A stretch of 64,000 bases of DNA from the NCBI RefSeq assembly GCF_030028105.1, contig NC_092376.1, forward strand, positions 77,920,935 through 77,984,934, in the 5' to 3' direction. Made by a program: the position numbers and the translations under genes. Below are positions 1-64,000 of the stretch, in pieces. This DNA comes from Mobula birostris. Its lineage: Eukaryota. The notes below the pieces were generated by a model. That model was not told the DNA's origin, ran no database searches, and saw nothing but the letters and a program-made list of their open reading frames with translations. How positions within the stretch are numbered: the first letter of the stretch is position 1; every line of letters starts with the position of its first letter.

Positions 1-113
1 TATAACAAAGAAGCATTCCCAAGTATAATATAACAAAGAAGACATTTTAATTAGCCTATGCAGTAACATAAGAGACGAAACCCCCTTACACATTATAAGT
101 CAATGATCTAGAT

Positions 114-1400
114 CAGCCTTTCTCAACCTTTTTTGCCCTGGAAGAACCATTGAAATAATTTTCAGGTCTCGGGGAACCCCTGCATAAAAATTATTATATC
201 TAGACCTCACGGTACATTAGCGTGATCAGTAAGTTGTAGATATAATATAATAATCCAAAAGTAATTGTCAATTGAGTAAAGAATTATTTTTTTCTTGAGA
301 AAGAGCATATAGTTAAGCTTAGCTTAACTTTTCTTGAAATTACTCTTTCTTTCTCTTTCATAAATTTAAAAACTCATGAGGGAAACGATAAATTTCTCAA
401 TTCTGCATCAAACTTGAGATAAGCATACATGGATTTCCACTTCAACTGAAATGAGACAATTTCTATACTTGCTCTTGATGTTTGTTAAACAAGAAAAAGC
501 TTGCTCACACATGTAAGAAGTTGAAAACTGCAGCAAAATGTTCAGAGTTTTCCTATGAATGACAGAATACTCTTCTTTCACAGAAATGCAGAACTTGTCC
601 AGGAGTTGTTTGGTAAATCTCATCTCGAGTGCATGATTAGAGTGCAGCTCACAAAGTTCTTCCTCTTCTCTTATAGTCAAGTTCTCAGGCTGAGCAGAAG
701 ATTTAGAGAAAGGGTCCCTCACCCAGTCATACCCTTGTGTTGAAAGGGAGAAAAAATACTGTTCAATTTTGTTTTGCAGTTCTTCCAGGTGCTTTTTAAT
801 AAGACTCGAGACTTTTTGATATCCTTCCTCACTCTCAAACCCAAGCAGCAGTGGAAACAGTTCAAGATTTCCTTTTGAAACATGATTTTTCCAAAGATTC
901 AGTTTCCTTTAAAATCCAAGAATCTTGTCACTTGAAGTCAAAATATTTTCTCCAGGGCATTGCAGAGACTTGTTCAACTGGTTCATATCATGAAAAATGT
1001 CTGTTAATAGGCTAGTTTCTGCAGCCATTCTTCACCTTTAAAGCACTTAGCAACATCTGGTCTACTAATTTCTTGAAAGTACTCCTCTCAGATCAACACC
1101 CCATTGAGAGCTCTTCCTCTGCTAAACCACCGTATTTCTTCATGTAGCAGCAGATTGGTGTGCTCTTTGTCCAGGTTTTCACACAGTTTTTCAAAACATT
1201 CTCGAGTGAACTGGTCTTAAAGCTACTAAATAACTTGCTTCCTTGTCCTTTTACTGACTGTGACTTTATTTTCAAAAGCTTTAATCTGTTTGTTTTGAGA
1301 TTCCAATAGTTGTTTAAAATAATCAGCCCTTTTACATGTCATATGGCTGTGATTTGCAGTTAAGTGTCTTGTCAACATTTGTAAGTTGTTTACCACAGAC
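114..1400 (-). mobile_element. hAT (Charlie-type) DNA transposon remnant, internally deleted and degenerate
   Basis: TIR-like end CAGCCTTTCTCAACCTTTTT at 114, preceded by ATCTAGAT (106-113), matching the Charlie nTCTAGAn target. ORF 408-722(-) has the hAT C-terminal dimerisation motif LLQFSTSYMCEQAFSCL..IKSKYRN; a degenerate RW.SRG motif lies near 1120-1140. The other terminus was not seen. Confidence 0.85.
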
Positions 1401-1721
1401 TAGGCACAATGGAATAGAACAACTTGGATCACCAGTCCACGTAAGACCCATTGAAAAGCAGCCTTCATTGTAAAGATATGGTACCGGCTGATTACATTAG
1501 TCCCGCCAACTGCTTTTGTCTCCAGGACCCAGAAGAGGCCAGTGGTCTTCTTGGGCAACAGGAAGTATTGGGTCTCCGCTGTGGTCCTGAGCCTTCTGAT
1601 CATGGACAGTGGTCAGTCATTGCTGTATGTGCACCCAGCTGGGGGCTCTCCACCTCAGGACCCTGTAGAGATACAGTGACCACCCTCCGAGATGGCATAC
1701 ACTGGCGATGCACTTTGTCCG

Positions 1722-1870
1722 CTGGGGCCACAGTAGCGTAGCACTTAGCACAATATAACACCATTACAGCTTGGGCTATCGGGGTATTAGAGTTTAATTC
1801 TGGCGTCCTCTGTGAGCAAGTCTGTACTTTCCTTTCCATGTGTGCATGGGTTTCTCTGGGTGCTCTGGAG
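1722..1870 (+). mobile_element. tRNA-derived SINE fragment (V-SINE/HE1-like)
   Basis: tRNA-like head GGGGCCACAGTAGCGTAGC, followed by V-domain-like GCATGGGTTTCTCTGGGTGCTCTGG. Confidence 0.55.
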
Positions 1871-2789
1871 GAAGACAAAATAGAGTTTTAATGTTGTTGG
1901 CAATTAATGGGAAATTAATCTATGTAATCCATACCATGTGGCTTCACTTTCAGACAGCTGAATGCATGTAAATTTGTGCACCTATGTTTATTTTTGCAAG
2001 ATGTGTGCTCATCCACCTTTGTCTTTTCATTAAGGATTAACTTTTATAAAACGTTGTTTGTTATTTAACCAGATCACAAGCAACAATGCATTCTGCAATT
2101 TGTGCTTCCTTATAATTCCTCACCACCTTATAGTTCTTAGCTTTTGATGTAGTCTTAAATAACCAACTCTGATAGAGCATTAAACAACATCTGATGGACC
2201 GCATAGTGCCATTGCATGTGGTTGCTGTCTCAAACTTCAAACAACCTGGTTTGATTTTGACCTCTGGTGCTATCTATGACAAGTTTGTATGTTCTCCCTG
2301 TAATGGTTGTCATCATAGAGGTAACTTAGCCACTGCACTGTCATCATTCAATATATTCAAATCTGAAAAGTGTCATTTCTAGGTTTGTTGGGAACAATTT
2401 TACTTTCCAAAATTGGTTTCTTTTATGTACCACCTTGACTTCCAGATAAATACAGATGTTTTCCTTCTCACATACAGTATGTTGATCTGAATTTTGTATT
2501 TAACTGGTTACCTTTGTCTTCTTTGAAGGTGAGTGTTGCAGTGGCCATTCTTCAGTGCTAGGAACCTTCATTGCTTAGGCTCAGTGGTTCAATAAGATGG
2601 CTCACCAACTTGTATATAAGCTAACAGAATATTGTTGTTCAATGTTAGGGAAACTGAGTACAAGCATAAGAGATGAAGGAAGGAAATCAATGCTTTGGGA
2701 ATAGTATAGGGGTGGTTTACCTGGAATGGGTAGTTTGCTTATGAGCAAAGATTTGACATACTAGGCTTATTTGTGCTCAAGTTTAAAAG

Positions 2790-4140
2790 GATCAGAATCT
2801 GGTTTATTACCACTGACATATGTTGTGAAATTTTTTGTTTTGCTGCAACAGTACAGTGCAATACATAAACATTACTCTAAGATACAATAAGGAATATAAA
2901 AACAATAAATAAAGCAATAAAAGAGCAAACTAGGTAGTGTTCATGGGTTCATGGACCATTCAGAAGTTTGATGGCGGAGGGGAAGAAGCTGTTCCTAAAA
3001 TATTGAGTGTGGGTCTACAGACCCTTGCACCTCCTCCATAATGGTAGTAAAGGGAAGAGGGCATGTCCTTGATAGTGAGGGTCCTTACTGATGGATGCCA
3101 CCTTCTTGAAGTATCACTGGTTGAAGTTGTCATCGATGTTGGAGAGGATAGTGCCCATGGCTTTTGCAGCTTTCTCTGATCTCACAATCAATTCCTTTGA
3201 CTTACTGATGATGAGTGCAAGGTTGTTGTTGTGACATCACTTAACCAGCTGACCTATCTTACTCTTATAGGTCTCCTTGTCACCATCTGAAATTCTGTTA
3301 ACAATGGTTGTGTTATCAGCAAACTGATTGATGGCATTTGAGCAGTGCTGAGCCACATAATCAAGGGTGGACAGAGAGGAGAGCAATGAGTTTAAGCACA
3401 CCTCCTTGAGGTGCGCCAGCTTTGATTGCCAGTAAAGAGGACATTTTATTTCTGAACTGCACTGACTATGGTCTCCTGGTGAGGAAGTCAAGGATCCAGT
3501 TGTAGAGGAAGATATAGAGGCCCAGGTTTTGAAGCTTGTTGATAATTACAGAGGGTATGATGTTGTTAAGCGCTGGGCAGTAATCAATAAACCGCAGCCT
3601 GACTTAGGTACTTCTGTTGTCCAGGTGGTCCAATGCTGAGTGGACAGCCAGTGAGATTACATCCACTGTAGACCTCTTGTGGTGGGAGGCAAATTACGGT
3701 GGGCCCAGGACCTTGCTTAGGCTTATCCTGCTCTTTCTTGAGTACTGGTAAGATTGATACAGTTTTGAAGCAGGTGGAAACCTCCGACTGCAGCAGTGAG
3801 AGATTGAAGATGTACTTGAACACCCCCAGTAGTTGGTTGGCACAGGTTTTCAGTGCCCTACCTGGTACACTATCGGGGACTGATGCCTTGCAAAAGATGT
3901 TCTGATGTCAGCCTCTGAGACAGATTTCACAGGGTCGCCAGATGCAGAGATTTGTAAAGGTTTAAGTTTTTCCCCCTTTCAAAGTGTGCATAAAAGACAT
4001 TAATCTCATTGGGGAGTGAAACATCACAACCATCTCTAATGTCAAGTTTTCCCTTGTAGGAAGTAATGACCTGCAAAGCCTGCCATTGCTGACAAGCATC
4101 CAATTCTTTCTCTAATTTCATTCAAAAATTGCTTTTTTAC
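2790..4140 (-). mobile_element. Rex1/Babar-clade LINE fragment (degenerate RT)
   Basis: Minus-strand peptides INQFADNTTIV, FKYIFNLSLLQSEVSTCFKT and LPNEINVFYAHFE; ATCAGAATC tail remnant at about 2791. Confidence 0.75.
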
Positions 4141-4142
4141 TC

Positions 4143-7100
4143 TTAAGCTACATAAGAACATAAGAAATAGGAGCAGGAGTTGGCCATCCGGCCCATTGAG
4201 CCTACCCGCCGTTCAATAAGATCATGGCTGGTCTGTCCATAAACTCGGGTCCATCTACCTGCCTTTTCCCCATAACCCTTAATTCTTTTACTATGTAAAA
4301 ATCTACCTAACTGTATCTTAAATATATTTAGTGAAGAAGCCTCAACTGCTTCCCTGGGCAGAGAATTCCACAGATTCACCACTGTCTGGGAAAAACAGTT
4401 CTCCTCATTTCCATCCTAAACCTTCTCCCCTGAATCTTGAGGCAATGTCCCCTAGTTCTAGTCTCACCTACCAATGGAAACAAGAAGGAGATGCATTATA
4501 CAGCTCTCATTACATGCACATGCAGTTCAACCCTTTGAGTGATTATGCAGAAAGTTTGAAGTTATTAACTCATCTCCTTCCACCTCAGGCCACGAACTTA
4601 TCAATCATCCCTGCTGTGGACCACTTCTAGAGGTCCAAGACGCCGACTTCTACAAAGAAGGGTTCCATATGCCCCACGACTGCTGGACTAAGTGTGTAAA
4701 TGTAGGAGGGGAGTATGTTGAAAAATAAATGTTCTAGGTTTTCTAAACTTGACTCCTACTTATCAATTACACCTCATACTTGCAAGCCAACTTTTTGTGA
4801 TTCATCTACAAGCACTCCAAAGTCCCTCTGCACAACAGCATGCTGCAATCTTTCATCATTTAAATAATAATCTGCTCTTCTATTATTCCTTCTAAAGTGG
4901 ATGATCTCGCATTTACCAATGTTATATTCTATCTACCAGACCTTGGCCCACTCACTTAACCTATCTGTCCCTCTGCAGACTCTCTGCATCCTCTGTACAA
5001 TTTGCTTTTCCACTCAATTTAGTGTCATCAGCAAACTTTGCTGCGCTACACTCAGTTTCCTCTTCCAAATCATCAATGTAAATGGTAAACAGCTGTGGGC
5101 CCAGCACCGACCCCTGTGGCACCCCACTCACCACAGACTGCCAACCGGAGAAACACCCATTTATACCAACTCTCTGCCTTCTATTGGTTAACCAATCCAC
5201 TATCCATGCCAATACACTTCCTCTGACTCCATGCATCCGTATCTTATTTATAAGTCTCTTGTACGGCAACTTATCGAACGCCTTCTGGAAATCCAAGTGT
5301 ACGACATCCACCTGTTCCCCTCTATCCACAGCACTCATTATGTCCTCAAAGAACTCCAGAAAGTTTATCAAACAGGACCTGCCCTTTCTGAATCCATGTT
5401 GCATCTGTCTAATGGAACCATTCCTTTCTAAATGTTTTGCTATTTCGTCCTTAATGACAGCTTCAAGCATTTTCCTGACTACAGTTGTTAAGCTAACTGG
5501 CCTACAGTTGCCCGTCTTCTGCCTGCATCCTTTTTAAAAAGTGGCGTGACATTTGCTGTCTTCCAATCCGCCGGGACCTGCCCAGAGTCTAGAGAGTTTT
5601 GAGAAATGATTACCAACGCTTCTACTATAACCTCTGTCAGTTCCTTCAGCACCCTGGGATGCATCCCATCAGGACCAGGGGGCTTATCTACCTTCAAGCC
5701 CTCTAGTTTTCTCATCACTATCTCTTCAGTGGCAGTGATTTTATTGTGGTCCTCACCTCCCATTTCATCCATAACATTCTTCTTTGACATATTAGATGTG
5801 TCCTCCACCATGAAGACTGACACAAGATAGTCATTTAATGCCTCAGCCATTTCCTTATCACCCAATATCAATATCCCCTTCTTGTCTTCCAAGGGACCTA
5901 CGTTGACTTTAGCTGCTCTCTTCCGCTTTAAATATTTATAAAAACTTTTGCTATCTGTTTTCATATTTTGTGCTAATTTACTTTCATACTCTATCTTCCC
6001 TTTCCTTATTTCTTGTTTAGTTGTTCTCTGTTGCTTTTTTAAGTTTTCTCAATCCTCCAGTCTCCCACTACTCTTTGCAACTCTGTACACATGAGCTTTT
6101 AATTTGATACTATCTTTTATTTCCTTAGTTATCCAAGGCTGGCTCTCCCCACACTTACTGTCCTTACTTCTGACTGGAATATACTTTTGTTGAGCATCGT
6201 GAAAAATCTCTTTGGAAGTATTCCACTGTTCCTCAACTGTCCTACCAAATAGCCTATGCTCCCAATCCACATTAGCCAACTCCTCCCTCATCCTGTTGTA
6301 GTCTCCCTTGTTCAAGCATAATACACTAGTTTTAGATCTAACTATTTCATTCTCCATCTGAATGCGAAATTCAATCATACTATGATCACTCTTTCCAAGA
6401 GGATCCTTGACTACAAGATCGTTAATCTTACTTGTCTCATTGCACAGGACTCAGTCTAAGATCGTATTTTCCCTTGTAAGTTCACTGACATGTTGCTCAA
6501 GAAAGCCATCACGGATGCATTCTATGAAGTCCTCCTCAAGACTTCCTTGACCTACCTGATTCACCCAATCTATGTGGAAGTTAAAATCCCCCATGACAAC
6601 TGCCGTTCCGTTCTTACAAGCCTCAGTTATTTCTTGGTTAATCACCTCTGCCATTGCAATATTTTTATTAGATGGCCTATAGACAACACCGACCGGTGAT
6701 TGTTTTCCCTTTAGTATTCTTAATCTCTGCCCAGGTGGACTCAACATTCTACTCCGTAGATCTTATATCGTCTCTCATAATCGCCCTGATCTAATCTCTG
6801 ATCAGGAGCGCCACCCCACCTCCTCTGCCTTCCTGCCAATCTTTCCGTATTACCTGATACCCTTGGATATTTAATTCCCAGTCATCTCCACCTTGCAACC
6901 AGGTTTCTGTAATGGCCACTAAATCATATGCCTTGGTACTGATCTGTGCCACAAGTTCACTAACCTTGTTTCTAATACTATGGGCATTTAGATAAAGTGC
7001 CCTTATGCTCATTGTCCTTTTAGAATCTTGTGATCTATGCGATTTTTGCTTTTTACTTTTATGCACTCTACTCTTACTTTTTTCTTCACTAACTCTAGCT

Positions 7101-7560
7101 TTGGCCTGTGCACCACTTCCTTCTTCTTTTCCATGTGAGTTCCCATCTCCCTGCCATATTAGTTTAAAGCCTCCCCAACAGCACTAGCAAACCATCTCCC
7201 TAGGACATTGATCCTGGCCCTGCCCAGATGTAGACCACCCTCCCAGATGTGGATCCAATGCCCCAAGAATCTGAAACCCTCCCTCCTGCACCACCGCTCA
7301 AGCCACATATTCATGCTAGCTATCCTGATATTCCAACTCTGGCTAGCACGTGGCACCGGTAATAATCCTGAGATTATTACCTTTGAGGTCCTACTCTTTA
7401 ATTTATCTCCTAGCTCCTTAAATTCAGCTTGTAGGACCTCATCCTGCTTTCTTCCTATATCATTAGTACCTGCATGCACCACGACAGCTGGCTGCTCATC
7501 CTCGCCTTTCAGAATGCCCTGCAGCCTCCCCGAGACATTTCTGACCCTTGCACCCGCACA
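4143..7560 (-). mobile_element. CR1 LINE: ORF1 esterase C-terminal part plus degenerate ORF2 (APE endonuclease, RT)
   Basis: 7159-7632(-) is an SGNH esterase (VVVHAGTNDIG). 6791-7066 has the EN start LNAHSIRNK..AITETW, with GDFN downstream. RT motifs LDFQKAFD, GVPQGSVLGP and KFADD in 4961-5470. (CATAAGAA)n 3' tail at about 4150-4167. Confidence 0.92.
4483..4777 (+). mobile_element. Mariner-derived non-autonomous element (partial) inserted in CR1
   Basis: Near-identical to the 36921-37264 element; encodes the mariner C-terminus FYKEGFH..WTKCVNVGGEYVEK*. Confidence 0.7.
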
Positions 7561-7917
7561 AGCTAGCCTTCCGTAGGTCATACCTAGACTTCTTGTAGAG
7601 TTCTCAATCTCCACAAGGCTTGTATGATACATAAAAGGGAAAAAGGGCTTTGAACAGAGTGGAAGTGGAGAGGATGTTTTCTCTTCTGGGGAAATCTAGA
7701 ATGAGAGAATGCTTATTGAAGACAGTTCAACATCATGCTGTCACAGTTAGTGCTGCTGCCTTTCCATTTCAAGGACTTGAGTTTGGTCCTAATCTTGTGC
7801 ACTGTCTGTATGGAGCTCTTACAGACAATACATGAGATTAGGACCAAAAGACTGAAGTAAAGACTCCAATGGTGTCATATTTTATATGTATAAACATGCT
7901 TTACACATCTCACTGGC

Positions 7918-9373
7918 ATGGTCAGAAGTTCCCAGCTGCTTCAAAAGGGCAATAATTATACCTGTGCCCAAGAAGACAAGTGTGAGACGGCCTTAATGAC
8001 TATCGTACAGTGGCAGTCACATTTACTGGTGATGAAGTATTTTGAGAGGTTAACCATGGCTAGAATCAACTCCCGCCTCAGCAAGGACCTGGACCCATTA
8101 CAATTTGCCTATTGCCACAATAGGTCTATGGCAGACTCAATCTCAATGGCTCTTCACACGATTTTAGATCACCTGGACAATACAAACACTTATGTTAGGA
8201 TGCTGTCATTGACTATAGCTCAGTATTGAACACCATCATTTCTACAGTCCTGATCAATAAGCTACAGAACCTGGGCCTCTGTACCTCCCTCTGCAACTGG
8301 ATCCTTGACTTCCTAACCGGAAGACCACAACACGTATGGATTGGTAGTAACATCTCCTCCTCACTGATGATCAGTACAGGTACTGGTGCACCTCAGGGAT
8401 GTTGCTTTGCCCACTACTCTACTCTCTATATACCCATGACTGTGTGGCTAGGCAGAGCTCAAATACCATCGATAAATTTGCTGATGATACAACCATTGTT
8501 GGCAGAACCTCAGAAGGAGATGAGAGGGCGTACAGAAACAGGATATACCAGTTAGTTGAATGGTGTCACAGCAACAACCTTGCACTCAACGTCAGTAAGA
8601 CCAAAGAGCTGATTGTGGACTTCAGAAAGAATAGGACAAGGGAACATGAACCAATCCTCACAGAGCGATCAGAAGTGGAGAGAGTGAGCAATTTCAAGTT
8701 CCTGGGTGTCAAGATCTCTGAGCATCTAACCTACACCCAACATATTGATGCAGCTATAAAGAAGGCAAGATGCCAGCTATAATTCATTAGGAGTTTGAGG
8801 AGATTTGGTTTGTCACCTAAGACACTTGAGAACTTCTATGGATATACGGTGGTGAGCATTCTGACAGTGCTGTATCACTGACTGGTGTGGCGAGTTCGAC
8901 TACACAGGACTGAAAGGAGCTGCAGAAAGTTGTAAAGTTAGTTAGCTCTGTCATGGATACTAGCCTCTGTAGCATCCAGGACATCTTCAGGGAGAGGTGC
9001 CTCAGGAAGGTGGAGGCCATTATTAAGGACCGCCCCCCCACCCCCACCCAGGATGTGCTCTCTTCTCATTGTTACTGTCAGGAAAGAGGTACAGAGGCCT
9101 GGAGACACACACTCAATGATTCAGGAACAGCTTCTTCCTCTCTGCCATTCGATTCCTATATGGATATTGAACCCAATGGCACTACCTCACCTTTTCTTTT
9201 ATATTATTTTGGTTTTTGTATTATTTTTAATTTAGCTATTTAATATACATATGTATACTTCCTGTAATTGATTTACTTTTTTTCTATATTATCATGGATT
9301 GTATTGTACTACTGCTGCTAAGTTAACAAATCTCACAGCAAATGCCTGTAATATTCAACCTGATTCTGATTCT
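7918..9373 (+). mobile_element. Rex1/Babar-clade LINE, 5'-truncated, frameshifted RT
   Basis: [57 protein letters not shown]; (GATTCT)n tail at about 9362-9373. Confidence 0.9.
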
Positions 9374-9469
9374 TAATGTTTTTGACAGAAAATTCTGAAC
9401 AGATATTTTTACCACTAAACTGCAATGATTCATTGAATCAATGCCCTGGTATTGTACAGTACTGTATAA

Positions 9470-10270
9470 CCATAAGGCATAGGATCAGAACTAGGCTATT
9501 CGGCCCGTCAAGTCTTCTCTACCCCATCATGGCTGATTTATTATCCTTCTCAACTCCATTCTCTCACCTTCTCCCCGTAACTTTTGACACCAGTGCTAAT
9601 CAAGTACCTTTCATCCTCCACTTCAAACATACCCAATGATTTAGCCTCCCTACCATTAGTGGAAATGAGTTCCACAGATTCACCACCTCTGGTGCAAGAA
9701 ATTCCTCTTGATCTCTGTCTTAAAGGGATGTCCTTGTATTCTGAGACTCTGCTCCCTGGTCATAGACTCCTACACCACAGGAAACATCCTCTCCTTGTCC
9801 AATCTATCACCCCTCATTCTTCTGAACTCCAGTGTGTACAGGCCCAGAACCTTTAATCACACCTTGGATGGTAATCCTTTCTTTCCTGGTGTCTTTCTCA
9901 TGAACCTCCTCTGAATTCTCTCCAATGCCAGCACAACCTTTCTCAGATAAGGTGCCCATAACTGTTCACAATACTCCAAGTGCAGTCTGACCAATGCCTT
10001 ATAAAACCTCAGCATTACACACTTGCTTTTATATTGTCCTTTTGAAATGAATGCTAACATTGTTTTTACCTTCCTTACCGCCGACTCAACCTGCATGTTA
10101 ACTTTTAGGGAATCCTGCACGAGGACTCACAAGTCCCTTTGCACCTCTGATATCTGAATGTTCTCCCCATTTAGAAAATAGTCTATGTGTTTATTCCTTC
10201 TACCAAAGTGCATAACCAGATACTCCCCTGCACTGTATTCCATCTGCCACTCCTTTGCTCATTCTCTTAA
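9470..10270 (-). mobile_element. CR1 LINE 3' fragment
   Basis: YKALVRLHLEYCEQLWAPYLRK..LERIQRRF in 9857-10120(-); CR1 3' UTR and CATAAG tail. Confidence 0.85.
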
Positions 10271-10414
10271 TCAAGTTGAAGTTTAATTATCATTGAATCA
10301 TACATTAATATGGTCAAATAATCAGCATTCCTCCGGGGCCAAGGTGCTAAACCAATTTACTAACCACCTCGCATACACCACACTGCACATCGTTCACAGC
10401 ACCATTAGCACACC

Positions 10415-10812
10415 TAAGAACACAAGGACGTAAGAAACAGGAGCAGCAGTAGGCTATGTGGCCCATCGAGCATTGAGCCCGCTATGTCATTCAATAAGAT
10501 CATGGCTGATCTGGCCATGGATTCATCTCCACCTACCTGCCTTTCCCCCATAACCCTTAATTCCCCTACTATGCAAAAATCTATCCAACCTTGTCTTAAG
10601 TATATTTACTGAAGTATCCTCCACTGCTTCATTGGGCAGAGAATTCACAGATTCACCACTCTCTGGAAAAAGCAGTTTCTCCTCATCTCCATCCTAAATC
10701 TACTCCCCTGAATCCAGAGGCTACGTCCCCTAGTTCTCGTCTCACCTACCAATGGAAACAACTTTCCTGCCTCTATCTTAATTTTATATGTTTCTATAAG
10801 ATCTCCTTTCAT
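10415..10812 (-). mobile_element. CR1 LINE 3' end fragment
   Basis: Closely similar to the CR1 3' end at 4150-4480. Confidence 0.8.
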
Positions 10813-11189
10813 TCTTCAATCATATAGTTATGATTGTCAAAAAATACACAGTGACAAAAAAAATATATAGTCCAAGTCCCTGAGTGGCACAACTGCAGAT
10901 TGATAGTAAATTGTCCTTGTCCAGCTTGTTCTTCCACTGAGTGAACACTGAGGGGCAGCACTGAGAGAACACTGGATGGCAGCATCGAGTGAACACCAGA
11001 GGGCAGCACCAATGGGAAGGGCCCTTCCGTCCCGTCAAACTCCTTCTGTGGACTCCCTGCTTACTCGACACTAACTGCAGCTTCAACTATCTTTTTATCA
11101 TCTGCAAGCTTGGCCCCACAGCCATGAATTCTGTCATCCAGATCAATGGCATAGAACATGCAGAGAAGCAGTCCCAACAAGTGAAACAC

Positions 11190-11742
11190 CACTACTCACT
11201 GGCAGTCAACTAGAGAAGGCCCCCTTTATTCCCATTCTAAACCTCCTGCCAGTCAGCCAATCTTCCATCCATGCTAGTAATATCATGGGCTCTTATCTTG
11301 ATTGGCAGCTTCATGTGCGGCATCTTGTCAAAGGTCTTCTGAAGATCCAAGCAAACAACATCCGCTATCTTGCCTAGATTCCAGAATCTAGTGATTCTTG
11401 AAAGATCATTACTAATGCCTTCACTACCTATTCATCTATCTCTTTCAAACCCCTAGAGGGTAGTCCATCTGTTCCAGATGTGTTATTTACTCTCAGACCT
11501 TTCAGCTTCCCATACACCTTTTCCGTAGTAACAGTGACTACACTCACTTCTGGCTCCTGACATGCTTCAATTTCTGGCAAACTGCTGGTGTCTTCCAAAG
11601 TGAAGAGTGACAAAAAATACTTACTGAATTTGTCCACATTTCTTTGTCCCCCATTACTATCTCTCCAGTGTCATTTTCCAGTGGTCTAATATCCACTTTT
11701 GCTTCTCTTTTTCTGTTTATATATCTGAAAAAAATTTGGTAT
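11190..11742 (-). mobile_element. CR1 LINE fragment, left half of the ERV integration target
   Basis: YFLSLFTLED..KLKGLRV..SGTDGL (11428-11637). Joins seamlessly to 19073-19540 once the ERV is removed (..AAAATTTG GTAT CCTCTTTTATATTA..). Confidence 0.85.
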
Positions 11743-11760
11743 TGGCGTCACGAACAGGAT
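11743..11760 (+). promoter_or_regulatory. Primer binding site, tRNA-Ser(CGA) type
   Basis: TGGCGTCACGAACAGGAT is complementary to the 3' end ATCCTGTTCGTGACG-CCA of a vertebrate tRNA-Ser(CGA) (recalled, not searched). Confidence 0.8.
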
Positions 11761-12075
11761 CGGATAGAGACCCGCGAGGAGGGGAACGGCAGACTGGGAC
11801 GCTTCCCGGTCCCTCGGGGACCCTCACGAGGCTAACAGAATTAAGGGTGCACCCAAAGAAAAAAGTGAGCGCTTTTTGCGATAATTCGGACTAAGAATTC
11901 TGCTGGTTTTGGGGGTCTTGGGGACTCAGAAATGTGAAGCAACTGCCGAATGGTCTCTCCGATCCAAAGAATCTGGCAGAATCGGGGATAAAAGGAGGCT
12001 CAGAGGATTAATCAAGAGCACGGCAGTGGGGGTAAGTACAAGTTAAGTAAGAAAATTCCACGTGGTGTTGGTAAG

Positions 12076-12240
12076 TCCCTGTGGATACCGCTTCGCACGA
12101 AACGAAGGTCTGAACAGGCAGGGAAGGAGAATTAAAAATCCTCGTGAATACCGCCTTAAGAAGTGTAAGGGTCTGCATAGGCGAGGTGTAAAACGTTCTG
12201 TGGATACCGCCCTAAGTAGGGGTCTGCACGGGCAGAACGT
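12076..12240 (+). promoter_or_regulatory. Three tandem structured RNA motifs in the ERV leader (candidate packaging or export element)
   Basis: Core TGRATACCGC-[hairpin]-GGTCTGMA-YRGG enclosed by different but complementary outer stems in three copies. Confidence 0.6.
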
Positions 12241-12396
12241 AGTAAGAGACAAAGATAGTTTGATAGAGAATTCAGACGCTGGTGAGATAAACCATAAGGC
12301 TAGGCATAGAAATAGAGTTAGAAAAATAGTACTATTAAATAGGCAAGTAGTGAGATTCTAAAAATACCATAATAGAAAAAGGAAAAAGAGAGCAAC

Positions 12397-14170
12397 ATGA
12401 CAGAGAAAGGAACAGCAGTAGAAATATTGAGCAGAAAATTCCCGGTGTGTCAAGGTAAGATCGTGGAAATTTCAGAAAAATGGGAAAAAAGAACTAAAGA
12501 ACTGGTCACGAAATGGCCAAGAGAAGGAACGTTTGATGTAAGCTTATGTGAGGAAATGGAAGCGCTAATTAAAAATCACAAACCCAAAGATAAATCTAAG
12601 AAAAGAAAAGGAAAAGCATAACAGGGAGCCGGCTTCGGCTCTATACCCAGACCTGAAAGACGTAGAAAAACCTTCTCCCTCTTACGAGAGAAAAACCCTT
12701 AAGCAGTGTCCGATGATAACAGGAAGAGTGGATCTAAATGGAGAAATTATAGTCTGGGATACCGAGGAGGAAAGAAAGAATCACGAAAAGGAGCAGGAGA
12801 AAAGGGAAATAGAAGAAGAGATCAAAGGGTTACAGGAATTAAAAGCGAAAAGAGATGAAGAGAAATCTTTGTTACATGGACACGGAGCTGAGCAGGCTAA
12901 AGCAGAAGGTAACTTGTCGGGTGGGCAAGAGTTAAGTAGCGAAAGAGAGGGTGCCGGAGAATGTAGGGAGAGGATAGGAGACAGGAGCCTTGAAGGGGAA
13001 AAAGAGAGAGTGAAAAGGCAGATATTAGAAACAGAGGGAGAGATTAGGGAATTACAGCGGAGACTGAATTTCCAACGAGAGTGTGAGGATTTCGCATGGA
13101 CCAAAGCAAATGCTAGCTCAAGGCAGAAAGAAAGAACTCCCCGAGGAGGCCAAGGGAGAAAGGAAACCCCGGAAAGAATCATGTGGCAGCCAGTGAAAAC
13201 GTGCTCAGAAACAGATGGGGAGTCAGGCAAGGAGGAGAGTCAGGAGATGTGGGAAAGGAAAGGAAGAATGATGCCGTTGTTAGTAAAAGGATTGGGACAA
13301 GTACAGTATATTCCTTGGGGATCCCAGGACCTGGAAGGGCTGAAAAACACCCTGCCCAGCCTACATTAGGGTGCAGGGAAATGGATTAGGGCCTTTGAGG
13401 AAGAAACCACGGGACGAATGTTGGCTATGGGAGATTTGAAGGCGCTGCGGATAAGGCTGATGGGAACCTCCGGACTGCGAGAGCTGATGGAAGCGGCTGG
13501 CATACAGAATGCGGACAGCACACTGATTGACGGGGCCAGATTTGACACGGTGAGGCAGAGGGTATGGGGGGCCCTCAGGGAGCTCTATCCACCCAAAATG
13601 GACCCCAAAGCCATGAAAAGGGATCCACTGGGAGACACTGAAAATCCAGTAGCCTACATAGAAAATCAGTTGAAAACGTGGAGACTGGAAATTGAACGAG
13701 GTGGAAGGCAGCCCGTTTCTGACCTGGATGTTCCGGAGTGCTGTTTTGGATGCGATGCCTTCCCAAGTTAAGTCTAAACTTGAGGAAGTGGCCGGACTGA
13801 TGTCAATGACCCCTCAGGAATTCAGGGACCACGTAGCCCATACGGTCGAAAAATATCGAAAAGATAAACGAAAGTTGACTGAGCAGCAAGAAGCAAAGAA
13901 AGCTGATACAAATGCAGCTTGGAGAACTTAAAAAGAAGGAAAAAGAAAAAGGCAAGAAGATGCAGCCGGCAATGACCGATTTAAGCACAGCCGTTGAAAT
14001 GAATGAAATGCCATTATGTGGAGGGACCGGTCCGGAAAAACCCCATGCCAATAATAAACGTCTTTGGGGGAGCATTTCCAACAAATGCCCTATCAGGGAC
14101 AGAATAAATTTAAACAGCAGCCCAGACAGGACTGGAAATCCCAAGGAAAGGGGCAGAGAGATAACAGCTA
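12397..14170 (+). pseudogene. gag: ERV gag, broken by stops and frameshifts; no NC zinc knuckle seen
   Basis: MTEKGTAVEIL..KWPREGTFD matrix-like start, E/K-rich coiled coil, capsid-like YIPWGSQDL..LPSLH*GAGKWIRAFEE; ORFs 12397, 12713, 13418, 13692, 13912. Confidence 0.8.
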
Positions 14171-16762
14171 GATAGGTTACCATCTATTCTGTGGTCACAA
14201 CATGACATGGATGTAGGGAAAATAAGAACAGCTAGTCCGGTAGAAATAAAGCTGAACAAGGGAGTAGTTCCACCCAGGAGACCACAATATCCCCTGAAAC
14301 CAGAGGCAGTAGAGGGAATAGCGCCAACGATACAGGGGCTACTGGAGGCAGGAGTACTAAGGACAGACAGCCCATGTAATACCCCACTGTTACCTGTCCT
14401 TAAAGCGGGTAAATCTAAATGGAGACTGGTACGTGACTTGCGAGCGGTGAATGAGGTAATGGAGGACTGGCCAGCGGTAGTTCCCAACCCACACACGCTC
14501 TTGACTAATGTTCCACCAGAGGCAGACTATTTTTCGGTGATTGATTTGTGTTCGGCTTTTTTCAGCGTTCCCCTGGCAGATCAGTGTCAGTACCTATTTG
14601 TATTTACATACAGAAACAACCAGTATACCTACACTAGAACGCCTCAAGGATTTAAACATTCACCACACGTATTTAATCAAGTGTTAAAGGCGGACCTAGA
14701 GGGCATATCGTTGAAAAGAACATTGATACAGTATGTGGATGATTTGTTGATTTGCTCCGAAAGTGAGGGACAGTGTGAACAGGATACCATAACCCTTTTA
14801 GAGAGACTGGCGCATGGAGGGCATAAGGTATCTAGAAAGAAGCTGTAATTTTGCAAGCAACAGGTGGAATACCTAGGTAGAGTGATATCCAAGGGAGTGA
14901 AGGCGACAGCGCCGGATCAAATTGAGGCTATAACTAAAGCTCCCAAGCCCCAGACAGTGAGACAGATGATGACGTTTCTGGGACTGACAGGATATAGTTC
15001 AGATTGGATTGGGGAATATGCTGAAATTGTAACGCCACTAAGGAAAATAATGAAGGAAGCAGGACATACAAGCTTGGGGAGTAATCTACAGTGTGGAAAC
15101 AGAGAGGTTTTAAAAAGAGCAATGGAGATCCCATACAGCACTGTCAGCAGATTTTAGATCTAATAAAAGCGCTGATGAAACCTAAAGCACTGGCTATAGT
15201 AAAATGACAGGCACATAAAAAAGGAAATGATGCAGTAACAAAGGGAAATCAAGCTGCAGATGAAGCAGCCAGGAAAGCGTCTGGGTGTACATCCGCTGTT
15301 ATTGCACCCCAGGTAAGTCTAGAGCCGGAACCTATGGTAGAGGACCTAATTGAAATACAGGGAAAGGCAACTTTGGCAGAACAAACACTGTGGAGACGAA
15401 GGGGGCGCCAAGCAAATCCCAGAAGGCCTATGGACCATGGAAGATGGCCTACTGGTAGCTCCCACCCCTTTACTGACTATCCTGATCTCAGAAGCACATG
15501 GGATGGATCATTGTGCAAGGGGGGAAGTAATAAGGAAAATAAAAAAGGATGGATTTTGGTCGCCTTATTTACAGGCTTCAGTAGACCATGTGTTGTCACA
15601 GTGTGAGGTATGTGTGTAGAATAATAATCGGAAAGGAATTACAACCCCAATAGGTCATATACCCGTACCTGAAGGGCCATTTAAACACCTAGTGATTGAC
15701 TATGTAGACATGATAAAAACAGTAAGAGGGAAAAGATACATGTTGGTGGTAATCGACAGATTCAGCAGATGGGTAGAGGCAGTACCCTCGAAAGATCAAG
15801 GGGCAGGAACAGTGGTGAAATTCCTGACAAACGAAGTGATCCCAAGGTTTGGGATACCGACAGAAATTAGCTGAGACAATGGTTCAGCTTTCATCCAAAA
15901 AGTGGTCAAGTTAGTTCTGCGAGCACTGAGAATAAAGCAGAGATTCGGATGTGTGTATCACCCTCAGTCGCAGGGTATGGTGGAAAGAATTAACGGGACC
16001 TTAAAAGCCAAACTAAACAAAATCTGTGCAGATACTAAACTCAACTGGGTCGATGCACTACCATTAGCATTAATGAGTTACCGCACGCAGACTAATCGGA
16101 TGACGTGTCTAACACCGCATGAAATGCTAACCAGAAGGCCCATGCCAGTGCCCCAGTGGAGAGGACCATATAAAGGGCCTAGTTTGGAACAACTGGAAAT
16201 GGAATTAAAACAATGCATGCGGCAATTAACTATGATACATAAGTCTATTTATGTACAGGAAAAACAGAAAGAGCCAGAGATTGATGAAGGGGAAGGACCA
16301 ATCAAGCCAGGCGATCAGGTCTACGTGCGAGCGTTTCAAAGAAAGTGGAACGAACCCAGAAGGGAAGGGCCCTTTACAGTAACCAAAGCTTCACCCACCA
16401 CAGTTCAAGTGGAAGGACGCTCCACCTGGTATCATCTCAATCACTGCATTAGAGCAGTCTCACAGGTACAGTCAGGTGGGCCACCCGAGGTAAGTGATGA
16501 AGAGGAACAAACAGTAGGGGACAGGCAAGAGCAACAAGAAACTGATACTGAACCGCAGGAGCTTGACCAAGTAATAAGGGAAATTTTTGGTCCTGAGGAC
16601 AGGCCAGAAGACCCTAAGGATGGGGTTATGGATGGTAGTACTCTTTCAGATAATGGGGATGACTTGGGGGCGACCAGTCTTGCCCCTCGGGGTGATACAC
16701 TCAGATACTCTTGTGCAGACTTGGAGACCATTAATTTGGCAGATGTGGCATGGGACTGTTAG
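14171..16762 (+). pseudogene. pol: ERV pol (RT, partial RNase H, integrase); protease and RT connection region deleted
   Basis: SPCNTPLLPV, WRLVRDLRAVN, IDLCSAFFSVP, PQGFKHSP, QYVDDLL; RNase H tail (GHKKGND..GNQAADEAA); IN H-H-C-C, IDYVDM, DNGSAF, YHPQSQGMVERINGTLK and GPY/F-like WNEPRREGPF. Confidence 0.92.
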
Positions 16763-18254
16763 GATCCCACCAAACCTGAGAGAAAGGAGTAAGAGGAGCA
16801 CAATGGGTTACCTCCGTACCATGGTACCAGAATATATGGTACCAATGGGCAAATTATACAGCAGGGATGATGAAGAGACAGAATTGTTAACTATGCTCAA
16901 GGGCAAGTCCGGTGCAATATGTAGTCCCCATGCCTTATAACTCCTCCAACTGCACGCAATGGCGAAAGGAGCGGAGGGGGCAGTGTGCGCAGCAGTGTCC
17001 AAGTATAGTGAAGACCTGCAGTATGGGAATTTGTAGCGGGATAGATCCTTGTTATCGGAAATGTATTGATAACACACCAATGTGCCCTTATTGGTGTATG
17101 TTATACCAGGCTTCCTCACAGTATGATCAAAACAAGCTTGCCTCTAACTGTAATTACAGCAGACCGTGGGCTATGAATAAAAGAAGCCAGACACCCACTT
17201 TGGGAAAGCTCAAAGTGCAGGAGCATTTGAGTTATGAATATTTCACACGGACGGGTGATCTCTTGGTTGGACATTTCAGTGGTAACTGTGCTAAGACTTG
17301 GGATGTAACCCCAGGCCAGAGATACAAGACAGGTACCCCTCCACCCGATGGTGCACTGGATGCCCAGACCATCCCGTTAGCAGATACCTAGTGGCTTTGT
17401 GGGAAGGAGGGAGGTCTGAGATCCACGCTCCCCCTCGGTTGGACAAGTACATGTACATGAGTTATGCTGATTCAAGAAGTTGTAGTATCTCCTGAAGTAC
17501 AATTTGACGCTCTGAAGCAGCAGATACTGCGACGAAGGAAGAGAAAATATGAACCTGATCCAACAATCCAAATCGACAGTATAGGACAGCCGAGAGGTAT
17601 ACCTAATGAATTTAAGGCAAGAAATGAGATTGCTGCGGGCTGGGAGGCACTTACACCTATAATAGGGGTTAGTAAAAATGTTGAATGGATAAATTATATA
17701 TATATTATAATCAACAGAGATTCATCAACTACACTGATGATGCACTAGAGGCCTTGGGGCAGCAGCTAGATGCAACCAGTAGAGTGGCGTGGCAGAATAG
17801 GCAGGTACTAGACTGGCTATTGGCAGAGAAAGGAGGGGTTTGTGTAACATTTGGGGAAAAGTGCTGTACTTCTATACCGAATAACACTAGTCCGGAGGAA
17901 TCGTTTACCAGAGCAATGAATAAACTGAAAAATCTAAGAAAGGAAGTTAAACAAAATGCAGGGTTTGGACACCAGTTCTTTGACTGGTTAGATAGTAAAC
18001 TAGGAGGATGGGGAGCATGGCTGACCAAGACTGCAGTAACCATTGGTATTGTATTGCTAAGCTGTGCGGTCATTCTGTGCTGTTTTCTTCTATGCCTCAA
18101 GTCGCTTGTAGTGCGTGCTGCAATGAAACGGTTTCCGATGCTCCTGGAAATTGTTGGGTCGAGCCCTACGGAGAAAGAAGCACCGATGATGTATTCATAC
18201 AGTCTACGAGACATGCAAGACGAACAAGAGAGAGATGAGATATGTGGGGATTAG
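16620..18254 (+). pseudogene. env: ERV env (gamma-type TM, EnvR(b)/fish-ERV-like), frameshifted
   Basis: Signal-like MGLWMVVLFQIMGMTWG, furin site RRRKR, IDSIGQPRGIPNEFKARNEIAAG, WINYIYYNQQRFINYT, ISD-like QNRQVLDWLLAEKGGVC, CX6CC (CVTFGEKCC) and a TM helix. Confidence 0.9.
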
Positions 18255-18474
18255 GCTGCTCCTGAGTCTTTTTCCCTGTCTCAGATACGAAGGGATGGGT
18301 TTTTGGCTCAGCGGCCTAGGGAGCTAGGGAGAGAACACTTTGAGTCTTAAGCGCAGAAAACTATAGTTTAACCCAAATTTGGGAGTAAATGCGTGGCTTT
18401 ATTTGAGCTTTTGTGCATAGACTCTCAGTCCTCTCTCTCTCTGTATGAGACCCTGTGGGTCTCAAAGGGCAGAT

Positions 18475-19072
18475 TATATTGGAAAATGTAAACGCATACA
18501 TTGTATTTTCTATGTATTACAGTATTTACAATATTTACTCAACAGTATTTCAGTATTCACTCAAATGCACACATTATATTTTCTATATTTACTATGTAAC
18601 CACTGCTAGCTGAATAGAGGGTATTTATTATGTAGCCATGACTTTTGACCTAATCACTATTAATTCATGAAGAGAACTAGAATGAAATCAAGTAGGAAGA
18701 TAACAGTGGCGAGTAAGGTAATGAAATATGTGGCAGTATGTCAAAACAAGACCAATTAAGAAATAACTATGGTTAGGAATGAGGGGACACCTGGTCTAAA
18801 AAGTAAACTAGGACATAATTAAATTGGGGAGTAAAACAATAGTGGAAGGTCGAGAGCGGATGTATTGATGATATGTGATCACAGGCCGTCTGGATATGAT
18901 AATGTAGCTAAGATAGGAGATTGCTATAAAAAATGCTGTGTACAAGCCTCGATGGGCAGTCAGCTACTAGCTTTCTGATTGTCTCAGCTTTGATTTGCAA
19001 ATTAAAGTTTAAAACGTCTTGAAGGATTTTCTGCGTCTCCTTGTTGTTTGTAAGAAACGAGAAACCACGACA
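18475..19072 (+). repeat. ERV 3' LTR (about 600 bp)
   Basis: Follows the degenerate PPT AAAGGGCAGA (18464-18473). CCAAT at about 18752, TATAAA at 18925, ATTAAA at 19001, terminal CA at 19071-19072, then the TSD. The 5' boundary is approximate. Confidence 0.85.
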
Positions 19073-19540
19073 GTATCCTCTTTTATATTATTGACTAGCT
19101 TACCTTCATATTTCATCTTTGCTCTCCTTATTGCCTTTTGTGTTTCCTTTTGTTGGTTTCTAAACGCTTTGTAATCCTCTAGCTTCCTACTAATTTTGCC
19201 ACAGTATGCCCTCACTTTTGTTTTTATGCTGGCTTTGATTTCCCTTGTCAGTCATGGTTGCCTCATCTTCCCTTTAGAGTACTATTTCTTCTTTGGGATG
19301 AATCTATCAGCTTTCCAGATTGCTCCCAGAAACCCCAGCCATTGCTGCTCTGCCATCTTCCATACTAGTGTCCCCTTCCAATCAACTTTGGCCGGCTCCT
19401 CTCTCAAGCCTCTGTAATTCCCTTTACTCCACTGTAGTACTGATACATCAGATTTTAGCTTCTATGTCTCAAACTGTAGGGTGAATTCTATCATATTATG
19501 ATTCCTGCCTCCTAAGAGTTCCCTCACCTTAAGTTCCCTT
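19073..19540 (-). mobile_element. CR1 LINE fragment, right half of the ERV target
   Basis: AIRRAKMKYEGKLVNNIKEDT (19009-19215 -) continues the CR1 broken at 11742. Confidence 0.85.
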
Positions 19541-19639
19541 CACCTTAACCATGTAAGTAAATCCATCGGACCTTCGTGAATGAGTGCATTTTTACTGAGA
19601 TGTCTTGTGCAAAGTAGTGACAAATTTATGCAGTGCATC

Positions 19640-20060
19640 CTTATTTTGTCTCCATAAGGTTGTGCGGTGGTCACTCCTACCGACACCATCATGGTTAGGT
19701 GCATCTGCAACAGGTGGATTGGTGAGGACAAGGTTAAGTAGGTTTTCACTCCTGTTGGTTCCTTCACCACCTGCTGCAGACCCACTCTTACAACAATGTC
19801 CTTTAGCTCCCGGCCAACTCAGTCAGTAGTGGGATTATTGAGCTCTACTTGGTGATGGACCTTAAAGACTCAGAGAACATTCTGCACTTTTGCCACACTC
19901 AATCCTTCCTCCAAGTAGTGATCAACAAGGAGTACCATTGATTCATGAACAAAAGTGTCAGTAGATGATAATCACCAGAAGGTTTCCTCATTCAGGTTTA
20001 AATTGAGGCCATGAGATCTCTTGGATTAAGGAGTTAGTACTGAGAATTCCCAGGCTGTTC
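19640..20060 (-). mobile_element. Old LINE endonuclease fragment
   Basis: GLQQVVKEPT followed by a degenerate LDL.LTN EN motif. Confidence 0.45.
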
Positions 20061-20396
20061 CCTTCTAACTGTGTTTAACCGTGTGTGGGTGGGAATAATT
20101 GAATAAAATACATAAAACCCATTTTAAAACTTCTAGAAATACGTAAAAATGAAAAAAATAAAGATAGTTGGAGTCCCTTTACAGACTTGGGCTGGAGAAG
20201 CTATTAAGGGGAATAAACAAATGTCATAAATAATATAAAGCTTTTTTTGTCTGTCATAACAGTAGGAAACACTGAAAATCTCCTGGCAGTAATGGAAAAC
20301 AATAAGTCTTAAGTCCATGAGCAGCTGAAAGGAATAGACATTGACTTATTCCCATGTTTTGAAAGAGATTACATGGAAACAATAATAGAAATTCCA

Positions 20397-21525
20397 CAGG
20401 TGCTGGAAATCCAAAGCAACACACACAAAAATGCTGAAGGAACTCAAAAGGTCAAGCAGCATTTATGGAATTGAGAAAACAGTAGAACTTTGGCCAAGAC
20501 CCTTCTGCAGGACTGGAAAGGAAAGGGAAAGGGAAGGGTGATAGCTGGAAGGTGATAGGTGAAGCCAGGTGGGTGGAAAAGGTAAAGGGCTGGAGAGAAA
20601 GAAATGTGATCGGAGATGAGAGTGAACTGTAGGAGAAAAGGAAAGGGAAGGAGGAGGGGACCCAGGGGAGGTGAATAGCAGGTGAGAAGAGGTAAGAGGC
20701 CAGGGTGGGGTATAGAAGAAGAGGGGAGGGGGAGGGAAAATAAATTACTGGAAGGACTCCGACCGTGCAGCCCCGGCAGCCGGGCCTGATGGCGCAGATG
20801 GCAAGCACGGCGGCAGGAGTGGCGTGGGCTCAGCAGTGGGCCACGTCATGGGGAGCGCACCGACCGGCGCCTTCAGTGGTGGAAGTGGCTCGGAGCCAGC
20901 CAGGGCAGATGTCACCTACCAGAAGCCTCCAGTGGCAGCCCCACCAGCCCAACTTCATTCCCAAGACTTCAGACCCTGCCAGTACAAAATGAAACAGTTT
21001 CTGGAGTGTGCCCAGAACCAGCATGACCTAACCCTCTGTGACGGTTTCAATGAGGTGCTGATGCAATGTTGCTCTGCACACAGTGTATATTGAAGTGGAA
21101 GTTGCCTGACGAAGGATTGTGAAGATTCCTGTTGTGTCCCATTTAATTTTAGTGATGAGGCTACAGAGACCAGAATAATGTATGATTGTTAAATGTGAAT
21201 AAAATGTTTAAAAAAAAAATTACTGGAAGGAGAAATTGATATTCATGCCATCGGGTTGGAGGCTACCCAGATGGAATATAAGGTGTTGTTCCTCCATCCT
21301 GAGGGTGGCCTCATCTTGGCACAATAGGAGGCCATGTACTGACATGTTGGAATGGGAACGGGAATTAATATTAAAATGTTTGGCCACCGAGAAGTTCCAC
21401 CTTTAATGGATGGAGTGGAGGTGCTCGACGAAGCATTCCCCAATGTCTGACAGTTCTCACCAATGTAGAGGAGGCTGCATCGGGAGCACCGGACACAACA
21501 GACAGCTCCAACAGGTTTGCAGGTG
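20397..21525 (-). mobile_element. Penelope-like element 3' part (GIY-YIG endonuclease and pLTR), interrupted by a retrocopy
   Basis: 21243-21542(-) AVCCVRCSRCSLLYIGE; homologous to 50488-50814; terminal TGCTGGAAATCCAAAGCAACACACAC motif. Confidence 0.85.
20757..21219 (+). pseudogene. CHCHD2: 5'-truncated processed pseudogene of the CHCHD2/CHCHD10 family
   Basis: PRQPGLMAQMASTAAGVA / GSAVGHVMGSAPTGAFSGG..EPARADVTYQ..PCQYKMKQFLECAQNQHDLTLCDGFNEVLMQC (twin CX9C). Intronless, frameshift at about 20824, AATAAA at 21198, poly(A) at 21210-21219, TSD AAATTACTGGAAGGA at 20742-20756 and 21217-21231. Paralog assignment uncertain. Confidence 0.92.
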
Positions 21526-21559
21526 TGTGTGTGTGTATACATTTGTTGTTTTAGTTATA

Positions 21560-24160
21560 TTTGTTGCTTTCTTCTTAATTCTTTAATCTAGCAAAAATGA
21601 AAGCCATTCAACTGTACTTAATTTTGAAAGATAGCCCTGCCAACTTTTATTCTGATTTGCCGTCAACTTTAATTCTGATGGTGCTGCTGCCTTTAAATTT
21701 GAAATTCAGTTGGATCACGTGAGGAGAGCAGCCATTTTGTTTGGTGGAGGTTTTCAATCAGACTGAAGCATATTTACACAATCCTGTGTTGTCTGTCTTT
21801 CATTTATGCCATCAAAGTCATTGTCTGCAAATATTCATAAAGGAGAATGCTATCTGTACAATATTTTGTGTTAAACGTTTATTCCTAGTTATCAGTATAG
21901 TATTCAACCAGCCTTTGTAATTGAATGAACGCTTACAAGATATCAATCTTCTCACATAATTTAAAACTTTGTTTAATTATCTTGTGTATCATTTTTGGAT
22001 ACCTTACATGTAAGTCTTGCTTCATATATTCCTAATTCCTTATGAATGTGTGACCTAATCATCATAACTTTGCTGCATTAAATACTTAACGGCATTTTTC
22101 TGGTTCAGGCTCAGTTTTACTCTAACTCGATTGTAATGTGTGTGTGCCTAAATAAAGCACCCAGAGCTTGTACGCTATATCCTGACTCCCACGTTCAGCT
22201 GAGTGGAGTTTGACTTACTGCTGAATTGTGTACTTCCTACTTCACATCCTTGGAGAGCAGCACAGTAAAAAGGTGTGAATGCAGCTTGTCAAGCAGCATT
22301 TGAACAGTCGACGGCAGTCAATAACACACATTATGGATAAGAGGCACCCAAAACACAACACCACAAGAAGGGCAAATCTCACCAGACAGAGCATCTAATA
22401 ACAGTTCTCATCGCAGTTCATTGCGATCGTGCAGATCATCAGTTGGTGCTGCAGCCGCACGAGCCAAAGTGAAGGCAGAGGCTGCACGAGCACATGCTAC
22501 ATTTGCAGAGAGGGAGATTGCCATTAACACAGACAAAGCTCAGCTAAAGGCTAATTTGGAAGCCCTGCTGGATGACCAGAGCAACAGATCCTTAGTCCGG
22601 TCAGAGTTCTTTGATCTGTTTGGCACCCATGGCAATTCATCATCCTACAGCTTGAAGACCTGTGCTGGTGTAATGGAGAGATCAGGTGGAAGAGCAACAG
22701 GCTATCAGATTGAAGCATGGAATGGTGACATTACTCTTACACTTCCAACAGTAATTGAGTGAAATGATATTCCAACAATCGAGAAGAATAATCGGCTCCT
22801 GAGGCTACTCTCTATCACACATACCTAAAGTGTCTTGCCAAACAGATCCCACCTCTAGATGATAAAGCCCATATCCTCCTTTTGCTTGGAATAGATATCC
22901 TCACAGCACATAAGGTCAGGAACCATATCAACTGTCTTATCAATGCACCCTTTGCGCAGAAGCTGGATGGGTCCTTGTTGGTGACGATGTTCAGGAAATG
23001 TCCTTGTCCCTACTGGTCACAGCTTTAAGACAAACATTCTGGGAAATGGGAGACCTTCACAGTTCAGTCCCTGCACACCCCATGTTAACCTTAAAGAAAA
23101 GGTGGACTCCCATTCACAGCATCAAGTTTCAGTATCAACAGAACATCCCCGAATAAGCTGCCTTCTGAGGTAGATGAGGAAGACGCTAGATTTGGGCAGA
23201 GAAAAGAATTGTGTAAATGCAGGTTCTCTAGCAACACCCAGGGCAGGGCCAATCCAGGGTATGGTGGAAAATCTGCAAAGAATGATGGAACTAGACCCAG
23301 AAATAAAAAGACATTATGTAGACAAACAACTGTGTGATCAGATAGCAGTGAAGAGAGGGAGTGTTAACACACTGTATTGTGTACACCGTGAGGTTCCCAA
23401 AACCCCAACAACCACACAAAATGCAGGAAAGGACGTATCAATAAAAAGATGGAAAAGGACGTAAAACCTGGTCTGAAAAAGCCAAAAACGAAGACTGTTT
23501 CTTTGGCTTACAAATATTATACAAGCATTGTCATTATTGATGATCACCCAGCCATAACTATGGAGGAGCAATGGTCTGTGTCAACTTTGAATGTTGGTTT
23601 TCCAGAAATCTCAAAAAAGCAACATTGTTTGCACGAGGAAGAGCACAGGAAAAAAGAGCAAACCTTGCAGCCAACTCCGAATGAGAAGAACTGGACATCT
23701 TCATCTAAGATTCCCCCCTCGTGTTGTTAAAGAGCTTGCAGACTTGAGCAGCTCAGAGAGGAAATCCATTATTTTGCCTGGCAAACATCACATCTCTACA
23801 TTGATCAAACAACATTACCATGAAGAAGTGGATGGAGCGTCAAGGACACACATTTACAGAAGGGTTCGCAAAGTAGAGCTCAAGGTAAGAGAGCAAAGAT
23901 CAAGCAAAAAGTTCTTCAGGCCTGTGTCTGAGATTGTTCTGCTTTTCAAAATGTAGGATGGAACTTTGTAACTTGTTCCATTAAATGTCTGCGGCATCTT
24001 TATAGATGCCAGGTAGGAAGTGTTCAGGCTTTTATTTTGAATTTAATCTTTGACCAGCCTTGGTAATTTAAGGAATGTTGACATGATATTAACCCTCTCA
24101 CACATTTTAGAACTTTGTTTACTCATCTTTTGAATACCTTTTGGGTATTTTAATGAATTA
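21560..24160 (+). mobile_element. BEL/Pao LTR retrotransposon, heavily deleted
   Basis: Gag-like AAAARAKVKAEAARA fused to protease LLDDQSNRSLVRSEFFDLF; IN fragments IILPGKHHISTLIKQHYHE and VRKVELKV..FFRPVSEIVLL. PPT AGGTAGGAAG then TG at 24021; 24050-24160 resembles 21905-22010 (diverged LTR copies). 5' boundary approximate. Confidence 0.75.
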
Positions 24161-24164
24161 CTAA

Positions 24165-25035
24165 GAGATCTAGATCAATTAGAGGGATGGACTGAGGAAT
24201 GGAAAATGGATTTCAACTTAGATAAGTGTGAGGTGATGCATTTTGGACAGTCAATCCAAAGTTGGACTTATACTGTAAATAGCAGGATACTGGCAAATGT
24301 TGTGGAAAAGAGAGACCTGGGAGTACAAGAGGACAGTTCACTGAAAATGGCTGCACAAGTAGTCAGGATGGTGCAGAAGGCTTTTAGAATGCTGGCCTTC
24401 ATCAGTCAGGGCACCAAGATTAGGAATTGGAACATTATGTTGTTGTTATCGATGGGCCGAATGGCCTACTCCTGCTCCCATTTCTTATGTTTTTGTTTTT
24501 ATGTTATACGAGTTGTTGGTGAATAAGACTTTGAGTATTGAGTACAGCTTTGGTCACCTTTTTACCGGGAGAACATTGTCAAACTATAGAGAGTGCAGAA
24601 GAGATTTACAATGATGCTGCCTGAACTTGAGGGCCTGAGTAATAGGGAGAGGTTGGCCTCGATAGATGTTTATTCCTTGGAGCATGGGAGAATGGGAGGT
24701 GACATGGAGGTTTGTAAAATCATGAGGGGTATGGATAAAGCCATGGTCATAGTCTTTATCCAAGGGGTGGGGAGTCTAAAATGAAGAGGTGAATGATTTA
24801 CAAGAGGCCTGAGAGGTAATGTCTTTACACAGAGGGTAGTGAGTACCTGGAATGAGCTGCCAAAGGAAATGACTGAGGCGAGTACAGTTGCTTGGATCAG
24901 TATGTTGCAGGGCACAGCTTGGAGGGGTATAGGTCAAATTGGGGCAACTGGGAAAAGCAGAAAGGATGCTGGGATTGGCCTGGATAAGTCAGGCCAAAAG
25001 GTCTGTTTCCTTGCTGTATCATTCTATGACTGGAA
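24165..25035 (+). mobile_element. CR1 LINE 3' fragment
   Basis: MDFNLDKCEVMHFG, EKRDLGVQ, QKRFTMMLPEL, WNELP; TTCTATGA tail. Confidence 0.85.
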
Positions 25036-25696
25036 GATGCAGGTTCTGTGCATGGATTCCCGTAGTGGGGTGGTACAGATTGGCGTTTGATGGTTAGCAT
25101 GGAGATGATAAAGCGAAGAAATGCAGTTAATTTCATAGATGGTACATACTACAATCTCATTTTAATGGTGATGAAGGGAAAGAGATTTTCACATGATGTT
25201 TAGCAACATATCAATTTGGCTGCTTTATCCTTTGAAGTGCAAATGTTCTTGGGAATTTTTAAAGCTACATTCATCCTGACAAGGACACAGTATTCTATAA
25301 TGTTTCTGAATTTTGTCCTGTAGTTTGTGGGTAGATTTAAGTTTTCGGAGGCTCATCACTTGCCACGTGATACTGTTTTTGTAATCATTATATAGTTTGT
25401 CCAGTCAAGTTTGTGGGCAATGGTGAGCCCCAGGAAGTTACTAGTCAGGGACCTGGTGATGGTAATGCCATTGAAAATCAGTGAAAGGTGGTTAGATTCT
25501 CTCTTGTTGGAAGTAAACATTGCCTGGCATATCTGTAATAGGAATACAGTTGATGTCTTATTTGCTGAGGAGTTTCAGACATCCCTCTAGTCTTTGCAAT
25601 AAATGTCATTTGGACACTCTTACAATGAATCAGACACAACTTAAGAGACACTTCTTTTCACGGGGACTTTCTTTATCACCAATTACAATATCATTT

Positions 25697-26740
25697 TGTC
25701 ATAAGGAGGTGGCTGGGAACAGACCCAAGTGCAAGACACAGACACTGAAGTACTAGGGACAGGACTAGGATACAGGCTGAGGGCGAGGACATGGACACGA
25801 AAACCGGGAACCCGGAACAGGACTGGACAAGAGAGCTGGGAGCCCCGGCTTGGACTCCAAGCCAGAGACTGGACAAAGACCCAGAACCTGGGTCTTGCCT
25901 CTGGCTCGGACCCCAGAACTAGGCAAGGATGTGACTTGGCTGGCAGGCAGGACGAGGCTGGAGACCAGAGACTTGAGGCGAGGCTTGGGGTGAGGCTTGA
26001 GGCTTGGGGTCTTGAAGCTTGGCTTGGGGTCTTGAAGCTCCTCCTGGGCAGGGCGCGGATCTTCACCCGACGGAGCCAGGGGACAGGAAGGGACAGAACC
26101 AACCAAAGGGTAATGGCAATCTGGCCTGAATTACCCGAGGAGGCAAGGGACAGGAAGGGACAGAACCCACCGCAGGGTAACGGCAATTTGGCCTGTCTTA
26201 CCCGACGGCGGCAAGGGACAGGAAGGGACAGAACCCACCGCAGGGTAATGGCAATCTGGCCTGGCTTACTCGACGGAGGCAAGGGACAGGAAGGGAGCTG
26301 GGTTCAGGGTGGCTCCAAGTCAAGACTTCAGGCAAGACGAGGCGAGAGTTACCAGCAAGACAAGGCAAGACTTCAGGCAATGCAAGGAGAGACAAGAACT
26401 TCAGGCAAGGTGAGAGTTACCAGCAAGACAAGGCAAGGCTTCAGGCAATGAAAGGCGAGACAAGAACTTCAGGTGAGGCGAGAGTTACCGGCAAGACAAG
26501 GCAAGGCTTCAGGTGAGGAAACAGGAGGCAGGGGAAGGGATACAAGGAGTAAGGACACGAACAATCCAGCAGCCACACCCTGGTCTCTGGAAGTATTTAT
26601 GCAGCCAGCCCCAACGAGCATCAGCTGCCTCAATTAGTGCTCAACAGGAACAGAAACAGAGTAGACAGGAAAACCTGGAGCAAGGGTCGATGGACCGGAC
26701 CATGAACCGGAATGCGGACCTCACGGACCGGACCATGACA
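25697..26740 (-). mobile_element. Solo LTR (probably Gypsy type, about 1.04 kb) with internal tandem repeats
   Basis: Inverted termini TGTCAT...ATGACA; flanks CATTT/AATTT (5-bp TSD with one mismatch); internal ~66-bp repeats (26060-26300) and CAAGACAAGGCAAG..TTCAGG repeats (26320-26515). Strand is tentative. Confidence 0.7.
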
Positions 26741-28249
26741 AATTTAATTTATTAATAAACTTTAATTTTGGGTAACATCCTTAAATGAATAGTTAGTACT
26801 TACATACAAATCATCTTCTTGTAATTCACCACTTGGGTTTAGATAAAATTTATCTCTGGTTAAATGCCTTGAGTTTTATGATGCCCATAATCTTTATTAT
26901 TGTCAAATGCACTGTTGGATCTATGGTAATTATTGGTAAGACATTTGATTATAACTTGTAATTCTTATAATATATATCCCAGCAGGTGGGAGTGACTGCA
27001 TGTTTATTGTTAATTTATGGCAATCGATTTCTTGAGTAATCTGTATGCAATTCTTGGGGAAATGTGGGGGAGAGTAGGATGAATTCATTTTATCTGGCAG
27101 TGGGACTGGGAGATGGAGGTGGTGCTGGTTCATGGGAGCTGGCTCCCATTTTGGTTAAGGCCTCGGGGAGCAATATTTCTAATACAATGGTGCGCAATAT
27201 ATCTTGTGTGTTAAAATGTGAATTTTGGACCTGTATGTGTAAAGCACACGGCAAGCTCAAAGTCAAGCAAGAGGAATTCAACTGCCCCTACATTCTACTT
27301 CTGTGGTGAGAGTTCTTAAAAGTAACATGTTTGAGTTAGCAAAGCTTTCAGGGTGTGCTCTGGAGTGAGCGGGTAGAAGGGGAGTGGGCATAATGCAAGT
27401 CTGAGAAGCAGAGAGACCTGCTGTGTAAAGTAGGTAAGTCGAGCATTATTGGTATATGGTCAGGCATCCTAGGGGAAAGGAAGCATCCTTGGCTTCACTC
27501 TGGATGAATGGTTACTTATTTATTGCTGGCAGAGGTCTATTTCTTTTCCCTAGTGCAGAAGAAAAGGCAGATTTTGGATATCACCTATTTCCCCCTGCTC
27601 TTTCAGTCCAGGTGAAGGGTCTCAGCTTGAAAATTGACTGTCCATTTCCCTCAAGTGGAAATTTTTGGCAAGTTTTGTATGTGAACATGACAACATTGCA
27701 TGCCTTAAGGTGATACTATGGTGCAACAAAAAAAAGTAATCAGACTGGATTATGGAACTTGCTGGGTCTTTTTTTCCCTTTTTCCACCCTAGTAGGAGAT
27801 GTACCATGGAGGGAAGATAATGGTAGATGCCAGAAAATGTGATTGACTGTTGTTAGCAATGTATTTCCACCCCGATTCTGATGACTTCTTTCCAAGTGCT
27901 TCAATATCCTTCCATTTTTCTCCTTCCTATTGGGTGAATTATTAATTTCATCGATGGGTGGCAGATTGGAGAAGGGGAGAGGAGACTACATTTGAATGGG
28001 TTGTTTAGAAGCTTTGATTCCTACTTCATGTATCCTAAATGGTCGGAACAATCTGATTCTCTTTAGGTACTATAATTATCATTAACAATATCCCTGGAAC
28101 CCAAATTTCCCAATCATCAAACAGCAATTCTTGGTCAAAAGTTATCATCCTTATCGTGAAATAACAATGAATGAACCCAATCGATTACCTATGCTATACT
28201 GACTTGCACTACCAATCATCAACCATGGGATTGACTTCAAGAGCTGAAA

Positions 28250-28972
28250 GGTAATGTCATAGCTATATAGGAGCCTGGTCAGACCCCACTTGAAGTACTG
28301 TGCTCAGTTCTAATCACCTCACTATGGGAAGGATATGGAAACTATAGAAAGGGTGTGGAGGAGATTTGCAAGGATGTTGCCTGGATTGCACAGCATGCCT
28401 TATGACAATAGGTTGAGCGAACTTGTTTTTTCCTTCTTGGAGTGACGGCGGATGAGAGGTGACCTGATAGAGGTGTATAAGATGATGAGAGGCATTGATT
28501 GTGTGGATAGTCAGAGGCTTTTCCCAGGGCTGAAATGGCTAACATGAGAGGGCACAGTTTTAAGGTGCTTGGAAGTAGGTACAGAGGAGATGTCGGGGGT
28601 AAGTTTTTTACACAGAGCGTGGTGAGTGCGTGGAATGGGCTGCCGCGATGGTGGTGGAGGCGGATACGATAGGGTCTTTGAAGAGTCCTGATGAAGGGTC
28701 TCGGCCCGAAACATCGACTGTGCCTTTTCCTAGAGATGCTGCCTGGCCTGCTGCGTTCACCAGCAACCTTTACGTGAGCTGCTTGAAATTCCAGCATCTG
28801 CAGAGTTCCTCGTGTTTGCGTCTTTGAAGAGAGTCCTGGATAGGTACATGGAACTTAGAAAAATAGAGTGCTGCGGATAACCTGAGGTAATTTCTAAAGT
28901 AAGTACATGTTTGGCACAGCACCTGAAGGGCATGTATTGTGCTGTAGGTTTTCTATGTTTCTTTGTTTCTAT
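28250..28972 (+). mobile_element. CR1 LINE 3' fragment containing a Penelope terminal-repeat insertion
   Basis: LYRSLVRPHLKYCAQF, RMRGDLIEVYKMMRG, AWNGLP; (TTTCTATG)n tail. Confidence 0.85.
28684..28719 (+). ncRNA. Minimal type I hammerhead ribozyme motif of a Penelope pLTR (insert about 28686-28819)
   Basis: AGTC-CTGATGA-A-GGGT-CTCG-GCCC-GAAAC-ATC-GACT: stem I AGTC/GACT, CUGAUGA and GAAA core boxes, stem II GGGT/GCCC. Confidence 0.75.
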
Positions 28973-30964
28973 CTTTCAATCGATCTCTGACCTGACACCA
29001 CTCTCTCCCCTTGAGTTATAAAGGTTATATTTATATTATTTAGTTTGTGTAGTCTGAAATGAAAAAGTGTTCATAGGGAAGGCGCTGTTCACTTTACTTC
29101 TGTACAGAAGCATTCAGCACCTTGGAATTTACCACTAAATGCAGCAACTTACTGGCTGGCACTATACAATTTCCAAACTGTAAACAAATAGAAGTAGATA
29201 CTGGACCATATTTATTTAGATACATCATTTGCTCAGACAGGTTCGTAACTGAGTCATTCATTTACATTCAATTCCATCAGCCTATTTGTAAGCTAGTCAA
29301 AAGTGTCTTTACATTTTAAACCATCAACCATTCACCATAAATCTTTCTCCCTTGCTGTTGCAGCATCAATTTGATACATATTTTCCTAGGCTATTACATA
29401 TAGTTCAGTAATGTATGACACACAGGAAGAATATTAACAAAATATTTTTACTTCTCAAATGTATTTAAATACATTAATGTCACAATAATTTTCAATTCAA
29501 AATCGTCTAAGGTGATAAACTCTTATCCTTTTACGTTTTCACAGAACTACTGATGTCCTTGATTTATCTTTGCAGGCACTTCCATGCTAAAATTCAATAC
29601 CACAATATTATGGGAGTAATGCAGTGCTTAAGGGGGAATGATAGAAAAATATCCAGCAATTACTGGATGTGTCTAGATGGGAATCATTCTGATGGAAAAA
29701 TATGATTTTGTTGACCCACTTGTTTTCCAATAGTACTGAATTCCCCGGTGTACTTTCTCAAGCGTCACTACAATATCACAACAAATTTCAATATAAGAGC
29801 TCATGAATTTTCAGGATTCAGATTTAGTTTCAAATGAGTTCATAAAATCATGTTGAGTTTTCAATTACCATATATCTTGGCATTGCTTTCTATCTATGAC
29901 TTTTTATGACTATTTTAGTGGAAGGAGAACAAGCTCTCAATCCTGGTTAAGACCCTACATGAATTGCCAAATACATCTGCACAGGCAAACAGTTACAGAG
30001 CTATAACTTCTTGAGAAAACATAAGACAGCATTGCCTGGCGGTTAAAATGACCACAGCCCACTTGTCATATCAAAGGAGACCAGCAACAATAACCCAATT
30101 TGTTGCTATCAAATATATTGGACAGATAATTGAAGCATTATTTGTCATGTCTAATACAAACATTTTCAAACTCCTATAACTAGTTGGCAGGCAGAAAAAC
30201 ACTACTACATAATTGCATTTCCCAAATAACAGGAATCATTATTCAAACTCAGGCAGTCACTAGACATGGAAATGTATTGCTTCCTGTAGGTAGCTGGTCA
30301 GTGATCAATATCATGCCATGCAGATCAATGGTGCTTCACAATCAACTCCTAAAACTCATTAATTAGAGTGCAATCACTTGTATAGTAAAGAAGATAAATA
30401 TTTAATCTTTGCTTATCATTACATCCGTTCATCCCAAAGCATTTTGCAGCTTTACACCAATTTTTGCCCTTGAGGATTCAGTCACAGGTTTAGTCATTTC
30501 AGAGCATACTCTGAAAGGCAGTTGCTGCTGCATTTAGTTTCTGTAGCCCCATCTTATTGATTTACTGACTGCAATACCTGCTGCTTGACTTTGATATCAC
30601 TCTTTCTTTCCTCCATTGATAATCTTTCTCTTGGGTGTTTACCCTTCAAAGATTTATGTTGATCCTGTAGCGGTGTGCTACACATAGTGCTAGAATAACC
30701 ACACGGAGTCAGTGAGTTAGAGTTGCGATGAAAGAGATTTATTCAAACTTTGCGGCCTGCTTTAAAGCCTTCCTGTTCCCGACCTCCCTGGGCGGGACTG
30801 CTGTGGGAAATGCATATTCCCAGACCCTTTCTGCGCGTGGGATATTCCCCCTGCTGGTGAAGATGGCCTGGCGCCCTTTTTGGGGCCGGCCCTCTGCCTG
30901 CGCGCGCTGTTGTGAGCCGGTTCGTATGTGCCAGAAAGTGGGTTGCCACATAACCCCACCCCCC

Positions 30965-33900
30965 AGAACCGGCGATACCTCCCCCAATGTCCACAGTCTG
31001 AATTGGCCTCTGTTTGGGAGGTCGGCCCCTGCGCCATGGTGCCTGAGCCTGGACCGGCTGTGCCAAGTCCACATGGGCCAGTTTGAGTCGGTCCACCGTG
31101 AAAACCTCCTCTCTCCCCCCAACGTCCAGCACGAACGTGGATCCATTGCTCCTGATCACCTTAAACGGCCCCTCGTAGGGCCGCTGTAGCGGTGCCCGGT
31201 GTCCGCCCCGTCGTACAAAAAGAAACTTACAGCTCTGCAGGTACGCAGGTCGGGCTCTGTCCGTGCTGTGAAGTGGGTATGGGGGCCAGGTTACCGAGCC
31301 TCTCCCGTGGTCTGTCCAGGACTGCTGTGGGTTCTTCCTCTTGCCCCCTTGGGGCTTGTATGAACTCTTCTGGGACTATCAGGGGTGTGCCATACACCAA
31401 CTCGGCCGACAAGGTGTGCAGATCCTCTTTGGGCGCCATGCGGATTCTGAGCAGGACCCAGGGAAGTTCGTCCACCCAGTTAGGCCCTTCTAGGTGGGCC
31501 ATGAGAGTCGATTTCAGGTGACGGTGCAAACGCTCCATTAGTCCGTTCGACTGTGGGTGGTAGGCGGTTGTGTGGTGTAGCTGTGTTCCTAAAAGGTTGG
31601 CCATAGCCGACCACAGGCTGGAGGTGAACTGGGCGCCCCTGTCGGAGGTAATGTGGGCCGGTACCCCGAAGCGGGCTACTCAGGTTGCAATCAGTGCTCG
31701 GGCACAGGATTCGGAGGTGGTGTCGGTGAACGGGACAGCCTCTGGCCATCTGGTGAACCGGTCTATTGTAGTTAGGAGGTACCGCGCTCCTTGCGATATC
31801 TACATGAATGTGGTCAAACCTCCGGCGGGTGGATTCGAACTGCTGCGTTGGAGCCTTGGTGTGCCGCTGCACCTTGGCCGTTTGGCACTGCATGCACGTT
31901 TTGGCCCATTCACTGACCTGTTTACGAAGTCCATGCCACACGAACCTGTTGGCGACCAGCCGGACGGTTGTCCTGATGGAGGGGTGCGCTAAGTTGTGAA
32001 TGGACTCGAAAACCCGCCGGCACTAGGCTGCTGGGACGACGGGGCGGGGTTGGCCAGTAGCTATGTCACATAGTAGGGTCCTCTCATCTGGGCTCACGGG
32101 GAGGTCTTGCAGCTGCAAACCGGAGACTGCAGTCCTGTAACTGGGGATCTCAGCGTCTGCCTGCTGTGCCTCTGCCAGCGCTGCATCGTCCACCCCCTGG
32201 GACAGGGCCTGTATGGTAGGTCTGGATAGTGCATCTGCCATGATGTTGTCCTTTCCAGAGACATGCTGGATGTCCGTCATGTACTCGGAGATGTAGGACA
32301 GATGTCGCTGCTAGCGGGACGACCAGAGGTCAGACGCCTTCATGAACGCAAAAGTAAGCGGTTTGTGTTCTGTGAACGCGGTGAAGGGCCTACCTTCTAA
32401 GAAGTACCTGAAATGCCGGATTGCCAGGTATAGTGCCAATAGCTCCCGGTCGAAAGCACTGTATTCGAGTTCTGGTGGTCGTAGGTGTTTGCTGAAGAAC
32501 GCCAGGGGTTGCCAGCGACCCTCAATGAGTTGTTCCAGCACTCCACCGACCGCTGTGTTGGATGCGTCCACCGTGAGGGCAGTAGGAACGTCCGTTCTGG
32601 AGTGCACTAGCATCGCAGCATTTGCCAAGGCTTCTTTGGTTTTAACGAAAGCGGCTGCGGCCTCTTCGTCCCAGGTAATGTCCTTGCCCTTATCCGGCAT
32701 CAGAGTGAACAGGGGTCGCATGGTTCGGGCTGCTGAGGGGAGGAAACGGTGGTAGAAATTCACCATACCCACGAATTCCTGCAGGCCTTTGATTGTGTTG
32801 GGTCGGGGGAAGTGGCGGACCATGTCTACCTTGGTGGGCAGAGGGGTTGCCCCGTCTTTAGTAATCCTGTGGCCCAGGAAGTCGATGGTGTCGAGTCCGA
32901 ACTGGCATTTGGCTGGGTTGATCGTAAGGCCGAATTCGCTCAGGCGGGAGTAGAGCTGGCGGAGGTGGGACAGATGCTCCTGCCGACTACTGCTTGTTAT
33001 GAGGATGTCGTCCAAATAGATGAATGCAAAGTCCAGGTCGCGTCCCACCGCATCCATTAGCCGCTGGAAAGTCTGTGCGACATTCTTTAGACCAAACGGC
33101 ATTCGGAGGAATTCGAAAAGTCCGAACGGGGTGATAAGTGCTGTTTTGAGGATGTCGTCTGGATGTACAGGGATTTGATGGCATCTCCGGACGAGGTCTA
33201 CCTTGGAAAAGATCCTTGCGCCATGTAGGTTTGCTGCGAAGTCTTGAATGTGCGGCACAGGGTAGCGGTCTGGCGTTGTAGCCTCGTTCAGTCTGTGGTA
33301 GTCACCGCATGGTCTCCAGCCGCCCATTGCCTTGGGCACCATGTGAAGGGGGGAGGCCCATGGGCTGTTGGACTGTCGTATGATCCCCAATTCCTCCATC
33401 TTCTTGAACCCCTCCTTCGCCAGTCGGAGCTTGTCCGGGGGAAGCCTTCGAGCACGGGCGTGGAGGGGTGGTCCCTGGGTCGGGATGTGGTGCTGTGCTC
33501 CGTGTCTGGGCATGGCTGCCATGAACTGCGGTGTCAGTACTGATGGGAAATCCGCCAGGACCCTGGTGAATTCGTCGTCGGACAGCGTGATGGAGTCCAG
33601 GTGTGGGGCTGGCAACTGTGCTTCACCCAGGGAGAACGTTTGAAAAGTCTTGGCGTGGACTAATCGCTTCCCTTGCAAGTCGACCAGCAGGCTGTGGGCT
33701 CGTAGAAAATCCACCCCCAGGAGTGGTTGGGCCACGGCGGCCAGTGTGAAGTCCCATGTGAACCGGCTGGAGCTGAACTGTAGCTGTACCGTGCGGGTGC
33801 CGTAGGTTCGTATTGTGCTGCCATTTGCGGCCCTCAGGGTGAGTCCCGGTTCTCTGTTGCGGGTGTCGTAACTCGTTGGAGGTAAAACGCTGATCTCCGC

Positions 33901-33984
33901 TCCAGTGTCAACCAAAATGCGGTGTCCCGACTGCTTGTCCCAGACGTACAGGAGGCTGTCCTGATGGCCAGCCACCGTAGCCAT
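30965..33984 (-). pseudogene. pol: Gypsy pol (PR-RT-RH-IN) with stops and frameshifts
   Basis: [62 protein letters not shown]. Confidence 0.93.
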
Positions 33985-34688
33985 CAGCAGCGGCTGGCCC
34001 TGGGGTTTCCCGGGAATTTGCAGGGCGGCCTACAGCATCAGGCCTCTGTGCCCCACCGCTGGTGGTAGAAGCACCATTGTTCGTTGGGCTCCTCACTCCC
34101 GTCGCCGGGTTTTGTAGGCTCTGCTGCCGGGCCTGGTCTGGTCTGTCGTTGGGTACGCGGCTTGGTGATCTGTGCGACGGATGCCCCTCTCTCTTTCCTG
34201 GCATTCCACAGCACATCTGCTTGGGCCACCACCTCCCGGGGGTCGCTGAAACCTGCGTCGGACAGCAGCAGGCATATGTCCTCGGGCAGTTGCTCTAGGA
34301 ACGTCTGCTCGAACATGAGGCAGGGTTTGTGTCCTTCAGCCAGGGCCAGCATTTCGTTCATTAATGCTGACGGTGGCCTGTCTCCCAAACCATCCAGGTG
34401 CATTAAGTGGCGTGCTCGTTCACACCGTGAGAGTCCAAAAGTCCTTATGAGCAGGGCTTTGAATGCTGTGTACTTGCCGTCCTCCGGGGGTGACTGTATA
34501 AACTCCTCAACTTGTGCAGCTGTCTCCTGGTCGAGGGAGCTCAGCACGTAGTAGTAGCGAGTGGACTCCGAGGTTATCTGCCGAATGTGGAATTGAGCTT
34601 CTGCTTGTTCGAACCATAAATGGGGTCGCAGCGTCCAGAAGCTTGGCAGTTTTAATGAAACTGTGTGAACAGATGCCGCGTCAGTCAT
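33983..34688 (-). pseudogene. gag: Gypsy gag (premature stop at 34038)
   Basis: VSLKLPSFW..PHLWFEQAEAQF..LGDRPPSALM..WCFYHQRWG; GGGAAAC slippery site at 34005-34011. Confidence 0.85.
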
Positions 34689-36717
34689 CTCTGGTCTAAA
34701 TATCATTTGGGCCGTCGGGGTCACCAATTGTAGTGGTGTGCTACACACAGCGCTAGAATAACCACACGGAGTCGGTGAGATAGAGTTGCGATGAAAGAAA
34801 TTTATTCAAACTTCGCGGCCTGCTTCAAAGCCTTCCCGTTCCCGCCCTCCCTGGGCGGGACTGCTGTGGGGAATGCATATTCCCAGACCCTTTCCACGCG
34901 CGGGATTTTCCCCCTGCTGGTGAAGATGGCCTGGCGCCCTTTTTGGGGCCGGCCCTCTGCCTGCACGCGCTGTTGTGAGCTGGTTCGTGTGTGCTAGAAA
35001 GTGGGTCGCCACAATCCTCCTTATGAAACATTGCAACTGAGAGGCTGATTTGTGTCAAAACACCTTGATTGTACCTTGAGGTATTAATAAAGCATCTTAA
35101 ATGAAGTGAGGTCAGAGAGATCTTAGGTTTATAGCAGAAAATCCAAAATCTAAAGCATTTTTTTGCTTAGGTCATGGGACTAACAGCAGCATAATTCAAG
35201 TTGGAAATACCCAGGCATCCAGATTACAGTAACACCAATACCTCAGAATTGCAGGACAGGGAAAAACATCGAGAAAAATGGGATCTTCAATCATTTTTAT
35301 TAATAGATGAGCATTTTAAATTTGTGTCAATGCTCAACGGTGAACCATTGTAGATTAACAATCATGAAGAGAGGCGAGTATAAACTGCAAAATATAACAC
35401 TGCTGGTAGAGTATTAGATAACAAGTTTGTAGGGAGTAGAATGAGGTGTGTCATTCAAGAGTGCAGTTTAGTTGAACAAGGGTTTCAACAGCAATAGTAG
35501 AGATGAAAATGAGTAATGTTAGTGATGAATTGATAAGTCAGTTAGGGGGAATGATGGAAATGTAAATGAAACTAATGGTAGCCATGCCTATTTCATGCAC
35601 AGAATCAAGCGAAACATACACTGGTGTTGTACAAGAGATATTCTAGATACTACAGCTTCCCAGGTCTTTCTGAATCCAGCCCACCTTTCATGTCTCTAAA
35701 CTTAAATCACTGCTCTGTAGTCCTTTAGTCCCTACTCCTTATCCTCAACCTGTTTATACTGGCTGCAGATTGTGTGACTTCTGACGAATTAAGGGACATT
35801 TCCAGTACTTAGTCGATTGGGAGGGGTGTGGTCCAGAGGAGAGGAGTTGGGTTCCAGTCCAGGATATTTTGGATCCTGATCTGATTACACTTTGATTGTC
35901 TTCTCCCCGAATGCCCTAAGCTGCCAGAGTTGGCTTCGGCAGGTGGGGGGGGGGGGCGGTGTCTGTCACAACTAGGGGAGAAAAGATGTTTTTCAGTTAG
36001 TCAGTTCGTATGTGGACTGTATTTTCTCAGTGTCACCTTGTGGGTCTGCAGTATTCCTTATATTTTTATGTCTAAGCTCCTAGATCTTTTATGCCTATTT
36101 GTTCTTCTTTGGACTAGCTCTCCACTTTGTTTTGCGAGTGTCTCCTTTGGTATCGTGAGAATTGTTGAGCTCTCTTAGTATTTATCACCTTTATTTAACT
36201 TGGGGTAATTAAATTAGCATGGGATTTTCAATGTCTTGCATTGTAGTTGTTGCCTTGGGGTTATTACTTCGTCTGGACACTGGGGCTGTCAGATGGTCCT
36301 AAATTCTAATGTGCTCCAGGGTGTGTTTTGGTGGGGTGGGGGGATTCTTGCCAATCCTTCCTTGCTTGGTTGTTGTGGATCCTTGTCTGGTGAAACTCTG
36401 AATATTGTGAGTGATTTCAGTTCTTCAAGATTCTGTATAGTTTGCCTGAGTTCTTGTTTGTTTTCCTGGTTAATTTCTGTAAGAAGTCTTTTGTCTTGTT
36501 TGAATTGCCGAAGTCTCTGTGATTCCTGCACTTTAGTTCACTAGTGACGCTGACATTAAAGTATTGATGTTGTGGACAGAAGCTAATTAAAAGTTCCATG
36601 TACTCATTTTACAGCAAATTATAAAAGTCTGAGCTATTCTGAAAAAAGCAGAAAGAAACAGATTGTTTCTTATTTTAGGACTGTCATTGCTACCTGCAAA
36701 ACAATTAGAACTACTGA

Positions 36718-36845
36718 TCTCAAACAAGAGAAAATCTGCAAATGCTGGAAATCCGAGCAACACACAAAATGTTGGAGGAACTCAGCAGGCCAGGCAGCAT
36801 CAATGGAAAAGGGTACAGTCGACATTTCGAGCTGAAACCCTTCGG
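36718..36845 (-). mobile_element. Penelope pLTR fragment (partial hammerhead motif)
   Basis: CAAACAAGAGAAAATCTGCAAATGCTGGAAATCC...CAGTCGACATTTCG; same family as 28690-28820 and 50096-50224. Confidence 0.7.
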
Positions 36846-36920
36846 TATTTCTACTAATATTTTATTTTTAAAAACTAATATGAGCTTCATTCATAATTAA
36901 AAATAATATTTACAAGAAAA

Positions 36921-37264
36921 CAAGGTGTGATTGATAAGTTTGTGGCCTACGATAGAAGGCGATGAGTTATACAGCTCTCCCTACATGCACGTGCAGTTCA
37001 ACCCTTTGAGTGATTAGGGAGAAAGTTTGAAGTTAATAACTCATCTCCTTCTACTGTAGGCCACGAACTTATCAATCACCCCTGCTGTGGACCACTTTTG
37101 GAGGTCCAAGACGCCGACTTCTACAAAGAAGGGATCTGTATGCTCCACGACCACTGGACTAAGTGTGTAAATGTAGGAGGAGGCTATGTTGAAAAATAAA
37201 TGTGCTAGGTTTTCTAAAATTGACTCACTCTACCTTAGGCCACAAACTTATCAATCACCCCTCG
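36921..37264 (+). mobile_element. Mariner-derived MITE with TIRs
   Basis: About 35-bp TIRs (CAAGGTGTGATTGATAAGTTTGTGGCCTA... / ...TAGGCCACAAACTTATCAATCACCCCTCG followed by TA); extra internal TIR copy at about 37050-37082; mariner C-terminus FYKEGI..WTKCVNVGGGYVEK*. Confidence 0.85.
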
Positions 37265-37399
37265 TACACCTGACAATGCCTTTTCACTCTTACATTCATA
37301 GGCAAGACATTAAGTAGTATTCAATTACATTTCTTAAAACCACTTAAACTTGCTACTCATGTGGCCCTATGGGGTGGTGCTACTCTATTACAATATAGC

Positions 37400-38211
37400 A
37401 AAAAATAATGGGAAGCTTTTAAGAGCCAACAGAAGGAAGCTAACAAAACAAGGAGAAAAAAGATGAAAATGAAGGTAAGCTAGTCTATAATATAGAAAAG
37501 AGGATACCAAAATTTTTTTCAGATATATAAAGAGTAAAAGAGTGGATATTGCACTGCTGGAAAATGATGCTGGAGAGATAGCAATGAGAATAAAGAAATG
37601 TTGAGCAAACTTAATAAGAATATTGCATCAATTTTCACTTTGAAAGTATGCCAGAAATTACAGAGCGTTAGAGGGCAGAAGTGAGTGTAGTTGCTCTTAC
37701 TAAGGAGAAGGTGCTTGGCAAGCTGAAAGGTTTGAAGGTAGATAAGTCACCTAGACCAGATGTACCACACCCCAGGATTCTAAAAGAAGTAGCTGAAGAG
37801 ATTGCGGAGTTAGTTGTAGTGCTCCCTCAAGAATCACGAGAATCTGGAAAGGTTCTGGAGAACTGGAAGGTTATAAATATCACTTCACTATTTAAGAAGA
37901 AGTGAGGCAAAAGACAGGAAATTATAGGCCTGACTTCAGTGCTTGGGATGATGTTGGAATGCATTATTAAAGATGAAGTTTTGGAAGTAGTTGGAGGCAA
38001 ATAATAACATGTTGAAGTCAGCATAGTTTCCCTAAGGGAAAATCATGCTTGACAAATCTGTTGAAATTCTTTGAGGAAAAAGCAGGCAGGATAGATAATG
38101 GATAGCTGGTTGATGTCGTTCACTTGGATTTTCAGAAGGCCTTTGACATGATACCACATATGAGGCTGCTAAATAGGATGAGAGCTCATGGTATTACATG
38201 AAAAATACTAG
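37400..38211 (+). mobile_element. CR1 LINE fragment, target of the second Gypsy element; resumes at 45297-45430
   Basis: KLKGLKVDKSPRPD..HPRILKE, LDFQKAFD; continues after the Gypsy as (I)LA*TKDWLTGRKQRVGI..GPLLF. Confidence 0.85.
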
Positions 38212-38955
38212 TGTACGGGGTTTTTTTTGTATGTTAAATTTAAAATGGCTTCTTTGTTATGTTATACTTGGGAATGCTTCTTTGTTATGTTAAATGCTGA
38301 GAAAGTCTCTAGCTAGACATTAGCTTGGGTTAATACAGATAGCAGGGTGCTATTAGCCAATGGGTGTTCATGTTATCGTTTTTTCGGGTGGTAATGCTGT
38401 CTCATATGTCTGGAGAAGGGGTTTTTGGCAGGGAGTCAGAGGAGAGACGGGGAGGACGGTGGAGAGACGGGGAGTCGGAGGAGAGATGAGGAGTTGGAGG
38501 AGAGACGGGGAGGACGGTGGACGTGCGAAAGGCTCCAGTTGATCAATCCAGGTGGTCCTGAGCCATGAGTCGACAGGATCCGGGTGGTCGTCAGGAATTC
38601 ATTGAGCTCCAACGGTTGTGCACAAAGAACTTGGACTTTGATAAGTCTGGCGCCTTTTTTTTCATTACTTCCTTTTCTGTATCGAATTTATATGAATTTC
38701 ATAGACTTAGTAATATCTATAAAGTGTACTTGGTGAAACATACTCTGTGTGCTGGCTGATGATTGGTGTTTGGGATTGATTCGGGCGGCAGTGGTACAGC
38801 AACCGACCCAGCAGGAAGCGTTGAGGCAGGTGCTGGGCTGGATTTCCCCTAGACATATATGAGCCAATATAACTGACCGTTACAAGTGGGGGCTACCGTC
38901 CTGGATTTGGATTTTCGGTAAAGCTGTAACAGTCGTCGCGTTGAGTAGTGCGAAG

Positions 38956-40240
38956 ATGGATCGAGATAAGATTGTAAGTTGGTGTGAATTAGAGAATGTA
39001 CCAGTGAATCAGGTGTGCGTGCAGAGTGGGGTGGATTTCCGCATTTCAGCAGAGGCACTAGCGCGAAGGTTGAGTTTGATTAAAGGTATCGGGCAGGTAG
39101 AACTTATAGCTAGAAGGTGTGGGAAAGAACTGGAGTCCAGCTGGATGTTGATTTGGACAGGTGCCGACGTCATGACGTTGTAACTACCAGCGACAGTCCA
39201 CGTCCAGGGGGAGGCAGGGTTGTGGGGTCTCCACACCCTCCCGGAGGACGAAAGTGAGGAGGTGCTGGAGGAGGAGCTAGATGAAGCCCCAGGGGAGGTG
39301 CCAGTAGCCAGGGGTGGAGGGTTGGAGTGGGAAGGCTTGATCAGGCCCTGTCCCCCAGTTAGGGGTGAGACCTCCAAATTAGCCGATGCCATTACCTCCC
39401 TGGTGAGAAGGGTTGAGGGGCCCCACCTGAAGTTGAGAATTTTCTCAGGAGCCATGCCCACCCCAGGAGGGGAGGATGACTATGAGGTATGAATTGAGAA
39501 TACATCCCAGTTGTTAGAAGCGTGGTCAGTTTCAGATGAGGAAAAGAGACAGCGATTGGTGGAAAGTTTAAGGGGCCAGTGTAGTCCGCGAGTTGAGAGC
39601 GGAACGCCCTTCGGCTTCCCTGTCGGAGTGTTTGGACTGTCAGGAGATCCCTAGCGACTTTTAGCGGAGTTTCAACAAATGGGGCAGGGAAGAGGGGAAG
39701 AGGTCTCAGAATACATTTTCCAGCTGGAAGGAAAGCTTACTGGGCTGCGGCGCCGAGGGGTAGTGAAGGCGGACGAAGTGGCGAAGTTGAGGATGAGCCA
39801 GGTACGTAGCGGTTCCCGGGAGGATGACAGGGTGGCTTGGAGTATCCGGCAGTCATATAAGAGGAGCCCCCGCCCCTCCATCATTCGGGCAGCTGATTAG
39901 AGAGGTGCGGGAGGAGGAGAGTGCTTCGGGCCGAACGGGGGCTCGGAACCCCGGGGACGGTCTTCAGCGGTTCAGGAGGTGGTAGCTGGGTTGAGGATGG
40001 ATGGGGGTGGTACCCCTTTCGGGGGGCGTCCCGGGAGGAGAGAGGCGGCGGGTAGCGTGTGCTAAAACTGTGGGAGAGAGGGGCATTTCCGGCGGGAATG
40101 TGAGTGGCCCGGGGGTGTGCTACAGCTGTGGGGAAGCGGGTCACTTGCGGAGGGATTGTGAGAGACGAGATGCTCCGAGGAGGGAGGGCCCCCGGGCCAC
40201 TAAGAAGGGAGAGGTGTCGGGAAACTCAGGAGAGTCTCAG
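38956..40240 (+). pseudogene. gag: Gypsy gag, PNMA/Ma-antigen-like, with CCHC knuckle
   Basis: MDRDKIVSWCE.. N-domain, LRIFSG..PTPGGEDDYEV, EKRQRLVESLRG, QGRGEEVSEYIFQLE, CYSCGEAGHLRRDC; GGGAAAC slippery site at 40219-40225. Confidence 0.85.
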
Positions 40241-40308
40241 GAGGAACACGTTCCCAGAAAGCAGCCAGGGAACCCCCGAAAGCACAAAGCCTTATTCCGG
40301 ATGGACTG

Positions 40309-43300
40309 GTGGGACCCCGTTCCAGCGTGTCCCTACGGATAGAGGGAGTCTTTGCAAAAGCCATCCTTGACACAGGATCGCAGGTTACCTTACTGTACCG
40401 GTCGTTCTACAACAAATATCTGAAGCATTTGCCAGTAACCCCGTTCAATGCACTGGAGATTTGGGGCACAAGTGACGGTGATTACCTGTACGATGGGTAC
40501 CTGTCAGTGAGATTGGAATTCTCGGAGGGAAATGTGGGAGTGTCGGAAGCCCTTGAGACGTTGGTGTTGGTTTGTCCGGACCCGGTGGAAACCGGTGGCG
40601 CTGCCCTGCTAGTGGGGACTAACTCCCCTCTGGTGCGACGGCTCTTGGGAGCCTGTAAGAAGGCAGCGGGGGAGAACTTTCTGGAGACCCTCTCGGTACA
40701 CCCAGTGTTTCGAGCGGTGTACGAAGGAGTGGGTGACCCCCAGGAGCTGGATCCTGAGTGCAAACGAGGGACGGTGTGGTGTACTCAGGCGAGGCCTAAG
40801 GTGATACGGCCAGGGGAGGTGGCATTAGTGATGGGGACCCCCAGATTCCCCGGAGTACTGGCGGGCGAGGCCCTGCTAGTAGACGCCCCAGACGACCTGG
40901 AAGGGGAGTCCCAGTTCCCGGCTGGGGCGCTGGTGAGACCTGAATTGCAGAGGCCCTCAGCTGTACAGGCACGGCAGATAGGGGTGATGGTAAGGAACAT
41001 AACGGAGAGGGAGATCACCTTTAAGCGCGGGATGCCGCTTGCGCATTTGTTCCCGGTTACAGTGATGTCTAGCGCTCCCATGAGACCCACTGGAGGAAAA
41101 CTATTGGAGAACGGGGGGCTGACCGAGGAGGCCTTTAATTTTAAAGACTCCCCTGTACCGCCGGAGTATAAGAGCAGGGTGGTGGAGAAGATGCTGAAGC
41201 TAGGGGATGTCTTTTCTCAGGGCGAGTTTGATGTGGGATGTTCCAAGAGCACTCGGCACACTATCCGGGTGACAAATGACACCCCGTTTAGAGAAAGGCC
41301 GCGGCGGTTGGCCCCAGCAGATGTGGAAGATGCACGGCAGTTGAAGGATGCAGGGATTATCGCGGAGTCCCGGAGCCCCTATGCGTCCCCCATAGTGGTG
41401 GAAAGGTAGGAACATGGGAAGGTACGCATGTGCGTGGACTACAGGGCTCTGAACCGGCGCACTGTTCCCGACCAATATACGGTCCCAAGGGTGGAAGACG
41501 CATTGGCCTGTTTGAGTGGGGCGCGGTGGTTTAGCGTATTGGATTTGCGGAGTGGGTATTACCAGATTCCGATGAGTGAGGCCGATAAAGAGAAGGCGGC
41601 CTTTATCTGCCCCCTGGGATTTTTCTAGTTCGAACGAATGCCCCAAGGCATATCGGGGGCCCCAGCCACCTTCCAGCGGCTCATGGAGAGGACAGAGGGG
41701 GATATGAACCTGCTGGAGGTATTGGTGTACCTGGACGACCTGATAGGGTTTGGATCTACGTTGGAGGAACATGAGGAGCGGCTGCTGAAGGTGCTGAGTC
41801 GGCTGAAGGAAGAAGGGTTAATACTTTCCCTGGATAAATGTCAGTTCTGTAAAACGTCGGTCAGCTATGTCGGGCACATAATCTCGCGAAATGGAGAGGC
41901 CACTGATCCGGCTAAGATAGCTGCAGTAACCACCTGGCCGAGACCCCAGAAGGTGAGCGCCTTACGCTCGTTTTGGGGGTTTTGCGGATATTACCGGCGA
42001 TTCGTGAAAGGATATGCGAAAATGAGTCACCCATTGAACCAGTTGTTGTGTGGTTATCCACCTGTGAGGAGGAAGAGGAAGGGAGACCGAGGGCCGGAGG
42101 AAGGAGGATATTTGAACCCGGGGGAGCCTTTTGGATCGAGGTGGGATGCTCAATGTGAAGAGGCGTTCCAATCTCTAAAAAGGGCGCCGACACAGGCCCC
42201 GGTGTTGGCTTTTGCTGATCCCCGGAAGCCGTATGTTCTACACACTGATGCCAGTAACGAGGGTCTGGGGGCTGCCCTGTACCAGGAACAGGGCAACGGA
42301 TTGAGGCCGGTGGAGTTTGTCAGCCGGAGCTTGTCGCCATCTGAGAGAAACTATCCCACTCACAAGCTGCAGTTCTTGGCGTTGAAATGGGCGGTGGTGG
42401 ACAAGTTGAGTGACTATCTATACAGGGCCCAGTTTGAGGTGAGAACTGACAACAACCCCCTCACTTATATCCTGACCTCGGCGAAGCTGGATGCTCCTGG
42501 GCACCGGTGGTTAGCGGCCTTGTCTGCCTATGAGTTCAGCCTGAAGTACTGGCCGGGGAGTCGGAACATCGATGCAGATGCCCTGTCTCGTCGGGCGCAC
42601 GACGAGTCGGGCACGGCTGAGGAGTAGAAGAGTGTCCCTGCCCCGGGAGTGAAGGCCATGTGTCAGGTTGGGAGCGACGGGGAAGCAGGAGCCCCGATGT
42701 GGCCGGTTCGGGCAATGGATCAAACGGGGGTTGACGATGACGCGCTACCCACTGTTAACTGTAATTTCACTGCTCTGAGGAACAGGCAGCTGCTGGAGTT
42801 GAGCACCCAGCAAGTGGGGGCGGGTCAGCGTGATGACCCGAGCATTGGCACTATCTGGTACGTGGTTAGCCAGGGTGATGTGGCCCAGGTGGAGAAGGCG
42901 AAGCACGCCTCCGTTCCCCTACTACTGAAGGAGTGGCCCCGGTTGAAGCTGAAGAACCACGTCTTGTACCGCGTCACGTCGCCCCCGGACCACCCCCGGC
43001 GCTGGCAGCTGGTCATGCCTGAGAAGTATCGGAAGACTGTGCTCCAGGCACTACATGATGATTCCAGGCACTTGGGGGTAGAAAAGACCCATGGATTACT
43101 CAATGACCGGTTTGACTGGCCCCGGATAAGGAGGGAGGTGGAAGAATACTGTAAGATCTGTAGTCGTTGCATCAGGAGGAAGACCTTGCCTGCGCAGGCG
43201 GCTCCGTTGTCCCAGTTGCAGAGTGCGGGACCCATGGACCTGGTGGGTATGGATTTCCTGTCTATTGATTCAGACACCAGCAGCACCGCCAATGTCTTGG

Positions 43301-44658
43301 TCATCACGTATCACTACACTAGATATGCGCAGGCTTTTTCTACTAAGGACCAGAAAGCGACTACAGTGGCGAAGGTGTTATGGGAGAAGTGCTTTGTTCA
43401 TTATGGCCTTCCCCGGCGGATCCATAGTGATCAGGGACGGGACTTCGAGAGCAGGCTTCTCCGTGAATTACCGGGTATGCTTGGGGTTGAGAAATCCAGA
43501 ACCACCCCCTATCACCCGCAGGGTGATCCTCAGCCCGAGAGGTTTAACCGGACCCTGCTGGACATGCTCGACACTTTGGAGATCGGACAGAAGAGTAAGT
43601 GGAGTCAGCACATCGGCCATTTGGTTCACTGTTACAATTGTACTCGCAATGACGCTACGCCCTATTATCTGTGTTCGGATGGGAAGCGAGGTTGCCCATT
43701 GATTTGTGTTTTGGGACTGAAGCGGGTGAAATACCTTCGAAGCCATATCTGAAGTACGTGTCCGATATGAGGAGAGAGTTGACAAGGGCGTACGAGTTGG
43801 CTGAGGCGGTAGCCACCAAGCAGAATCAGCGGAATAAGAAGAGGTATGATCAGAAAGTAAAGTTGGACCAGCGATTGCCGGGAGACCCAAGTCCTTATCC
43901 GGAATTTAGGACTACCTGGTAAACACAAGTTGGCGGACCGTTGGGCAGCCGCCCCCTATGTGGTGGAGAGTCAGATGCCGAATCTCCCTGTTTATCGGGT
44001 GAGACCCGAAGATGGGAAGGGGTCTGTCAAGGTACTCCATCGGAACCACCTGTTGCCTCTGGGTCGAGAGATGAAAGTAGACCCAGAGCCCGAATGGGAG
44101 TTTACGCCTAGTACGAGGACTCTGCGAGGGCGCGGGGCGAGGGAAGAGTCCGCTGCGAAAGAGACGGGGCCGGCCCCCACCTCGAGAAGGGATACGCCAT
44201 CGGAAGACGATGATTCGGACGCGTGGTCCCTGTTTCCGTTCGTTGATTCCCCGGTGCCGGGAGAAGAGGCTCCTGGCCCTTCCATCACTGAGTTAGGGGA
44301 GAGGAGGGAGGGTGTTGCAGAGCCGCCTGTATTACAGCCGGTATTGGGGGAGGAGAGGGTGGAGCCAGAACCTGAGGCAGAGGGCTCACAGGTGCCGAGG
44401 GGTCCCCGTGAGGGTGGTGTCCCGTGTGAGGGTCCGACAGGTAGGCCCGGGGTGTCTGAACAGGAAGAGTCAGCAGAGGAAGTACAGAGGTTTCAGAGGA
44501 GTAGGCACCTCCTGGAGAGGTTGACTTATACAGCGCCGGGAGAACAGGGTGTGATCTCTACAGCGCTGGGAAGTTATGTCACTGCTTTATGCACCTGGGT
44601 TGGGTTTTGTGTTTTGCAAGGAGCACTGGTGAACCCTGTTAACGTCATGAGGGCATGA
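40309..44658 (+). pseudogene. pol: Gypsy pol (PR, spacer domain, RT, RH, IN) with stops and frameshifts
   Basis: [94 protein letters not shown]. Confidence 0.93.
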
Positions 44659-45449
44659 CTTTTATTTGGTGGGGGGAGAGTGTACGGGTTTTTTTTGTAT
44701 GTTAAATTTAAAATGGCTTCTTTGTTATGTTATACTTGGGAATGCTTCTTTGTTATGTTAAATGCTGAGAAAGTCTCTAGCTAGACATTTGCTTGGGTTA
44801 ATACAGATAGCAGAGTGCTATTAGCCAATGGGTATTCATGTTATTGTTTTTTCGGGTGATAATGCCGTCTGATATGACTGGGAACAGGGGTTTTTGGTGG
44901 GGAGTCGGATTAGAGACGGGGAGGACGGCGGACGTGCGAAAGGCTCCAGTTGATCAATCCAGGTGGTCCTGAGCCATGAGTCGACAGGATCCGGGTGGTC
45001 GTCAGGAATTTATTGAGCTCCAACGGTTGTGCACAAAGAACTTGGACTTTGATAAGTCTGGCACCTTTTTTTTCCATTACTTCCTTTTCTGTATCGAATT
45101 TATATGAATTTCATAGATTTAGTAATACCTATAAAGTGTACTTGGTGAAACGTACTGTGTGTGCTGGCTGATGATTGATGTTTGGGATTGATTCGGGTGG
45201 CAGTGGTGCAGCAACTGACCCCGTGGGAAGTGTTGAGGCAGGTGCTGGGCTGGATTTCCCCTAGACATATACGAGCCAATATAACTGAGTGTAACACTAG
45301 CATAGACAAAGGATTGGTTGACTGGCAGGAAGCAAAGAGTGGGAATAAAGAAGGCTTTTTCTGGTAGGCTGCCTGTGACCAGTCGTGTTCTCCAGTGGTC
45401 AGTGTTAGGACCACTTCTTTTCATGTTATATGCTCAGTAATCACATTAA

Positions 45450-45660
45450 TAGTACCTCCTGTACCTAATAAAGTGTCTATCGAGTGTACGTTGATGGAAT
45501 CCTACTGCAGTAGCCCATCCACTTTGAGGTTCAATGTGCTTTGCCTTCAGGGACGCTCTTCTGCACACCACTGTTGTAATGTGTAGTTAATTGAGTTACA
45601 GTTGCCTTCCTCTCAGCTTGAACCAATCTGGCCATTTTCCTTTGACCTTTCTCATTAACT
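45450..45660 (-). mobile_element. Tc1-like transposon fragment
   Basis: GQRKMARLVQAERKATVTQLTTHYNSGVQKS (Tc1 HTH region); TIR-like GTACCTAATAAAGTG..GAGTGTA at about 45461-45488. Confidence 0.7.
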
Positions 45661-46479
45661 GGTGTTTTTGCAAATGAGATCTCCCCCCCCCCCCCCCCCC
45701 CCCGCCACCCCATACTCAATGTCAGCCAAGAAGGATCTTGGTGCCTGTCGATAAGATCTGGCAATGAGGCATTCTGCAAGATGGATCTGGAAAGTCTGCT
45801 GAGGGGGAAACTCACAGCATCCTTCCCTTGCAAAGTCTGCAAGACCTCCTGTTGGATTTGTGGTCAAAGGTGTTGATCTGCAAGATCTTTTCCACAAAGG
45901 ACAAGTCGTGTCAATTTCCAGCTGATTGGGACATTGCTCATCAACAGGAATTACATGTATTGAAATGGTAAGGTCAGTTAAAGTAGTTTTGACACTTGTC
46001 AAGTACGGTGAGTCATCGTCAGTCCGGGACAGAAGAACACGTGAGGTGAGGGAGCTTGACAGTGAGAATGAGAATAAAAGACACCTTCAGAGCATTAAGT
46101 GTCGGTCACGCTATATGCAAATCTAATTCTGCAATAAGATAAGCTGCAAATACACACCACCATCCTTCGTAATAGCGGGGACTGATGGAACTTGGCATGT
46201 GGTGGTACTTGATGCCCACGTACACACACACACTCAGCCTGATGAAGCCACACATGGAGGTGATCTACAGTTTTGCTCTATTTGCAGCTTCGCTGTTAAA
46301 GGTTTATAGGCCTCCAGTTACCCGCATCAAATGTCGCCGGCAATCTCTTCACTACGTGTCACTTCAATGGGACCACCGTGTTTAAGGGAGTTATTTGCTC
46401 GCATGTGTTTTTTTTTAAATAAGTAAAACTCCACAACGACGAAGTACCAAGTAAATAGGCGTTTATTTAGACAGAAGCC

Positions 46480-47220
46480 CGCTCCTGTTTTCGCCACTAT
46501 TTTGGAAATGGCGATGGAAATGTACTTTGTGGCCTGTGCCTGTGCCTGCCCCCTCTCCCCCCTCCTCATACACACACAGCGTGGCGGGCCAGGCGCCTGT
46601 GACGCGAGAATGGGCTGGTGACAGCGGCCCCGGCCCCGGCCCCAGCCCCGGCCCCGGGCTCAGTTTTGCTCGAGATCCGCGTGGTTGAGGTTGTTTCCCG
46701 CCAGCTGGATCTGCGAGCGCCAGTGTCGAGTCATTTCGGGCTTCCCGAGTGCGGCTTGAGCCGCCATGTTCGCCGACCTACTTGATGTTTTTGGGTTGGG
46801 ATGGGAGGAGCCCCCGCCATCCACATGGTATGAGTTTTTTGGGCAGCGACGGGAGAACTCCCCGCCTGCCTCATGGTGGACCGTGTTTCCGAGGCCCAAA
46901 CAGCGCTCGGAAGATGTCTGCGAATGCGTCTTGCTGTTCCAGAGTAGCATTGCATACTTGGCGGGCGCCGCCTGCTTCCTCGCCGTGGTTTTCGTCTGTC
47001 TGGCCCTGTTCCGTTGCAGGAAGAGAAAGTGGTCGTCGGCGCCTCTGAGTGGAGACCGATCCCCGTCGCAAAGTGGCCAGGTACCTGTCGGGCCTCCTCT
47101 CGGCGTTAACAAACGTGCACATCTTGGGTTAAAGTTAGAGAGAAAACGCCGGAGATTCTTGTTAGTCACAGGGGGTGCTTGTGGTAGGAAAAACAGTTAA
47201 CGATCCGGGTCGGTAATCTT
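46480..47220. promoter_or_regulatory. CpG island, probable gene promoter
   Basis: The only CpG-rich stretch not attributable to a transposon. (GGCCCC)n at 46626-46656, CRE-like TGACGCG at 46600, and GCCGCCATGTT at 46760-46770 (both a Kozak context and a YY1 consensus). Confidence 0.75.
46766..47080 (+). CDS. Putative first coding exon with a single transmembrane helix
   Basis: GCCGCC-ATG start; 105 codons to a phase-0 CAG|GTACCT donor; hydrophobic SIAYLAGAACFLAVVFVCLALF followed by basic RCRKRK. Confidence 0.5.
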
Positions 47221-49779
47221 CAAGCAGAACTGGAACAAGGAAAAGAGCGTAGATTTTAAATTATGGTGCGAACACTCTCTCTATGTGTGCCTGATGGAAT
47301 GCCAAGCCTGAGGTTTTTTTGTTGGTGCGCTGTGTTAGCGATGAATGAGTGGCAGTCATAACTAATCTGTCTGAAGGAGAACAGATAAGGGGAGATAAGC
47401 AAAAGTTGTAGAAAACAAACTGCTGGAACTTGATGGTGAGCAGGGAAAAGGCTGGTGAAGATGAAAGAATGAGATGAAGTGGCGGAGAGAGTAGTCCATT
47501 GTGAATACTGAAAACCGAAACTGATTTAATGTTTAAGCTTCAAGACGCTTTGTAAGGTGAAGTGTTAACCTTCTCTCTTTCCACTGATGGCTGACCTGCT
47601 CAGAGTCTCCAGCTGGTTTTTAATTTTGACTTTTTTTTAGATTTTCAACATTGAAAAAAAATCATGTTTGAGAGCCCTGTCAACAATGGTAGAGTGGGAG
47701 CAAAGTAACTGAAAACCTTATAGTAAAGAATAAGCTAATTAAAATGATTCTATCATTTATTAGCTGAGATTTAGAACATGACAATGTTATGTTAGAACTA
47801 CTCATTACACATACATACAGCTGAGGACTGGGTAACCAGAATTACTCAATGTCACAGTAAAGGATACTGCCCAGAGGAAACGTTTACCAGGATATTGTCT
47901 GGGAAATTGTAACTATGAGGAAAGATGGATACATTGGGATTTTAACCTGTGAGTGAACACTGAAAATGGTTTGCTTACCACTTTAGTGAATTTGGAGGTA
48001 AAGGTGTGGTGTTGACTTTCTAATGCTTTGAGATGCCTTGTGTGGGTAATGCAGTTCTCTGAAGCATTTAGCAAATCAGGAGCCTGTGGAAATAAAGGGC
48101 CATTGACTATATTGATATAAAATTAGCTGATGACAGAAAGAATATAACAATAGTGCCATTTTCCAAAGAAAGTATACAGCAAATACATCTGGGCGTTACA
48201 ATCTAGCTCACCTGCGCCTGGTTACGTAGGCATAGTTTCAAAGTTCCTCAGTAATATAAATTATAAATGATGCACAGGACAATTACAGACCTCTAGAGGG
48301 CATAGTTTCTAGAATGGTCCTAATGGATTACAAAGAAATAAATGCAATTTCATGGTTCAAGTTAGGAAGGGTTCCCTTTATATTGGCAGTATTGTGTTCA
48401 TTGGAGTCCAAATGAAGGCTAGGTAGTTTAGCATGGGTTGTAAGGAATACACTGAACCTTTACTGACAGAGGCCTATGTTTTCTTGTGTGGTGAAGGAGA
48501 ATCTGGATGTTGATGTGCCAGGATTGAAGAGGATGAAGCACATAAAGTGGTAGCAACCAAGGAGGAGGGGTGAAGGAGTGGGGTGGATTGGATGGTTTCC
48601 AAATAATCATCTTTAAACCATTGACTTTAATGTTACTTCAATCATATATTAAACACAGAGTCTGTTAGAAATTAATATTCTAATGCTTCAGAATTTGAAG
48701 CAGCTTTATTTGCTCCTATACCGTCAAAATTGTTTGCATATATGTACAGTATTCTTCATTTGAAGCAGTACCTGTATCATGATTGTCAAAAAACCCGTCA
48801 CCTATTGCTTGCACAATTATTCTTATTTTTGCCTTGTGGACACTGGAAAAGTCCCTGAATTTACAACCCAGAATGGTTTTGTCAGTACTCGTTCATATAA
48901 GGCAGCTCACTGTTTAGATTGAAACCAGGTCCTTGAATTAGCTTGAGGTTCCAAAAGATTCAACTGGATGTTGTTCAAAGTCGTATTGTGCCATCCATGC
49001 TTGTTTCTTTGGAAACTATTTTGTGTCCACGTAATGGGAAAAGGCGAAAGTATTTGTAGATCTGAAAGGTCATTTAAGCTTTTTTTCTGACATACCTGCC
49101 ATCCATGTCATTGCAAATTGGAAATTGTGACATTTAAGTTAGAGAATGGGGAAATGATAGGACCTGAAAAGGGGAGGAAGAGTGAGTTTATGAGGGAAAT
49201 ACTAGGAGAAAGAAAAAAGTTATAGAAGCAAAGACAGTGATGGTCTTGGAATGGAGCAGGTGAAAAGGATTATTTAAGAGCTCTCCTCTTCTCCTCTGAA
49301 AACATTGATTATTATTTCTGTTGAGGGTTTGTGCTTTCATTTCAATGTACTGTAGTTTCCACTTCTGGGTTCCTGGATGTCAGAATTAGTAGTGAAGGTT
49401 TCTTATTTAATTTTACTCTTCAAAATACAGTTCCCAAGCAGTGGGAAACTTGTTGCCATTCATATGTGGAATGGAAAATTTGATGTTGCTATGCAGATTA
49501 AATCTAGTTGTCAAGGAATCGAGTCCTTAAATTCAGGTGCATGTATCAGATATGACATTTGGCTGCCATATGGAAAGCATATAAACTCATTTCTTTTAGG
49601 AAAGGCATGGAAACTTCTCGACCATTGCATGTACCTTCCACCTGATCTGTAGTTTCAAGATCTTCTTTGGATCACTAAGAGAAAATTCTGATATATTATT
49701 ACATGGCTGCTTTGGGTAAATTATAGCAGAATGATTGATAAGACAACAGTCCCTAATTTCTCTGCTGATGTCAAATGGC

Positions 49780-50095
49780 CTTTTTTGACAATATTGCCCA
49801 CCTTCAGAGGTTACTGATGTTACAGATGGACATTGGCATTTTCAGTGAAAAGATTAGAAACTGTCTTGAATGACCGTTCATACAGTCATATAGAATGGAA
49901 ACAGACCCTTTGGTCCATATGGTCCATGCCCACCAAGATTCCCACCACGCTAGTCTCATTTGTCCGCGTTTGGCCCTTGTCCTTTATCACGTAAAGAAAG
50001 CAGCAGAGACAGGATTTATCCTTTACATTTTGAGAAACCAACAGAGGTACTCATTTCACCTTCACTTAACCGGATTCCATCACAGGTAATTTTTA
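49780..50095 (+). pseudogene. Degenerate upstream part of the giant repeat exon, split by a CR1 3' fragment
   Basis: Removing 49878-49983 gives the in-frame MDIGIFSEKIRNCLE*PLSRKESSRDRIYPLHFEKPTEVLISPSLNRIPSQ, alignable to EINFSDEICRDLNIHITRKKVQQNWGLPLHIQNTENAFIPPTSKLVLSK. Confidence 0.55.
49878..49983 (-). mobile_element. Short CR1 3'-end fragment
   Basis: TCATACAGTCATATAG tail plus GGAAACAGACCCTTTGG..TTTGGCCC, typical of CR1 3' UTRs. Confidence 0.55.
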
Positions 50096-53000
50096 AAAAC
50101 GCAGACACGAGGAAATCTGCAGATACTGGAAATACAAGCAACACACACAAAAAATGCTGGTGAACGCAGCAGGCCGGGCAGCGTCTATAGGAAGAGGTAC
50201 AGTCGATGTTTCGGGCCGGGACCCAGCCTCTGGGTCCAACATATAATTCTCTGTAACTTCCGCCACCTCCAACGGGATCCCACCACCAAGCATATCTTTC
50301 CCTCCCCCCCCCCCTTTCTGCTTTCTGCAGGGATTGCTCCCTACGCGACTCCCTTGTCCATTCATTCACCCCATCCCTTCCCACCGATCTCCCTCCCGGC
50401 ACTTATCCTTGTAAGTGGAGCAAGTGCTACACATGCCCTTACACTTCCTCCCTCACCACCATTCAGGGCCCCAGACAGCCCTTCCAGGTGAGGCGATACT
50501 TCACCTGTGAGTCGGCTGGGGTGATATACTGTGTCCGGTACTCCTGGTGCGGCCTTCTATATATTGGCGAGACCCGACGCAGGCTGGGAGACTGTTTTGC
50601 TGAACACCTATGCTCCGTCTGCCAGAGAAAGCAGGATCTCCCAGTGGCCACACATTTTAATTCCACGCCCCATTCCCATTCTGATATGTCTATCCACGGC
50701 CTCCTCTACTGTCAAGATGAAGCCACGCTCAGGTTGGAGGAACAACACCTTATATTCCGTCTGGGTAGCCTCCAACCTGATGGCATGAATATTGACTTCT
50801 CTAACTTCCGTTAATGCCCCTCCTCCCCTTCACACCCCATCCCTTATTTATTTATTTTATATATTTTTTATTTTTCCCCCTTTTTTCTGTCTCTCTTTTT
50901 TTTAAACTCTGTCCCTCTCACAATAACTCCTTGTCTGCTGTCCATACTCCAGGCCCCCCTCCCCCCCTTCTCTTTCTCCCCAGGCTTCCCGTCCCATGAT
51001 CCTCTCCCTTCTCTAGCTCTTAGATCCACCCCTCCCCTCCTGTCTTCTCCTATCATTTCAGATTTCCCCCTCCCCCTCCCACTTTCAAATTTCTTACTAT
51101 CTCTTCTTTCAGTTAGTCCTGACATAGAACATAGAACATAGAATAGTACAGCACATTACAGGCCCTTCAGCCCACAATGTTGTGCAAACCCTCAAACCCT
51201 GCCTCCCATATAACCCCCCCCACCTTAAATTCCTCCATATACCTGTCTAGTAGTCTCTTAAACTTCACGAGTGTATCTGCCTCCACCACTGACTCAGGCA
51301 GTGCATTCCATGCACCAACCACTCTCTGAGTAAAAAACCTTCCTCTAATATCCCCCTTGAACTTCCCACCTTAAAGCCACGTCCTCTTGTATTGAGCAGT
51401 GGTGCCCTGGGGAAGAGGCGCTGGCTATCCACTCTATCTATTCCTCTTATTATCTTGTACACCTCTATCATGTCTCCTCTCATCCTCCTTCTCTCCAAAG
51501 AGTAAAGCCCTAGCTCCCTTAATCTCTGATCATAATGCATACTTTCTAAACCAGGCAGCATCCTGGTAAATCTCCTCTGTACCCTTTCCAATGCTTCCAC
51601 GTCCTTCCTATAGTGAGATGACCAGAACTGGACACAGTACTCCAATTGTGGCCTAATCAGAGTTTTATAGAGCTGCATCATTACATCGCGACTCTTAAAC
51701 TCTATCCCTCGACTTATAAAAGCTAACACCCCATAAGCGTTCTTAACTACCCTATCTACCTGTGAGGCAACTTTCAGGGATCTATGGACATGTACCCGGA
51801 GATCCCTCTGCTCCTCCACACTACCGAGTATCCTGCCATTTACTTTGTACTCTGCCTTGGAGTTTGTCCTTCCAAAGTGTACCACCTCACACTTCTCCGG
51901 GTTGAACTCCATCTGCCACTTCTCAGCCCACTTCTGCATCCTATCAATGTCTCTCTGCAATCTTCGACAATCCTCTACACTATCCACAACACTACCAACC
52001 TTTGTGTCGTCTGCAAACTTGCCAACCCACCCTTCTACCCCCACATCCAGGTCGTTAATAAAAATCAAGAAAAGTAGAGGTCCCAGAACAGATCCTTGTG
52101 GGACACCACTAGTCACAATCCTCCAATCTGAATGTACTCCCTCCAACATGACCCTCTGCCTTCTGCAGGCAAGCCAATTCTGAATCCACCTGGCCAAACT
52201 TCCCTGGATCCCATGCCTCCTGACTTTCTGAATAAGCCTACCGTGTGGAACCTTGTCAAATGCCTTACTAAAATCCATATAGATCACATCCACTACACTA
52301 CCCTCATCTATATGCCTGGTCACCTCCTCAAAGAACTCTATCAGGCTTGTTAGACACAATCTGCCCTTCACAAAGCCATGCTGACTATGCCTGATCAGAC
52401 CATGATTCTCTAAATGCCCATAGATCCTATCTCTGAGAATCTTTTCCAACAGCTTTCCCACCACAGTCGTAAGGCTCACTGGTCTATAATTACCCGGGCT
52501 ATCCCTACTATCTTTTTTGAACAAGGGGACAACATTTGCCTCCCTCCAATCCTCCAGTACCATTCCCCTGGACAACGAGGACATAAAGATCCTAGCCAGA
52601 GGCTCAGTAATCTCCTCCGTCGCCTCGTGGAGCAGCTGGGGAATATTTCGTCAGGCCCTGGGGACTTATCTGTCCTAATGTATTTTAACAACTCCAACAC
52701 CTCCTCTCCCTTAATATCAACATGCTCCAGAACATCAACCTCACTCATATTGCCCTCACCATCAAAAAGTTCCCTCTCATTTGTGAATACCGAAGAGAAG
52801 TATTCATTGAGGACCTCGCTCATTTCCACAGCCTCCAGGCACATCTTCCCACCTTTATCTCTAATCGGTCCTACCTTCACTCCTGTCATCCTTTTTTCCT
52901 TCACATAATTGAAGAACGCCTTGGGGTTTTCCTTTACCGTACTCACCAAGGCCTTCTCGTGCCCCCTGCTTGCTCTCCTCAGCCCCTTCTTAAGCTCCTG

Positions 53001-53877
53001 CAAGAGATCTCTAAACATCGACCACATGTCCATAGTACATTTTCCTGCAAAAACATCATCCCAATTCACACCCACAAGTTCTAGCCTTATAGCCTCATAA
53101 TTTGCCCTTCCCCAACTAAAAATTTTCCTGTCCTCTCTGATTCTTTCCTTTTCCATGATAATGCTAAAGGCCAGGGAGCGGTGGTCACTGTCCCCCAGAT
53201 GCTCACCCACTGAGAGATCTGTGACCTGACCCGGTTCATTACCTAGTACTAGATCTAGTATGGCATTCCCCCGGTCGTCCTGTCCACATACTGTGACAGG
53301 AATCCGTCCTGGACATACTTAACAAACTCTGCCCCATCTAAACCTTTGGAACTAATCAGGTGCCAATCAATATTAGGGAAGTTAAAGTCACCCATGATAA
53401 CAACCCTGTTATTTTTGCACCTTTCCAAAATCTGCCTCCCAATCTGCTCCTCTGTATCTCTGCTGCTACTAGGGGGCCTATAGAATACCCCCAGTAGAGT
53501 AACTGCTCCCTTCCTGTTCCTGACTTCCACCCATACTGACTCAAAAGAGGATCCTGCTACATTACCCACCCTTTCTGTAGCTGTAATAGTATCCTTGACC
53601 AGTAATGCTACCCCTCCTCCCCTTTTTCCCGCCTCTCTATCCCTTTTCAAGCACTGAAATCCAGGAATATTGAGAATCCATTCTTGCCCTGGTGCCAGCC
53701 AAGTCTGTGTATTGGCCACTACATCATAATTCCATGTATGTATCCAAGCTCTCAGTTCATCACCTTTGTTCCTGATGCTTCTTGATGACGAAGGGTCCTG
53801 GCCCGAAACTTCGACTGTACCTCTTCCTATAGAAGCTGTCTGGCCTGCTGCGTTCACCAGCATTTTTTGTGTGTGTG
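50096..53877 (+). mobile_element. Penelope-like element (inverted 5' pLTR piece, RT end, GIY-YIG EN, pLTR) with a nested CR1
   Basis: 50488-50814 CESAGVIYCVRYSWCGLLYIGETRRRLGDCFAEH..HFN..EEQHLIFRLGSLQPDGMN; 50096-50224 is an inverted copy of the terminal repeat; 14-bp TSD ACAGGTAATTTTTA at 50082-50095 and 53878-53891. Confidence 0.9.
51124..53785 (-). mobile_element. Relatively young CR1 LINE (EN and RT, internally deleted) nested in Penelope
   Basis: 439-aa RT ORF 51265-52584 (NYRPVSLT, MDFSKAFD, GVPQGSVLGP, KFADD); EN in 53255-53863; (ATAGAAC)n tail at 51124; TGAC duplicated at 51120-51123 and 53786-53789. Confidence 0.93.
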
Positions 53878-53891
53878 ACAGGTAATTTTTA

Positions 53892-56800
53892 CTGCGTTAT
53901 TCCCACTGAATTACCATTCATAACTGTCGTGCATAAAGTTCTTGAAGGAAATGTGAAGAGAAAAATTACGGGTAATTAACTAGATATTAAGTAACTTTCA
54001 GATGATCTTGTTCATGCACCAGGGCATTTAGAGATAAAAATAACACATTTTTGAAGAACACTGACACACCACATCTTTCTAAAATCATCCCTTATCAGGA
54101 AGAAGATCTGAGAAGAAGTGGAAAAATCTCTCTTTTGTGATGGTGGTATTAGGAATGAAGAAATAAAGAAATTAGGAGAATTATCTGTTATGACATTCAA
54201 GACAAAAGAGGAGATTCAATTAATTATAGGCTTAAAGCAATGTATGGAAATTGAAAAAGATTGTTTCCCAGATGTGATCATGGGATCATGTGAAAAATGC
54301 CATTGTGATGTACCAAAAAAACATTTATCCCAGTTGATCAGAGCTGGGAACGAATATAAAATGACAAAACCATTGTATACACCTCTTATGGAAAGTGATG
54401 CTGTTGATCGTTTAGAGACTAACTTAAGGCAAAAACTTAGTCCAAGGTTGTGGGGATCTTCAAATTTGTTAGAAAAGTCAATGATACCTGAAGTGCCACC
54501 TGCACCTCCACCTATCAAAGGAAGAGTAGCTACAGTAGAGTCTGTTGGTTTGTTAACAAATTTCATTGGAAAAAAAGTCAGAAACCATTTGGAAAGGCAC
54601 ATCACAAAAAGAAAACTTGAACAAAACTGGGATTTACCCACAGAAATTCAGATATCTAGAGATTTCTTTTTGCCATCTGGCCCAAAATTGATGCATTCTC
54701 AACTACAGTCCAAGAATTATGCGCACTTCATTATTGTTCAAACGCAAACATTGTTCATAAGTAATGAGCAAAAGAGAATACTGGAAGGCAATTTAATGAA
54801 GAAGGTAATCAATTATAAATATGGTCTCCTTCCAAATGTTGTTCAGATGTCTTCAAGTAATTTTATTGAATCTTATCCAAAAGAAGATGCTTTTGCACCT
54901 TCAGAGATCATAAAAGGAAGAAAGATGTTTACTGGTAATTTGGATTATTACAAAAAGACAATACATCAAACTCAAACATTATCTCTACGTTCTAGTAATA
55001 ATAATGAGAAGAGCACTGAAATGGACAAAGTATTTAAAGATAAACTAGAAATGTGCTTAAGAAAACAGTGCTTAGAGATTAAGATGACTTGTTTTCCAGA
55101 AATATTAAAAGAGATGTACAAAGTCACATATCATTTGTAATCACAGAGGAGATTACTAAAATTAATTGCATCAGATAGAGGTTATAAGAAACCATATTAT
55201 GTACCTTTAATGAGCATCGATTGGTGTTTATTTTTCAGCACAAACAGATTAATCATCTCTGGGGAACTGCAGCTCCATATGATACATCTTTAGGAATACT
55301 AAGTTGTTCAAGACCACCTCGACTTCCAGCAGTCAAAGTGAGTGGAGCTCAAGTAGAGCCTGTAAGTAGAGAAATTAATACTTCTGATGAAATTTGTAGA
55401 GATTTAAACATTCATATTACACGGAAGAAAGTTCAACAGAACTGGGGCTTGCCATTGCATATTCAAAACACTGAAAATGCCTTTATTCCACCAACTTCAA
55501 AACTAGTGTTATCCAAGTTATGCCCCCAGCCTAATTTTGAGATTCTGTTTTCTCAGCCTGAACCGACATTCCGTGATGAAGAACATGAAAGAAGACTGGA
55601 GTTCTATGTAAAGAAAAAGATTGTGAATAATCGTTGTAGACTTCCTAAGGTCATTCTATCTTCGGCATGTAATTTTATGCCTCCGGCCCCATCAATGAAG
55701 GATCACTTTGAGGAGTGTGAAATAATTAAAAACAACCAAATCATAGGCAATACTTCTTTTAAGAAGACAACCAATAAAGATAAAGGTAAATCTGATATTT
55801 CCTTGATAAAACAGCATGTGGAAATTCACAAAGACACTTTGCCAGAAAAGGTGTTGAAGTCCTATGAAATCACATCAAAGAGATCATTTCCACAGCCTCT
55901 TCTAGCTAGAAATAGATTTAAAAAACCAAGACCATTGTATCTATCAGTTTTTGAAGAATATATTGTACATCGATTGGAGTTTAATTTTAAACACAAACAG
56001 ATTAATCATCTCTGGGGTGCAGCAACTCCATATGATACATCTTTAGGAATGCGAATTTGTTCAATACCACCTCGACTTCCAGCAGTCAAAGTGAGTGGAG
56101 CTCAAGTAGAGCCTGTAAGTAGAGAAATTAATTTTTATGATGAAATTTGTAGAGATTTAAACATTCATATTACACGGAAGAAAGTTCAACAAAACTGGGG
56201 CTTGCCATTGCATATTCAAAACTCTGAAAATGCATTTATTCCACCAGCTCCAAAACTAGTGTTATCCAAGTTATGCCCCCAGCCTAATTTTGAGATTCGA
56301 TCTGGTCAGTCTGAACGAATATTCCTTCGTGAAGAAGCTAAAGGAAGACTGAAGTTCTATGTAAAGAAAAAGATTGTAAATAATCGTTGTAGACTTCCTA
56401 AGGTCATTCTATCATCGTCATGTAATTTTATGCCTCCGGCCCCATCAATGAAGGATCACTTTGAGGAGTGTGAAATAATTAAAAACAACCAAATCATAGG
56501 CGATACTTCTGTTACGAAGAAAAGCAACAAAGGTAAAGGTAAAGATAAAGAAATGAATTTTTTTGATAAAATTTGTAGAGATTTAAACATTCATATTACA
56601 CGGAAGAAACTTCAACAAAACTGGGGCTTGCCATTGCATATTCAAAACTCTGAAAATGCATTTATTCCACCAGCTCCAAAACTAGTGTTATCCAAGTTAT
56701 GCCCCCAGCCTAATTTTGAGATTCCATCTGGTCAGTCTGAACGAATATTCCTTCGTGAAGAAGCTAAAGGAAGACTGAAGTTCTATGCAAAGAAAAAGAT

Positions 56801-59800
56801 TGTAAAGAATCGTTGTAGACTTCCTAAGGTCATTCTATCATCGTCATGTAATTTTATGCCTCCAGCTCCATCAATGAAGGATCACTTTGAGGAGTGTGAA
56901 ATAATTAAAAACAACCAAATCATAGGCAATACTTCTTTTAAGAAGACAACCAATAAAGATAAAGGTAAATCTGATATTTCCTTGATAAAACAGCATGTAG
57001 AAATTCACAAAGACACTTTGCCAGAAAAGGTGATGAAGTCCTATAAAATCACATCAAAGAGATCATTTCCACAGCCTATTCTAGCTAGAAATAGATTTAA
57101 AAAACCAAGACCATTGTATCTATCATTTATTGAAGAATATATTGTACATCGATTGGAGTTTAATTTTAAACACAAACAGATTAATCATCTCTGGGGTGCA
57201 GCAACTCCATATGATACATCTTTAGGAATGCGAATTTGTTCAGTACCACCTCGACTTCCAGCAGTCAAAGTGAGTGGAGCTCAAGTAGAGCCTGTAAATA
57301 GAGAAATTAATTTTTCTGATGAAATTTGTAGAGATTTAAACATTCATATTACACGGAAGAAACTTCAACAAAACTGGGGCTTGCCATTGCATATTCAAAA
57401 CTCTGAAAATGCCTTTATTCCACCAGCTCCAGAACTAGTGTTATCCAAATTATGCCCCCAGCCTAATTTTGAGATTCGATCTGGTCAGTCTGAACGAATA
57501 TTCCTTCGTGAAGAAGCTAAAGGAAGACTGAAGTTCTATGTAAAGAAAAAGATTGTAAATAATCGTTGTAGACTTCCTAAGGTCATTCTATCATCGTCAT
57601 GTAATGTTATGCCTCCGGCCCCATCAATGAAGGATCACTTTGAGGAGTGTGAAATAATTAAAAACAACCAAATCATAGGCAATACTTCTGTTACGAAGAA
57701 AAGCAACAAAGGTAAAGGTAAAGATAAAGAAATGAATTTTTCTGATAAAATTTGTAGACATTCAAACATTCATATTACACGGAAGAAACGTCAACAAAAC
57801 TGGGGCTTGCCATTGCATATTCAAAACTCTGAAAATGCCTTTATTCCACCAGCTCCAAAACTAGTGTTATCCAAGTTATGCCCCCAGTCTAATTTTGAGA
57901 TTCTGTTTTCTCAGTCTGAACCGACATTCCGTGATGAAGAACATGAAAGAAGACTGAAGTTCTATGTAAAGAAAAAGATTGTGAATAATCGTTGTAGACT
58001 TCCTAAGGTCATTCTATCTTCGGCATGTAATTTTATGCCTCTGGCCCCATCAATGAAGGATCACTTTGAGGAGTGTGAAATAATTAAAAACAACCAAATC
58101 ATAGGCAATGCTTCTTTTAAGAAGACAACCAATAAAGATAAAGGTAAATCTGATATTTCCTTGATAAAACAGCATGTAGAAATTCACAAAGACACTTTGC
58201 CGGAAAAGGTGATGAAGTCCTATGAAATCACATCAAAGAGATCATTTCCACAGCCTATTCTAGCTAGAAATAGATTTAAAAAACCAAGACCATTGTATCT
58301 ATCATTTATTGAAGAATATATTGTACATCGATTGGAGTTTAATTTTAAACACAGACAGATTAATCATCTCTGGGGTGCAGCAACTCCATATGATATATCT
58401 TTAGGAATGCGAATTTGTTCAGTACCACCTCGACTTCCAGCAGTCAAAGTGAGTGGAGCTCAAGTAGAGCCTGTAAGTAGAGAAATTAATTTTTTTGATG
58501 AAATTTGTAGAGATTTAAACATTCATATTACACGGAAGAAACTTCAACAAAACTGGGGCTTGCCATTGCATATTCAAAACTCTGAAAATGCCTTTATTCC
58601 ACCAGCTCCAGAACTAGTGTTATCCAAGTTATGCCCCCAGCCTAATTTTGAGATTCGATCTGGTCAGTCTGAACGAATATTCCTTCGTGAAGAAGCTAAA
58701 GGAAGACTGAAGTTCTATGCAAAGAAAAAGATTGTAAATAATCGTTGTAGACTTCCTAAGGTCATTCTATCATCGTCATGTAATGTTATGCCTCCGGCTC
58801 CATCAATGAAGGATCACTTTGAGGAGTGTGAAATAATTAAAAACAAACAAATCATAGGCGATACTTCTGTTACGAAGAAAAGCAACAAAGGTAAAGGTAA
58901 AGATAAAGAAATGAATTTTTCTGATAAAATTTGTAGACATTTAAACATTCATATTACACGGAAGAAACTTCAACAAAACTAGGGCTTGCCATTGCATATT
59001 CAAAACTCTGAAAATGGATTTATTTCACCAGCTCCAAAACTAGTGTTATTCAAGTTATACCCCCAGTCTAATTTTGAGATTCAGTTTTCTCAGTCTAAAC
59101 CGACATTCCGTGATGAAGAACATGAAAGAAGACTGGAGTTCTATGTAAAGAAAAAGATTGTGAATAATCGTTGTAGACTTCCTAAGGTCACTCTTATCAT
59201 CGTCATGTAATTTTATGCCTCCGGCCCCATCAATGAAGGATCACTTTGAGGAGTGTGAAATAATTAAAAACAACCAAATCATAGGCGATACTTCTTTTAA
59301 GAAGACAACCAATAAAGATAAAGGTAAATCTGATACTTCCTTGATAAAACAGCATGTAGAAATTCACAAAGACACTTTGCCAGAAAAGGTGATGAAGTCC
59401 TATGAAATCACATCAAAGAGATCATTTCCACAGCCTATTCTAGCTAGAAATAGATTTAAAAAACCAAGACCATTGTATCTATCATTTATTGAAGAATATA
59501 TTGTACATCGATTGGAGTTTAATTTTAAACACAAACAGATTAATCATCTCTGGGGTGCAGCAACTCCATATGATACATCTTTAGGAATGCGAATTTGTTC
59601 AGTACCCCCTCGACTTCCAGCAGTCAAAGTGAGTGGAGCTCAAGTAGAGCCTGTAAGTAGAGAAATTAATTTTTCTGATGAAATTTGTAGAGATTTAAAT
59701 ATTCATATTACACGGAAGAAACTTCAACAAAACTGGGGCTTGCCATTGCATATTCAGAACTCTGAAAATGCCTTTATTCCACCAGCTCCAAAACTAGTGT

Positions 59801-62800
59801 TATCCAAGTTATGCCCCCAGCCTAATTTTGAGATTCGATCTGGTCAGTCTGAACGAATATTCCTTCGTGAAGAAGCTAAAGGAAGACTGAAGTTCTATGC
59901 AAAGAAAAAGATTGTAAATAATCGTTGTAGACTTCCTAAGGTCATTCTATCATCGTCATGTAATTTTATGCTTCCGGCTCCATCAATGAAGGATCACTTT
60001 GAGGAGTGTGAAATAATTAAAAACAACCAAATCATAGGCAATACTTCTGTTACGAAGAAAAGCAACAAAGGTAAAGGTAAAGATAAAGAAATGAATTTTT
60101 CTGATAAAATTTGTAGAGATTTAAACATTCATATTACACGGAAGAAAATTTCAACAAAACTGGGGCTTGCCATTGCATATTCAAAACTCTGAAAATGCCT
60201 TTATTCCTCCAGCTCCAAAACTAGTGTTATCCAAGTTATGCCCCCAGTCTAATTTTGAGATTCAGTTTTCTCAGTCTGAACCGACATTCCGTGATGAAGA
60301 ACATGAAAGAAGACTGGAGTTCTATGTAAAGAAAAAGATTGTGAATAATCGTTGGGGACTTCCTAAGGTCATTCTATCTTCGGCATGTAATTTTATGCCT
60401 CCGGCCCCATCAATGAAGGATCACTTTGAGGAGTGTGAAATAATTAAAAACAACCAAATCATAGGCAATACTTCTTTTAGGAAGACAACCAATAAAGATA
60501 AAGGTAAATCTGATATTTTCTTGATAAAACAGCATGTAGAAATTCACCAAGACACTCTGCCAGAAAAGGTGATGAAGTCCTATGAAATCACATCAAAGAG
60601 ATCATTTCCACAGCCTCTTCTAGCTAGAAATAGATTTAAAAAACCAAGACCATTGTATCTATCATTTATTGAAGAATATATTGTACATCGATTGGAGTTT
60701 AATTTTAAACACAAACAGATTAATCATCTCTGGGGTGCAGCAACTCCATATGATGCATCTTTAGGAATGCGAATTTGTTCAGTACCACCTCGACTTCCAG
60801 CAGTCAAAGTGAGTGGAGCTCAAGTAGAGCCTGTAAGTAGAGAAATTAATTTTTCTGATGAAATTTGTAGAGATTTAAACATTCATATTACACTGAAGAA
60901 ACTTCAACAAAACTGGGGCTTGCCATTGCATATTCAAAACTCTGAAAATGCCTTTATTCCACCAGCTCCAGAACTAGTGTTATCCAAGTTATGCCCCCAG
61001 CCTAATTTTGAGATTCGATCTGGTCAGTCTGAACGAATATTCCTTCGTGAAGAAGCTAAAGGAAGACTGAAGTTCTATGCAAAGAAAAAGATTGTAAATA
61101 ATCGTTGTAGACTTCCTAAGGTCATTCTATCATCGTCATGTAATGTTATGCCTCCGGCCCCATCAATGAAGGATCACTTTGAGGAGTGTGAAATAATTAA
61201 AAACAAACAAATCATAGGCGATACTTCTGTTACGAAGAAAAGCAACAAAGGTAAAGGTAAAGATAAAGAAATGAATTTTTCTGATAAAATTTGTAGACAT
61301 TTAAACATTCATATTACACGGAAGAAACTTCAACAAAACTAGGGCTTGCCATTGCATATTCAAAACACTGAAAATGCCTTTATTCCACCAGCTCCAAAAC
61401 TAGTGTTATTCAAGTTATGCCCCCAGCCTAATTTTGAGATTCAGTTTTCTCAGTCTAAACCGACATTCCGTGATGAAGAACATGAAAGAAGACTGGAGTT
61501 CTATGTAAAGAAAAAGATTGTAAATAATCGTTGTAGACTTCCTAAGGTCACTCTTATCATCGTCATGTAATTTTATGCCTCCGGCTCCATCAATGAAGGA
61601 TCACTTTGAGGAGTGTGAAATAATTAAAAACAACCAAATCATAGGCGATACTTCTTTTAAGAAGACAACCAATAAAGATAAAGGTAAATCTGATATTTCC
61701 TTGATAAAACAGCATGTAGAAATTCACAAAGACACTTTGCCAGAAAAGGTGATGAAGTCCTATGAAATCACATCAAAGAGATCATTTCCACAGCCTATTC
61801 TAGCTAGAAATAGATTTAAAAAACCAAGACCATTGTATCTATCATTTATTGAAGAATATATTGTACATCGATTGGAGTTTAATTTTAAACACAAACAGAT
61901 TAATCATCTCTGGGGTGCAGCAACTCCATATGATACATCTTTAGGAATGCGAATTTGTTCAGTACCCCCTCGACTTCCAGCAGTCAAAGTGAGTGGAGCT
62001 CAAGTAGAGCCTGTAAGTAGAGAAATTAATATTTCTGATGAAATTTGTAGAGATTTAAACATTCATATTACACGGAAGAAACTTCAACAAAACTGGGGCT
62101 TGCCATTGCATATTCAAAACTCTGAAAATGCCTTTATTCCACCAGCTCCAAAACTAGTGTTATCCAAGTTATGCCCCCAGCCTAATTTTGAGATTCGATC
62201 TGGTCAGTCTGAACGAATATTCCTTCGTGAAGAAGCTAAAGGAAGACTGAAGTTCTATGCAAAGAAAAAGATTGTAAATAATCGTTGTAGACTTCCTAAG
62301 GTCATTCTATCATCGTCATGTAATGTTATGCCTCCGGCCCCATCAATGAAGGATCACTTTGAGGAGTGTGAAATAATTAAAAACAACCAAATCATAGGCG
62401 ATACTTCTGTTACGAAGAAAAGCAACAAAGGTAAAGGTAAAGATAAAGAAATGAATTTTTCTGATAAAATTTGTAGAGATTTAAACATTCATATTACACG
62501 GAAGAAAATTTCAACAAAACTGGGGCTTGCCATTGCATATTCAAAACTCTGAAAATGCCTTTATTCCTCCAGCTCCAAAACTAGAGTTATCCAAGTTATG
62601 CCCCCAGTCTAATTTTGAGATTTAGTTTTCTCAGTCTGAACCGACATTCCGTGATGAAGAACATGAAAGAAGACTGGAGTTCTATGTAAAGAAAAAGATT
62701 GTGAATAATCGTTGGGGACTTCCTAAGGTTATTCTATCTTCGGCATGTAATTTTATGCCTCCGGCCCCATCAATGAAGGATCACTTTGAGGAGTGTGAAA

Positions 62801-64000
62801 TAATTAAAAACAACCAAATCATAGGCAATACTTCTTTTAAGAAGACAACCAATAAAGATAAAGGTAAATCTGATATTTTCTTGATAAAACAGCATGTAGA
62901 AATTCACCAAGACACTCTGCCAGAAAAGGTGATGAAGTCCTATGAAATCACATCAAAGAGATCATTTCCACAGCCTATTCTAGCTAGAAATAGATTTAAA
63001 AAACCAAGACCATTGTATCTATCATTTATTGAAGAATATATTGTACATCGATTGGAGTTTAATTTTAAACACAAACAGATTAATCATCTCTGGGGTGCAG
63101 CAACTCCATATGATGCATCTTTAGGAATGCGAATTTGTTCAGTACCACCTCGACTTCCAGCAGTCAAAGTGAGTGGAGCTCAAGTAGAGCCTGTAAGTAG
63201 AGAAATTAATTTTTCTGATGAAATTTGTAGAGATTTAAACATTCATATTACACGGAAGAAACTTCAACAAAACTGGGGCTTGCCATTGCATATTCAAAAT
63301 TCTGAAAATGCATTTATTCCACCAGCTCCAAAACTAGTGTTATCCAAGTTATGCCCCCAGCCTAATTTTGAGATTCGATATGGTCAGTCTGAACGAATAT
63401 TCCTTCGTGAAGAAGCTAAAGGAAGACTGAAGTTCTATGTAAAGAAAAAGATTGTAAATAATCGTTGTAGACTTCCTAAGGTCATTCTATCATCGTCATG
63501 TAATTTTATGCCTCCGGCTCCATCAATGAAGGATCACTTTGAGGAGTGTGAAATAATTAAAAACAAACAAATCATAGGCGATACTTCTGTTACGAAGAAA
63601 AGCAACAAAGGTAAAGGTAAAGATGAAGAAATGAATTTTTCTGATAAAATTTGTAGACATTTAAACATTCATATTACATGGAAGAAAATTTCAACAAAAC
63701 TGGGGCTTGCCATTGCATATTCAAAACTCTGAAAATGCATTTATTCCACCAGCTCCAAAACTAGTGTTATTCAAGTTATGCCCCCAGCCGAATTTTGAGA
63801 TTCGATCTGGTCAGTCTGAACGAATATTCCTTCGTGAAGAAGCTAAAGGAAGACTGAAGTTCTATGCAAAGAAAAAGATTGTGAATAATCGTTGGGGACT
63901 TCCTAAGGTCATTCTATCGTCGGCATGTAATTTTATGCCTCCGGCTCCATCAATGAATGATCACTTTGAGGAGTGTGAAATAATTGAATACAACCAAATC
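53892..64000 (+). pseudogene. Giant repeat-coding exon, SPATA31/FAM205/CCDC168-like, disrupted; runs off the window
   Basis: ORFs 54118-55140 (340 aa), 55221-58982 (1253 aa) and later fragments. Recurrent motif LExHIxKKxxxxxWGLPxxIxxSxxxF.PPAP and LEMCLRKQCLEIKMTCFPEILKE resemble motifs I recall from SPATA31 and CCDC168. No transposon domains. Confidence 0.6.
55220..64000 (+). repeat. Tandem array, 1179/1180-bp unit (753/754 + 426 bp subunits), over 7 units, with a 2360-bp higher-order period
   Basis: The anchor AGA(G/C)ATT..AC/TATTCAT occurs at 55398, 56151, 56577, 57330, 57756, 58509, 58935, 59689, 60115, 60869, 61295, 62049, 62475, 63229 and 63655. Confidence 0.97.

Follow-up and report, generated by a model that had tools for sequence, protein, structure and literature searches.

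A provirus that lacks a 5' LTR and starts with its primer-binding site (PBS) is present in the window, the 64,000-nucleotide stretch of Mobula birostris contig NC_092376.1 that was analysed here. It is flanked by a 4-bp target-site duplication (TSD), and the same architecture recurs in other copies of this endogenous retrovirus (ERV) family. These are recurrent and independent insertions, likely made by integrase with the PBS as the left end. Absence of a 5' LTR does not in itself make an ERV a decayed two-LTR provirus, and annotation and dating that depend on two LTRs overlook such copies.

The provirus and its target site

The host sequence is a LINE on the minus strand, while all proviral features and both TSD copies are given on the plus strand. 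The downstream half of the LINE (CR1-like ORF2, 11151..11738) is supported by frame continuity and by other LINE copies in the window, which it matches at 72-80%, the upstream half (endonuclease end and linker, 19077..19520) by LINE homology and frame continuity. The LINE is presumably a CR1, a label based on ORF2 motifs; what was tested is repeat homology and frame continuity. The left TSD copy, GTAT (11739..11742), directly precedes the first base of the PBS (TGGCGTCACGAACAGGAT, 18 nt, 11743..11760), which is thus the left end of the provirus. The complement of this PBS corresponds to the 3' terminus of a tRNA-Ser(CGA) gene from the same genome, extended by CCA. The sole LTR ends in CA (19071-19072), followed by the right TSD copy, GTAT (19073..19076). 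The order GTAT, PBS, gag, pol, env, polypurine tract (PPT), LTR, CA and GTAT described in the earlier note is thus present in the window sequence. The absence of a 5' LTR also stood, as no LTR-like DNA was found in the 1500 bases upstream of the provirus. The GTAT duplication, likewise claimed, is real, because another copy of the host LINE, at 37400-37620 of the window (minus strand), has the sequence ...TTTTG GTAT CCTC and carries GTAT only once. The LINE reading frame runs on across the insertion site. The statement that the LINE halves rejoin without loss is off by one base: the left flank is one T shorter than in four of four homologous LINE stretches, immediately outside the TSD and within a T run.

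The PBS is followed by a leader (11761..12396), which is 94-97% identical to 39 other copies across 218 nt, and by the gag region (12397..14155), which contains stops and frameshifts and is assigned by position, with no Pfam match. Gaps were measured relative to longer family copies. About 120 bp are missing at 12602-12615 and about 1.16 kb at 14153-14160, the latter presumably comprising the end of gag and the protease. The pol remnant (14165..16762; Pfam RVT_1 2e-23, rve 4.7e-8, MLVIN_C 7.8e-12) consists of a reverse transcriptase (RT) part (14165-14845) and integrase pieces with stops (15350-16762), with about 0.8 kb missing at 15089-15093. A frameshifted env (16790..18254, start approximate) matches TLV_coat (Pfam, 1.3e-11 on 17685-18251), and its TM is of the gamma type with a CX6CC motif. 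The PPT is followed by ATTA (18464..18476), and 10/10 copies are similar upstream of the 3' LTR. The LTR (18477..19072) has the termini TA...CA, a TATA box at 18925 and ATTAAA at 19001; R is likely to start at 18954, as suggested by the 29-nt distance to the TATA box. Its own start, placed at 18475 by the earlier note, was moved to 18477 (TATTGG), a position fixed by the TSDs of all ten whole two-LTR copies.

These ten copies define the regular structure of the family. Each has a perfect 4-bp TSD and LTRs that start with TATTGG and end with CA, with an LTR-LTR identity of 95-99.5%. All ten have a purine-rich run and TTA before the 3' LTR (ATTA in nine), and the ATTA after the PPT likely represents four bases that would be removed at the U3 end during processing. 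The CA of U5 is separated from the PBS by 4 nt, which are AAAT in this family and AAAC in a sister subfamily that uses another Ser PBS.

The element is a class I (gamma/epsilon-like) ERV, an assignment set by RT, integrase, env, TSD and PBS features. Among RTs with a solved structure, that of MLV is nearest (156 bits, compared to 87 for foamy virus). The nearest protein (90% identity) is named for Mobula hypostoma, and the others, chiefly from fish, show mostly 43-68%. The family shares with fish class I ERVs the MLV-nearest RT, MLVIN_C, TLV_coat and the 4-bp TSD. It differs in its LTR termini, which are TA...CA in 10/10 copies; TG...CA termini are usual, though not universal, in class I ERVs. 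It also differs from other PBS-Ser families in the same genome, which have a U5-PBS spacer of 2 nt instead of 4 nt.

The window copy is young, with a terminal branch of 0.0063 in the leader/gag tree, compared to a median of 0.025. Its two large pol-region gaps are also present in its two-LTR sister copy, from which we infer that integrase and the other proteins of this lineage were supplied in trans.

Recurrence of copies without a 5' LTR

The census covers 149 places, 110 with upstream DNA read and 39 with 17 upstream bases read. It is a sample of the family, with 187 first-look candidates; from one set of 132 matches, 32 were unlisted, and 17 of those were recovered. 5' LTR sequence is kept at 143 of the 149 places. 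The other six correspond to five events that are devoid of 5' LTR sequence except for at most 3 bases. Each event has a 4-bp duplication, and all five duplications were confirmed against empty homologues. Four events have their left end at the PBS position; in the fifth, the first three LTR bases remain. PBS-terminal copies make up about 3% of the examined internal copies. The earlier note had proposed to count PBS-abutting copies against those with a 5' LTR as an indicator of a family-level mechanism; the architecture does recur (6/149, five events), but it does not dominate the family.

Besides the window provirus, one copy is at C1:34955937 (minus strand), which reads TATG, PBS...CA, TATG and offers only 1 nt of microhomology. 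Its 11 empty homologues have a single TATG (6), CATG (1) or TGTG (2), or are diverged (2). At C38:28029505, TAGA is followed by AGGC...CA and again by TAGA, which occurs once in the empty homologue. The left end is at the PBS position, but its first base is A rather than T, so that a CA end is not evident there. C19:184905/233922 is one inverted duplication and accounts for two of the six places. It reads ATAT, PBS...CA, AAAT, and the empty paralogues have a single 4-mer in 5/5 cases (ATAT 4, AAAT 1). The right copy, AAAT, has one mismatch to ATAT and is identical to the spacer; the first PBS base at C38 is likewise a mismatch. Finally, C13:19058201 reads GTGG, TAT-TGGCG...CA, GTGG, with GTGG once in the empty homologue. 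Here, the LTR contributes its first three bases, which pass into the PBS at TGG. The same interpretation, a TSD followed by the TAT of the LTR, was considered for two other copies and rejected. Under it, the 3' CA would have to be followed by TTGG in the window copy, where GTAT is found, and by ATGA in C19.

The five insertions are independent. On a 69-row leader/gag tree, the LTR-less state needs five changes, at least four of them forced, and one origin is found in 0% of the bootstrap trees. The copies concerned are spread over two subfamilies, and the window copy groups with a two-LTR sister (support 96/86). The earlier note had also considered a family in which single-LTR integration is routine. 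The recurring architecture is what such a lineage would display, but 143/149 places keep 5' LTR sequence, and the five events are scattered and form no clade. The tree refutes this reading, barring distortion by recombination, and we consider it highly improbable.

Partial 5' LTR alignments were obtained at 17 places, all of which keep the U5 side of the LTR and were scored as LTR-bearing. In four, the LTR start lies in the flank, one is split by an insertion, and two are truncated without a TSD. The remaining ten are five members of one duplicated cluster (3' end unreached) and five undecided places. Thus, neither of the two copies that are truncated inside the LTR and have their 3' end reached has a TSD. 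The chance that four of nine breakpoints fall on one base of 740 is roughly 4e-10, and becomes 6e-5 when microhomology is allowed for 20-fold, both values resting on a rough count of breakpoints (9) and positions (740).

Additional searches yielded no further cases. A degenerate PBS search that excluded A at position -3 gave eight matches and no new family copies. A comparable search aimed at the sister subfamily found none; it also missed the known C13 case and is hence weak. No LTR-less copies (0/35) were found in other PBS-Ser(CGA) families with a 2-nt spacer, which are too few to contrast a spacer effect.

Origin of the PBS end

The earlier note attributed the provirus to an event during integration in which the CCA end of the PBS replaced the regular attachment end. 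This is strengthened by its recurrence in independent copies with TSDs of the family length. Integrase probably took the CCA end of an incomplete reverse transcript for its left attachment end, as the sequences of the junctions suggest. Over the six bases that lie inward of the cut, the PBS shares 5/6 with U5 and the true U3 end 3/6. The PBS end thus resembles U5 more closely than the U3 end does. The junction of U5, spacer and PBS is palindromic at 12/16 positions and has an inverted CA pair 4 nt apart. The TA-type U3 end and the 4-nt spacer of this family may favour the use of the PBS end.

That the intermediate was unfinished agrees with these data, while the stage proposed in the earlier note, before second-strand transfer, is less likely. 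At that stage, the PBS end is not double-stranded DNA, and a stage just after plus-strand transfer therefore fits better. After plus-strand transfer, the intermediate is a double-stranded circle, in which the minus strand ends with CCA-3'OH at the PBS boundary and must be extended by displacement through the LTR. In such a circle, the CCA-3'OH would sit beside the 5' end of its own strand. If displacement synthesis stalled, the junction would already be similar to a processed end. One plus-strand cut after CA would then generate two ends that resemble a regular processed end in having a recessed CA and a 4-nt 5' overhang, and their concerted joining would result in TSD-PBS-gag-pol-env-LTR-TSD. 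By a second route, the stalled CCA end could slip to TGG at LTR bases 4-6, forming a chimeric end. Cutting this end at CA would give PBS-exact copies, and cutting it at the usual TA would give the C13 copy.

It is tempting to speculate that nicked one-LTR circular intermediates, which are commonly regarded as dead ends, are real integrase substrates in vivo and have left fossils of circle integration in the germline; we rate this at somewhat below an even chance. The same tentative rating applies to the fuller version, in which the U5-spacer-PBS junction mimics the junction of a 2-LTR circle and outcompetes the U3 end, which is weak and of the TA type, in about 3% of the internal copies that survive. 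The PBS-terminal products are predicted to be dead ends because they are devoid of a 5' promoter and of R-U5.

The C19 copy has an additional peculiarity. Its env is joined to a GGG at a distance of 29 nt downstream of the TATA box; PPT and U3 are absent. This join was found in 2 of 42 matches, both from C19, and no other copy examined has it. According to PMC12657518, aberrant first-strand transfer in HIV-1 is recognised by a junction at the G triplet with which R begins. Since the join resembles this signature, the C19 copy likely never had a U3 end, provided that R starts where the distance to the TATA box places it. However, the join lies within a 12-of-13-nt homology, which could have guided a deletion at the DNA level instead.

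Later deletion of the 5' LTR from a two-LTR ancestor was considered improbable by the earlier note. That argument is weak for the window locus alone, which by itself is compatible with such a deletion. In the regular arrangement (CA-AAAT-PBS), GTAT plus T and AAAT plus T share ATT, a 3-nt microhomology that is also available at C19, and C13 has TGG. Moreover, TSDs ending in TAT, the first bases of the LTR, occur in 2/4 PBS-position events but only in 7/91 normal ones (P about 0.03, post hoc), a mild excess that the use of the PBS by integrase does not predict. Losses of this type do happen in the same ERV family. The argument becomes strong only through the other loci. Microhomology is at most 1 nt at C1 and C38, and deletion would need breakpoints exactly at the LTR start and the PBS start in five separate lineages. 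The seven normal copies with a TAT-ending TSD (7/91) retain their LTR, and the two random truncations that could be checked have no TSD. We thus regard later deletion as unlikely.

An equally unlikely explanation is one-ended integration, in which integrase would join only the U5 end, and host repair would attach the PBS end, or the chimeric TAT-TGG end, via microhomology. Such events have been described for RSV carrying a poor end, in work to which PMC4422153 and PMC12657518 refer. The TAT at two junctions and the CA plus AAAT at C19 might represent microhomology joins of unprocessed ends. However, aberrant integrants have long or irregular duplications according to PMC4422153, while the duplication is exactly 4 bp in all five events, pointing to a concerted staggered cut.

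Assembly collapse or a mis-join at the window locus is very improbable, as the base-exact TSD agrees with the empty homologue, and the same architecture is found on four other contigs, where the TSDs and the internal structures differ. ERV pseudogenes processed by LINEs start at R, end with U3-R and poly(A), and have a long TSD; this origin was rejected for the window copy, which starts at the PBS, ends with the CA of U5, is devoid of poly(A) and has a 4-bp TSD.

Comparison with known systems

Integration of circular retroviral DNA is an old and still debated question. At the loci described here, matched ends, TSDs and empty sites are available for a product that recurs and for which a circular intermediate is the simplest source. 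They also identify a short, defined U5/PBS junction that is open to assays with oligonucleotides. All tRNA-primed elements have the CCA end, and the same cryptic end may occur in other families. Literature searches, which covered mostly listings and abstracts and few subscription journals, found no report of PBS-terminal integration.

The closest precedent is provided by HTLV-1 proviruses without a 5' LTR. In type 2 defective proviruses, as defined in PMC7877780, loss of the 5' LTR precedes integration and the 6-bp repeat is kept (Miyazaki 2007, as cited in PMC6950816). The join is to internal pol or env sequence, which is read in PMC6950816 as recognition of internal sequence by integrase. 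Both systems lack the 5' LTR and have an intact 3' LTR and a TSD of normal length. The HTLV-1 cases, as far as described there, are somatic leukaemic clones with pol/env joins, whereas those described here are in the germline, retain nearly the whole internal region, and have 5/5 joins at the PBS or 3 bases before it.

2-LTR circles offer a parallel for the junction itself. Integrase opens their palindromic junctions to CA-3' ends that are able to integrate, and CA-NNNN-TG forms a near-palindrome in both cases (PMC1905944 and PMC4372172). The junction considered here differs in being that of U5 and PBS in a one-LTR intermediate. One of its strands is likely to be nicked beforehand, and its cleavage is deduced from fossils. 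For HIV-1, 1-LTR circles did not seem to supply integration, according to PMC4372172.

Aberrant strand transfer is also described for HIV-1, where RT errors lead to asymmetric LTRs or to LTRs with missing parts (PMC12657518 and PMC9278108), with 3' LTR deletions predominating in the latter. For products without U3, PMC12657518 suggests the use of an alternative CA, adding that integration of these products could not be demonstrated without matched ends and sites. In comparison to these products, the ray family has both ends and the TSD in hand.

Rearranged copies of the ERV family

The ERV family to which the window's provirus belongs occurs in three-LTR tandem forms at two places in the Mobula birostris genome (G000). 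On contig C12, the array is complete, reading LTR-internal-LTR-internal-LTR (G000:C12:27018285-27033960), while the form on contig C13 (G000:C13:85035762-85046520) is partial or nested. At G000:C32:33675404-33676090, an inverted partial LTR directly follows the 3' LTR. Locus L205 (G000:C6:48909800-48911200) represents a PBS swap between subfamily A and its sister subfamily: the LTR and leader are those of subfamily A, and the PBS (Ser, with another anticodon) is that of the sister subfamily.

Families with a 2-nt spacer

Families with a 2-nt U5-PBS spacer account for 35 exact PBS matches, of which 21 are found on a single contig, C17. This possibly reflects repeat accumulation on a sex chromosome. 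The same contig carries a tandem repeat of the U5 end and PBS of such a family, with the two copies (L090/L091, G000:C17:30088077-30088189) being 78 bp apart.

Other features of the window

Two further LTR-bounded elements, at 30657-35013 (RT/RNase H) and 38213-44900 (RT/RNase H and integrase), are both likely of the Gypsy type; a piece of the LTR of the latter lies at window positions 2-50. An intronless frame at 20716-21093 (plus strand) has a CHCH-domain match (1.1e-5, under the curated cutoff). It is likely a retrocopy, presumably of the CHCHD2/10 type.

Positions 54112-64000 are occupied by an array of tandem units with a period of 1179-1180 bp, within which sub-periods of 753 and 426 bp are seen. 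The array's open frames are long, reaching 1264 aa, and hit Pfam FAM75 (SPATA31-like) at 4e-51; the array itself may be a repeated giant coding exon.

Follow-up and report, generated by a model that had tools for sequence, protein, structure and literature searches.

In Moloney murine leukaemia virus (MoMuLV), the packaging signal lies between the env donor and gag, with a core made up of the stem-loops DIS-2/SL-B, SL-C and SL-D, and the nucleocapsid protein (NC), whose single knuckle binds UCUG, binds tightly only when the three stem-loops are present together (excerpts of PMC7599994). Among NXF1-binding export elements, the CTE of MPMV is one stem-loop of 150-175 nt with two internal loops, and the gamma-CTE of MLV is marked by an AAGACA sequence held in a stem-loop (excerpts of PMC7551171). 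In fish, the class I retrovirus ZFERV has a 517-bp region made up of nine direct repeats, to which the excerpts assign neither a structure nor a function (excerpts of PMC3382231).

Here we describe an array of three stem-loop units in the leader of an endogenous retrovirus (ERV) of Mobula birostris, which lies within a 64,000-nucleotide stretch of genomic DNA (the window) and represents a real, selected and apparently undescribed RNA module. Like the MoMuLV core encapsidation signal, as excerpted in PMC7599994, the array sits between a (predicted) donor and gag, and brings together three tandem stem-loops, here predicted, with UCUG words that a single-knuckle NC may bind. Unlike it, the units of the ray ERV are paralogous repeats with a fixed internal loop, variable apical loops and a number that ranges from 2 to 7; GACG loops are missing, as is a palindrome within the element, and UCUG sits inside the internal loop rather than in a linker. 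By this comparison, the array would work like a gammaretroviral Psi as regards where it lies and how it is assembled from modules, without belonging to that group. With the MPMV CTE and the MLV gamma-CTE, so far as the excerpts of PMC7551171 describe them, the array shares conserved internal loops between stems; it differs in the absence of AAGACA, in being built from three short hairpins as opposed to one long stem, and in its location in the leader. Judged by sequence or by shape, it is not a CTE. The likeness to ZFERV, compared by description only, consists in tandem repeats (some 57 nt on average in ZFERV) in a fish class I retrovirus (excerpts of PMC3382231).

The host provirus and its leader

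The provirus that carries the array is, on its sequence features, a class I (gamma/epsilon-like) endogenous retrovirus, with an LTR, a primer site, the gag-pol-env order, a reverse transcriptase (RT), an MLV-type integrase end and a gamma-type TM. It lies on the forward strand, and all genes of the window copy are broken: gag (12397-14160, start ATG at 12397) contains stops and frameshifts, and a deletion of about 1167 nt has cost it the protease region and the 3' end where the zinc knuckle would lie; pol survives as remnants of an RVT_1 reverse transcriptase and an MLVIN_C integrase (14165-16762), and env as remnants with a gamma-type transmembrane part (TLV_coat; 16760-18254, the 5' boundary being approximate). 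The copy has a 3' LTR (18477-19072) and no 5' LTR. A target-site duplication, GTAT (11739-11742), lies directly 5' of the primer binding site and recurs as an identical 4 nt after the 3' LTR (19073-19076); the primer binding site itself (11743-11760) has as its complement the 3' end of a tRNA-Ser(CGA) gene of the same genome.

A gag query gives at least 149 matches in the genome. Paired LTRs are present in 15 of 20 fetched copies and are 90.3-99.5% identical, so that integration must have continued until recently; full family copies carry 4-nt target duplications, perfect in 13 of 15. The family has two subfamilies, told apart by the primer site; compared with the window, identity is about 77% for leaders and 80-84% for RT. 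The primer sites read TGGCGTAGTCGGCAGGAT versus TGGCGTCACGAACAGGAT (L034 and L105 are examples of subfamily B loci), which is probably a switch between two tRNA-Ser types, the window type being matched to a tRNA gene. A single CCHC knuckle is found in the family Gag at 3 of 30 gag loci, most of the others ending, or being deleted, before that point. A deletion of 1166-1167 nt that takes out knuckle and protease is common to 6 of 16 measurable copies, the window included; the six lie at different sites, in different flanks and with their own target duplications, which indicates mobilisation in trans, and all keep three units, such that the array travelled intact.

The closest named RT, at 90% identity, belongs to Mobula hypostoma, followed by teleost and shark proteins at about 55-70%, and in an RT tree the family is grouped, with weak support, with teleost and shark ERV proteins. 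The nearest teleost and shark relatives, with RT 62-71% identical, come from Brienomyrus, Esox, Oryzias melastigma, Sinocyclocheilus, Triplophysa and Mustelus. Teleost ERV proteins thus reach 62-71% RT identity, but the remaining ERV families in this genome only 34-48%. Such values hint that the retrovirus may have jumped between bony and cartilaginous hosts, although support in the tree is weak at that depth.

Some features of integration merit a brief description. The LTR (L176-L195; window 18477) starts with TAT, not the usual TG, and ends with ACA. Two independent proviruses without a 5' LTR, that of the window (11739-11760, 19061-19076) and L197 (G000:C1 near 34955900), each have a perfect 4-nt duplication (GTAT and TATG, respectively) directly abutting the primer site and the end of the 3' LTR, which suggests that incomplete cDNA was integrated with the TG of the primer site used as its end. 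The LTR end is missing in 3 of 91 leaders with a primer site; L196 and L198 resemble the copies lacking a 5' LTR, with a duplication match of 3/4. Elsewhere in the window, 55367-63985 is a tandem array with a period of 1179-1180 nt (sub-periods of 753 + 426 nt), in about seven copies that are 97-99% identical.

The leader extends for about 650 nt from the primer site. A preliminary description of the locus had placed donor-like sites at 12032 and 12071 upstream of the array, and the array upstream of gag; this arrangement is confirmed, with the addition of an earlier third donor-like site, at 11865, that had been overlooked. A 10-nt palindrome, GGGTGCACCC (11845-11854), is a candidate dimer-initiation site, exact in 70 of 91 leaders and with one mismatch in a further 18. 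After it comes predicted donor-like site 1 (11862-11870, GT at 11865), which reads AAG/GTAAG in 29 of 39 subfamily B leaders, and then predicted site 2 (12029-12037, GT at 12032). An 8-nt palindrome, CCACGTGG (12058-12065), present in 72 of 91 leaders, lies directly before the array; both palindromes are GC-rich and upstream of it. Predicted site 3 (12068-12076, GT at 12071) is kept as TTG/GTAAG in 72 of 91 leaders, its +6 base being the first base of the outer stem of unit I, and all three donor-like sites are kept in most leaders. By analogy with other retroviral leaders, we take the succession of palindrome, donor and array to be that of dimer site, major donor and packaging signal.

Retroviral leaders with IRES activity are known, and the length of this leader, together with its two upstream ATGs (11932 and 11950), would suit a translation element, whether for internal ribosome entry or for shunting, that carries ribosomes past it to gag. 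The array, however, ends some 155 nt before the gag ATG, no part of the leader is less conserved than the sequence in between (49 of 156 sites diverged), and the number of units varies from 2 to 7; we regard a role in translation as very improbable.

Anatomy and predicted fold of the units

Units I, II and III occupy 12076-12124, 12140-12186 and 12193-12240, respectively, on the forward strand, and the positions and letters reported for them in the preliminary description all proved correct. Folded singly, each of the three gives the shape that had been claimed, an outer stem, a conserved internal loop and an apical stem-loop, and the prediction as a whole is of three separate hairpins of 47-49 nt with unpaired, purine-rich linkers between them. 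The pairing proposed for unit III holds overall, except for its outermost two pairs (AC/GT), which need a letter present in 2 of 30 loci; family-wide, the stem of this unit is 12195-12238. A fuzzy pattern scan of the 64-kb window returned the three units and three matches without flanking stems.

The anatomy was followed in 93 distinct leaders with at least two units each, which provide 308 units (leaders with fewer were dropped, and one overlap is possibly counted twice). Arrays contain 2-7 units, and exactly three in 68 of the 93 leaders; type I comes first and type III last in 91, and larger arrays have nearly always arisen through type II being duplicated, with units gained in steps of 61-62 nt. 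In a set picked on gag only, 26 of 30 loci have at least three units and one has two, the remaining three being truncated such that array and primer site are lost together. A coding role, for which a 104-codon open frame (12047-12361) was considered, is rejected: the frame has no ATG and, since units are added in steps of 61-62 nt, the array cannot be a reading frame.

Across units, the core strands GYGRAUACCGC and GGKCUGMAYRGRC are near-fixed. In all three window units, the 3' strand of the internal loop contains UCUG; the word is kept in 268 of 308 units, with CUG in 299, and GCUG takes its place in 28, drawn from both subfamilies. As a short word, UCUG has three further copies elsewhere in the leader. 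No palindrome of 8 nt or longer was found in the array, and no GACG in the three window units.

Folding stability of the single units is weak (z = -1.48, -0.71 and -2.00 for I, II and III, with 20, 37 and 11 of 200 shuffles, respectively, folding as well as the unit). Weak energies, like the repeated duplication of unit II in 61-62 nt steps, are what might be seen if the array were a by-product of tandem duplication through RT slippage, its stems kept complementary by template switching between the arms and its core having no selected function. Against this stands the observation, made in the preliminary description and upheld here, that the stems vary yet continue to pair: all seven variable inner stem pairs of the window units change on both sides, all being U-A or C-G, an outcome with a probability of (1/3)^7 = 4.6e-4 under random assignment of the 3' letters to the units, and these differences surround a near-fixed loop.

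In an alignment of 13 units, double changes are seen in 8 of 11 pairs, and 95% of cells pair as against 40-59% with partners slid, a control that favours the fold in that the structure was derived from the very 13 sequences tested. The covariation score for these units is above that of 500/500 shuffles, though kinship inflates such scores, and the number of pairs with a double change was matched by 175 of 500. In effect, the signal is carried by three unit types, a point that also sits well with duplication without selection. The larger sample speaks the other way: pair 10-47 of the alignment is U.G in 233 units, U-A in 38, C-G in 34 and C.A in none, and thus pairs in 305 of 308. In subfamily B, 34 of the 85 units of types I and II have it as U-A, as against 0 of 39 type III units, 33 of which have C on the 5' side.

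Other folds were considered for the same strands. A three-way junction (with a GUCU-GMAY-RGGC hairpin) is 1.9-4.7 kcal/mol worse, and a four-way junction 0.2-1.6 kcal/mol worse, than the fold with the longer outer stem that was first proposed; both junctions need pair 38-47, which is broken in 29 of 308 units, whereas pair 10-47 holds in all but three. The behaviour of pair 10-47 supports the longer outer stem over the junction folds. Adding an ACC/GGU helix would gain about 1.5 kcal/mol, at the price of an A-U pair that 33 of 308 units cannot form. Within the internal loop, G11 lies opposite G46 in 301 of 308 units and positions 12 and 45 are facing purines, which suggests non-canonical pairs. 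Sarcin-ricin, kink-turn, hammerhead, twister and tRNA-like readings were set aside, the fixed bases of each being missing.

When the whole leader is folded, most settings give unit I together with the unit III outer stem; the stems of unit II reach a pair probability of at most 0.06, and the apical stem of unit III one of 0.11-0.25. As unit II is not formed in the whole-leader ensemble, protein or magnesium would have to stabilise the fold.

Conservation and spread

The pattern GTGRATACCGC-N(8,24)-GGTCTGNAYRGGC matches the 4-Gb genome exactly at 241 places, as against none for its reversed control, which excludes a chance origin of the motif. Divergence between the subfamilies was compared in three-unit leaders only, 36 from subfamily A and 31 from subfamily B. 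Diverged sites amount to 3/72 in the core, in keeping with the conservation of the internal loop that had been claimed for it, and to 1/50 in the stems, 7/18 in the loops, 9/25 in the linkers, 28/289 in the 5' leader and 49/156 in the 3' leader. Core and stems together (4/122) set against the rest of the leader (93/513; Fisher p = 9e-6) point to purifying selection on core and stems. The stretch 11894-12075 is conserved about as well as the array, which is therefore not the sole selected part of the leader.

For an array without selected function, the contrast of core and stems (4/122) with loops and linkers (16/43) is hard to accommodate, as are the retention of types I and III in 91 of 93 arrays and the distribution of pair 10-47 given above. 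We consider an unselected by-product of duplication very improbable, and already largely refuted. Compensation, conservation and position together support a conserved, cis-acting structured RNA module in the ERV leader.

Among the loci tested, the motif is found only in its own ERV family. It is missing from 31 of 40 loci selected by RT, which belong to other ERV families (RT 34-48% identical; leader examined in 10), and was not found in 11 outside loci, two of which (L096 and L171) have a full leader. Matches in contigs of other organisms concentrate on the array: in one (organism E) the match spans 12052-12245 only and gives way to unlike sequence, and in another (organism F) it covers the array and 11961-12033. 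A pattern search of viral contigs gave three matches, which we attribute to chance, since the more complete fuzzy pattern fails at each of these positions.

Packaging, export and relatives of the array

The preliminary description had offered a packaging or dimerisation signal, or a CTE-like export element, as possible identities. Dimerisation fits poorly: the units have no palindrome, their apical loops are the most variable part (7/18 sites), and the conserved 10-nt palindrome of the leader is found outside the array. A CTE-like element fails the sequence test, AAGACA being missing from the leader, with a new kind of export element as the form in which that idea could survive. A Psi-like role fits best, and we lean, with limited confidence, towards the array being a Psi-like core packaging signal bound by Gag. 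Here, each unit would present an identical internal loop to the zinc knuckle of Gag, and the tandem units would allow several Gag molecules to bind the unspliced genome only. Such a mechanism presupposes that the fold forms in cells, that Gag would be the ligand, and that env splicing would remove the array, leaving it in unspliced RNA alone; a greater number of units would then confer greater avidity, and dimerisation would begin at the separate palindromes. Consistent with packaging are the location downstream of the donor-like sites and ahead of gag, stems that both show double changes around a near-fixed core, the 2-7 units in fixed order, the single CCHC knuckle of the family Gag, the UCUG kept in most units, the purifying selection on core and stems, the analogous arrays of L171 and L096, and the retention of the array by defective copies that reached several genomic sites as a subfamily. 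The last of these is weak evidence, an export or stability element being equally likely to be kept. Weighing against packaging are the marginal stability of single units, the failure of unit II to form in the folded leader, the 28 units with GCUG, the shortness of the UCUG word, the lack of GACG loops, and a neighbouring stretch about as conserved as the array.

A large conserved internal loop between free stems also resembles the sites of host proteins. NXF1, an SR protein or another adaptor might bind the internal loops and purine-rich linkers, either to bring about nuclear exit of unspliced RNA or to damp the donors. In addition to the fixed loop, the free stems and apical loops, and the linkers themselves, this would account for the overlap of donor-like site 3, widely kept as TTG/GTAAG, with the base at which unit I begins; the window ORFs include no recognisable accessory Rev-like gene, and MLV has five export elements along its RNA (excerpts of PMC7551171). 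The leader lacks the AAGACA mark of the gamma-CTE, however, and the array is not one long stem of 150-175 nt with two loops as in the MPMV CTE. Moreover, quite different cores are found at this place in distant relatives, as would be expected of a viral partner that evolves fast more than of a conserved protein of the host. In our judgement, control of export or splicing through a host protein is rather unlikely, if well short of negligible. Should the ligand be a host factor, the array would establish a new class of export element, located in the leader.

That the motif had not been described before is true of Rfam and the literature searched, with a qualification, in that tandem repeats of similar length in fish retroviruses have been published for ZFERV (excerpts of PMC3382231). 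Rfam 15 gave six matches over 11600-12700, with E-values of 1.1-7.8 and all far below gathering scores. In the open-access literature searched, we found no description of the motif, nor any fish retrovirus for which a packaging or export signal has been mapped; the excerpts of PMC8672886 mention neither 'leader' nor 'stem-loop', and those of PMC4977317 do not mention 'leader'.

Among the relatives, L171 is a complete 10.3-kb fish retrovirus record, which we presume to be salmon swim bladder sarcoma virus. Like the ray ERV, it has three repeats (61-63 nt, at 505-689) downstream of a donor-like site (323) and upstream of gag (1047), all predicted to fold into a stem, an internal loop and a stem; unlike those of the ray ERV, they give no match to the model of the ray array, are 87-89% identical to the middle copy and show no double changes. 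A class I ERV with 56% RT identity (L096:948-1140) has six leader hairpins in the frame ATGAGCC-variable-GGAC[GT]TT, and both L096 and L171 thus carry analogous arrays of other hairpins at the equivalent place in the leader. The ZFERV repeat region, too, is located in the 5' leader. In a further ERV family of the same genome (L112, L114, L116 and L119) one to three CCYAGCTGAAAGG hairpins lie after the primer site and no more than 230 nt from it.

Across the lineages examined, four different modules occupy the equivalent leader place. We put forward, as a tentative proposal that we rate as doubtful, that in fish class I retroviruses the genome-selection signal may be an array that can expand by repeating a single module, each lineage having its own and lineages exchanging the module as a whole; the module of this family would be an undescribed fold, with a large purine-rich internal loop and free stems, recognised either by the knuckle of its own Gag or by an export factor of the host, and the number of units would act as an avidity dial. 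If the leader repeats of ZFERV, L171 and L096 share a function, then repeats so far merely catalogued become one design principle, and the co-evolution of RNA module and NC becomes comparable across lineages. In any case, a compact unit of about 50 nt, with its stems fixed by natural compensation and its core marked by conservation, is a direct target for probing and binding tests.

Some minor observations concern the same relatives. The start of the primer site of L096 is equal to that of the window, and its leader has a palindrome, GGTGCACC, at 253. The hairpins of L112, L114, L116 and L119 have the loop AGCTGAAA (AGCT being palindromic) on variable C-rich/G-rich stems. Finally, L172, L173 and L174 are fish-type ERV contigs inside bacterial genome bins labelled Photobacterium and Brevinema, where they are likely to represent host contamination.

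Follow-up and report, generated by a model that had tools for sequence, protein, structure and literature searches.

The question raised by this locus is whether the window, a stretch of 64,000 nucleotides from the ray Mobula birostris, harbors an intact gene of the SPATA31/FAM75 and CCDC168 type, in which a short exon with a transmembrane (TM) helix precedes one giant coding exon, as a first-pass annotation had proposed. Our analysis suggests, with a probability of roughly 0.75, that the window carries a SPATA31/FAM75-family gene duplicate that is broken and has likely become a pseudogene only recently, in a CCDC168-type neighbourhood of the ray genome. The features detected are collected in Table 1.

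Table 1. Features of the SPATA31/FAM75-family locus in the window (positions are those of the window).
Feature	Position	Strand	Evidence
CpG island over promoter and first exon	46451..47200	.	GC 0.59, CpG o/e 0.86 vs 0.45 in the window
Exon 1, coding part, 105 codons open	46766..47080	+	Phase-0 GT donor after 47080; translation
Predicted single TM helix, then RCRKRKW	46955..47011	+	KD of 19-mer 2.55
Degenerate remnant of the old giant exon, 5′ of the insertion	49820..50095	+	Weak tblastn, skate aa ~821–875, E 0.07–0.6
Composite retroelement insertion, 3.8 kb, inside the old coding exon	50096..53891	-	14-bp target-site duplication 50082/53878
Damaged coding remnant, covering the end of skate unit 760 plus linker	53892..54130	+	tblastn, skate aa ~879–1000, E 2.8e-10
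Putative secondary acceptor site (phase 0; exon would start at 54099)	54072..54099	+	Best pyrimidine tract among YAG sites in 53892–55100
W1, 342-codon open frame, ending in TAA 55138	54112..55140	+	FAM75 E 4.4e-10
Out-of-frame internal deletion junction (~55215)	55141..55240	+	Frame change; skate unit 1245 to unit 1830 by best match
1,264-aa open frame, the longest in the array; frame differs from that of W1	55188..58982	+	FAM75 E 4.1e-51
Tandem array, 1179–1180-bp unit (393 aa; modules A-B-C-D-C-D), ~7.5 copies	55215..64000	+	2,360-bp higher-order period
Duplication-copied lesions	58980..63690	+	TAG 58980/61340; +1 59190/61550; +1 60145/62505/63685

The tandem array runs past the window edge and ends at the equivalent of position 64498. 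Each array unit contains an internal duplication of 426 bp, and the units U1–U6 are 96.0–99.0% identical to each other, 56–57% identical to skate unit 1830 and 53–54% to unit 859 of a paralog in the same genome. The 393-aa unit matched the Pfam family FAM75 (PF14650) with an E-value of 1.5e-19 (71.1 bits), while the 1,264-aa frame scored 175 bits and W1 40 bits, all three above the curated cut-off of 24 bits. Four related basic module types (A, B, C and D) of ~62–65 aa each make up a unit of ~290 aa, which agrees with the basic repeat module of ~60–70 aa first proposed. According to the module map, W1 comprises one A-B-C-D unit of the skate unit 978 type and the next A module; it is 49% identical to skate unit 978 and falls in a clade of four rows with 100% support in the tree. 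The motifs quoted in the first-pass annotation were indeed found in a block on the same strand; a coding block >10 kb long was not confirmed, the longest open frame being 1,264 aa. Matches to NifT, UCR_hinge, AGS_C and other non-FAM75 Pfam families were rejected as summed weak matches over the repeats. AlphaFold predicted four helix-turn-helix elements on extended linkers for one paralog unit (pLDDT 70.5, pTM 0.24), and the 393-aa window unit, modelled as a single sequence, attained a pLDDT of only 32.8. No relative of the unit among solved structures was detected by sequence (best E 0.4), and Foldseek returned 0 matches.

Upstream of the repeats, the CpG-island exon with one TM helix and a basic segment was confirmed. 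It starts with an ATG at 46766 (context GCCGCCATG), and the net charge is +4 in the 15 residues after the 19-aa helix and 0 before it, so an N-out, C-in topology is predicted by the positive-inside rule. The window carries the N-terminal single TM segment (a predicted helix) on a short first exon that is a feature of SPATA31/FAM75 genes. In BLASTP, exon 1 matched the N-terminus of Narcine P0016 (E 7e-7), with no significant match to skate P0015, and it ranked first among 1,223 six-frame pieces (E 9.8e-9) with a profile built from five hand-picked homologous N-termini. The N-termini of ray and coelacanth models match the TM exon of the window, and predicted models from Narcine, skate and coelacanth, as well as the database protein P0065, join such an exon to the repeat exon. 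An exon and donor homologous at the DNA level to those of the window are present at two other loci. These comparisons support the assignment of the TM exon to the SPATA31/FAM75-type gene family. They also bear on the idea that the array is a transposon-derived, virus-derived or satellite repeat with no relation to the TM exon. In favor of it, retroelements abound in the region, and exon 1, searched by itself against longer proteins, gave no matches; against it, the FAM75 scores lie above the curated cut-off, the named matches are vertebrate genes, and exon 1 shares homology with the N-termini of full-length models, besides having been duplicated together with the repeat exon. The FAM75 score and the exon 1 homology refute such an origin, to which we give practically no credence.

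The coding exon downstream is heavily damaged. The remnant 5′ of the insertion continues in register past it, its support being collinearity and not score, and the insertion carries RVT_1 (51268–52650) and endonuclease (53258–53896) domains on the minus strand. The remnant that follows also matches catshark in a second frame (tblastn) and contains stops at 53977 and 53992 and frame changes near 54030 and 54130. A total of 10 lesions were observed in 54112–64000, four of them stops (55138, 58980, 61340 and 62623) and six frameshifts (~55215, 59190, 60145, 61550, 62505 and 63685). Several array lesions recur at the 2,360-bp period, and the alignment revealed TAG 62623 as the single one among them. 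A mini-intron rescuing the break at 55138–55240 was rejected, as splicing at the nearest GT-AG pair would not restore the frame and the break maps to a deletion that skips units. Most of the N-terminal non-repeat region is absent from the window copy, the C-terminal domain was not found in the window and 29 kb downstream, and the one very long open last coding exon of SPATA31/FAM75 genes is lacking in this copy. The array units diverge neutrally, with 21 synonymous and 71 non-synonymous alleles against an expected synonymous share of 0.20–0.27. Between the units of window and paralog, dN/dS is 0.71–0.77 with intervals reaching 1.0–1.15, so that long-term constraint is weakly shown, and in a sperm family that evolves fast an omega near 1 is less informative. 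The 3.8-kb insertion, the 10 lesions and the neutral array speak against the intact giant-exon gene that had been proposed for the window.

Such a gene could still be present if the breaks were assembly errors in a hard tandem repeat, a reading that we consider very improbable. Near-identical units do stand in open frames of relatives, such as the six 294-aa units of Narcine P0016, which are 99–100% identical, and the 271-aa units of sturgeon P0013. However, an identical stop and identical insertions reappear in the window at a spacing of exactly one higher-order period, and lesions with this periodicity argue against random sequencing error; moreover, a retroelement with a target-site duplication lies inside the exon, entire units are absent, as are both non-repeat regions, and the substitutions are without synonymous excess. 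The single-copy lesions near 54130, 55138 and 55215 are given as assembled.

Since exon 1, its ATG context, its donor and the CpG island are intact and W1 is lesion-free for ~1 kb, a truncated product is possible. Splicing of exon 1 to W1 would yield a shortened membrane protein of ~420–450 aa, with a TM anchor and one A-B-C-D unit, which would stop at TAA 55138 and leave the array as untranslated 3′ sequence. W1 is open between broken flanks, short family members exist, such as a 450-aa Alosa protein with a TM segment and B-C-D modules, a new internal acceptor seems to be in use in the paralog, and the assembly may have slipped at the frame change near 54130, which falls within a short run of T. 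We nevertheless regard this product as unlikely, because the best acceptor (54099), as assembled, reads 13 codons and then reaches a stop through the frame change near 54130, the tracts of the in-frame alternatives 54202 and 54418 are weak, and, at an array divergence of 1–4%, few lesions are to be expected in exon 1 and W1 even if both died recently. Among the 82 YAG sites in 47200–54200, 18 score as high as the 54099 acceptor. In three runs of uncertain type (contigs only), exon 1 was uncovered and no joint from it was among the joints listed, and exon 1 of the paralog had no cover and no joints in these runs, an outcome that weighs neither for nor against either copy.

This paralog, located on a 645-kb contig of the same genome (C2446), is homologous to the window copy in exon 1, its donor and the start of the intron, and it contains the C-terminal domain and one very long open exon of 2,803 codons. 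The protein P0065 is identical to its two parts at 262 of 294 and 41 of 48 positions and carries the exact join of exon 1 to C2446:158414 predicted from DNA. The paralog is itself rearranged; it is without the N-terminal non-repeat region, and its first unit is a duplicate of a later one. Identities of 53% between window and paralog units and of 56–57% between window and skate units come with similar branch lengths in the tree. If the window copy is a broken duplicate, as we favor, the duplication would have occurred after the skate–ray split and would have been followed by a long period as a shortened working gene, possibly through the new acceptor 54099, and then by loss of the frame and neutral expansion through unequal crossing-over. 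The amplification of one unit to ~7.5 copies, with stops and frameshifts copied along, is directly visible in the window copy. Taken alone, this copy is an ordinary broken duplicate, yet a clear case of an exon turned into a neutral tandem array with copied lesions.

TPP2-, METTL21C/E-, POGLUT2- and TEX30-like genes are found no more than 0.6 Mb from the locus. The order on its contig (C8), with neighbours identified by family-level matches, is TEX30-like (77.40 Mb), Glyco_transf_90 (77.43–77.46 Mb), Methyltransf_16 (77.68/77.73 Mb), TPPII (77.79 Mb) and the ray gene (77.97 Mb), and a second TPP2 was observed on C12. Published tables place cattle CCDC168 (BTA12 78.97 Mb) in a 200-kb window with TPP2, METTL21C, TEX30 and POGLUT2, and the chicken TPP2–TEX30-type block is likewise taken from such tables. 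The correspondence of the ray locus with CCDC168 holds at the level of this block, within which the exact slot may differ, and no copy of the gene was found in the 110 kb adjoining the TEX30-like gene. The ray gene lies beyond TPP2, unlike human CCDC168, whose slot is between METTL21C and TEX30. Two other neighbourhoods were rejected: BRE and TMEM214, two neighbours of human PRR30 (2p23), map to C3 and C4 and not to C8, and DCTN3, the marker for synteny with human 9p13, maps to C4.

A profile of the ray units matched proteins named SPATA31D1-like, SPATA31F1-like, CCDC168 and PRR30, and also relatives of 2,400–5,100 aa from skate, catshark, chimaera, coelacanth and sturgeon. These matches, with the FAM75 match of the 393-aa unit, uphold the suggested homology to SPATA31/FAM75 and CCDC168. 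No jawless or invertebrate protein was seen among the 29 named of the 150 listed profile matches (223 in total), and a further profile search added no new proteins. The presumed cartilaginous fish can be specified as a batoid because the window units group with skate units in the tree, which was built from fish units only. The family does reach back to early jawed vertebrates, which was already implicit in databases, where shark homologues are already tagged FAM75, PF14650 was present in 12 of 12 matches of one protein search and one coelacanth model is already named FAM205A-like. No literature on non-mammalian SPATA31/CCDC168 or on the relationship of SPATA31 to CCDC168 was found in our search, which covered mainly openly accessible papers. 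In the models of the intact relatives from skate, electric ray and coelacanth, a short N-terminus and a single TM helix are followed by a non-repeat region and then by numerous A-B-C-D units of ~290 aa, which number about 12 in skate and coelacanth; at its C-terminus, the skate model has a domain common to sharks and the paralog.

From these relatives, we lean slightly towards a common origin of the genes named SPATA31/FAM205A, CCDC168 and PRR30 from one giant TM-anchored gene in the TPP2–TEX30 block of a jawed-vertebrate ancestor, whose tail would have been an ordered array of A-B-C-D helix-turn-helix units with copy identities kept between sharks and rays, and of which Pfam FAM75 would be a worn-down C-D piece. 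The living member, the C2446 paralog, would be a single-pass membrane protein with a long cytoplasmic tail of helix-turn-helix modules on proline-rich linkers, and this tail may tether the acrosomal membrane of the spermatid multivalently to the cytoskeleton beneath it. We infer this sperm-tether function in fish from the low-pTM model and from mouse Spata31 and Fam205a1 data, which are suggestive of it; the Spata31 and Fam205a1 knockouts are reported to be infertile (PMC5338094, PMC13423385), and CCDC168 is described as a spermatid-specific azoospermia candidate (PMC9933954). If the common origin is true, the working module of mammalian male-fertility proteins can be read from the fish proteins, and it is likely a binding site, present in repeated copies, for a partner on the acrosome side such as actin or syntaxin. 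The main value of the locus lies in this family, as the fish proteins offer a clean, many-copy module of ~63 aa with conserved residues, His, Trp and Gly-Leu-Pro among them.

In comparison with known systems, mammalian SPATA31 and SPATA31F1 have the FAM75 domain in common with the ray gene, and the ray-unit profile found Saimiri SPATA31D1-like (E 1.3e-11) and Lepus SPATA31F1-like (E 1e-14). SPATA31 (A/C/D/E) and SPATA31F1/FAM205A are described with an N-terminal hydrophobic segment and a long last exon (PMC5338094, PMC13423385), and SPATA31 as a duplicating family with pseudogene copies (PMC5338094), in which it resembles the ray locus. In the FAM75 profile, the ray unit matches the central stretch alone (about positions 110–310 of 382), and the Saimiri and Lepus proteins contain only 4–6 scattered modules and DUF4599, whereas the fish proteins contain dozens in strict order. 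DUF4599 (PF15371), present in both mammalian proteins scanned and a feature of SPATA31 A–F, where it follows the TM segment, was not found in the window pieces or in the skate, Narcine, coelacanth, turtle and gecko models. The link of CCDC168 to SPATA31 is by profile and neighbourhood. In one species, Macrotis, CCDC168 matched profile positions 7–222, nearly the whole unit, in a library search (E 6.5e-14), though CCDC168 is much less similar in sequence than the fish homologues and no CCDC168-named Pfam match was obtained in the window pieces. The PRR30-named proteins of turtle and alligator harbor complete A-B-C-D units, but one or two only. The closest systems include the cartilaginous-fish RefSeq giants Leucoraja LOC129698430 (4,631 aa), Scyliorhinus LOC119977343 (5,132 aa), Narcine XP_069746829 (3,764 aa), Callorhinchus LOC103177415 (2,405 aa) and Rhincodon LOC109915445, with a TM N-terminus in the skate and Narcine models and FAM75 in the giants where scanned, and the A-B-C-D units can be assigned one to one among ray, skate and catshark. 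The fish giants are single long frames, whereas the window copy is broken and consists of exon 1, ~1.3 early units and one amplified unit.

The window copy belongs to a known family, as a new but broken member; the family's ordered four-module unit and the CCDC168 neighbourhood merit follow-up. The Pfam FAM75 model matched one array unit with 71.1 bits (E 1.5e-19, against a cut-off of 24) and the preceding block, W1 (54112-55137), with 40 bits, and PF14650 was detected in all 12 proteins retrieved with the array unit, the 11 species-named ones coming from sharks, sturgeons, paddlefish, gar, coelacanth and turtle. A profile built from 11 ray units, searched against 1.84 billion sequences (E up to 0.001), matched 223 representatives, 150 of which were listed; names were looked up for 30 of these 150, and 29 were named. 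The named matches included fish (skate, 4,631 aa; catshark, 5,132 aa; Narcine, chimaera, coelacanth, sturgeon and two teleosts), tetrapods (geckos, lizards, salamanders, a caecilian, pigeon and crane), 'proline-rich protein 30' of turtle and alligator, a turtle FAM205A-like protein, and the mammalian Lepus SPATA31F1-like (1e-14), Macrotis CCDC168 (6.5e-14) and Saimiri SPATA31D1-like (E 1.3e-11). The SPATA31/FAM75 homology claimed in the first-pass annotation was thus confirmed, with SPATA31- and CCDC168-named proteins among the profile matches, as was the reach beyond mammals, by the skate, catshark, chimaera, coelacanth and sturgeon relatives. A scan for DUF4599 was positive for the two mammalian SPATA31 proteins and negative for eight others. 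In shark, sturgeon, teleost and salamander, database entries are already labelled FAM75 or 'SPATA31 domain'. In the portions consulted of PMC5338094, PMC6920530 and PMC13423385, SPATA31 is treated within mammals; neither non-mammalian members nor a SPATA31-CCDC168 link was found in the literature searched, and the supplements (family trees) of PMC5338094 and PMC13423385 may bear on this.

Features of the window and of its neighbourhood on contig C8 (NC_092376.1)
Feature	Position	Strand	Remarks
Endogenous-retrovirus-like, fragmented	12569-18254	+	RT 14165-14848; MLV-type integrase C-terminal domain 15875-16762
Small tandem repeats	25968-26513		68-, 23- and 12-bp periods, within a 248-codon frame
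LTR-retrotransposon-like, GC-rich	32311-34805	-	RT and RNase H domains, several frames
LTR-retrotransposon-like, GC-rich	40204-44658	+	RT, RNase H and integrase domains, several frames
CpG island	46451-47200		GC 0.59; CpG o/e 0.86 vs 0.45 window-wide
Exon 1	46766 (ATG) to 47080		105 codons; phase-0 GT donor after 47080; C8 77.968 Mb
Stops (4), 54112-64000	55138, 58980, 61340, 62623
Frame changes (6), 54112-64000	about 55215, 59190, 60145, 61550, 62505, 63685
TEX30/KANSL3-type hydrolase	C8 77.40 Mb		family search
Glyco_transf_90 gene	C8 77.43-77.46 Mb		family search
Methyltransf_16 genes (2)	C8 77.68 and 77.73 Mb		family search
TPPII	C8 77.79 Mb		family search

The CpG-island exon described in the first-pass annotation was recovered, and its translation gives a single hydrophobic helix followed by the basic segment RCRKRKW. 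By BLASTP it aligned with the N-terminus of a 3,764-aa Narcine model (E 7e-7) and gave no significant alignment with skate, and a profile of five N-termini chosen by eye ranked it first among 1,223 window pieces (E 9.8e-9; runner-up 0.054). Judged from sequence, the TM exon appears to be part of the same gene as the repeat block. Splicing or expression of exon 1, of the window copy or its paralog, was seen in none of the three runs examined, which were of uncertain type and covered contigs only. The 248-codon frame around the small tandem repeats had no Pfam match at 1e-5.

The giant coding block of the first-pass annotation stood only in part: the same-strand repeat block is present, but not as a single open frame, since stops and frame changes break it into stop-to-stop frames of 342, 1,264, 342, 405, 342 and 368 aa. 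The array unit is 1,179-1,180 bp long, with module order A-B-C-D-C-D and A shortened. Identity among copies U1-U6 is 96.0-99.0% and is highest between alternate units (U3/U5 98.7%, U4/U6 99.0%), which sets a 2,360-bp higher-order period. Spaced by one such period, an identical stop and identical insertions reappear, showing that these lesions were copied by duplication. The end of the array corresponds to position 64498, just past the window edge, and a short degenerate remnant lies beyond. Alleles among the copies comprised 21 synonymous and 71 non-synonymous ones, without synonymous excess (expected synonymous share 0.20-0.27; p 0.80). It is likely that the window copy yields no protein, or just a short stub.

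A quick-search tree of 71 units, with SH-aLRT as its sole support measure and without five near-identical Narcine units and the short pieces, placed together units of like position in catshark, skate and this genome; the units of this genome fall with skate or Narcine, which makes the animal a batoid. W1, the next A module and the array match skate units 978, 1245 and 1830 in turn, so the break near 55215 is an out-of-frame deletion skipping units. Between exon 1 and W1, nothing significantly matched the non-repeat region of skate (about aa 200-800); a 3.8-kb retroelement was inserted there in old coding sequence, with a 14-bp target-site duplication at 50082 and 53878, and past it lie two stops and as many frame changes. 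Neither the window nor the 29 kb downstream of it holds the C-terminal domain, which the paralog retains. Identity between window and paralog units is 53-54%, a distance similar to that of each from skate (56-57%), and dN/dS between them is 0.71-0.77, with intervals touching 1. The likely history is an old duplication, a long period in which the shortened window copy still worked, and a recent death. Against this history stand the lesion-free exon 1, some 1 kb of lesion-free W1 sequence, and the fact that three single-copy lesions are known from the assembly alone.

The paralog (C2446:154003-166747) was the single further locus in the genome found to match FAM75 strongly, locus counts being lower bounds. 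It has an open frame of 2,803 codons (158339-166747) and, at a CpG island 4.2 kb upstream, a TM exon of 48 codons; exon, donor and intron start are homologous to the window's. P0065, an unnamed database protein 89% identical to it (a model rather than evidence from reads), joins its TM exon to an acceptor at C2446:158414, exactly the join predicted from DNA. The paralog, likely the living gene, seems to splice into the old giant exon at a new internal acceptor; it is without the N-terminal non-repeat region, and its first unit duplicates a later one (dN/dS 0.27 between the two). A third copy, heavily degenerate, lies at C8:44.588-44.618 Mb, with an exon 1 on the plus strand that carries three TAG stops. 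The downstream region is present as two partial copies on the minus strand, so that an inversion separates it from exon 1.

The neighbour markers on C8 are family-level matches. In published work, cattle BIVM, ERCC5, METTL21C, POGLUT2, TEX30 and TPP2 lie at BTA12 78.89-79.09 Mb (PMC10629031) and CCDC168 at 78.97 Mb (PMC11077762), the BIVM-ERCC5-METTL21C-POGLUT2-TEX30-TPP2 block is also present in chicken (PMC10172703), and METTL21C, TPP2 and CCDC168 are termed a cluster (PMC6179948). Neither the 110 kb next to the TEX30-like gene nor the 160 kb preceding the window yielded a further copy. The ray gene sits beyond TPP2; in the human order, the place of CCDC168 is between METTL21C and TEX30. Two TPP2-like genes (C8:77794561-77799500 and C12:145085078-145113658) have three matching TPPII exons each; TPP2 is presumably single-copy in mammals. 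Three markers of human 2p23 and 9p13 fell on other contigs, not C8.

The basic module of ~60-70 aa proved real, with anchors every 61-65 residues, in four related types ordered A, B, C, D before a longer linker; the unit is about 290 aa in sharks, sturgeon, gar, coelacanth and turtle. Profile-profile probabilities were 99.5% (C-D), 98.6% (B-C), 98.1% (B-D), 95.2% (A-C) and 92.5% (A-D), and only 4.3% for A-B. AlphaFold, given one paralog unit with 44 aligned rows, predicted four helix (19-20 aa)-turn-helix (9-11 aa) elements with extended linkers, confident locally without a compact domain (mean pLDDT 70.5, pTM 0.24), and no PDB relative was found by sequence or Foldseek. One unit was recently homogenised, independently, in open frames of P0013, P0016 and P0001 (sturgeons, Narcine), so unit amplification recurs in this SPATA31/FAM75-type family; P0013 has 18 271-aa units with equal scores and P0016 six 294-aa units, 99-100% identical. 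The axolotl protein P0037 is labelled 'nuclear receptor-binding protein isoform X1'. By score it consists of FAM75-type units, no kinase-like part is obvious by eye, and the entry is probably a model at the NRBP locus that was given the wrong name.

Beyond anatomy and homology, the functional picture is predicted or drawn by analogy. A single TM pass is predicted, with the basic side and tail cytoplasmic and the tail a putative series of helix-turn-helix modules on flexible linkers. By analogy with the mammalian proteins, it might act as a multivalent tether at the spermatid acrosome: mouse Spata31 reportedly binds both syntaxin and beta-actin, and its knockout is infertile (PMC5338094), FAM205A is located at the acrosome and has a helix predicted at 11-31, Fam205a1 knockouts being infertile (PMC13423385), and CCDC168 is spermatid-specific (PMC9933954; PMC7436996). 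An interspersed motif repeat of 2-6 units, described for human SPATA31 paralogs in a preprint (10.1101/2020.02.14.947036), may or may not be the fish module. Skate and chimaera carry strict ABCD runs, whereas the modules of two mammalian SPATA31 proteins, 4 and 6 in number, are scattered, and Macrotis CCDC168 has 4.
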